DNA of 51,469 nucleotides, from the NCBI RefSeq assembly GCF_001194135.2, contig NC_068987.1:94871298-94922766 (forward strand). Direction: 5' to 3'. The notes beneath the pieces are model-generated. The model saw only the letters and a program-made list of their open reading frames with translations, had not been told where the DNA came from and did no database searches. The stretch is from Octopus bimaculoides. Lineage: Eukaryota. Shown one piece after another: positions 1-51,469 of this stretch (its first letter is position 1; the number at the start of each line of letters is the position of its first letter). A program made the position numbers and the translations under genes.

Positions 1-37
<37 letters not shown>

Positions 38-66
38 GTGTGTATATGTATGTGTATATGTATGTA
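1..66. repeat. (TA)n/(TATG)n microsatellite
   Basis: Direct reading. Confidence 0.95.
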
Positions 67-2715
67 TGATTTTGGTAGAAGTTGTAGTTAAAACTTTATT
101 CAGTTATTTTCTTTCACCCGATTATGAAGTGACCCAATCCCCACCCAAAACATTGCCCCACCCCACCTCTGGGATGTGCACCACAACTTGGGAAATTTTT
201 TGTGTCTCAATGTACATTTTAATAAATGTTTTGAGGTTATGGCATATCATAATGTTTTTGATTAAATACTGTAATTTGATGTTCTGAGCATTTGCTAATT
301 ATTATTTGTTAATTGCATTACAATGTCACCCAGTGTATGAGATTTGTTTTTAACCTGATAAAACCCTAAGGAAATAAAGACAAACCTTTTATCTTTCTAC
401 ATACACACACATACACACAACATACATAACAGGTATGTTGCTATAGGTAATTAACTACCTAATTAAGAGAGAAGTATTTCACTTTGTCTCTATAGGTAAC
501 ATCCCACAAATTTCATAAGACTAAAATTTTGTGCACTGATTTGCTGCAGTGAATTTGTTACAAAGTAACTAATAACAGTTCAAGTTAGATGTGTGTGTGT
601 GTTTTCAGATTAATCCTGTTATGTTTATGAATGAAAAATACATTTACAAAAGACGATGTTATATCAACATCATATTTTACATCCAGTATGTCTGGTGTGT
701 ATGTGATTGTGTTCAAATTTAGATTCCACTACAGCCACACTAAGCAGTAGGACTTGTACTGTCCACACCTTGATTACTTGTTTCATGGCTTTATAGGTGT
801 GGGAATAAGAAGTCTGTTACTTGAAAGCAGGCAAGGGCTAGTTAGGGGAAAGATTTCTAGGTGTAAAAAAAATCCCTTGGTTATATTTTTGTTTAACCCA
901 TGCAAGCTTGAAAAACATAAAACATAAATCACACACACACACTCATATAAACAAGTGAGTTTGTATATGTCAAATGTAAATATACCAATGTGTGTGTGTG
1001 TGTGTGTGTGTGTACCGTGAACATGGGTCAACAGAAATATTAACAATCATCAACTTTATTTTCCCAGTTTTCTATTTTTCTGTTCTTTAATTGGGACACC
1101 TGGTTTTTATGTGCATTTTTNNNNNNNNNNNNNNNNNNNNNNNNNNNNGGGGGTATATTGTTTTTTATTTATTCTTGAACATCCATCTATTTATAATTCT
1201 TTACATTTCTTTGATTTTTATTCTTTATTTCCTTTGATTTTGATACCAACTGCAACAAGTGTTATTCAACAATGATGAGTCTGTCAACAACACACACACA
1301 CACACACATTTATTGACTCTTTTGTTTGTTCTTGTTTATTAGCAAAAATATTTTACCTGAATTCTTTTTGGTTTGTTATTTATTGTTGTTATTGTTGTTA
1401 TGATCACTTTGCTTGTTTAACCCACAATTAGCATTTCATTTCTTTTCCAATTGAAAGGGAAACTTCACAAGTTAAAAGAAATAAGAGAAATCGCCCCTAA
1501 AAGTGCCAACAACATAATAAAATGACTTCCCAAACACCTTCCCAGTTTTTTGTTCCTTCTACCATGAAAACATTGGAACGTTTTTAAGTGCAATTAAAGC
1601 AAACAGATGTTAAAAACTAAGGAAACCCAGTTTAGGGATATGTGCATGTGTGCGTGTGTGTGTATGTGTGTGTAGGTAGTTGATCTTTAATTAAACCTTT
1701 TTCCTTAGCAAAACCCTTAATTTCTATTGATTTCCTGTGCACTTCCACATAAACTTTTAGCAAATTTATATGGTTATTGATATTATTATTGTTATTAATC
1801 ATCATCATCATCATCATCATTACTATTGTTGTTGTTGTTATTAAACATTCTTTTGCATCATGATCTCAAGCTAGGGAACAGATAAATAATCAACAAATAC
1901 ATCCCTTACACAAACATTCTAATATTTCTGGATTGACATAATTGCCCTTTTGATGGAGACATTTTTCATGTCTCGGTTAGATGGAATGCTGGGGATTTAC
2001 CTTTGAAAATGAAATGTTTTTTACCCATTTTGTAGGATTTTTTCTCTGTTTTCTTGTTTTGTTTTGTAAATAAGCTATAAGGGAAAGAACAAAAAAAAAA
2101 AAACAAATTCCTTGCTTGCTTTAAGCTCCTCTCTCTCTTTTAAGCTAACTCTAACTGCCTGAGCAAATGCATTCTTCTAAGATGATTAGATCCAGGTATA
2201 CACAAAATTATGTGTCTAGGTATGCATTATCCATTTGCTTGGCTCTGTCTGCCAGCTCCAAACTTTTCTGATTTTAAATGAAAAATTCTAATGGACATGA
2301 ATTTGCTGAAAATGCTCCCAGGATCTGAAATCTTAAGCTGCATGTCCTTTATGATTCTTTGAAACTTTTCTTTCCTAATTTTCTTTGTTTAATTTTTTGA
2401 TTTATTGATTGTTTGGTTGATCAAAAAGGTTTTAATATGTTCATAATAAGCAATACAATAGATCACATATATATATATATATATGTGATGCATGTAAATA
2501 ATATATCTATATACGTTTATGTCTATATGTATATTATATATATATATATATATGTTATGTGTATATCAGATATACATAATATGGATATTATAACATATGT
2601 GTGTATATATATATGACATAATGCATATATATGTATGTATATGATATATACATATGACACAATACATATATATATGATATATATAGCATATGTATGTGAC
2701 TGGGATTTATTATTA

Positions 2716-2750
<35 letters not shown>

Positions 2751-2791
2751 TTGTGAGATAATGATGATTATTATGCAATTTCAGTTCTTAC

Positions 2792-2831
<40 letters not shown>

Positions 2832-2841
2832 NNNNNNNNNN

Positions 2842-2878
<37 letters not shown>

Positions 2879-2989
2879 GCATGAATGTGTGTGTGCATGT
2901 GTGTAAGTTAGTATTTGATTCTATGACTTCTTTTCATTTATATTCTTTCATTGTTTTACTAATAATATGTTATTGTTATAAATCAATAG

Positions 2990-3237
2990 GTGCAGTCCAG
3001 ACTAAAGTCACATACCTCCCAGATGGCGCTGTTGTCATCGTCTTTCCATCGAACCTTACTGTTGCCTTGGAAACCAGAGGTCATCCGATCCTCGAGAGTA
3101 AACACAGGATGCATTTCAAGCGGAAAATGATCATTCCAAATTTGTATGTGCACAGACTGGAGTGGCGCTTCTACCTTGACCGATCCGGTCGTCCAAAACA
3201 GAACCGCTTACTTGAACGGATTGGACGTCGATTGAGG
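2990..3237 (+). CDS. TENM: Teneurin internal exon (first in window), YD-shell region; upstream exons lie outside the window
   Basis: Acceptor TAG ends at 2989 (phase 1) and donor AGG|GTAGGG is at 3237/3238 (phase 0). Translation GAVQTKVTYLPDG...HRLEWRFYLDRSGRPKQNRLLERIGRRLR matches the teneurin EWR...GR(R/K)LR segment. Splicing to 27728 gives RRLR|INGVNLLTVEYNR, the conserved RRLRVNGxNLLxxxYDR motif. Confidence 0.9.
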
Positions 3238-3312
3238 GTAGGGCCATACTTCTCCCGGCATGCCAGCATGCATGGTTCGCATGACGACGGATACAAAGGA
3301 AAAGCATTGCTG
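3238..3312 (+). CDS. TENM: Candidate in-frame exon extension (25 aa, VGPYFSRHASMHGSHDDGYKGKALL) using a downstream 5' splice site
   Basis: 75 nt with no stop codon, CpG-rich like the exon, ending at CTG|GTATGT (phase 0, the same phase as the upstream donor). Confidence 0.55.
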
Positions 3313-3755
3313 GTATGTGAGACTTTGACTTTTTCTTGTTGCTTTTTTTGTTACTTTCCCCAACTAAATCCCTTCTATTCCTTTCCCATGTTGTTGTCTG
3401 GGGATCATTGATGCAAATGTAGTGTGTTTGATTTGGCTGATGAATACATATACAACAGTGGGAACAGCTTTTTTCTAATCAACAAGAAATGATAAAATTA
3501 AGATGAAATATTCTATTAGATTTTGAAGTTTCACTTGTTTCGCGATGGTGTATTCAAAGTGGAACACTTGTAGTATGAGAGGATCTTTAGGTGACCATTT
3601 GAAATACAGGCGTAGTTATAATCCATTTTGTGTTATTTTGTAGGGGTATGTTTCTTATATATTTAATGGTCAGTAGCAAGTCACTGGCATAAAGCAAGAG
3701 ACTTGATATTATTATAAAAAAACAAAAAATGAAAAGTGATAATTTATGAGGTATA

Positions 3756-4030
3756 TGTGGTCTGATCAATAAATATCTGGACTGATGTCATAGTAACAAA
3801 GCTAAAGCACACAGCATAAATTTGCTTAGCACAAATTGACCTTAACCTCTGCTGTGCATGTGCACTAAGTTTTAATGTTCTAGCTCACTTCTGCTGTTAA
3901 CAGCAGTGCTTTGAAGGAACGTGTGTAGCGTGTGATCATTGCATTGACCATCACAGAAAAGGTTGAGCAGAGAATCTGCATCAAATTTTGTCAAGAGCTT
4001 GGCAATACTTGCTCAGAGACCTCCGCAAAG
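3756..4030 (+). mobile_element. Mariner-family DNA transposon 5' end (left terminus, leader, transposase N-terminal HTH start), decayed
   Basis: TA followed by TGTGGTCTGATCAATAAATATCTGGACTG resembles a mariner terminus. The frame reads EKVEQRICIKFCQELGNTCSETSAK, similar to mariner EQRxxIKFC...xxxET. Confidence 0.8.
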
Positions 4031-4366
4031 TTTTCAACAGGTTTTCATTATTCTCGATACAATCAAAGAGATTTTGTGGAACTGAAACCCGAGTGTCTTT
4101 TTGGTCAGCTGAAAGCAGTTTTGGCACAAACTTGGCAGACACACATATCTCATACCCAAATCTTCAGTGAACCATAACTAATCTGCACATGGTGGTTCTA
4201 CAACTGCCCCTCAAAGCTGCACACACATCTGTTTCTCAGTTCTGCTGATTGCAAGTCTCCTAGAACGTTCGTCATTATCAGCGTTTCTTCAGCCATCTTA
4301 GAAACATCTGAACCTCTCGTACACTCGTGTGCAGCTCCTACACACCTCTCCATACACTTTCTGCAA
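4031..4366 (-). mobile_element. Continuation of the same mariner transposase, inverted
   Basis: Minus strand reads LQKVYGEVCRSCTRVYERFRCF*DG*RNADNDERSRRLAISRTEK...QISYGS...TEDLGMR...VSAKFVPKLLSADQKDTRVSV...CIENNENLLK (HTH, DxxRSGRP-like motif and WVPxxL-type linker). Confidence 0.85.
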
Positions 4367-6475
4367 AATTCTTATCACTATGGATTAGCATTAACTGCAT
4401 ATTAATAGGTTTAAAAGTCACAACTTCTTTCTCTCGTGACGAAATATCAAAGTAAATCCTTCAGTTATGCTTTCTGTAGGCTGCAGAGTTCGAAATTTTA
4501 ATTTACAAATAATAAAATCTAGAAAACAACAAGCACTTTCAAAATCTTGGCCGTTACTTGCAATCTTAAAAAACATTCATGCATAAAATTTGAATTTAGT
4601 TTCCTCTTATGTAATACATATTTTGCAAGCTTAAGCATGGTAGTTATTAACAAAACTAATAATTAGCAAGTAGTTTTAATTTTTTTTTGTTAAAAATAAA
4701 ACCTTAAAATATTATGAATGCAGAAGTGCATGTTTCATAGAAGTTGGTAATTAAATTTGTATTGTTTTGTTAAAAGAAGTCAAAACAATAATATTCATTT
4801 GTTTTACGTTGCAAACATTGCTGAGATGAATATGGTAATGAGGCATTGTTTTTACAACCAGATGCCTATGCTGATATTAAACATTACCTCATTTCTGAAT
4901 AAGGGATCTCTTATTCTCCAATAGCTTTCAAGTGAACAGACCAGGTTATTGACAGGAAAGTGCCAACACCACGACCTGAATAAGCAAGCACAGATGTAAA
5001 CAAACACAGTGACACATACACACACACACACACATGTTCATACATATATATATGTGTGGGTGTGTGAGTGTGGGTGTGGGTGTGTGCATAAATTATACTT
5101 TTCTAAATTGATTTCTACTTCCAAGTTTTCCTAACTCTAAGTCTGAAGCTAGTGACCACTCTACCATTGTTGGGTTATTCATTCTACACCAGAAGAGAAC
5201 TTTGCATTTACAGCCATTTGTTTACTATGTTTCTTTAAGAGAATGAAATTTATTTGGCTTTTTTGTGCACTAGATTGATAGGTGATCAGGTGGCTGGTTG
5301 GTTTCTTGAAGTTAATGTTTCAAATTATCAAATAATTAGCCTTAAAAGGCATTGTTTGCTCCTCATTTCTTGAGCTTCCATTTACACAATGGAATCTCTC
5401 TGAAATGGCTGTCCAATATGTCCATTGACATCGCTAGTCATGATGACAGTCATGTTCATTTGTTATTGAGCTAGTCAGCATTAAGGCCTCATTCAGTTGG
5501 TCCTTCAGTTCATCTGCCAGTTCAAATTGTGTAGCATATGCAAAAATGTGACAGTGACATTAATCAAGAATTAGTCGATATTGCATTTGTCCTATCGCAC
5601 ATTCTCACTAGTTCGACCCCCCCCCCTTACTCATTTCCCTGAAAAAAGGATGTGTACTACACCTTCTCCATCACCACTGCCTACCCAGAAGGATTTATAC
5701 CTTTGTTCCATGCCTGTGATGCATCTAGTAAAGCCATCCTTCCATCATACCTCTTGCATACAGTATGCATTAACATGCCACCCTTTTAGCAATTCAACCA
5801 TCTCTCCAGACCTTCCATTGATTGTGGCTATCCTAGGTTTGTACACTTGATAAGAAGAGGGAGCAGCAACAGGAGAGCTGTTTTCTGAACTTTAAAATAG
5901 ATGTGCAAACGTTTGCCCAAACAACCTTCTAGTCTTACACAGATCTAAATACTCAATTATCTCCACTCAGAAACAGTCCAAATATATAACAGGAAACAAT
6001 CTTCAATCACTAAACCGTCATGGTCAAGCACTAGAGAAGAGTGTGTGCATCTAGGCACCTACAAGTCTTTAAAAAAAAAGCACATACATACATACACACA
6101 CGTATGTATGTATGTGTATATGTATGTATGTGTGTATACATGTCACACTTTTACATGCATGTATGATACGTTACTAGAGAAGAACGTTATTAAGGGTGGG
6201 TAGTGAAATGGGGCTTGGAAGACAACTGGCATATTGACATGAAGTTAGCAGTTTCTGTCAATCGCTCTGTTAATTTTATAATTACATTTGACAATTAAAA
6301 TTTGTATTGTGCTGTCATTAAGTTATTGCTAAAATTAGGTTGAAACTGATATCAAAAATAAAACTAAAATATTTCTTGAGATGCTAAAAAACCAAAAACA
6401 TTTAAGCACAGCATTTGTCCCATGTAAAACACATGAGTGTGTGTATGTGTATGTATAATGTGTGTGTGTGATTAC

Positions 6476-6612
6476 GGGCATGGGAGTGTGGTTAAGAAAT
6501 TTATTTCCCAAGTATTTGGTTTTGAATTTAGTTCCATTGTGTGGCACCTTGGGCTAGTGTCTACTACTATAGCTCCAGCCTGACCTTGTGAGTGGATTTG
6601 GTAAGATAGAAA
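6476..6612 (+). mobile_element. tRNA-like SINE 5' part with CORE-like segment, decayed
   Basis: Shares GTGG(C/T)AC(C/T)TTGGG.(A/T)AGT...TATAGC...CCTTGT.A.TGGATTTGGTA.ATAGAAA with the copy at 28241-28667. GGCACCTTGGGCTAGTG resembles the CORE-SINE domain (recalled similarity). Confidence 0.7.
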
Positions 6613-6703
6613 ATCATACCTTGACATGCTTGACTGCACTTAGCTATAGATAAGATATTAAAGTATAGTTATAGCAGTCATGGTTTATTGCTGCCAGAAT
6701 TAA

Positions 6704-6829
6704 ACACAGGTATGGCGTGGGGTTAACATATTCCCTTCACAACTATCTGATTCTGTTTCAATCCCATTGCATAGCACTCATAACAACAGTCTTCACTTGT
6801 AGTCTTGGGTCAACCAATTCTTTGTGAGT
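6704..6829 (+). mobile_element. Second, more decayed copy of the same SINE head
   Basis: Collinear similarity to 6476-6612 (GTGGGGTTAA...TCAATCCCATTGCATAGCAC...TTGGGTCAACCAA...TTTGTGAGT). Confidence 0.5.
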
Positions 6830-7527
6830 ATTACTTTGGAAGGGTTTAAATTGTGCTGAAGTTTGTTAGGGCAGCAGATGTGGATATCTTTTGCCAAAAT
6901 CTAAATCAGTGAAGTTTTTGCTGGCCAAAAGCCTTTCTCTTCAAAAGAAGTCCTTTGCAGGAACAAATTCTTTTACAATGAGTTACAGATACTTCCTTCT
7001 CTCCCTCCCCTGAAATGCAGAGTGAACCAGTGACTAGATAATGCTGCACTTGTGCAATTGTTCACCATTTGCAGTGTTACAAATGCCATGTCATATATTT
7101 GGATGAAACAACTCTATATTTTCCATTTCACTTAGCTATAAAAAAAAAAGATCTTTCAAAAATATTTAATGAGTTAGGCCAAAGCAGACTGATTGTTTAA
7201 CCCAAAGGAAATGCAAACCAATTTTATGGTATTCAATGCATTCTTAGTCTTACATTTTCAATACACAGCTGTAAGAAGACTCAAAATATTTTGCTATGTT
7301 AAGAAAAGAATTATAAATTAAGTAGAAATTTCTTTTAGGAGAAAACATTTTTTTTTTAAATGTTGTAATTACTTTTGTAGTCAGAATACATAATGTGGAT
7401 GTTGTGTTTTGGGGCAGAGTATCTATTCAGTAACTTAACCTTTTGTAAGAATGACAATATTATACAAGTACTACTTTGTAACAATGTCAATACAAGTATT
7501 GAAGCAGTGTTGAGCCTATCACTTTCA

Positions 7528-7531
7528 TTAC

Positions 7532-7570
<39 letters not shown>

Positions 7571-7590
7571 CATTAGTGTGTGTGTGTTTG
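7528..7590. repeat. (ATT)n plus (TG)n compound microsatellite
   Basis: Direct reading. Confidence 0.9.
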
Positions 7591-8224
7591 TGTCAGTGAA
7601 TCCCCTCTCTACCTATCAACAAATTGAAGCCTCACCTCAGAGAAATCCTATTTCTTGCAATGTTTTATCCATTCCAAAAAAAATCATTTGCTTTGCCCAA
7701 AATAGGTTTCTTGCTTTTTATTATTCATACATATTCCCCATTTATCTATTGTCTTATTTCTTTTCAACTTATATGCACCTTGCTAATATTCCCTTTTAAC
7801 ATATTACCTGTTTCCCACCCAAGCATAATGCTCCACCAGCATATTATTATCAACTCCAGGGGCTCCATCTATATGCAAAAAAGAAAAATTCATCTCATTT
7901 TCCCAGCTGAAAAATGTATATTTGCTGCAGAAGAACTCCGCTTTGCTCTTGGATCGTTTATTTTCTTTCTTATTTTATGTGTGTATGTGGGTGGGTGGGT
8001 GTCAAATGTTTCTAGTATTTTATTAACTATAATTGTTATAGGGGTGATTCAAGGTCTAAAGACATTTCAGTCAAGTTAAGAGATTGTCCAAGAGTTTGGT
8101 CACTGCATTGGCACAATCCTGCAAGTTTTTCAGTTCCTCTTGTTTAAATTTCAGTCAAAACACAGTTTTTATGCATTAAGTTCACTTTCTTTCTCTCATT
8201 TGTAAAACAAAAGGAATATAAATG

Positions 8225-8227
<3 letters not shown>

Positions 8228-8312
<85 letters not shown>
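8228..8312. repeat. Long perfect (CA)n microsatellite
   Basis: Direct reading, about 42 units. Confidence 0.97.
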
Positions 8313-8313
<1 letters not shown>

Positions 8314-8865
8314 CACTGTTTTGCTATTCAAAGATATGATTACTGTTGAGATTATTGTTGTAAGGTTAATTAATAGAGTTCATATACACCAAGTCATGCA
8401 TAAATTCATTAATATGTTTACGAAGTCCTTTAATTAACAGCTCGTATATTTAACTTGCCATACAATGTGTTGGTCCAACTGGTTTGACAGAACCTATTCT
8501 TCTTGTATGAATAGGAGTAACTGAATTGCTTGTCAATACAGCTGCTACTCAGAGGAATATATTGCTATCTGTCTGTTGTCCCCTTTAGTAATTTCTGGAT
8601 TAAACTCTTTCAAGTTAACATCTAGATACAGTTCATGGAGAGTCTCAGCATAGAAAAGTGTAAGCACTCTATTTGCTAAGTACTCTATCACATTCATTCA
8701 TGTAGATGATAAAGAAAAAGGAAAATAACACATCGTCCAAGAAACTTGCAGTTTTGAAAATGAATAGAAACTACATAAAGTCTCAGCTTAGATTGGTCTG
8801 ATTCCTTCGGATTACGACTTACAAGAAAAGCCATTAAATGAAACTGAGTAACTTGTATACTTGCT

Positions 8866-8917
<52 letters not shown>

Positions 8918-10091
8918 NNNNNNNNNNNNNNNNNNNNNNNNNNNNNNNNNNNNNNNNNNNNNNNNNNNNNNNNNNNNNNNNNNNNNNNNNNNNNNNNNNN
9001 NNNNNNNNNNNNNNNNNNNNNNNNNNNNNNNNNNNNNNNNNNNNNNNNNNNNNNNNNNNNNNNNNNNNNNNNNNNNNNNNNNNNNNNNNNNNNNNNNNNN
9101 NNNNNNNNNNNNNNNNNNNNNNNNNNNNNNNNNNNNNNNNNNNNNNNNNNNNNNNNNNNNNNNNNNNNNNNNNNNNNNNNNNNNNNNNNNNNNNNNNNNN
9201 NNNNNNNNNNNNNNNNNNNNNNNNNNNNNNNNNNNNNNNNNNNNNNNNNNNNNNNNNNNNNNNNNNNNNNNNNNNNNNNNNNNNNNNNNNNNNNNNNNNN
9301 NNNNNNNNNNNNNNNNNNNNNNNNNNNNNNNNNNNNNNNNNNNNNNNNNNNNNNNNNNNNNNNNNNNNNNNNNNNNNNNNNNNNNNNNNNNNNNNNNNNN
9401 NNNNNNNNNNNNNNNNNNNNAACCTCATCAATTTAACTAAAAAGAAATCATGGAAATACAAATCTGTTTCTGAATTGTCTGGAATTTTGGTGCAATTGAT
9501 GCTGTGGATGCCATTTTTAAATGTTTCTTGCTGAATATTATTGTTGTTGTTGCTGCTGATATTGCTTCTCTCATACATTCTAAAGAAAAAGATTGTCTAA
9601 GACAAAAAAAAAAAAACTGACATAAAATTCTGCATTTCTATAAATTGCCACTTTTTGCAACATTTCTCCTTTTCCATGGGAATCTTCATATCTTTGCTTG
9701 GTGAATAGACGAATGGAGGCTGAAGGTGGAAATGGCCAACGTGCTGGCAGTGATGATGATGGTGTATGGCTCTGCCTAGAGAAATGGGTTTGAGGCTTTC
9801 AATCCTACTTTCTCCCCTTCTCCTTCATGTCCACAATCTTTGCACCATCCGGTTATCTTACCTCCCTGTCACCCTCTATTCTGCTAGAGCAACTTGCATA
9901 CCCACAACATGCATGACTTGACTATATAAGGGCATGCAACAAACTCCGCCTTGTATTTTCTGCTGATTATTACCAAGGAAGCAAGTCAATTGGCTTGCAG
10001 AAATGCGTGTATGTTATACTATTATAAAGCATAAAAAAATACTACTAATCCTTCATTTCTGCATCTTTTATTATTTATATTATGGGTAAGA

Positions 10092-10146
<55 letters not shown>

Positions 10147-10283
10147 CGTGTGTGTGTACACAGAGACATATACATGCACATATTATTCTTAATCAACAGA
10201 AGTTATGAAGTAACTCGTAGGTCAAGAGTTTCATGTATTGGCACTTATCACATGCATAAAACAGCCCTTGAGTNNNNNNNNNN

Positions 10284-10342
<59 letters not shown>

Positions 10343-10383
10343 TTACACGTGTGCATGTATATATATATATATATATATATAAA

Positions 10384-11785
10384 TTTTTTTTTAGTTTCAG
10401 TCCAAGGACTGTGTCCATGCCAGGACACTGCCATTTATTTTGCTCCACTTTCCCTAAATCTCCTTTGATGGATGAGGGAGTTTGACGTTGCTATCCTCAT
10501 CTGTGCTTCTTGCCTTGAGAAAGGGTCAGAAAGAGATCCAGTTTTGTTTTGAAAAGACCTACATCCATGCCATGCAGGCTTCTCAGGTTTTTTTTGAGGA
10601 TATTGAAGGGCTGTGGGCCTTTGAAACCCAAGCTGCTGCAGTATCTGGTCCTGAATCTTAAGGGCAATGTTGGGATCTTTTGTACTATGCAGAGGTGCCC
10701 CATCCTGCCATTTATGTAAGTGACAATGCCAAAGTTTGGTGCAAGTTTTTCTAGGATTTTCCAGATCTATATTACTGCATATTACTGCATATCTTTCCCA
10801 CCTTCGCTCCGGGGAGTAGAGTCTTAACTCTTTCATAACTGGATCGCTTCGAGTTCCATCATTAAATTTACATTTTGGTGACCACAGTTGGGAGCAGTAA
10901 TCCAGACAGCTTAGAATAAAAGTTCTCCAGAGGACCATTATGGTTTCCTTTTCTCTCAGTTTGAAAGTTTGAAGGATCCATCTGGCCCAGCGTCTGCATT
11001 TTTATTACTAAGTGTATCGATGCCCAGGTCATGCACTGGTTTTGATTCAGAGATTGCAATCCCTCCTGGGCCAGTGTATCCTATAAGCTTTTCATCGAGC
11101 TTCATGTGTTGGTAGTGCAGGGCTTGGAATTTTCCAACATTAAACTGTATGTTATTTTCCTCAGCCCACTTGTACATGGCATCCAACTCACATTGTAGAT
11201 GCATGTTATCTCCAGGGTTTTGTATCCTCTGAGTGACTTTTGTATTGTCTGCCTTGCTAGCAAGGGTGGCTACTTGAGTATCTGAGGGCTTGTCAGAGAG
11301 CGCCATTATGAATAGTAACAGCCCCAGGACAGTGCCCCGTGGAGCACCACACATTGTGTTTCCTCAGAGATAACCCCATTGATCACCACTACCTGATTTT
11401 TATCCTTTAGAAAGTCATACAGCCATTTTCCAAGTTTTCCAACTATGCCAAGATCACGCAGCTTGTGACAAATCATACCATGGTCGACTTTGTCAAAGAC
11501 TTTTGCAAAGCCACAGTATATCATGTCCCCATTTGAGTTGTTGAGCAGCTGCTTTAGTAGCCAGTCGTAATGCTACAAGAGTTGTGTCAGGCAGCTTCCA
11601 CCTGATCAGAAAACATGCTGGGTGTCAGTCAGCAAGTCAGTCTTTCCAAGGAATGCCATTAGTTTCCTTTGGACTTTACTGATGTGTGAAGTCAGAGAGA
11701 TAGACCTATGGTTTTAACATCTGTTTTGCTTCTGTTGTTATGAAAGAGGCATATTATTCTTTCCTTTAGATTAACCAGGAGCTAA
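10384..11785 (-). mobile_element. CR1/L2-like LINE, 5'-truncated RT region through the 3' end, pseudogenized
   Basis: Minus-strand frames: LKERIICLFH...SISLTSH; IYCGFAKVFDKVDH (from xDFxKAFDxVxH); GAPRGTVLGLLLF (from GVPQGxVLGPLLF); KADNTKV (from YADDTK); NIQFNVGKF; FILSCLDYCSQLWSP. Ends in GACTGAAAC plus an A-run. Confidence 0.9.
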
Positions 11786-11805
11786 ACCTTAAGGTTATTA
11801 CTTAA

Positions 11806-12346
11806 GGTTATTACAGAAAATTTTCTCCAAATTTCTCTGATGTTGTGGCCCCTCTCGCTAATTTGTTTAAAAAAGGGTGTCAAATTTATTTAGAGTGACA
11901 ATTGTCAGGCAATGTTTGAGAAGGTAAAAGCCATACTCATGAGTTCTCCAGTTTTGATAGGACCAGATTTTGGGAAACCAGTTAAGGTTTCCATTGATGC
12001 AAATGACGCTGGTGTCGGCAGTGTTCTGTTTGAATGAGATGCAAAGAGTATTGATCATCCTGTTTGTTATTACTCAACAAAATTTGACAATTACCAGCGA
12101 AATTATTCAACCATTGAGAAAGAAACCCTTGCTTTGTTGTTGTCATGGCAACATTTTGACGTATATTTGGGAACCACTAAGTATCTCATTGAAGTGTTCA
12201 CTGACCACAATCCGCTGACTTTTCTGCTCAAGATGAAGAACAAAAATCAGAGATGGAGTTTATCTTTGCAAGAATTTAATCTCAATATTCAGCATATTAA
12301 AGGTAAAGACAATGTCATTGCAAATGCACTATCTCATGTCAGCTGA
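11806..12346 (+). mobile_element. Ty3/Gypsy pol 3' fragment: RT thumb/connection and RNase H, ending in a stop codon
   Basis: GYYRKFSPNFSDVVAPLANL...VLIGPDFGKP...IDANDAGVGSVL...HPVCYYS...QRNYSTIEKETLALL...FDVYL...VFTDHNPLTFL...WSLSLQEFNLNIQHIKGKDNVIANALS* (frameshifted). Confidence 0.92.
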
Positions 12347-12445
12347 TTGTGTCAGGATGTTACATATATTTGTATCCCTTATGCAGTTCTCATAATTTGT
12401 CATTGTAAATAAGAAAGTTTTCACTACTTTCAACTTTCTTCCTTT

Positions 12446-12456
12446 AATGGGGAGAA
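12446..12456 (+). other. Polypurine tract of the Gypsy element
   Basis: AATGGGGAGAA lies about 100 nt after the pol stop and directly before TGTTACG. Confidence 0.6.
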
Positions 12457-12660
12457 TGTTACGTATATCTATAATCAGTGCAAAAAATGAGAAAATATAA
12501 TGAAGGAAGAGAACTTATAATGTTTTCTGAATGAGGAGAGATAAGTGTTTGTCGACACTTTTGGCAGAATTGAAATAACGTAGGTGTGTACATATATATA
12601 TATATATATATATGTTTACACCACCTATCCTCGTCTGTTGTTGCTTTTTCGTACATTCTC

Positions 12661-12711
<51 letters not shown>

Positions 12712-13011
12712 CAGGAAGTTAGCAAGGGACGAAACAGGTAATCTCATTTACTTCCTGTTAAAAGGGAGAGTTCAGAATACAGCAGGGATTGCGTGGATAG
12801 TACAAAATATGAGAGAGAGATGCATACAGATCGGACTGTTCACCACCTACCTTTGAACAATCGAGGACTGAACATGAAATTCTTTGGGTATTATAACTTT
12901 TTTTGTTACATAATTTCAATCTTTGAATATTAATTCCCTGTTTGAACAATTTCTGTTGTTGCGATCAGAAGTTTACCCCTTTTATATATAAGAATTTGCC
13001 TGATTGTAACA
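12457..13011 (+). mobile_element. Putative 3' LTR of the Gypsy element, expanded by (TA)n tracts and a short insert
   Basis: Starts TGTTAC directly after the PPT and ends GTAACA (perfect 6-bp terminal inverted repeat). No second LTR is present in the window to confirm it. Confidence 0.5.
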
Positions 13012-15204
13012 ATAGATAAAACAATTAATGGTATGAAGACAGGGAAAGCCCCGCAACCCATCAGGAATCACTGCAGAGATGCTCAAAATATCTGGTGGTG
13101 TCAGCTATAGCCTAGTCACCCGTATAGTCAACCAAGTGATTCATGAAGGAGTCATACCCAATGACTGGTGTTGCAGCACCATAGATACAAATAATTACAG
13201 AGGTATCAAGTTGTTGGATCAGGTAATGAAGGTCACGGAGAGGGTCATAGCACAACTAATTAGGGAGAGAGTCAGTTTAGATGAGATGCAGTTTGGGTTC
13301 GTGCCAGGGAAAAACACCACTGATGCTATATTTCTGGTAAGACAGCTTCAGGAGAAATATCTAGCCAAAGATAAAACTCTGTACTTGGCTTTCATTGATA
13401 TAGAGAAAGCCTTTGATAGGGTCCCCCGATCCCTTATCTGGTGGTCAATGAGGAAACTAGGGATAGAAGAATGGTCCACCAAGGCTCTGTCCTCAGCCCC
13501 CTCCTATTTATCATAGTCCGCCATGCAATAACAGAGGAATTCAAGTCAGGATGCCCCTGGGAGCTCCTCTATGCTGATGACCTTGCACTAATTGCTGAGT
13601 CACTACCAGAACTAGAGGAGAAGTTTCAGGTGTAGGAGCAAGGATTAAAATCAAAGGGCCTTAGAGACAACCTAGCTAAAACCAAAATCTTAATAAACAG
13701 GATGGCAGACAAAACACAAATCCCTTCAGGTAGATGGCCCTACTTGATCTGTAGAAAAGGCGTGGGTAGAAACTCTATAAGATGTACCCAGTGCAAGCTA
13801 TGGACACATAAGAGGTGCAGCTGTATCAAAGGAAGGTTAACTGGGAACATAGTTATTGTATGTGGCAAATGCTCAGGAGCAATAAACACTGAAAATGTGC
13901 AGAGAACAGCTTCTGTCACATTCCAGGGAGAAAAACTAGAAGTGGTTGATAGCTTTTGTTACCTAGGTAACGAAGTCAGTAGCGGGGGTAGATGCTCTGA
14001 AAGTGTAGCTGCTAGAATAAGAATAGCCTGAGCAAAGTTCAGAGAGCTCTTACCTCTGCTGGTGACAAAGGGCCTCTCTCTCAGAGTAAAAGGTAGACTG
14101 TATGATGCATGTGTATGAACAGCCATGCTACATGGCAGTGAAACATGGCCATAACTGCTGAGGACATGTGTAAGCTTGCAAGGAATGAAGCTAGTATGCT
14201 CCGATGGATGTGTAATGTCAGTGTGCATACCCGACAGAGTGTTAGTATCTTGAGAGAAAAGCTGAACATAAGAAGCATCAGTTGTGGTGTGCAAGAGAGA
14301 CGATTGCACTGGTATGGANNNNNNNNNNNNNNNNNNNNNNNNNNNNNNNNNNNNNNNNNNNNNNNNNNNNNNNNNNNNNNNNNNNNNNNNNNNNNNNNNN
14401 NNNNNNNNNNNNNNNNNNNNNNNNNNNNNNNNNNNNNNNNNNNNNNNNNNNNNNNNNNNNNNNNNNNNNNNNNNNNNNNNNNNNNNNNNNNNNNNNNNNN
14501 NNNNNNNNNNNNNNNNNNNNNNNNNNNNNNNNNNNNNNNNNNNNNNNNNNNNNNNNNNNNNNNNNNNNNNNNNNNNNNNNNNNNNNNNNNNNNNNNNNNN
14601 NNNNNNNNNNNNNNNNNNNNNNNNNNNNNNNNNNNNNNNNNNNNNNNNNNNNNNNNNNNNNNNNNNNNNNNNNNNNNNNNNNNNNNNNNNNNNNNNNNNN
14701 NNNNNNNNNNNNNNNNNNNNNNNNNNNNNNNNNNNNNNNNNNNNNNNNNNNNNNNNNNNNNNNNNNNNNNNNNNNNNNNNNNNNNNNNNNNNNNNNNNNN
14801 NNNNNNNNNNNNNNNNNNNNNNGACACGAAACTCGGCTTGCAAAGACCTGTTAGGGAAAGCGAAATTGTGATGGCACCTGTGCCCAGCATCGCCTTCTTG
14901 GCACGTGTAAAGACATTCGAGCGAGATCATTGCCAGTGCCGCTGGACTGGCTCCTGTGCAGGTGGCACGTAAAATACACCATTTTGAGCGTGGCCGTTGC
15001 CAGTATTGCCTGACTGGCCTTCATGCTGGTGGCATGTAAAAGCACCCACTACACTCTCGGAATGGTTGGCATTAGGAAGGGCATCCAGCTGTAGAAACTC
15101 TGCCAAATCAGATTGGAGCATGGTGTAGCTATCTGGTTCACCAGTCTTCACTCAAATCGTCCAGCCCATGCTAGCATGGAAAGTGGACATTACACGATGA
15201 TGAT
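13012..15204 (+). mobile_element. RTE-clade LINE: 5'-truncated RT with PHD-like insert, N-gap, then 3' UTR and (GAT)n tail
   Basis: MKTGKAP..GITAEMLK; NYRGIKLLDQVMKV; QFGFVPGKNTTDAIF; LAFIDIEKAFDRVP; VHQGSVLSPLLF; LLYADDLAL; FCYLG; MLHGSETW; RLHWYG. Stops and internal deletions are present. Continuity across gap 14319-14822 is inferred, not seen. Confidence 0.88.
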
Positions 15205-15205
15205 A

Positions 15206-15248
<43 letters not shown>

Positions 15249-16379
15249 ACACACATATTATACTTAATGTAATATTTACATATGTGTGTATAAACGCATG
15301 TGTGTGTGAATGAAGGATAACTTGATTCTTCTTTTGTTATTAATAGTCTTCAAGAGACGGTTTATTTTCATAGGGATCATACAAGGCTAATGTGTGGCCA
15401 TTAGGGGTTGACTGGAAGGGAGTTTTCTGCAGGAAATGAGATGAGTTTATTTAACATGCCTAGTGGAAGTAATGGAAAGTAATTGTTGTTTTCCAATGAT
15501 TATTCTTTGTCTGAAGCCAAAACCCAGGAAGGATGCAATGATGTCATAAGCTAATTAATAGCAAAAGCTATCTTAAATAAAATCTAGTAATTAGATAAAT
15601 TTTTTAAAGGCTTGAGTTTTACAGTATAGAATACATTGAAAGATTTATGTGAAGCAAAATAGATTTCAGGTTATGGCATTGTGTAATGCAGTAATAATTT
15701 ATTGGAAATTTCTTCTGAAGGTAAGTATTGCCACCACAGAAAAGTGGGAATGAATAATGCATTTTGGATATGTTTGGTGTGGTGGAAAGATTTTGTATAA
15801 TTAAATGATGAGCCATTAAAAACTATGTGAGATTTTCTTTATTGATATGAAGATTTTTGTATGATGTATATTTTAAATTTTACTTTTTACATTTTGCTAA
15901 CTCATAAATTTAGAAAAATTTAATATAAGTTCAATTTTAATGGAAATATCTAAAGGTATACAAGTAGATAAAAATTTCTTCTGAGAATGAATTTGCCATC
16001 TTCCCCATTTTCCAAGCATCAATCATGGTGAGTGAGTGAAATGAGGCTGAAGAAATATAATTTCAAGATATCTGCTGTCTCATGGATAATAACTAAATTT
16101 GGAGAGAAAACCATTCTTATTTAGAAAAATTGAAGCCAGATAAACTATGGGTATATCTTAATTCAAACTTTCAAACAACTCTCAACACATTGACAATGAT
16201 TACAACTGGAGTAAATTTTATTACCATTTATTTTATTTTCTACTTTAGGTTTTTTAATTACAGTGGAATAAAATGTATTATTGGTCTTCTTCATTCACAT
16301 TTGAGAAGATATTCTATTGATATTATGCTTTGGTGGGTAATATTTTAGAAGAGTCGTATAAATATATATATACATACAT

Positions 16380-16418
<39 letters not shown>

Positions 16419-17014
16419 NNNNNNNNNNNNNNNNNNNNNNNNNNNNNNNNNNNNNNNNNNNNNNNNNNNNNNNNNNNNNNNNNNNNNNNNNNNNNNNNNN
16501 NNNNNNNNNNNNNNNNNNNNNNNNNNNNNNNNNNNNNNNNNNNNNNNNNNNNNNNNNNNNNNNNNNNNNNNNNNNNNNNNNNNNNNNNNNNNNNNNNNNN
16601 NNNNNNNNNNNNNNNNNNNNNNNNNNNNNNNNNNNNNNNNNNNNNNNNNNNNNNNNNNNNNNNNNNNNNNNNNNNNNNNNNNNNNNNNNNNNNNNNNNNN
16701 NNNNNNNNNNNNNNNNNNNNNNNNNNNNNNNNNNNNNNNNNNNNNNNNNNNNNNNNNNNNNNNNNNNNNNNNNNNNNNNNNNNNNNNNNNNNNNNNNNNN
16801 NNNNNNNNNNNNNNNNNNNNNNNNNNNNNTCCTTCTTGTTTACTCCAAATTGTTTTCAGTTATCTATTCACACATGACAAATGTCCAAACACAAACCTGG
16901 AAGTATGTATAATACCGCTTGCTCCTGGATAGCACAGGGTGAAATCTGAAGGTGGAGGAGCTTTATACTCTACTCTGCTACGTTCTTTACAGAATATACC
17001 ATAACTATATATAT

Positions 17015-17063
<49 letters not shown>

Positions 17064-18763
17064 TTAGCCCCTAATAAAGTAACAAATTCTAGATATGATA
17101 GTAACTGTGCTCCTTATTGAAGTCAGTCATGTGGTCTTGATCATGTTACTTATGCAAAAATGAAACAGCTGATTCAGTTGCATAGGGAGTCAATTTGCAG
17201 TTTGCTTTTAGCATCACTGTCCATATACTAACAATATTTTTATATGAATACATCAATATATCTAAACATTATTTGTGCATAATAATTGTTAGCAGGTGAG
17301 TTGATGCACATAGCAATAGTGAAATGCCTTTTTATTTTTAAGTTGCTACTTGCATAGGAAATAAGGAAGCAAGAATCTAAGCTTAAAACACACAGACAGA
17401 TAAACTAAATTTATTTGAGGTATGGCATTATTAGGACATGTGTAAACATGATACATGATTCTCCTCCCTGTGATGCCCCTTGCATTTGCATATTGGGTAG
17501 GAATAGGCCAAGCACACGGTTCATTTATTTGTTTATTTTCTGTAGCAATTTATATCTCAAAGCTTCTTTTTATTGTGTAAAGGAGTGTGTGCTTGTGTGT
17601 TCTTTTCCACTCTTTCTCTTCTGTCTGTCTGTCTGTATGTCTGTATGTCTGTCTGTCTCTCTTTCTTTTAGTTGTTGAGATTAATTGTCTGTGTTACTCT
17701 GTGTTTTATGGATGAAATTAAGCCAAATTATTAACCTACTAACATTAGCTAACTGGTATTGTAGTAATGAGTCTGCTTTAATTTTAGCGACATATCTAAT
17801 TGCTGCCCGATGATGGTAATGTGTGATATTGTTGCAAAAGTCAATACTGGAGAGAGAGAGAGATGTGGGGTAGGAATAGCTAGGGGTGGGTGGTTCTGGA
17901 TGACGGCATATAAAGGACAATTGCTACTGCCAGTTCTGCTGTTGTTTTAAGGGGATAAGAATTGTTTCATGCCAATTAATTAATCAATTGAATTAAATAA
18001 TATAACCTCTCCTGCATCTGTGTGTGTGTGTGTAGTGATGTTTGTGGAGAGCACCGTTTGTAGTAATCATGACAATGGTGTTTGCTTGAGTAAAGTAGAT
18101 GAAGATGATGATTAATGGGGGTAGGCTATGCTTATGTGATGTTCACAAAGAAACTTTTCCGTATATGACTGTCAAGATATAATGTAGTGAAGGTGATTGT
18201 GAGAGTTGTGTTCATTGTGATGGTCATTTTATTACGCAAGGGTAAGGCATTAATTCTGAGTAGTCAGGGCAAGACAGTGAAATTTCTCAGTGAATAAGTT
18301 CATAAATACAACCGGTCTACAGTGATATAATATATTAGAGTTTAGAGCTGAACTGAGCCACTGCACTGATTAGTCAGAGGTAACGAAATTATTTGCTTTC
18401 AACTTGTAATTTCCTTTATTCTGAGTCTGCACTCTCTTCTAATCAAGGAAACATTGGATATAGCAGCAGCCTTTTGGCATAAAACTAACATTGAAGGGAA
18501 GTAGGAAAAAAAAACAAAAAAACTATTGATTTTTTGAACTAGCACTGGGACACAAACTTATAAGGTATACAGATAATCAATTAATTCCTCCCTAGTTCAT
18601 GACTGGTATTCAGTTCACCAAGTCTAGAAAGGGAGGAAAGGGACAAAAATCAACAACAGTGATTTTTAAAAATTAAACATAAAAAAGAAAATGATAAATA
18701 CTTTTCTATGTTTAACCATCTCTTTCACCTTTTGAATAATAATAATAATAATAATAATAATGG

Positions 18764-18963
18764 TTTCAATTTTGGCACAAGGCCAGCAATTTTAGGAGAG
18801 AAGTACTTCAATTACATCGACCCCAGTGTTCAACTGACACTCATTTTTATTGACCCTGAAAGGATGAAAGACAAAGTGAACTCAGCAGAATTTGAACTCA
18901 GAACATCAAGATGGATGAAGCAGTTAGCCCAGAATGCTAATGATTCTGTTAGCTTGCTGCCTT
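18764..18963 (-). mobile_element. tRNA-like SINE of a second family, near full length
   Basis: Reverse complement is collinear with the + copy at 47549-47752 (TTCTGAGTTCA...CTTTG.CTTTC...GATAA...GCTGGCCTTGTG.CAAAATT(T)GAAA) and is bordered by (AAT)n. Confidence 0.75.
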
Positions 18964-19689
18964 AGTTATGATGATGATGATGATGACGACGACATACTGA
19001 TCGCTACCTGATGGCAATGATGACCACATTAGCTGATCATCTTCAATATATTATCTGTATTTAATGACATTGGTGGTGAAATAACTCATAACGGAATACA
19101 AGAGGACGTGTCTCATTGATGAAAAGAGATGACAGCTTCATGGCCTCAAAATCAGCTGAAGCAACAGGGAACTCATTCTTTAAAGGTTCAGACCCCACTC
19201 CGCAAAAAGTCAGTTTTGTGAACAACAACCAGGACAGTTTATAAGATTGTCAGAAGAGTATAAGGGAACATATAAACTTGGAATACATGACTGGTATTTC
19301 ACCAAGTGAATGGGATCTGAAATTTGAATGTTAAGGGCCAAAATGAAATACCTCTTTAATTCTCCAACAATACTGTTAGTAATGATAATTGATCAGAGAC
19401 AATGCTAGACAAACTAGCACAGTTGAATGATTGCGGAAATCTATTATATTCCACTGTGTTTAGCATGGTTAATCATTTCTGGAGCGGCTCAAATCTTCTT
19501 GGATTCCTCTTTATATTTCATCTCTCTCTCTGGGCCAGTAAAATAAGCATCTTTAATTTATCAGAATAAAGTCAATATTTAATATCCTATTTCTAAAGGT
19601 AACTCTCTGCCACAAAAAACAAAGAAAACAATCAAGAAAACGACAAAATGAAAGAGCCTGATAAAGAAATCAATATCAAAACAACAACT

Positions 19690-19735
19690 GCAGCAGCGGC
19701 AGCGGCAGCAGCAGCAGCGGCAGCAGCAGCAGCAG
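19690..19735. repeat. (GCA/GCG)n trinucleotide repeat, intronic
   Basis: Direct reading. Confidence 0.9.
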
Positions 19736-20705
19736 TATTTTGGTTTAGCTTTAAGCTACTGCTGCTTGTTTTGTTGTTGATCATGTGTTTTAGATGATTT
19801 AATTAATTTTATTCGATGAAGTGGAGTTTCCAACTTTCTACTACTGAATACTCATCATTTATCGAATTATTGCGTCGATAATTTCATTATTTTAAACAAT
19901 TTTATTTTTTTATTATTAGATGATAATAATAATAATAATAATACTAATAATAAAAAAAATTGATGATAGAAAAAGCATTTTAAAATTTATTCACTTATGT
20001 TTATTAGTTTTGTTTTTTTTTCCTAAAAATTCTTTGTTTTAGAGAATTTTTTAAAATCTAAAACTAAGAAAAATATAATTGTATTCCTCTTTCAATGTTT
20101 AGGTTTTGTATCAGGCAAAACAATCTCTCCATGTCACCAAGAGAGTGTTGTGTGTCTTATAACAAACATTGTTGATACATTTGTTTTGTAGGCAAAAAGA
20201 AGTTATCACCATCAAAACATTGCCAGAGGAAATCAGATTGTTTTGGTGAGAGGATGACTTGAGACTTGTGTAGTAAAGCTCAACTCATTAGTGGTGCTCT
20301 CAGAGTGCCATTTACAAGTCTCAATGGCGTTGGAACATCAGGGACAGTTCTTCCCCTGCTGACTAATTTATCTCTCATATTTTTATACATCCATCCGTCC
20401 TTCCATTCTTATACAAGACAAGGCATAAATAATGGTGATTACATATTTTCCTTTATTGTGGAAAGAATATGTAATGAGCACTCTTTATGGCTTGTCTTGT
20501 CTATCACTCTGTGTGGAAACCAGTGTAACTGGAGCACAACCATTGATTTACAATATAGAATGGCAATGAACTAAAACTTTGGACCTTGCCACAAAAATGC
20601 ACAGAGTTCCTTATCAATCTAAACAATATTGTTAGCCTGGTGTACAAACAGGGAGCTTATAAAGGATTTTGCCCCGATTGATAATCCCTCATTAATAACT
20701 CTGAC

Positions 20706-20758
<53 letters not shown>

Positions 20759-21342
20759 NNNNNNNNNNNNNNNNNNNNNNNNNNNNNNNNNNNNNNNNNN
20801 NNNNNNNNNNNNNNNNNNNNNNNNNNNNNNNNNNNNNNNNNNNNNNNNNNNNNNNNNNNNNNNNNNNNNNNNNNNNNNNNNNNNNNNNNNNNNNNNNNNN
20901 NNNNNNNNNNNNNNNNNNNNNNNNNNNNNNNNNNNNNNNNNNNNNNNNNNNNNNNNNNNNNNNNNNNNNNNNNNNNNNNNNNNNNNNNNNNNNNNNNNNN
21001 NNNNNNNNNNNNNNNNNNNNNNNNNNNNNNNNNNNNNNNNNNNNNNNNNNNNNNNNNNNNNNNNNNNNNNNNNNNNNNNNNNNNNNNNNNNNNNNNNNNN
21101 NNNNNNNNNNNNNNNNNNNNNNNNNNNNNNNNNNNNNNNNNNNNNNNNNNNNNNNNNNNNNNNNNNNNNNNNNNNNNNNNNNNNNNNNNNNNNNNNNNNN
21201 NNNNNNNNNNNNNNNNNNNNNNNNNNNNNNNNNNNNNNNNNNNNNNNNNNNNNNNNNNNNNNNNNNNNNNNNNNNNNNNNNNNNNNNNNNNNNAAGGGAG
21301 ATATAATAAAAACAACAACATGAAGATCTCTTAGATGACTCG

Positions 21343-21478
21343 GCGTTAGGAAGGGCATCCAGCTGTAGAAACTCTGCCAAATCAGATTGGAGCCTGGTGT
21401 AGCCATCCGGTTTCACCAGTCCTCAGTCAAATCGTCCAACCCATGCTAGCATGGAAAGCGGACGTTAAATGATGACGA
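21343..21478 (+). mobile_element. RTE 3'-tail copy (truncated LINE or RTE-tailed SINE)
   Basis: GGCGTTAGGAAGGGCATCCAGCTGTAGAAACTCTGCCAAATCAGATTGGAGC...GGACGTTAAATGATGACGA is near-identical to about 15068-15204. Confidence 0.85.
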
Positions 21479-21480
21479 TA

Positions 21481-22368
21481 CAGGGTGCGATGAGTAAATT
21501 TTCACCATTTTATTTTTTTATTTTGTGTTTGCACTTTGTTTGTCTTTAATTTTGTTGACTACATAGTATAGTAAGGTCAGTTGGGAACTGTCTGTGAGAA
21601 AAACAGCAGAGTGACAGTATTCACTCTGCCAGAAATTTGGAAATGACATGCTGTACTGCTTGGCATTCATGCCAGAAGCTCTAATTTGAACATTTCAGAG
21701 TGTTTTGGTGTCAGTCTGAGGACAGTACAATCTGGGGACATGTACCGAGAATGGTAAAAATCAAACATCCAGTCAACATCATGATATTTGGAGTGATGAC
21801 TAGTGATGGTGAGATTATGTCTCCATTCATCTTCCCACACGGCCTCAGACTCAACACGGAGGCCTACATCAACTACCTGGAGGAGGTAATGCTGCCCTGG
21901 GTCAAGAGGGTGGCTGCTGGAAGACACTATGTCTGGCAACAGGACTCTGCACCATGCCACACAAGCAGGGGAACCCAGTCATGGCTGTCAGCCAATTTCT
22001 ACGACAACATCAACCCTAACATCTGGCCACCTAACTCCCCAGACTGCAACCTCTTTGATTCTTATGTGTGAGGTGCAGTTGAGCAAGAGACCAACAAAAC
22101 ACCTTATAATTCCAGAGATGAATTGAGGGCAAGGATTATGGTAGCATTCCCCAACTTAAAAAAGGAGACTGTTCCCAAAGACTTGCAGGAGATTCCGAAG
22201 TAATCTGGATGTCGTGGTTGAAGTCAAATGGCAATTTTATTGAATAAATTTACTCTTTAGCATTTCAAGATATTTTAAAGTAATTTTGGTAAATATATGT
22301 TAAAACAAGATGTCAGTGGTATTTTCATTTTTGCATAATTTAGACGACAGTTTATTCACCACACCCTA
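21481..22368 (+). mobile_element. maT-family (DD37D) Tc1/mariner transposon, internally deleted, both termini present
   Basis: TA target duplication at 21479-80 and 22369-70. Imperfect TIRs CAGGGTGCGATGAGTAAATTTTC / revcomp TAGGGTGTGGTGAATAAACTGTC (17/23). Catalytic region WQQDSAPCH...WPPNSPDCNLFD has 37 residues between the last two Asp. Confidence 0.88.
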
Positions 22369-23205
22369 TACACACACATACATACATATGAACATATTTA
22401 TGTGTTCACACATCCAACTTCAGACATAGTAAATGTGTTTCTAAGCTTCAAAATTGTTAAAGAGATATTTGGCGTGTGTCCATTTCTTCTTTGTATCTAT
22501 ACAAATTTCATAGAAGCTCTTAAAAATGTCTCTGATACCCATACACATTCAGTCAGTTCCCTTTGCATTGATATTTATTGATTTAAATTCAGTACACAAA
22601 ATATTATGGCTGGACTGGCCTGTATCAATAAGGAAATCATATGAAATTAATAACAACAACCTTGAAATATTAATAACAAGAAATATTAGAAGCCATAATG
22701 ATGATGGTGATGGTGATGATGATGAGGAGGAGAAGGAGGATAATGAAAACATAACCCAGTAATTAATAACAACAGAAATTCTGGAAAATGCCTTGGCAAA
22801 CAACTCAGCTTTCCGTTCCTAATCATTTGTGGAGGATTCTTTTGGTTGATGGAATCTTTGAATGATAAGTTCTAGAATTTCATGATGAAATGATGACAAT
22901 CATTCACCATAAATTACATGCACATGGATGTGAGTGTTCCTTTATTCATTTCAGTGATGCCATTGCGACCATGCTGGAGCACTGCTATGATTTTGCACTT
23001 CTTCATATGATTCTTCTTTGGCTGATTCCTTCCAGGTGGTGGGATTTCATATCACCACTCCTGGATCTACTTTTACATTGGTTGATGGCTAGTCAATGTA
23101 AGGGGGTGTCTGACACTGCTGCCTCATGTATGTATGTGTGTGTGTTATGTATGCATGCATATATATATAGAGAGAGACACACATACATATATACATACAT
23201 ACATA

Positions 23206-23362
23206 CGTAAAAAGCACCCACTACACTTTTGGAGTGGTTGGCGTTAGGAACATTGCCAGATCAGATTGGAGCTTGGAGCAGTTGCTGGCTCTCCAGACCT
23301 CAGTCAAATCATCGAACCCATGCCAGCATGGAAAATGGACGTTAAACGACGATGATGATGAT
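23206..23362 (+). mobile_element. Further RTE 3'-tail copy
   Basis: GTAAAAAGCACCCACTACACT...GGTTGGCGTTAGGAA...CAGATTGGAGC...GCATGGAAAATGGACGTTAAACGACGATGATGAT matches about 15036-15204. Confidence 0.8.
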
Positions 23363-23393
23363 ATATATACTTAATATATATATATATATATAT

Positions 23394-23534
23394 GTTGTTG
23401 GCACTCCATTGCTTACGACGTCGAGGGTTCCAGTTGATCCGATCAACGGAACAGCCTGCTCATGAAATTAACGTGCAAGTGGCTGAGCACTCCACAGACA
23501 AGTGTACCCTTAATGTAGTTCTCGGGGATATTCA
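23394..23534 (-). mobile_element. Probable SINE 3' end whose body runs into the N-gap
   Basis: CpG-rich block (TTGTTGGCACTCC...CGACGTCGAGGGTTCCAGTTGATCCGATCAACGG...) between a (TA)n tract and the gap. I recall it as a common octopus SINE tail but cannot verify this within the window. Confidence 0.4.
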
Positions 23535-23959
23535 NNNNNNNNNNNNNNNNNNNNNNNNNNNNNNNNNNNNNNNNNNNNNNNNNNNNNNNNNNNNNNNNNN
23601 NNNNNNNNNNNNNNNNNNNNNNNNNNNNNNNNNNNNNNNNNNNNNNNNNNNNNNNNNNNNNNNNNNNNNNNNNNNNNNNNNNNNNNNNNNNNNNNNNNNN
23701 NNNNNNNNNNNNNNNNNNNNNNNNNNNNNNNNNNNNNNNNNNNNNNNNNNNNNNNNNNNNNNNNNNNNNNNNNNNNNNNNNNNNNNNNNNNNNNNNNNNN
23801 NNNNNNNNNNNNNNNNNNNNNNNNNNNNNNNNNNNNNNNNNNNNNNNNNNNNNNNNNNNNNNNNNNNNNNNNNNNNNNNNNNNNNNNNNNNNNNNNNNNN
23901 NNNNNNNNNNNNNNNNNNNATATATATATATATATATATATACTTAATATAAATGTATA

Positions 23960-24187
23960 CAGGGACAAAATAATGGAAACACCTTAAAATTTCAAGCAAA
24001 TTTATTTCAATATGGGGTAGGACTGCCTTGAATTTACGAGGGATGGACTTGTACAAAGTTCGAATTGTTCCCAATGGAATTTTGTCCATTCTTCAGCCAA
24101 AACAGTCTGTAGTTCTTATAGTGATGATGGTGGAAGATATTGACTCCTTACTTGTTCTTCTAAAATGCACCATAAATATTCAATGAT
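23960..24187 (-). mobile_element. Tc1-like transposon 3' end (transposase C-terminus and one TIR)
   Basis: TA|CAGGGACAAAATAATGGAAACACC terminus. Minus strand reads IIEYLWCILEEQVRSQYLPPSSL*ELQTVLAEEW / KIPLGTIRTLYKSIPRKFKAV, including the Tc1 N-x-I-E-x-L-W catalytic Glu motif. Confidence 0.82.
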
Positions 24188-24239
24188 TATTTACATTATT
24201 TACATTCGACGGATATTTGTCCTCATGTTGTTTGTTGTT

Positions 24240-24285
24240 AACACAACATTTCGGCTGATATACCCTCTAGCCTTCGTCAGGTGTC
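24240..24285 (-). ncRNA. Minimal type I hammerhead ribozyme motif (Penelope-like element pLTR type)
   Basis: Minus strand 5'-GACAC CUGACGA A GGCU agaggguauauc AGCC GAAA UGU U GUGUU-3': core CUGANGA...GAAA...UH, 5-bp stem I, stem II of 4 bp or more, and a loopless stem III. Confidence 0.7.
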
Positions 24286-26422
24286 TTGGGGAAATTTCGA
24301 ATAATGTAAATAACGTACATAATTCCTCATCTCTTAAATATAGAACTGTATGTTCACTAGAATCCAGTTTTTATTCTCTCTGTTATATCTATGAGACTCT
24401 CTCCCACTCCTCCACCACTATCTAATACTGCATTACTTGAAAGATGGTCTGTTGCAGCACTAAAGTGATTTGTGTTCAAACTTACTCTTCTCCCAAATGG
24501 CTTGTATATGCAGAAAATAATTTCCCCCCTTAAATCATTGCTTTGAGGGGGTGACTGTTTTCCCTCTTTTATATCTCTGCTTTTTGGTGGTGGTGGTGGT
24601 GGTGAGACGTTTTTAACGCAGAATAAATAAAATGCTTAATTTGTAAACATTTAGATAAGACTAGCTAAGTTCAGATTTTGAGTAGGAACAAGATGTTTTT
24701 TTTATTTTGAAAGGGTAGCTGAGTGGGGTGGAATGCTGTTACAATGAAATGTTTATCCTAAACTGCAGCATTGCAAGTGAATTTGTTTGAAACTAGATTG
24801 AAATCTAGGATGCAGGTTTCACATAACCTGAGCTTCTCTGCACTGTTGAAACTTGATAGAATAATCAGTGGAGGCCATATCAAGAAAGCTCCAAGCATCA
24901 GTTTACACTTCTTCAGTACTCTGTTACATTAAACTAACTGTAACAATGAAGGAGATCACTATAACTGCCAGAAATGGCTGTCAGATTTCTCTCAAATGAA
25001 ACCTAACCTTTTTAGCAAAGGATGGACACATTGCATAACGGAAATCGACAGAAGAGATGATTCCAGCTGGAAGAATGTCTTTGGTCATATGCTTACTGAA
25101 AGAAGATTGGTCTGGAGCAAAACATCAACAACAGCATAGACTCTAGACCAAGCTATATTTGTGGGTCTTTTATGTGAGCTATTCAATCTGCTAGAAATGA
25201 TAGTAAAATCTCATCCAGCCATCTTGGGAAAGATACATCAGGTAATGATTATCTTACATAAGCTTTAAAAAGATGATTGGACAATGTTTGACTGACTTTG
25301 ATGGTGGCTCTGATCAATCAGGTACTTGCAATTAAATAACAACAATGCCATGACCTCCCCCCTCCATTACCACTGTTCTACACTGCACTATATTAAATAA
25401 AACAAATGAAAGACTAGTTTATTGCAGTGTTTCGAGGTTGTTGTCATACCAAAATATTTCCTTTGCCTCAATTCTATAAAAACGTTTTATTCCTCTATCG
25501 ACAAAAACAACACAATCAGCACAAGCAATACAAACAACAACAACAACAACACAAAGCATAGCATTCTTCTGTTTGTTGTTTAACATGTATCTTCATGTTT
25601 TTATATATTTTTATTTGTAGTTTTCTATTTCCCCACCCCCCACCCCCACCCTTACATTCATATTGATTTCTGCATTCCCAACCCTGCTTACACACTCTCC
25701 TACCAGCCAACCAGCCAACCAACCAGACCAGCACTATTGATTACTATTTGATCAGTCATGCAAACAATTAGTATTGAATAGTTAATGTTCAAGCTGAAAG
25801 AAGAACTGGAAGTTTTTTTTGGTGGGGTGGGAGGTGTGTGTGTGTGTGCTGTTTTGTTGCAGTTAGAGTTGTTTTCAATATCAATGGTTAATGTGATGTG
25901 TTGGCCATCATGCTGTTGAGGAGTGTTCAATGCTTGTAGTATGGTAGCACCATTAGACTATTAATTGTTTTCCATACTAAATGAAGACTAATTGTTTGGT
26001 GTCACCAATGTCACCCTTTTACTGCCTCTTCAGTTGATCTTTGGAAAAATTGTTGGTAGGAACCAAGAGGTTTTAGAGAAAATTCTAGTAATGTTAATAT
26101 AGGTGTGTGTGTGTGTATGTGGTGGGGGTGGGGTAAGACAGACAGTAGAGTGAGGGTTGATTGAATTATTTCTTTTTTTTTTCTCTTTGAAAACAGGCAT
26201 GAGCAACACATTATTTATCACATAGACACAGTTTAATCCATCCTTATATGGAAGTTTCTATCAGCAGGTTTCATTAAATAAAACTACAAACCTATATTTT
26301 GTGCGCGCTTAGTATTTTCAAAATATATGTTCGTAGTCTGTGTATATATTATATTATATATATATGTGTGTGTGTGTGTGTATACATACACACACACACA
26401 GAGATATATGTACATATATCTA

Positions 26423-26484
<62 letters not shown>

Positions 26485-27727
26485 TGATTACTTGATTGGT
26501 CAAGAGAAGAAAATATATTTAATACCAAAATATATCTCTGAAAAACAATCAAAGAAATGTATAAAAATGCCCATGTGAGGGCAGGGAAAGAGATATCAAA
26601 TGAAAGNNNNNNNNNNNNNNNNNNNNNNNNNNNNNNNNNNNNNNNNNNNNNNNNNNNNNNNNNNNNNNNNNNNNNNNNNNNNNNNNNNNNNNNNNNNNNN
26701 NNNNNNNNNNNNNNNNNNNNNNNNNNNNNNNNNNNNNNNNNNNNNNNNNNNNNNNNNNNNNNNNNNNNNNNNNNNNNNNNNNNNNNNNNNNNNNNNNNNN
26801 NNNNNNNNNNNNNNNNNNNNNNNNNNNNNNNNNNNNNNNNNNNNNNNNNNNNNNNNNNNNNNNNNNNNNNNNNNNNNNNNNNNNNNNNNNNNNNNNNNNN
26901 NNNNNNNNNNGGGAGCTGTTTGTGTTGCAGTTAGTGTTGTTTTCAATATCAATGTGTAATTGTTCTCCCTCACTTGCATTTCATTGTTATGTAAATCCCA
27001 AAATAAATTGTAAACTGTCTTTCTAATATCTCTCCTCTTATCAAATGAATGAAATCAGCCAAGTTTGTCATTGATGTCCAGCAAATGAAAACCTTTTTTC
27101 TGTACGTATTCTGTGTCCAGGGCTGGAGCATTGCTGACTTGTAGAGTTATATATCTAACCCCTGCTGCCATATTTAGGAGGATGGATTCAGTTCTCAGCT
27201 GAGTCCATTGTAAAGATCATGCTACCTGCTCCTCCTCCTCCCTTTTATCAATCAGTAAGGCAGTCATTGTCTAGGGACTCTAATGAAAGGTGTTATGTGG
27301 CAGACAAGATTGAAAAGGCAGAAGAAAAACTTCCTCTTTGGTCTAACTCTCATCAAGTTCTCTTGAAAAGAAAAATAGGAATGGAGAATGAAGTGTTGCC
27401 TCTTTGCAAATTTGTTGAAAGGTGGGTGAATGATGAGCCTAAATCCAAGTGAACTGGCCTGCCATGAGTATGTGCCTAATAGAGTTTTCAAGAATAACCC
27501 ATGGAGGTCTCTCATCTTGGGGGAATTTTGTTTTGCTACTTTCATTTTTTTACATGCTTTTTACGTAATACCACACTGTATTGTCGTCCTATTCTCAATA
27601 ATTTTGTCAACCACTGGAGTTAATAGAGAAAGTAGTTTTATTTACCGTTAAATTATTGGAGTTGATGTTATGTGCCTAAATTGTTACTATTCTTCTCATT
27701 ATTATTATTATTATTCTTATCTTACAG

Positions 27728-28027
27728 ATAAACGGTGTCAACTTGTTGACTGTTGAGTACAACCGGGAGACGAACACAGAAACTGTAATGGACAAGTCCA
27801 TGAGAGACATATTAACAGTTGTCTATGACAACACTGGCCTACCAACCCATTTCTTGCCCAACACTGGTCACAATGACTTGAATATTAGCTACACCAGGCA
27901 TGGAGCCGTAGAGAAATGGCAATATGGTGAACTTACTGAACAACGCATGTACGAGAAGGGAATGATGGTGGAAAAGATTTCCACAAATGGCGCTCAATAT
28001 CGGTATATTTATAGTTACGGGCTTAAA
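27728..28027 (+). CDS. TENM: Teneurin exon, YD repeats (100 aa, phase 0/0)
   Basis: Acceptor cttacag| at 27727 and donor AAA|GTAAGT at 28027/28028. Translation INGVNLLTVEYNRETNTE...YDNTGLPTHFLP...LNISYTRHGAVEKWQYG...YRYIYSYGLK. Confidence 0.93.
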
Positions 28028-28240
28028 GTAAGTATAGACAGGGATGTCTTCATTGTTGATTTTTGTTTTTGTCAACACACTCACACTAAATACTGGCCCT
28101 CCATTTATATGTGTATATATGTATGTATATATATGTGTGTGTATGTATATCTATATTTATCTTTCTCTCTCTCTTATATATATATATATATATGTATATG
28201 TATATATGTATATATATATATCATCATCATCATCATCATC

Positions 28241-28667
28241 AATGAGATGTCATGTGACTGTGGCTCAGTAGTTTGCTTTCTAGCTACATGAATTCAGGTT
28301 CCATTCCACTGCATGGTACTTTGGGTAAGTAAAATTTGTTATAGCCCCTGACTGACCAAAACCTTGTAAATGGATTTGGTAGATAGAAACTAAATGAAGC
28401 CTATCACACATATATATATATATATGTGTGTGTGTCAATGTGTTTGTGCTTCCTTGTCTTGAGACTGCATCATAATCGTTAATGAATATCACTGCCATTC
28501 TTTTGCAATATTCTGCAAAGAACATCTGTCCTTGGGGAAATATTACCTGGCTTAAAAATAGGGCAGAGTGGCAGCAGAAAGGCATCCAGCCATAGAAAAT
28601 CTGCCACAGTAAACTCCATCCAACCTATGCAACATGGAAAAGCAGACGTTAAAATGATGATGATGAT
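28241..28667 (+). mobile_element. Composite SINE: tRNA-like/CORE-like head, internal (TA)n(TG)n, RTE-type 3' tail
   Basis: Head matches 6476-6612. The 3' end (GGCATCCAGCCATAGAAAATCTGCC...CCAACCTATGCAACATGGAAAAGCAGACGTTAAAATGATGATGATGAT) matches the RTE tail at about 15078-15204. Confidence 0.72.
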
Positions 28668-28842
28668 ATACCACCATTGCTGTTGAAATAAAAAAAATGG
28701 TTTGAAATTGTGAAACTGAGTTCTGGAAGTTCTGTTTCTGTGTATGTGTCTCTGTGTCTGTTTGTGCGCGTGTATCCATACATGTAACTGCCAATAAATT
28801 GGTTGAGCACCCTTCTTTCATTTGTTCACTCACTTGTAAAAA

Positions 28843-28888
28843 TATGTACACATATATATATATATATATATTGCATATATACATACAT

Positions 28889-28919
<31 letters not shown>

Positions 28920-28944
28920 CATACATATATATATCGTATATATG

Positions 28945-28980
<36 letters not shown>

Positions 28981-29110
28981 CTCATATATATATATATACT
29001 CATATATATACATATATATATCGTATATATATACATATATATATCGTATATATGTACATACATATATATATATCGTATATATGTACATACATATATATAT
29101 CGTATATATG

Positions 29111-29151
<41 letters not shown>
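28843..29151. repeat. Compound (TA)n tract with recurring TCGTATATATGTACATACATA units
   Basis: Direct reading; at least four near-identical units. Confidence 0.9.
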
Positions 29152-29153
<2 letters not shown>

Positions 29154-32132
29154 GCCCAATCTGCTCCCCAAATCTACCCACCACCAGTTGCTTTTGCTCT
29201 CCTTTGATTCCATTTTATTCTTATTGACCCCTACAAACCATTTAATTTATTATTCATTTTTTATCCATTAAATCATCCCTTCCTTTGCGCTATGCCCTCT
29301 ACTTTCTCCCTCCCACCCTTATAGCCTACCCAGTCACACCCCCATCTCTCTTGTCCTCCTCACTTACAACTCTATCATCATCATTATTCTGCTATTCACT
29401 TCCCTCATTGCTTCTGCTCTCCCCAGATCATTGGTCATGTTGCACCCCTTATCCCCTACTCCCAACATGCACCCCTCAAACCTACCCTGTTTTTACCATT
29501 GTTGCCCCTCTTCCAGCTTCTGTTTCCCTATTTCTGTCTGCTCCATACACTCTTGCAAATTCCCACCCCCATCTACCTACACTCCCAATTTCTCAGTCCC
29601 TACTTGCTTCTATTCACTTCTTACCTTGAGGGACCACCTAGACACCTTATCAGCACTATTTAGTGTGTTTACAGTACCCTATCCTCATTCTCTCGCTCTC
29701 ACTCTTCTGAATGTGAGCAGCCATGTAGCTTCTGCACACCACAAGAAACCTGATCTGTCCCCTGGTATCAGTGGGGGTTCATACTCTTGCATGCCGTGGC
29801 AGGACTAGAGCCCTCATTTTGTGTTATAAAGCAGTTGGGATTAATTAGAAACAAGGTGAAAACAGAGACTGGAGCATGATGCAGCTCTTGAATCCCTGGA
29901 CCCTATCAAACTGTCCAATCCATTTTTGCATGGGACACGGATATTCACTTAAGGGAACATACTTCTTCATTTACATTTGGTGAATGTAGCTTTGACCAAG
30001 AGCAATTGGTGTCATTAGATGATATTCAAGCATCCCACAATCATTAGGTATTTTGACCCTGAGTGGTAACGTCCTCCTGTTAGCATATCAGCAGGGGTAG
30101 CCAACTTCATCATCTTCTTTTGACTTCCAGCTTAGTTCCTCTCTTTTGTGCTCCATTACCAGTAACAGACTCTTTCTCTTGTCTTTCTCAGCTCATCTTT
30201 CTTTTGTGTAATGCTAAAACATGAGAGAGGAAATGAGAAACTAAAACAGGGGATTTTACAAAGTGAGCCTGAGTGGAAAGTCAGAGCTAAAGTAAACATG
30301 CAAGAGAAAGAGGGTAGAAGTGATACAGTGATCTTAACATGGAGAGTGAGGATGGGGGGAAAGATAATGGCTTCACTGCATCTTCAGTTATCTCATTTTT
30401 TAAATCCCTCTCCCTACAAGTGCACACACACACAAATATGTCAGACTTTTGTCACTCTCTCTCTCAAGGTTTTGGCTAGTCTTGGGCTACAGAAAAAAAT
30501 TCCTTGTCTAGTGTGGCCTGCGATGGGACTGTACCAGAAAACACATGGCTGGAGAGCAAACTTCTTAACCACACAACCATACATTAGAAAATGCATGAAA
30601 AATTAAAATTATCACGATAATTCAAATTATAATATCTTCCTTCCCCCACCCTCAACCACTTTCAATCTTGTCACCTCTTTGACATAAGATTTTTAATGCT
30701 TTTTGTTGTTTTTGGTTTCACTTTTCTTGTTTGGTATGTTGGTGTGGATGTTCTTTTAGTTAGTCATTGTCTTCCTCCTCCTCATCATAATCATCATCAT
30801 TCAGCTCAAGTGAAGTTTCTTGCTGTGTTATATCTACATGTCTCTTCAAATGTTGTACCCTACTTCATTATTGGCTCGTCAGAAATAAAGAAATAAAAAT
30901 ATAATAAATAAAAACATAAAAGCACAAAAATAATCGAATAAATAACATGAAATGAAAAAGGTAAAGAAAATAAACAGAGTACCTACTACTACTACTACTA
31001 CTGCTACTACTATTATTATTATTGTTGTGTTTCTTCTTGTAATTTCATCAATTGTTTTTAGTCTGTTGCAATAAATAGTGCTTGACATTTTCCAAAGAAA
31101 CGTTAAATGCCTCCTCGCAGGAACTGACTACTTCTGACCTATTGTCCTTCTTGGGATAACAATTTTTTTGCTTATTTTTTTTCTTTGTTTCTTAATTTTT
31201 ATTCTCCCAACTGCCAACCTTTTAATGGCACTCTCTAGCGCGCGCGTGTGTGTGTGTGTGTGTACCAGTCTGCATGCATAGTTTCCTCCATTGTGTATTT
31301 TCTCACTGCTGCTTACACTACTGTGCTAATTTTGTTCTCCTTCCCACAACTACAGACTTACACACCCTTGAAATATTACTTCATCTCTCCTATTCTCTGG
31401 AGTGACCCAATGAGTGGGACTTCGAAGTGACTATGGAATATGGAAGAAATAGCAGCCAAGTTTTCCTGAGATTGCATCTTGCAGTCTTAATATAGAGGGA
31501 CATCTTGTATAATTCAGTCCAAGATACATAATGCACATGAGAAGGACAGAAGAATTGTGGCAGGAATACATTTTGTCCTAAGTCTACTCAGAGATAATCT
31601 GAGATGGATTATGGTATCCCAAAGATTGAGGGATTTTATTGACTGAGCAGTTGTGAGAAATATAAATAATTTGCTTTGTAAAAGAAAAAAAATTTTTGCT
31701 TCTTTTTTCATAAATGACAATTTTTTAGCAGGCATAAATTATTAGATCATAAGTTTGTGAGTTCAAATCTGATGCTTGTATTTTTTGTTGTTTTAGTAGC
31801 CTCCTTACACTTCATTCTGAATGTGTTTTACTGCCAAAAATAGATAACAAATCAACGTCCAATAAAATCACAGGAAATTCAGATGGACGGTTACCTTTTC
31901 TAAAATGAAGTCTATGAATTCTGCAGTTTTGTGACTTTTATCAGCCTGACTATACACACAGAAACATATGCATATACACATACATTTACAATAAAAATTC
32001 GACCTAGAAAATGATAATTACACATGTTATGAGAAAATGACACAACCAGTGGTTGTAGGAAATTTGGTATTGTCTAAAATACAGCATTTATATTGGCAAG
32101 AAATGCATATTAAATTATTCTGACACATTTAA

Positions 32133-32222
32133 CTATTTTTAAGGTGGTAGCATGCTGAACAAAATGCTTTGTCTCATTTTGTTTGTCTTGACATTCTGAG
32201 TTCAACTTCTGTCAAGATCAGA
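32133..32222 (+). mobile_element. Decayed SINE head, second family
   Basis: AAATGCTTTG...TTGACATTCTGAGTTCAACTTCTGTCAAGATC resembles 47549-47640 and the reverse complement of 18880-18963. Confidence 0.5.
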
Positions 32223-32376
32223 TCTAATCAACTAGCAACACCCCACCCACCCACACACTCTCCAAAAATTTCAGGCCTTGTGCTTATTATCATTTAAATT
32301 TGTGTTGCTGTATATACGATTTGTTTGAATCCATCTTCAACTGTATATCTCATAAAAATTTTCTTATCTCTTCCAG

Positions 32377-33988
32377 CCAACTGACATTATTCTTCCAAGT
32401 GGTAAGCAATACCGGTTCCATTATGATTCAGAAGGCAATCTGATTTCTGTGACAATGCCCAGCTTAGGAGTGCATAGATTTGCTTACGTCACATCGATCA
32501 GATTCCAGCGTTATCTATACTACCCTCCTAAGGCTCAGTTACCATTCATCAAAGACATTGATGGAAATGGAAAGCTGCGGCAGATCCTGTATCCAAGTGA
32601 ACGCAAGCGAGTCATCTACAGATATAACAACCACTTTCAGCCTGTCACTATTCTGTTTGATGACTCTCACATCAGCTATGGCTATGACAGTCAGACTGGG
32701 AAGCTGAATAAACTAGAAGCCTTTTACACGGGTTATGGGTGCCAGTATCTGTATTACCACAGCAGTACCTTGATTAGTAGCATCGAAGTTCAATTCCAGC
32801 AAGACAGGCAACTTATCGGTGCCAAATCTTTCTACAACTATGACAACAACTTCCGGCTTACTTATATGCACATTGTGTTCACCAATAACGAGACGACATC
32901 GACTAATTTCAGCTATAATACCAACACTGGGAAACTGGCAAATATTAAGCAGTTTAAAGTAAACTGGCCCTTACCTGACAGAGAGATAATCTCTGATGAA
33001 AATGTCAAAATCAACCGTGAATATGACCATTACGGAAGACTGAAAGACATTGAGTACAAATTTATAGAAGCTCAACGTTTTAAACTTGAGATCAACTATG
33101 ACCATACAAATCGAATTCATGAATGGAGACGTAAAATTGGTCATGTCAACTCTGAAGCAGTGGAGTATGTTTATGATATTGATAACAATGTTATTGATGT
33201 ATTAATTGATGACAAAAGAGCTTGGCACTTTGGCTACGATGCCAATGGAAATATAGCCAAAATCACAACTGATGGTCGGACAAAAGAACTGCACTTTGAT
33301 GAAGCAGATCATATTAAGAAATACGGGGAAAAATACTACAAATTTGACCCCGATGGTTTCATGGTACAGCGTAATAAGGAACACTTGTATTTTAACTCTC
33401 TTGGTCAGTTACGTTCAGTGACGAAAACTGAGGAATATAAAGTGTTCTTCTCCTATGATCCAATTGGGAGACTTGTTGTTTTTAAAGACCTTGTAGGCAA
33501 TGTACTGCAGTATTTTTATCTGGATGTGGAACATCCTGAACGAATAACACACACCTACAATCATGGAAATGGGGACACCACACAATATCATTATGATGAA
33601 CTTGGCCATTTAGTAAGCATGGAACGGCGTGGAAATTCCTATTATATTGCAAATGACCCAACTGGAACTCCTCTTGTTGTTTTTGACATCCAAGGGAATG
33701 TTATGAAACAAATGAGCTATGATCCTCTTGGTTCAGTAACCTCAGACACTAATCCCCATTTTGAATTCTCTTTTGGTTTCCAAGGAGGAATCCACAATCC
33801 AATTACAAAACTTTTACACATTAGAAACCGAGTTTATGATCCACAAATAGGACGATGGGTCGCACCAGACTTTTCAAATGTATTTGAAAAGGTCAAAGAT
33901 GCAATTGAGAAACCAGAGGTGTTAAATATCTACCAATATCACTTATTAGTCAATTTACATACGAAAAATCGGAAATACCCATTAACAG
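32377..33988 (+). CDS. TENM: Teneurin large exon: YD/RHS repeats and RHS-associated core
   Basis: Acceptor tctcttccag| at 32376 (phase 0) and donor ACAG|GTAAGA at 33988/33989 (phase 1). Many YD repeats (YDSEGNL, YDHYGRL, YDANGNI, YDPIGRL, YDELGHL, YDPLG) and the core GFQGGIHNPITKLLHIRNRVYDPQIGRWVAPD. Confidence 0.97.
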
Positions 33989-34439
33989 GTAAGATCTGAA
34001 ACCAACAGGAGTTGGGATATTTTTTTACCTATTGAGATTTAAAAAAATTATTTATGGCTAGATATGATGTCTATAAATTGTTCTCTTCATAGATTGTTAT
34101 TACAGCTTCACACATACAAAGCACTGACCATTCTTAGTTCACATTACTTACTTTGATTTGATTGAAGATGTCAAAAGACTTCAATTATATAATTGTAATA
34201 ATTAACAATTTCATTAGGTTTTGCATTCCAAACATGAGTCAAAGAGAATCATACATAAGTTTAGATCATTAGACATGAGTTGAAATTTATTTAATCAAAT
34301 AATTATTAATATGTTGTAAATATGTCAAAAGTGCATTTGCTATTTAATTTATTTTTACTTGAAACAAAGGAAATGTAATATATGCAAGTAATATAAATCA
34401 TTTGTAAAAGAATGATTTGATTGACCATTTCTGCCACAC

Positions 34440-35072
34440 ATGTATGTCCATTCTGCTTAGGTCCCTCTCTTATCCAGTCCTTGACGTTGTCATTCCTTCA
34501 TCATCTTTGGCATTTGCAAATGTGTTTTCTATCCATTCAGCCTCCCAAAATGTGAATACAGAGCTTCTGAGCCAGTTTATAATATGACCAAAGTACAGCA
34601 GTTTTTCTTGTTTGTCATTCATCACCAACGATATTCTTTTTTCATCTCTTCCACAACTGAATCGCACTCATTCTAGAGGCCACTGCAAACACCGGTATAG
34701 CACCTCAACTCAAATGCCCTCAGTCACACTTAGAGTTCATGAGTCACACCCTTAAAATGCTACTGGTCAGAACAGGGATTCGAGAAGTTTCAACTTGATG
34801 CTTTTGTTGAGGGCACAGGTTTTCTCTATTACATTGAGTGATCTTCAAGCTGATTTTCCTGCACCAAGTCTAGCTCTGTTTTCCTGGCTGCAGTCTACTA
34901 TTTAGGTAGCAATTGAACCCAGGTACTGAAATTTGTTGACCCTCTTGGTATTGCATAGTAATCTTCTCTTGTTCTCTGGTGGTCACCATGATTGTTTTGG
35001 TGCTGAGAGACTCAACTAATTTTGTTAATAAATCTCTGATACGCAACTATGAGAAAGTGATTCACACAATGT
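34440..35072 (-). mobile_element. Old RTE/BovB-like LINE, RT C-terminal fragment (no PHD insert visible)
   Basis: Minus strand reads VNKFQYLGSIAT*IVDCSQENRARLG...IKLKLLESL..PVAF*GCDS*TL...AFELRCY...KQEKLLYFGHI, a degenerate FxYLGS...LYGCExW...AFExxCY...KLxYFGH. Confidence 0.7.
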
Positions 35073-35740
35073 NNNNNNNNNNNNNNNNNNNNNNNNNNNN
35101 NNNNNNNNNNNNNNNNNNNNNNNNNNNNNNNNNNNNNNNNNNNNNNNNNNNNNNNNNNNNNNNNNNNNNNNNNNNNNNNNNNNNNNNNNNNNNNNNNNNN
35201 NNNNNNNNNNNNNNNNNNNNNNNNNNNNNNNNNNNNNNNNNNNNNNNNNNNNNNNNNNNNNNNNNNNNNNNNNNNNNNNNNNNNNNNNNNNNNNNNNNNN
35301 NNNNNNNNNNNNNNNNNNNNNNNNNNNNNNNNNNNNNNNNNNNNNNNNNNNNNNNNNNNNNNNNNNNNNNNNNNNNNNNNNNNNNNNNNNNNNNNNNNNN
35401 NNNNNNNNNNNNNNNNNNNNNNNNNNNNNNNNNNNNNNNNNNNNNNAATGGTCAAGATAAGTATGGGAGGAGGATAAAATAGTATCGGTGGTTAGAATGG
35501 CGACAGGAGCGGTGTGAGGTGTGAGGCTGAGGTGATGGTGGTATTGTAGTGGTTATATTGGTTGTAGTGGTGAAAGTGACTGTCAAGGTAACCGTCATGA
35601 TAACGTTGATGGCGGTGTATGTGGTTGAAGTGGAAGCAATAACAATGCTGCTGATGATGTTGGTGGTTGTGAACTGCTTCAGATGATTCTTGTTTTTAAA
35701 GGGGTTTTTTTTTCTTAAAATTATATGGCTGTGTTATTTT

Positions 35741-35790
35741 TTTTACCTCCACCAAGGAGGTTATGCTTTTGCCGGCGCTGGTTTGGGAAA
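35741..35790. mobile_element. Possible Helentron/HINE-type terminus
   Basis: A T-run followed by the hairpin ACCTCC-ACCAA-GGAGGT and then TATGCTTTTGCCGGCG. This resembles TTACCTCCGCCAAGGAGGTTATGTTTT ends that I recall from Helentron-associated elements. The other end is not evident. Confidence 0.4.
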
Positions 35791-36199
35791 TTGGGCGATT
35801 TTCAGCAGTAGCATTGGCATGCTTATAGTTGGTGTTTCATTCCTTGCAGTTTAAGTCATTGTATATATGTTTCTAGTTTTTCCTGGAAGGAATTTGTATA
35901 CTGCACAAACTTCAGATTTTTCGGCATGTTTATTAAATTCTCAAACTTAATCAGGGCCAGGTTCAGAAGTGGGTTCTTATATGATTTAAGATTATAAGAA
36001 TCCTTCTCAACCATTTCTATATAATTATTGTTATCCTTTTATTCACTTGTATCCATTCCATTATTCACTTTTTTATTTCTATTTTTATCAAAATAACAAT
36101 TCTTTCCACCTGAGCCTGTTAATAGATTCTGCTGTTTTGCCCGAAAGAGATTCCATGTATCCTATCCTTTGATGGAATTGAGATGTTCTTGGTAGAAAG

Positions 36200-36311
36200 T
36201 ACCAGACTCTAAAAAAAACTAAGTACTGGTGTTTATTAATTCATTCGCGTGAAAATTCTTCAAGGCAATGCCCCAGCATGGCCACAGTCTAATGACTGAA
36301 ACAAGTAAAAG
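36200..36311 (+). mobile_element. SINE 3' end with CR1-like tail
   Basis: AAGTACTGG...GGCAATGCCCCAGCATGGCCACAGTCTAATGACTGAAACAAGTAAAAGA. The last 41 nt match the CR1-like LINE 3' end (10392-10432, minus) at 31/41 positions. Confidence 0.65.
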
Positions 36312-39179
36312 ATATATGCGCTCACAAACACAAATGTTATGGAGTTGTAACTGCATTGCTGCACAGTGGCAGTTCTAACTTATTTATTTCAGTAGCGAAT
36401 ACATACGTGTGTGTGTGTGTGCATGCGGATAGGTGGGTCTATTTCAAATTTCAGATTGACTAACAATACAATGACTTCCTTCTCTTTTGAATCTCATTAA
36501 ATTAATATTATTGAAACCAGAGTTAAGTCAGTCTTTATTGTATGAATTCAGAAAACTATATCTTTATTTATTTATTTACTCCACCTTAGATATAAATACT
36601 AAAACAACGTACTGTAGCACCATATTATTGTATTATTCATTTTACATAAATCATTTTTTTTTTCTTTTTTTGTTTTCACACAGAAGGAAAGACTTTAAAA
36701 ACAAATTTTCCCTCTGTGCTGCTCATATTGCATTGGGCAAAAAACAAAATAAGGCTTACTAATATAATTGCTAGACCTTCAACATGTAATTTTATTTTCA
36801 GTAAACCTACGTTTAGCGAGTAATATCTTCCATTGTTCGCTGCACTCTTACATTAGATTAAATTATTGGCAGCGAACAGAAAGGTCAAAATAGTTTGCAA
36901 GTATGCTTATCTCGACATGGAGGTGTTTCTAGTCTTTAGTTTCAAACTTAGCGGATGTCATGAAAATTTATCCTGGCTCTGTAGCTGACATTTACTTACA
37001 AATATACACATAGAAAAACACTTGACCAGACATTATGTTCAAACTGACTCCTGTATAGTATAAATGCATTTAAAAATCTTATTGCTGATGACTAAAAATG
37101 TAAAGACTCGGTAAATAGGCCTCACAGCTGTTGAATCAAGAAGAAAGGAAAAGCTTTCGGTGATTTTATGAAACAGGGCTGTAAATCTTTCCTAAAGTTT
37201 AGGATTGTGGGACTTTTATAAACCAGTGCTTAGATTTGAAGTGGATCAGAAACAACTTCTTATCCTGGGCTTATTAACAGTCTGGTAGATATGTAACTGA
37301 AGTGAACCCAGCCACATGAAATTAATTGTACTAAATGAAATATGCATGTGGGGCATATGGCAGCATGGAATAATGATGAAGAAGTCTACACCATTACTGT
37401 AAACTTTTCATTGTCTATATTTATATATATATATATATATATATTTTCATTAAATTTGTGCTTTAATGACAAAGTTCTACTGTTATATATATATACACAA
37501 CAGCTGGGTTTTTTTTTTCACATTTTACCCAAATTTTTAGGCCATAAATGCATAATCCTTTTTCGCTTCAAGAGAAGAACTGATTGAATTTCAGTTGTTC
37601 TGATTGCTGTTTTTGCATCCATCAAAATCCACAATTTATGAAAAGAATGTTGGATGCTGGAGTCTTCTATATTGGGTAGATTTGAGGACAGAAATTGTAG
37701 ATCATCAAACTATATTTAGCAGTGTACTTGACACCATGAGCTTAAAACATCCTCTTGATTTTTTTTGCTCTGCTGTATAAATATTGATGAACGAAAATGG
37801 ATGATACAACCATTACTCAACTCCAATGATCTTTCTGGCAAACGCTGTTTTCATAGGGAAGCTGGATATATGATTTCTACTTTCTTTATATTCTATGCAA
37901 TTAAATTAAAATAGCCATCTGTGTGTCAAACTTAATGTGTAGAGACAAATATGCCTTTCCCTATGCTTATCTCTATACATGGACACACCCCAACCACTCA
38001 TTCCTTATTAAGTGCTCCCCTCACTTCCCATGGAACCCCATTCTCACTGATCCCTAGATCATTTTGCTTTATGTCTACTACACACGTTTTCTTATTCTTT
38101 TTATGTTTCATTTTCTATCATTTTTCTGATGAAACACTCGAAATGTTTAGAGTTTTCCTTTCTTTTTAAGCATTTCACCAATCCAACATTTGCTAAAATT
38201 TGTCCCCTAAATTGTCGTCATCTTTTTTGTGTTATCACCTACTTTATATATATATATATATATGTGTGTGCATACACATGCATATACACACACACAATTA
38301 TGCATACATAGATGCATAATTCTGAAGTTATTTCTAATGTTTTTCTTACATCTGCGATACATAGCAAAATAAAACAAACAAAAGGAAAGAGTATAGTCGT
38401 CCTTCAAGAAAACTAAATGATAATTTCTGCCTGATTTACTTTAGTAAGCATTCTTCTGTTTATCATATTATACCTAATTCTTTTCCCAGCAGACACTAGT
38501 TTCCATATACCACTATGCCACTAATGCAGCTGCTCTTTTTGCAACTTTCACATATTTTTTATATCAATAATGATAGAGAAATCAATACACTATACATTAA
38601 TCTTTCAATATTTTTTCTGAGTTTGTATATTCATATATATATGTGTGTGTGTGTAAGTGTTGTGTGTGTATCCATAAAGTTTTGGATGAAAATATGTTTA
38701 TTAATAATGTTCACTGATGTTGCCATAAATATATATCTTTATATTTGGGTGTGTATCTATACTGACACACACACACAAATATCTTTGTGTGTGTGTACGT
38801 GCATGCATGTATGTGTTTACTTCAAATATTCCATGCAACTTCTTTCCATACCCTGTTTCTCATCAGGAGTATCTTTATTTTGGATTCTGCTTCCAGGAGG
38901 TCACTCAAATTAGTAACAAAGTCTAATTTCCCAACAAAGAAAAAGTTTAATCTCTTCAACTTAGAATTGAATATTATCATCTTACTCTGTATTAGCCATA
39001 CACTGCTTATCATATGCGTGTGTGCGTGTTGTTCACTCTATCACTACTGAGAGATTTCTATTTAGCACTTGCCTCTCTAGTTACCAGTTTTAGATAAATA
39101 AATAGTATTTACTCTATGGCGTACACTGTGTATTGCATCTCTCAACTATTAAGCCAAAAACGTTTAGCTTCATCACTTT

Positions 39180-41720
39180 TTGGACTCTTTTCTAATTCAT
39201 AAAATGCCTTTGCTTAAATCACTTCACCATGTTGTTTCACCACTTCTTTATAGTAACTTGTAATCTCCTCCTTTATCTATGTCAGTCTCTTCAGATCATT
39301 GCTTTCTATGACTTCTTCCACATGTTCATTCCAGTTGAATCACTTGATACACTACTTGGATCCTCTGGTACTCTACTTCTCATTCTTTTTTTCACTCCCA
39401 ATTTCTCTCTCTCTCTGCTCTTTTGTCCTCCATCATTCATTCTTACAACCCTTATTCATTCAGCAAAGCATGCTTGCCTCTTTTCTGGCCAGCCTTCACA
39501 TTTCCCTGCATTTAATGCCCATGTTTCTCTGTTATAGAATATCATACACTTCAAGAGAGAAACCCTTTGTTACCACCTGAGATAAAAGCTCTTTGAACTT
39601 TTTTTTTTTACCTTCCTGTTCTTACTTTAGCTCCTCTGTTTTCAGAACATCTACCTCCATAGATAACTACCTCCATAGATAACTTAGATCACCAACTTCA
39701 AAAGAACCTTTACAATATTACAAAGAATATATTTCTTCACTGCTTTTACTGCTAACTACTTTTGTACATTTTACAACCTTTAAAGTTTTCTTTCTCTGCC
39801 ATCTTGCGATCTCACAATACCTCGTATGTGCCTTTGGTTCAGATTTGGGATAGTGTATGAAATTCTTACACACTCCCTTTCTTATAAATAACCACTTCAT
39901 AGAAGGTAGGGGAGTCTTGTTTTCTGTATTTGTAAACTAAAACTTTCATATTTAAATCCTCTCAATTTCATGTTTGAAATTCTGATCTAATTCTTTGTCA
40001 GTTTCAGCTACGAGCACTACTAGTTCAACAGTATACACATGTTAGGATCAATCAGTTTCATAGGCTTCTGCTTTGAACTGGAAAACTATAAGAGACGAGC
40101 AACTGAGAATTTGCGTAACACCTTTCTATATGCAACTTATTTAACACAATTCTCTTTCTTTTCTCAGTCACGTTAAAACTTTCCTATTATTTGAACCACC
40201 AGGATAGTTAGAGTAGCAGATAAAAAAAAAAAACCCTTGGGTTATTTATTCTGTCTCTTTGCATTCTGAATTCAGTTCCTGCTTTGATTATCTTTGCCTT
40301 TCATCTCTCTGGATGGATGGGTGAAAATAAAGATCCAAACAAATACTTGATGGTATTAACTGACATTTCTCATCAAATCTGCTGGCGTTGTGGCTAAATC
40401 AGAAACCTGTAGGTGATTCTTTCAAGAATTTTTCCTTTGTTTTTGAAGCAGTTGACATCTCCCTGCACTACATGGACCATCAAAACAGTAACCAAACCCC
40501 CCTGATATCTCACCTGACTACCTTTAAAAAACATTGTAAATTATGTCCTGAGTTACTTGCCTCTAGAAACAGATCGAGTGACCATGGTTAGAATTCTCTG
40601 ACCATATAATCTGATTTGGTTTAAACAATAGGAGCCACAATATCTTGATTGACAATGTCTGGAATTGGCCCATTTCGTTTGCTACTGAATATAAGAGAGT
40701 GATAGCAGAGAGGACAAGTTTCAGTGAGACAAATGGTGCCAGCCATAGACAACATCAATTGATGGAGGAGGAGGAATGTAACTTTGACCCCAGATGGTAT
40801 TGTTGCTTTTCTTGTGTCTTGGTCATATTCTTATCGCTGGTCCCTTCATTTTGTCTACTTGACTGATCCCTCTTTCAGCAACCTTTCATAAGAAAATTTC
40901 CCATCTTTTTTTCTTTCTCAACATGAAGGAAACTAAAAGAACTGTTTTCATTCTATATCCTCCTTTCTGTAAAGACGTCTTTCTTTGCACTTTGTAATCC
41001 AGAACGGTCCATACACTAATCCTCTTGTGTTAGAACATTAACAAACCTCTTACTTCAACCTTTCCTTCATGCCCCATTTACTCTCAAGCTTCTCTTCCAG
41101 TTGTCCCCGTGTGCTTATCACTCTCTAGTTCCTCCCAATCTTGCTCTCAGTTTTCATATCTTCCTCCTCCTCCTCCTCCTCTAGATTATTATCTTTTTTT
41201 GTCTCTTGAGTTTCTTTACCTTTTATTGTAACATCACTAGAGTCTTTGTTGAATGCTGCATTCTTTTCTTTTGCTGAATATTCACAATCAATTGTCTACT
41301 CCATTTTCTATTGGGTTTGAAGTCTTATTTGTTTGCTTCATTGGTAGCAAATCACGTGATTGGTAGACTTTTATAAGTTCATATCACAAATAGCCAGGTT
41401 GTTTGCATTGCAGAACTCCAACAACCTTCATTTATTCTATATTTTTATCCTCTTTATACATAGGAGTAGCCATTGTAGTGTTGCTCAGTGTGTCAGTTAA
41501 AGACCCCAGCTGTGATAACAAGGTTTCTCATTCATTATCTCAGTAGCCTGCGAGGAAACCTCATTGGAAAGTGCTTTTGTTTCAGTGGAGAGATCACTGT
41601 TGCTCTCATGCTATTTACGATGAGTATAGACTTAATTATTCAGTCAGATACTCCTCTGACTACTTTGAATATTTTGCCTCTGCCAAAAATGTGCACACTC
41701 CATCATCCCAAGTAATTTTT
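39180..41720 (-). mobile_element. Old, heavily decayed copy of the PHD-bearing RTE LINE (APE endonuclease C-half, linker, RT, PHD remnant, thumb); boundaries approximate
   Basis: Minus-strand remnants in the expected order: VVRGVSD*IIKSILIVNSMRATVIS; RLLEFCNANNLAICDMNL*KSTNHVICYQ (APE); KRFVNVLTQED; KMKGPAIRI; VNCFKNKG; YTVELVVLVAE (from YADDLxLxAE); KWLFIRKGVCKNFIH (PHD start); GGRCSE...KFKELL..VVTKG. Confidence 0.7.
40215..40330 (+). mobile_element. Decayed SINE (second family) inserted in the old RTE
   Basis: TCTTTGCATTCTGAATTCAG...CTTTGCCTTTCATC...GAAAATAA is similar to about 47595-47670. Confidence 0.5.
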
Positions 41721-43550
41721 ACCTGAATTCCTTGCTTAATGGCAATATAGTATGAGAATTGATTTGATGATTTAAGATTAATACCAATTTAGAAAATTAC
41801 TATTTGTCAATCTCAATGAGAGATATTCAGCAACAGTACTTTGGAATAAAGATTGTTTGCCAACATAGCATGGCAGTCTTAAATTACAGCAACATTCGTC
41901 CTAGACCAGGACTGCCATATTATGTTGGCAAACAATCTTTACTCCAATACCAATTTAATAAAATAAGAAAGATTAAAACATTTTCTGTTTACCACTAATA
42001 GGGATATATGTGGATTTGGAGTCTGTCTTTTCCATGAAGTAATATAATATGATAATTAGCAAAAAGAATGAAATTATGTAATTGGTTATGTTAGTGTTAT
42101 GACTATCTTTTTGATGCTACTTAGTTTGTTCAATGCAGCTCAAAGAATGTTAAAAATGGCTTTTTTGGGGGATAGAATTGTACTGAGGACTTCCTCCTGA
42201 AGCATCAACTGTTAGTATTACAATACTAGGCTTATGTTCAGAGTGATGAACTTCACTAATTACCAAACTTATAATTCTCAAATCCAACCATGAACAGCAT
42301 TAACAGCAGCAGCACCAATGCTACAAAATTGGCGTCTTTGACTTTTCACCTGAAGTGCTACATTTAAATATTGTCTGAGCCAAAGATGGGTCTGTAGGTG
42401 TTGGAAATCATTTGTAACTAAAGAAGGTATTTAGCAATAGAATGAATGCTCAGGTTGTTGAAAAGATTTTGAATGGAATTTGACTCACTAGCGAAAACAC
42501 AAGTCTTGTGATTAGGACGAGCATGTAGATCTCTGGATTAAAAAGAAGTGAAATATTTAATAGATTCTTCTCTGAAACAATCAGATTGATCTGGTATCAC
42601 CTCTTCACTAGAAAAGGATGAAATGAGATAATTTCATGACTCATGAACGGGTAAAATCAATACTTTTAACCAATCAAATACTTTTACCTCTACAATAAAT
42701 ATATCAAGAAAAAGACAAGAAATAAAATCTAAAAAAAAAAGGTGCAACATAGCTGAATTATTGTTGATAGTCTGGATAATGCGGATGAAGTGTCAGTATG
42801 ACCCTGATACAATAGTCACCAACACAGTATAAAGAAGAGAGAGGAGTAACATGATTGAAGCATTAGAAATGGGTAAAGAGGTAAAGTATTGCATGAAAGG
42901 CAGAACATTATTTTAGTCTCTTTTCTTGATTCAGAGTTCAAATTCAAGCAAGGCCACATTTTTTTTTTTAAATCTGTGACAATTTTGCAAGACTATTTCT
43001 GTGGCCATATTCGTAGCTGTGGAAAGGCAATTAGTGAAGAGGTAAATAAAAGATGCATTTGTGCAAGGAGTCTCATTTTCAAATTGAATTACTGCACTTT
43101 GTTGTTGGGTTTTAATTTTTGGATTTAAAATTTTGTCAACATCAGACCAATCCATCTTCTGCCTCCAACTTCTTTGAGCTTCATTTGATCTCACTCCTAA
43201 CATTGTTTTTGTATTGCTTCTTTTAGTGAATTTCTCTCCAAGTGCAGTAGGCAATTTTTCTGTAATTACTTTTACTTCATGTCAGTGATACGGCCAACAA
43301 TGGTAATAAACTGGTATCAGCTTGCTTAAATAGATCCTAAATTTCCTTTTTATAATGAAAACCTCTCAAGATCACATTCATTATTGAGTAGATATGATCC
43401 AATTTTGCTTTCTATAACTGTTTCAGTAGATTATAGATATAAATTTGTGTGTTGAGGCTTTGTAATATGGCTAATCAGTAGATATGTTTCCCAGTTATTT
43501 TGCAATCAATATTTACATTCTGTCACTCATTTTTTTTTTTTTTTTTACAG

Positions 43551-44419
43551 ATCTTGCCGACTGGCTGCTGCTTCTGGGCTATGATGTGCGGAGTTTGGCA
43601 CCAGATGTCACTTATACTGGTGAAATTCGGGGCCACAAGAAGGGTTGCCATGACGTCGAGTTGCTACCAACATCATCTGCATTTGAGTGCACTTTCCGCC
43701 GTGACATGGACAACTTACTTATGATGTCAACTGTATCGAGTTCAAAGATCACACCAAAGCAGCCAACCCCTGTCTTAAAGCCAGCACATGTTCCTTTCAT
43801 TCTTGGGAATGGAATCATTCTATCAGTGGTTGATGAGCGTGTTCTTGTAAACTTTGTCGATAACACCCCAGAGATCTTACGTAAAACTGCCAGTGTTTTG
43901 TTGAACAATTCTGATATTATCGATATGCACTTCACAATTAAAGGCAAAGCTATCCACTACTTTGTCAAAGTTGATACCAATCAGGCTGACATGGATCTTG
44001 GAAGTCTTAATTTACGGGGCAAGCCGGTGGTTTTCATGGAAAATGGTATCAACATAACAGTTCACAAGATCCAACATACTGACGGCTTTCACGCAAGAAG
44101 CCACGAGGAAATCGACATTCGGTTGCACGGCAACTACAGTATCATGAACATTCGGTATGGAACTGATGTAACTCACGAGAAGCACCGGGTTTTGCAGCAT
44201 GCTAAAGAGCGTGCTGTAATGCATGCTTGGGCTCGGGAGAAATATTGGCTGCAGAATAGCTTGCCAAGTGAATACCTTTGGTCCGAGCAAGAGAAATATG
44301 AAATCAAAACTGTAGGTTATGCTGAAGGATATATAGGGATATACATTCGAAATCCTGAAGAATATCCAGAGCTTGCTGATGATTGCAATAATATTAGGCT
44401 GCTTAAAAGGACAAGATAA
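43551..44419 (+). CDS. TENM: Teneurin terminal coding exon: internal linker, ABD and Tox-GHH/TCAP region, ending at TAA
   Basis: A long T tract plus ACAG| at 43550 completes the phase-1 codon (T-D|LADWLLLLGYD). Contains HFTIKGKAIHYFVK, RYG, EKHRVLQHAKERAVMHAWARE, WSEQEK and YPELADDCNNIRLL, all typical of the teneurin C-terminus. Confidence 0.97.
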
Positions 44420-44717
44420 AATAATAATAATAATAATAATGATAATTATTATTCCTTATTTTGTAAAGAAATAAAAAAAAAAATGCAGTAAAAAAATTTT
44501 AAAAATTAAATAAAGACAAGATAAAATGAAACAAAATAATTGCAGAACCAACAATAGAGACAACTTTAAAGAAAAAAAAAATATAAATTTAAAAAAAATA
44601 ATATAAAAATGAAACCAAAAGATTTTTAAAATGTGACAATAACACCTGCGATATATAAAACATTTACTAAATGTATGTGTGTGTGTGTGTGTGTGTGTGC
44701 ATATATGCATGCATGTA

Positions 44718-44762
<45 letters not shown>

Positions 44763-45001
44763 GTACATATGCACATCATATACATGTCATATATCTACAT
44801 ACATACATATGTATGTATGTATGCATCAAACAATGTTGTATGAATATATATACATACATGCAAATACAAATCAAAATACATCTATAAACATGCAGATGTT
44901 ACAGAGAAAAAAAAACAAGATATTGCTTATTTGTGAAAGGAAGAGATAAAATACCATAAACTAATGAAAGTGGTGTGTGCGAGTGAGCGTGTATAGATCT
45001 G

Positions 45002-45033
<32 letters not shown>

Positions 45034-45352
45034 TAATGTGTGTGCATGTAAAGATATGTATATGTGCATATATGTATATGTAATAAAAATGTAGGCATGT
45101 GTGTGTGTGTGTGTATATATATGTGTACGTGTATATATATATGTATATATATGTTTGTGTATATATATATGTACATATATGTATGTGTGTATAAATGTAT
45201 ATATATATATATATATACACATACAGATATATATGAACTTGGGATGCAAATTAAACAACAATTAGTAGAATTTAAAATGATAAAAAGACATTTTTTATAG
45301 TCTTGTTTTCATTTCATGGAGGAGATTTTGGGTTTGACAGAACCAGTGTATG

Positions 45353-45359
45353 CTTGAGT

Positions 45360-45395
<36 letters not shown>
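45353..45395. repeat. (GA)n microsatellite
   Basis: Direct reading. Confidence 0.9.
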
Positions 45396-45396
<1 letters not shown>

Positions 45397-47548
45397 CAAA
45401 TGAGTGAATGAACGTCAATGCTGAGATATTTCAGAAGTCTCTTTTTCTTCTTTTATTTTTTCCAAAGAAAACATTTTTTTCCAACTTAAGGGGAGAAGAA
45501 AAAGATTAAATTAATTGAAATAAACTAAAACTATTAAATGATTTTTAAAAAAAAGAGAAAGGGAAAATTGTGAGGAAAAAATTCCTAAAATTTTTCCAAT
45601 GCACCTCCCAAAAACTATTCCCCTCCAATTGAATCCCCTATTTGCCCTTGTTTACCACGACCTAGAACAACCCCATCCCACTACCGCTGCTGCTGCTGCT
45701 GCTGCTGCTGTCACAACTACCATGGAAGAAAGGAGGAAGAAAATTAAATAAATCCAATAACAATTCTATTTTTTTTATTTAATTTTTGGTGGGATTAAAA
45801 CAGCATCACCAGTAAATGATGAAGTACAAAACAGCTACACCATGAACGTCAGCACCACCACTACCAACAACAACAACAGCAACAACAACAACAACAATTG
45901 CACTAATAAAAAAGAAGAGCAAGATGAATAAAAACTGCAAACAACGAGAACAACTCTGATTAATGAAACTGGGAACAGGACTAAATGGAGGAGGTTTAAA
46001 ATTAATTAATTAATTAATAAAATGAAAAAGAATAATTAGTTGAAGTAAACACCACAAACATCAGCTATAATAATAATAATAATAATAATAACAATAATAA
46101 TAAGTACAATATGAGCCATGATATTGAGTAATATTAAAATGATCTTGTATTAAGAGAAACAGAGAGAGGGGGGGAGAGAGAGAGCAGTTGCCCTTTTGTA
46201 GCTACTTCTGCAAATTGGAAAACCTTCCCGTAAAATGTGATATAAACATTCTACAGTTCTTCCAGCTACACAAACACACATATATATACACACGTTCACG
46301 CACACGCATATATATACACACATGCTCACGCACATATATATGGTGAATATACATGTGTGTGTAGATATATATATACATACATTATGGATACATATGTGTG
46401 TATATAAACATATGTATAGTGTATATATATATATATATATATAATGGATGCACATATATGTATGTGTGAGTACACGCATATGTATATACATAGAGAGAGA
46501 GATGGGAAGAGATAGAAAGAGATAATATGTAAGTGGTAGGTTTGTGTCTGTGTATAGATGTGTGTGTGTGTGTGTGGAGGGGGTTTGTGTAAATGTGTAT
46601 ACACAGCTGCATGCACACACACACACACAGAGCCATCTTCTGATTGCTTTCTCCTGATTCTGACATAATCCTCCAAACTCTGTTCTTTATCTTTCTTATC
46701 ACCATCATCACCATCACCACCACAACCTACATTTTCTTCCTCCCATCCCCCCCTCCTCTATGCAACAACTACTTACTCACCCCTTTCTCTTTTCTCTCTC
46801 CCTCCATCAACCTATTCACTAAACATGTGTTTACCTCTTCTGTTATTGCTGTTTCTTGCTAACAATGCCATTTTATGAGCTTTCTTTCTCTCTGGATTGC
46901 TTCAAACTGTTTACTTGTCTATGACTGTGTGCATGAGCTTTCATAGGTCTGTGTCTGTCTATCTATTTATATACATACATACATATGAATATCTGAATCA
47001 AGTGAGATTAAATCTGGATGTATCTAACTCCAAGTTCAAAATTTAATCCAAATTATCTCACCTTGTTTTAGATTCTGATGTGTCTTTGCCTCATTTTTAC
47101 CCCTACCCAGGTACACTCACCTGATAAACAAAGGATGAAAGGTAGGCATTGAGTGCAGGAACAAGTGTTTGTGTATTTAGGGGAAAAAGAATGCAGAGGA
47201 AGGAGCAGTATTTCGCACATTCTGGCTTCATTCTCTACACAATCAACAATGCAGATTACATCTGCTACATGTTCACTTTATATATGTATATACATGCACA
47301 TACATGTATATATGTATGTATATATATATATACACACACGCAAATATATGATGATGGGTGTATTTTGTTCAGATATATGTATATATAATAAGTTCATGTA
47401 CAAGCACACACAGACACACACTTGTGTGCGAATAACTGGGGGGAGCACTGTATGAATGTAAACTCTCTTGTTGCTATTACGCTCTTCTTAATTTTCCCTT
47501 ATCAGTTTCTTCATCATCATCGTTTTTATTATTATTATTATTATTATT

Positions 47549-47752
47549 AAGCAGATTTGGTAATAAATTGGACAAATGTTTTAGCAGCAGTTCTTATAGC
47601 TCTTTACATTCTGAGTTCAGATAAGGCAAGGTCCACTTTGCCTTTCCTTCTTCCAGAGGTGATAACATTAAGTACCTGATAAATACTGTGGTTGATATAA
47701 TTGACTAATCCACTACTGCTAGTGTTGCTGGCCTTGTGTCAAAATTTGAAAC
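47549..47752 (+). mobile_element. tRNA-like SINE, second family
   Basis: Collinear with the reverse complement of 18764-18963, flanked by (ATT)n and (ATC)n. Confidence 0.7.
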
Positions 47753-48110
47753 TAGTTATTACTATCATCATCATCATCATCATCATTAACCTGAGGTCCA
47801 TATAATATGAGAATCATTTAAAATTATTTCTGCTCATCTATGAATTTATAGGTTTGTGCTATTATTATTATTATTGTAAATATCATCAACACAAATCACT
47901 GCATCATCATCATCATTGTCATTATCATTATTGTTATCCAGATTGGCAGGTAGATAGGTGAGGGTTTAACTGATAAAAGAGGGCTATCTATTGAAATTCA
48001 GGCATTCATTTTTGCTTAAACTATAAACAAATATAGACACACACACACACACACACACACAAAGAAAAGTGACAAGATTCACGACATTTGACCAGAAAAT
48101 TTTCTTGGGC

Positions 48111-48142
<32 letters not shown>

Positions 48143-50965
48143 CCGTGCATCCCTACACATGTCATGCCACTGGTGGGTGTCTCTATTGATGTGACATTGT
48201 ATCATATGTAGTCCTTGATTAGACATATCATGACACACAAACAAAATATCTCATGGCTGTCATAGTTAATAGCTTTGAACATGGTTTTTTTTTGCCTGGA
48301 GATGGTTTCTCCAAGAAATATGTAGAATTAAAGAGAGAGTGGGTGGGGGGCAGAGGAGAGAAAATGTGTCACCCTGACAGTAAACCAAACTGATTTTTTT
48401 GCCAGCAGTACACTTGCCTCCATCAAATATGATTTCTATTTCTATTTGTCAAGAGTTACAACTGCTCACAGCTGTCGTCATTCCTCTTTTGCTCTCTCAT
48501 TCACATCTTTCCTTACGTTTCTCTCTCTCCATATATGCGTGTGCATTAATGTCTGCATAATGTGAGTGTAAGTGCATCTTTACGTGCATGTTGGTGTTAA
48601 GGTGTGCTCTTGTATTTACATTTCCTCAGTTAAACAAATAAAATGTCATCTCTAATGGATTCTTACAGCCACCCACACTCTCTGAAATTCTCCGAAATAG
48701 CAGTGAGTCTATCAAGTGCAATAGAGAGCAAGCTTTATTACCTACATTCACAAAACACACAACACCACTCTTGTTACACTGCACATTTCTACCATGTGTG
48801 TGAGTGTGAGTTTGCTACAAAATCATAAACTCACAAATAAGAAACTGAATCACACACACACAAAGGTCTAGTATGATGACAAGTTAGCCACTATCAAGGT
48901 AAAGACTGGAGTAGTTGAAACCCATCAAATGAACATTACTTTATGACATGAATCATTTCATTACAAGATGCAGTAGAATTAGATCTTGCAGTCAAAATGT
49001 TGGATGAGATCAAACAAACAAAACAGAGCCGTTTGTAAGAAAGTTTTTTATTATGTATGTATTAATATATGAATGTGTATACACCATAATATACTAATAC
49101 ATATATAAATATATCACCATAATTTAATGTCCCTGCTCCTTGTTGGCATGGGTTTTATACACACACACATCCACCACCCACACACCTGTATATATGAGGC
49201 TGAATTTGGCTACCTTGTATAGGTTTAGATGTTGATGTGTGCATGTATGTGTGTGTGGAGTGAGAGAAAGAGATTACTGTATGCTTTAATACATATACAT
49301 TCATACATCATAAAAGACCTCCATATGGCTTTTGTTTAAACTACTACTTCTACTACTACTACTATAATAAATAAGCCAATGGAACTGCACATTTCTCTCT
49401 CTCTCTTTCCTTCTCTCTCTTCCATTCAGACAGTGCATCTTGGCTGGCGCTGTGCCATTGAGCCGTCCCTTCCTACCCTGGTGCCTAAGTTCAGCAAAGT
49501 AGTACAATAAGTATTAAGTGTAAGAAGGCCTGAAGAGAAGGAGAGTCCAGCTGCTCTGCTTCCTCTTCTGCATCCTCCTCCGCCTCCCTTTCAAAAACGT
49601 GGTATTCCAAGAAAGCAAAAAAAAAAACTAATCCTGCACAGGTTTGTCTCCATGGCTACTAATCAAATGTGCAGTCATAATGCTGCTAATTCAACATCGT
49701 CCCAGTCTCCCCACCCCCTTCCCAAATATCTGTGACATGTATAAACCTAGTATTTAATAATGATTGCACATCCAATAGGTGCTTGATGATTAATTTTCGT
49801 TTCTGTTTTAGTTTTTTTTCTTTTTTTTTTTCTTAACTTCTATATTAAATAAGTAAAATGCATTGCATTTTCATGCACTAACCGGTAAATATCAATGTTT
49901 CGTGTAGGCATTAGGCTCTCTATTGACTATTCTGTGTAGGAGTGTGTGGTTGTGCTATAATGAAAAAACATCACTGTTTTGCTGGGGTCATTTCTTTTAT
50001 CAAGTGTATTTTCAAAGTTATTTTCATATTTTCACATGAGTTCCTTGATGTTTGTTTTAAAAAGGACAATTTTTAAACTCCATCGTCAGCCTTTCTCCAC
50101 ATTTGTAGTGACATCTTCAAGATGCTTTGATGTTGGCCTACATTGCTGCTTCTTTAGTGTAGGCAGATCCTACCTAATAAATTACTGCTGGAATTTTAAT
50201 TTTGACAGATTTATGCATCATCAGTGAGGGCTTTTTTTGCTTTTGGTTTGTGACTAGAGTATGTTGTTTGTGTGTTTATTTTAGGTACAAACCACACACA
50301 AAGGCCATTATATAAATTAGATATATTCAAACTAGAGAATAGATAAATAATCATAAACTTCATAAAATTGAATCCAAAATATATTACATTAAATCATTAA
50401 CTGATACCATTTCACCTTCATATTCAATAACAAATGACTGCAGGCATGGAAACCCATCAACAAACTAGTGCGAAGGACCTCTGAGAAATGGAATTTAGAA
50501 ATACGATTGTAAAGTCGTAAAGATCACAACTCTCTCGATGTCATATTGTGTCATACTTGTACAGTAATAGACTATCATGTGTCCACTTTACACATTGCCA
50601 GATAATACAACATACAAATGAATTCTAATTAAGGATTAATAGTCCAAGCAATACTCAGAGCATGGCAGAATGTTAAATAAACACACAGGTAACAGACACA
50701 AGTAAACAAACACAGGTAACATACAGGAGTCATAAAATAAAACACACACTTGATTGATGACACAGAAATATAAGAGTCAAACTTAAAACTCTAGTAGTCA
50801 TGACAACAACCAGAACCATGAGACAAAGTCAAGACAATAGTGCATTCAGTGAATTAAATGGGCTGAATAAACTAATGTCAACTCATCAAATATTGAGCAT
50901 GGAAAGGCCTTGAGTAAAGAAACAGAAGAGTTTGGGATTTATCTAAAAGAAACGCCATTCCTAAT

Positions 50966-51000
<35 letters not shown>

Positions 51001-51039
51001 ACAAACAAATGAAACTAACCACACACACAGTAATTTACA

Positions 51040-51120
51040 GATGGGTTTGTGTATGTGTACATATATGTATATATATATATGTATATATATGTGTATGTGT
51101 ATATATATATACACATACAC

Positions 51121-51169
<49 letters not shown>

Positions 51170-51288
51170 TATATATATACACACATACACATATATATAT
51201 ATGTGTATGTATATATATATACATACACATATATATATACACATACATATATATATACACATACATATATATATATATATACACATAC

Positions 51289-51320
<32 letters not shown>

Positions 51321-51330
51321 ATACATATAC

Positions 51331-51362
<32 letters not shown>

Positions 51363-51469
51363 ATACACATACATATACACACATACACATACATATATAT
51401 ACACATACATATATATATACACATACATATATATATACACATACATATATATATACACATACATATATA
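51040..51469. repeat. Long compound (TA)n/(TACA)n microsatellite running to the window end
   Basis: Direct reading. Confidence 0.95.

What the first reader, a model, noticed from the sequence alone, without database searches (positions are those of the whole stretch)
3238..3318. Second, stronger in-frame 5' splice site could insert 25 aa into the teneurin YD shell
Seen: the donor that restores the conserved RRLR|INGxNLL junction is AGG|GTAGGG, a weak match to GTAAGT. Exactly 75 nt downstream is CTG|GTATGT, a better consensus match in the same phase. The intervening DNA has no stop, stays CpG-rich like the exon (CCCGGC, TTCGCA, GACGACGG), and composition becomes T-rich intron only after the second donor. 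It would add VGPYFSRHASMHGSHDDGYKGKALL, a His/Gly/charged loop. Established: vertebrate teneurins use small alternatively spliced inserts (EGF region, NHL beta-propeller) to change homophilic and latrophilin binding. Inference: this may be a cephalopod splice switch, or a constitutive lineage-specific loop, at a YD-shell site where I know of no such insert.
Basis: partly seen in the sequence, partly recalled or inferred. Interest (0 to 1): 0.75.

Follow-up and report, generated by a model that had tools for sequence, protein, structure and literature searches.

The report
Conserved switchable loop in teneurin shell
The 75 bases after the first splice donor are real coding sequence, conserved in many invertebrates, that adds a 25-residue loop to the outer face of the teneurin shell. 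The two conserved donors and a cluster of GCAUG (Rbfox-type) motifs between them suggest the loop is switched on and off by alternative splicing, which is not yet shown directly.

Summary
Donor 1 (AGG|GTAGGG, exon end 3237) and donor 2 (CTG|GTATGT, exon end 3312) are 75 nt apart in the same phase, with no stop between them.

**The extension is coding.**
- About 45 genomic ORFs from other animals read through donor 1 and keep a homologous loop of 19-40 aa. They diverge right after donor 2.
- Annotated teneurins of Gigantopelta, Elysia, Pomacea and Pinctada splice KxLL|ING. Lymnaea's partial model reads into the loop.
- The loop is therefore not cephalopod-specific, and the long form is the only form annotated in molluscs.

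**Donor 1 is still conserved at the nucleotide level.**
- Its valine codon is GTA in 13 of 15 lineages, against 15.5% GTA elsewhere in these exons.
- When the next residue changes, the codon still keeps GT-R-R-G.
- Amphioxus isoforms use both donors at this junction.

**Signs of regulation.**
- Synonymous divergence is lower in the extension.
- The extension carries 2-4 GCATG motifs in 10 of 15 lineages (four in the window), about 25-fold enriched. The loop's histidines are CAU codons inside these motifs.

**Location.** The junction lies two residues after the equivalent of chicken Ten2 K1866, a latrophilin contact.

No transcript of the short form was found in any mollusc.

The parts
2990..3237 (+). 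Core of teneurin exon A. It encodes ...HRLEWRFYLDRSGRPKQNRLLERIGRRLR. The acceptor AG is at 2988-2989.
   Evidence: sequence and translation. (tblastn with the Gigantopelta teneurin P0028). (the short junction gives a continuous match to Pfam TEN_YD-shell, profile positions 199-465).
3235..3243 (+). Donor 1, AGG|GTAGGG, with its GT at 3238-3239. It is the upstream of the two 5' splice sites. Using it gives the vertebrate-like junction RRLR|ING.
   Evidence: GTA at the valine codon in 13 of 15 lineages against a 15.5% baseline (P = 2e-9). The preceding Arg codon never ends in a pyrimidine. U1 duplex -9.1 kcal/mol.
3238..3312 (+). The 75-nt in-frame extension, encoding VGPYFSRHASMHGSHDDGYKGKALL. 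It is exon if donor 2 is used and intron if donor 1 is used.
   Evidence: conserved in about 45 ORFs; included in annotated mollusc models; dN/dS about 0.2, and pS 0.35 against 0.78 in the core.
3258..3283 (+). Cluster of four GCATG motifs at 3258-3262, 3266-3270, 3270-3274 (TGCATG from 3269) and 3279-3283. This is the (U)GCAUG Rbfox-type element, read in frame as the His codons of R-H-A, S-M-H-G and S-H-D.
   Evidence: Motif density is 2.34 per 100 nt in the inserts, against 0.09 in the exon core and 0.11 in the next 300 nt. His codons are CAT:CAC 40:5 in the inserts against 29:42 in the core (P = 2e-7).
3310..3318 (+). Donor 2, CTG|GTATGT, with its GT at 3313-3314. It is the donor used in the annotated mollusc teneurins that span the junction (junction KALL|ING).
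   Evidence: conservation with the close relative L001 ends 22 nt after this site.
3313..27727 (+). Intron of about 24.4 kb. Its position, in phase 0 just before (V/I)NG, is shared with vertebrate teneurin genes.
   Evidence: vertebrate genomic ORFs end ...Q|VNGRNLL.
27728..28027 (+). Exon B, from INGVNLLTVEYNRETN to YSYGLK. Its donor is AAA|GTAAGT.
32377..33988 (+). Exon C, the remainder of the YD shell.
43551..44419 (+). Exon D, the last coding exon. It holds the ABD and Tox-GHH domains, with the stop TAA at 44417-44419.

Best explanation
The 75 nt belong to an old, translated, in-frame extension of this teneurin exon.

**Shown**
- Donor 2 (3313) yields the long isoform, ...GRRLR-VGPYFSRHASMHGSHDDGYKGKALL-INGVNLL.
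- This is the form found in annotated mollusc gene models and in two mRNA-like contigs.

**Inferred from nucleotide-level conservation**
- Donor 1 (3238) is kept as a working alternative 5' splice site.
- Using it removes the loop and gives the family-typical junction GRRLR|ING.

**Inferred regulation**
- The four GCAUG motifs lie 21-46 nt downstream of donor 1 and 30-55 nt upstream of donor 2.
- They are binding sites for an Rbfox-type regulator.
- By the usual position rule, Rbfox should favour donor 1 and disfavour donor 2. Rbfox-rich cells (neurons, muscle) would then make the loop-less form.
- The loop's histidines are the in-frame reading of the CAU in GCAUG.

**Inferred effect on the protein, by homology**
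- The loop lies on the outer lateral face of the YD shell, two residues after the equivalent of chicken Ten2 K1866, a latrophilin-Lec contact.
- In the long form the strand before ING changes from G-R-R-L-R to G-K-A-L-L. The basic residue at the K1866 position becomes Ala.
- The switch could therefore change partner binding.
For: **The extension is coding**
- All 27 hits, and further ORFs, read through donor 1. They keep RxRVG, a variable loop and G-Y-x-G-K-x-L-L, then diverge right after the donor-2 GT.
- Insert length is always a multiple of 3, from 57 to 120 nt.
- dN/dS is about 0.2.
- Annotated models that include the loop: Gigantopelta X1-X3, Elysia, Pinctada, Pomacea and Lymnaea (partial). 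The Pinctada genomic locus was checked directly.
- L020 and P0037 are continuous mRNA-like ORFs that contain a homologous loop.

**Donor 1 is functional**
- Its sequence is GTAGG, GTAAG or GTGAG in 14 of 15 lineages.
- When the next residue is not Gly, it is coded AGA (Arg) or AGC (Ser), which keeps the splice consensus.
- Amphioxus isoforms use both donors at the same junction.
- L021 and L022 carry a duplicated exon, one copy without and one with the extension.

**Regulation**
- GCATG is about 25-fold enriched between the donors.
- Codon choice (CAT, preceded by a codon ending in G) shows selection on the RNA.
- pS in the extension is 0.32-0.51, against 0.71-0.80 in the core.
- L008 has lost both the donor-1 consensus and every GCATG.
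- The Rbfox position rule is taken from PMC11874969.

**Location**
- The 6ske_A chain index plus 1046 gives the residue number. K1866, R1893 and R2197 all fall on the right residue type under this offset.
Against: - No transcript or annotated protein with the short junction was found in any mollusc or other spiralian.
- Every annotated mollusc model has the loop.
- Lymnaea (RLR-IG) and L008 (GTTGAG) have lost donor 1, so the loop can be constitutive.
- Three lineages that keep donor 1 have no GCATG in the extension (L025, L017-20, L014).
- Most comparison contigs are of unknown taxon, so the count of independent lineages is approximate.
- A latrophilin-teneurin interaction has not been shown in invertebrates (PMC6422961).
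- The AlphaFold model was too poor to show the loop's conformation.
Confidence: 0.55

Rival explanations
1. The loop is constitutive. In this animal only donor 2 is used. Donor 1 and the GCAUG cluster are conserved for another reason, such as U1 or Rbfox binding that helps define this exon next to a 24-kb intron, or protein constraint on V-G.
For: - Every annotated mollusc model, from five species, carries the loop and none lacks it.
- Lymnaea and L008 lost donor 1 but kept the loop.
- No short-junction protein was found.
Against: - Protein constraint cannot explain the use of GTA, the rarest Val codon elsewhere in these exons.
- It cannot explain AGA/AGC codon choice, or CAT preceded by G.
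- Amphioxus uses both donors at the same site.
- Reduced synonymous divergence is typical of alternatively spliced regions.
Confidence: 0.3
2. The short, vertebrate-like junction is the main product. The 75 nt would be included only rarely, as noise or as a minor isoform.
For: - The short junction gives a better and continuous match to the Pfam YD-shell profile: 127 bits against 110.
- Donor 1 pairs well with U1.
Against: - Amino-acid conservation of the loop, especially the GYxGKxLL anchor coded by varying codons, shows it is translated and under selection.
- Annotated models and mRNA-like contigs contain the loop.
Confidence: 0.1
3. The feature is chance: an open stretch of intron with an accidental in-frame GT.
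For: A 25-codon open stretch has roughly a 30% chance in random sequence.
Against: Every comparative result argues against it.
Confidence: 0.01

Closest known systems
Vertebrate teneurin splice site B (7-residue insert in the NHL beta-propeller)
   Same: Both are small in-frame inserts in the extracellular superfold of a teneurin. Site B is known to change latrophilin binding and homophilic adhesion (PMC11058771, PMC6978801, PMC10240212).
   Different: - The domain differs: NHL there, YD shell here.
- Site B exists only in vertebrates (PMC10240212).
- Here the insert is an exon extension between two 5' splice sites, and it is 19-40 residues long.
Vertebrate teneurin splice site A (insert between EGF7 and EGF8) and the arthropod 9-residue TTR insert SIFWNYFNA
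   Same: Both are lineage-restricted alternative inserts in teneurin ectodomains (PMC11058771; PMC10240212).
   Different: They lie in other domains. Neither is near the latrophilin-Lec footprint on the shell.
Branchiostoma teneurin-3-like isoforms (for example XP_035680810, XP_035680815, CAH1277709, CAH1277705)
   Same: - The junction is the same: GRRIR|VNG.
- The architecture is the same: an upstream donor followed by V-G, then an in-frame extension to a second donor.
- Both donors are used in annotated isoforms.
   Different: - The extension is 19 aa (VGVSKTFSFAGQLYPFELK), with no evident similarity to the mollusc loop.
- Amphioxus also has a separate 25-aa acidic, Tyr-rich cassette.
- These are database predictions. 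I found no publication, and the DNA was not examined here.
Rbfox-regulated neuronal and muscle alternative splicing through (U)GCAUG clusters
   Same: There is a conserved cluster of GCAUG next to a regulated splice site. Position-dependent activation and repression is the known rule (PMC11874969).
   Different: - The motifs here lie in translated sequence between two competing donors.
- Dependence on Rbfox is untested.

Membership tests
Teneurin (C-terminal superfold) | A YD-shell domain followed by the antibiotic-binding-like domain and Tox-GHH | tested here: met
   on the 1033-aa product of exons A-D: TEN_YD-shell 8.5e-108, Teneurin_ABD 4.7e-42, Tox-GHH 4.4e-23.
Teneurin (C-terminal superfold) | N-terminal parts: transmembrane helix, EGF repeats, TTR, FN-plug and NHL | not testable with these tools
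   These parts lie upstream of the window. Related loci do have TEN_NHL upstream of the homologous exon.
Alternative 5' splice site event | Two GT donors for one exon, in frame with each other | tested here: met
   the donors are 75 nt apart, both in phase 0, with no stop between them.
Alternative 5' splice site event | Both donors conserved as splice sites across species | tested here: met
   Donor 1 keeps GT-R-R-G in 14 of 15 lineages. Donor 2 follows K-x-L-x in every lineage.
Alternative 5' splice site event | Both junctions present in mRNA of this species | not testable with these tools
   No transcript data were reachable for this species. Only the long junction is seen in mollusc models. 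The short junction was not found.
Rbfox-regulated splicing event | Conserved (U)GCAUG motifs close to the regulated splice site | tested here: met
   four motifs in the window, and two or more in 10 of 15 lineages. Codon-level evidence shows selection on the RNA.
Rbfox-regulated splicing event | Splice choice depends on Rbfox protein | not testable with these tools
   This needs a minigene, a knock-down, or tissue RNA-seq.
Known vertebrate teneurin splice sites A and B | Located between EGF7 and EGF8, or in the NHL propeller | tested here: not met
   The insert lies in TEN_YD-shell, around profile position 262.

The most novel reading that the evidence does not exclude
The single teneurin gene of molluscs and related invertebrates would carry an ancient splice switch.
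- Rbfox, binding GCAUG motifs that double as His codons, chooses between two donors.
- That choice adds or removes a loop on the latrophilin-binding patch of the YD shell. It also replaces the basic strand GRRLR with GKALL.
- One gene would then give two adhesion specificities.
- The same junction is alternatively spliced in amphioxus, so the dual-donor design may date back to early bilaterians.
Probability: 0.3. Interest if true: 0.8.

Novelty: new variant of a known kind. Interest (0 to 1): 0.62.

Why it matters
Spiralians have a single teneurin gene (PMC6428715). Vertebrates diversify four genes with two splice sites that tune latrophilin and homophilic binding.

A third regulated site, on the shell surface that binds latrophilin in vertebrates, would show how a single-gene lineage diversifies this wiring receptor. 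Cephalopods, with their large brains, belong to that lineage.

It would also give a direct handle on the open question of whether teneurin-latrophilin recognition exists outside vertebrates.

The GCAUG/His overlap is a clear case of one sequence under both protein and RNA-regulatory selection.

For annotation, the practical point is that the exon should end at 3312, with 3237 kept as a candidate alternative end.

Tried and rejected
- **Searches for a short-junction protein.** Three word-index searches were run. The last used an alignment with artificial skip-junction rows. None found a short-junction protein or a spliced mollusc transcript. The index also misses many long eukaryotic proteins, so absence is weak evidence.
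- **RNA structure.** Folding 3220-3330 gave z = -0.22, so nothing special.
- **AlphaFold.** The 1033-aa product was modelled with a 15-row alignment. Mean pLDDT was 56 and pTM 0.31, with residues 29-116 below 50. This says nothing about the loop, so no fold search was run.
- **Intron conservation.** Apart from the exon and 22 nt past donor 2, nothing aligns between the window and its closest relative L001. No conserved intronic element or cassette exon could be proposed in the 24-kb intron.
- **Literature.** I found no description of a YD-shell splice insert, and no link between Rbfox and teneurin splicing.
- **Chance or retained intron.** Considered and rejected on the comparative evidence.
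- **Donor 1 as a fossil kept only by protein constraint.** Considered and rejected on codon-level evidence.

Full report
**1. Observation**

The + strand carries the last four coding exons of a teneurin:
- exon A, 2990-3237 or 2990-3312;
- exon B, 27728-28027;
- exon C, 32377-33988;
- exon D, 43551-44419, ending in TAA.

Joined, they give an intact 1033-aa product with TEN_YD-shell, Teneurin_ABD and Tox-GHH domains.

Donor 1 is AGG|GTAGGG, with GT at 3238-3239. Donor 2 is CTG|GTATGT, with GT at 3313-3314. They are 75 nt apart in phase 0 with no stop between them, and the stretch reads VGPYFSRHASMHGSHDDGYKGKALL. Composition changes only after donor 2: 53% GC and 4 CpG in the extension, against 36% GC, 0 CpG and 49% T in the next 75 nt.

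Donor 1 pairs with the U1 5' end at -9.1 kcal/mol and donor 2 at -6.1, although donor 2 matches more consensus letters.

**2. The 75 nt are coding and old**

A protein search with the two exons returned 27 genomic ORFs at 48-89% identity. All of them read through donor 1. They conserve the extension (consensus RMRVGxxFSRHxxMHDSHExGYKGKALL) and lose all similarity right after 'LL-VC', which is the GTATGT of donor 2.

An exhaustive HMMER search added more distant ORFs. In these the middle of the loop varies in length, from 19 to 40 residues. The start R-V-G and the end G-Y-x-G-K-x-L-L are kept. R82, V83, K104 and L106 are invariant in a 25-sequence alignment.

Annotated full-length proteins splice at donor 2:
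- Gigantopelta aegis teneurin-m-like X1-X3;
- Elysia marginata;
- Pinctada imbricata;
- Pomacea canaliculata.

Lymnaea stagnalis has a partial model that reads into the loop.

The Pinctada locus has CGG|GTAGGG, an 81-nt insert, then CTG|GTACGT. Two mRNA-like contigs, L020 (at least 639 continuous codons) and P0037, contain a homologous loop joined directly to VNGxN.

Against the closest relative, L001, DNA similarity (79.8%) runs from the acceptor to 22 nt past donor 2 and then stops. dN/dS in the extension is about 0.2.

Saccoglossus, Antedon, Daphnia, other arthropod-type sequences, fly Ten-m (8FIA) and vertebrate Ten2, Ten3 and Ten4 all have GRxLR directly followed by (V/I)NG. Deleting the 25 aa restores a continuous Pfam YD-shell alignment: profile 199-465 at 127 bits, against 262-465 at 110 bits. 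The intron position itself is shared with vertebrates.

The loop is therefore real, translated and widespread in molluscs and in other, unnamed invertebrates. It is not a cephalopod feature.

**3. Donor 1 is still under selection as a nucleotide signal**

I read the DNA of 30 loci. In about 15 lineages the donor-1 site reads:
- xGG|GTAGG in most;
- AGG|GTAATG in L023;
- AGA|GTAAGA, where the next residue is Arg;
- AGA or CGA|GTAAGC, and xGG|GTGAGC, where the next residue is Ser.

Only L008 differs, with CGG|GTTGAG.

The Val codon is GTA in 13 of 15 lineages. GTA is the rarest Val codon elsewhere in the same exons (23 of 148), giving a binomial P of 2e-9. The preceding Arg codon never ends in a pyrimidine, although 44.5% of Arg codons do elsewhere. 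At 35-70% amino-acid identity, synonymous sites in the exon core are saturated (pS 0.71-0.80). Shared ancestry therefore does not explain this conservation.

Amphioxus teneurin-3-like proteins show four annotated combinations at this exact junction:
- GRRIR|VNG;
- GRRIR+VGVSKTFSFAGQLYPFELK|VNG;
- GRRIR|acidic cassette|VNG;
- both inserts together.

A donor followed by V-G, with an in-frame extension to a second donor, is thus used both ways in another phylum.

In contigs L021 and L022 the exon is duplicated in tandem. Copy a has no extension and copy b has it. Only 49 nt separate a's donor from b's acceptor, which suggests mutually exclusive use.

**4. A GCAUG cluster between the donors**

Synonymous divergence in the extension is lower than in the core, with pS 0.32-0.51 against 0.71-0.80 and Fisher P from 0.002 to 0.02 per pair. 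The codon alignment shows why.
- His is almost always CAT: 40:5 in the extensions, against 29:42 in the core (P = 2e-7).
- The base before the His codon is G in 38 of 45 cases, against 28 of 71 (P = 1e-6).
- The next codon starts with G. Together these bases form GCATG.

The window has four copies, at 3258, 3266, 3270 and 3279. The Poisson P is 3e-6 against the window's own density. Across loci the density is 2.34 per 100 nt in the extensions, 0.09 in the core and 0.11 in the next 300 nt of intron. Ten of 15 lineages have two or more copies.

L008, the lineage without a donor-1 consensus, has no copy. Three lineages that keep donor 1 also have none.

(U)GCAUG is the Rbfox element. Rbfox typically activates a splice site when bound downstream and represses when bound upstream (PMC11874969). 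Here the motifs are downstream of donor 1 and upstream of donor 2. The inference is therefore that Rbfox favours the loop-less form. This step is inferred, not shown.

**5. Where the loop sits**

del Toro et al. [quoted passage not shown] They report that D55 binds R2197.

In PDB chain 6ske_A, adding 1046 to the chain index gives the residue number (1756 + 1046 = 2802). Under this offset, index 820 is the K of FGRKLR, index 847 is the R of DDHRKF, and index 1151 is the R of MFRSLMYW. No other offset fits all three.

The junction is therefore R1868|V1869, two residues after K1866, on the outer lateral face. In the long form the five residues before ING change from G-R-R-L-R to G-K-A-L-L, so the K1866-equivalent basic residue becomes Ala.

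Whether invertebrate teneurins bind latrophilin at all is unsettled (PMC6422961). An AlphaFold model was too poor to add anything.

**6. What is missing**

No protein or transcript with the short junction was found in any spiralian. The searchable index is patchy for eukaryotic proteins, and I had no RNA-seq data. Lymnaea (RLR-IG) and L008 show that the loop can become constitutive.

The taxa of most contigs are unknown. The window's own species was not identified by any tool.

**7. Comparison and novelty**

The known teneurin splice inserts are:
- the vertebrate sites between EGF7 and EGF8 and in the NHL propeller;
- a 9-residue arthropod insert in the TTR domain (PMC11058771, PMC10240212).

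None is in the YD shell. I found no paper on this loop or on Rbfox and teneurin. The loop is already present in database gene models but appears undescribed.

I class it as a new variant of a known kind, a teneurin ectodomain splice insert.

**8. Verdict**

| Claim | Probability |
|---|---|
| The extension is real coding sequence | about 0.95 |
| Donor 1 is also used in this animal | about 0.6-0.65 |
| Rbfox-type control, given that | about 0.6 |
| An effect on partner binding | about 0.25 |

Overall interest is 0.62.

Noticed in passing
L021 1879-2007 and 2057-2264 (JAAUYA010037764.1); the same arrangement in L022: The homologous exon is duplicated in tandem. Copy a ends RMR|GTGAAT and has no extension. 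Copy b has donor 1 (CGG|GTGAGC), a 72-nt extension and donor 2. Only 49 nt separate a's donor from b's acceptor, so the two copies look mutually exclusive.
   Followed up: partly
Branchiostoma proteins P0040 and P0176-P0189 (no DNA held): At the same junction amphioxus has a 25-aa acidic, Tyr-rich cassette (DLDADLYSDVDLDSDYYPDYPDYTD). It can be combined with, or used without, a 19-aa exon extension. The sequence looks like a tyrosine-sulfation type of stretch.
   Followed up: partly
P0209 (Lymnaea stagnalis) and L008 10001-10447: Two lineages have lost the donor-1 signal. Lymnaea has Ile (RLR-IG) in place of Val. L008 has CGG|GTTGAG, and it also has no GCATG in its 63-nt extension.
   Followed up: partly
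window 2813-2822: A run of ten N (an assembly gap) lies inside a (TA)n microsatellite, about 170 nt upstream of the exon A acceptor. The upstream intron is very AT-rich, with long (TA)n and (ATT)n tracts.
   Followed up: no
window 28852-29150 and 51061-51469: Long (AT)n arrays, of about 145 and about 200 dinucleotide copies. Many of the long 'ORFs' in the introns are artefacts of such simple repeats.
   Followed up: no
L008 14348-17743: The intron between the two homologous exons holds a 1131-aa ORF with endonuclease and reverse-transcriptase domains, which is a LINE-type retroelement.
   Followed up: no
window 3284-3309: The end of the extension (GACGACGGATACAAAGGAAAAGCATT) is purine-rich, as are its counterparts in other lineages, because of the K-G/E-K codons. 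It could double as an exonic enhancer for donor 2.
   Followed up: no
P0041 (111 aa, unknown taxon): This ORF follows the loop up to ...GEADYKG and then diverges (IDSALRNKL...), earlier than its relatives P0022 and P0023. That could reflect an insertion, a different donor or an assembly difference.
   Followed up: no
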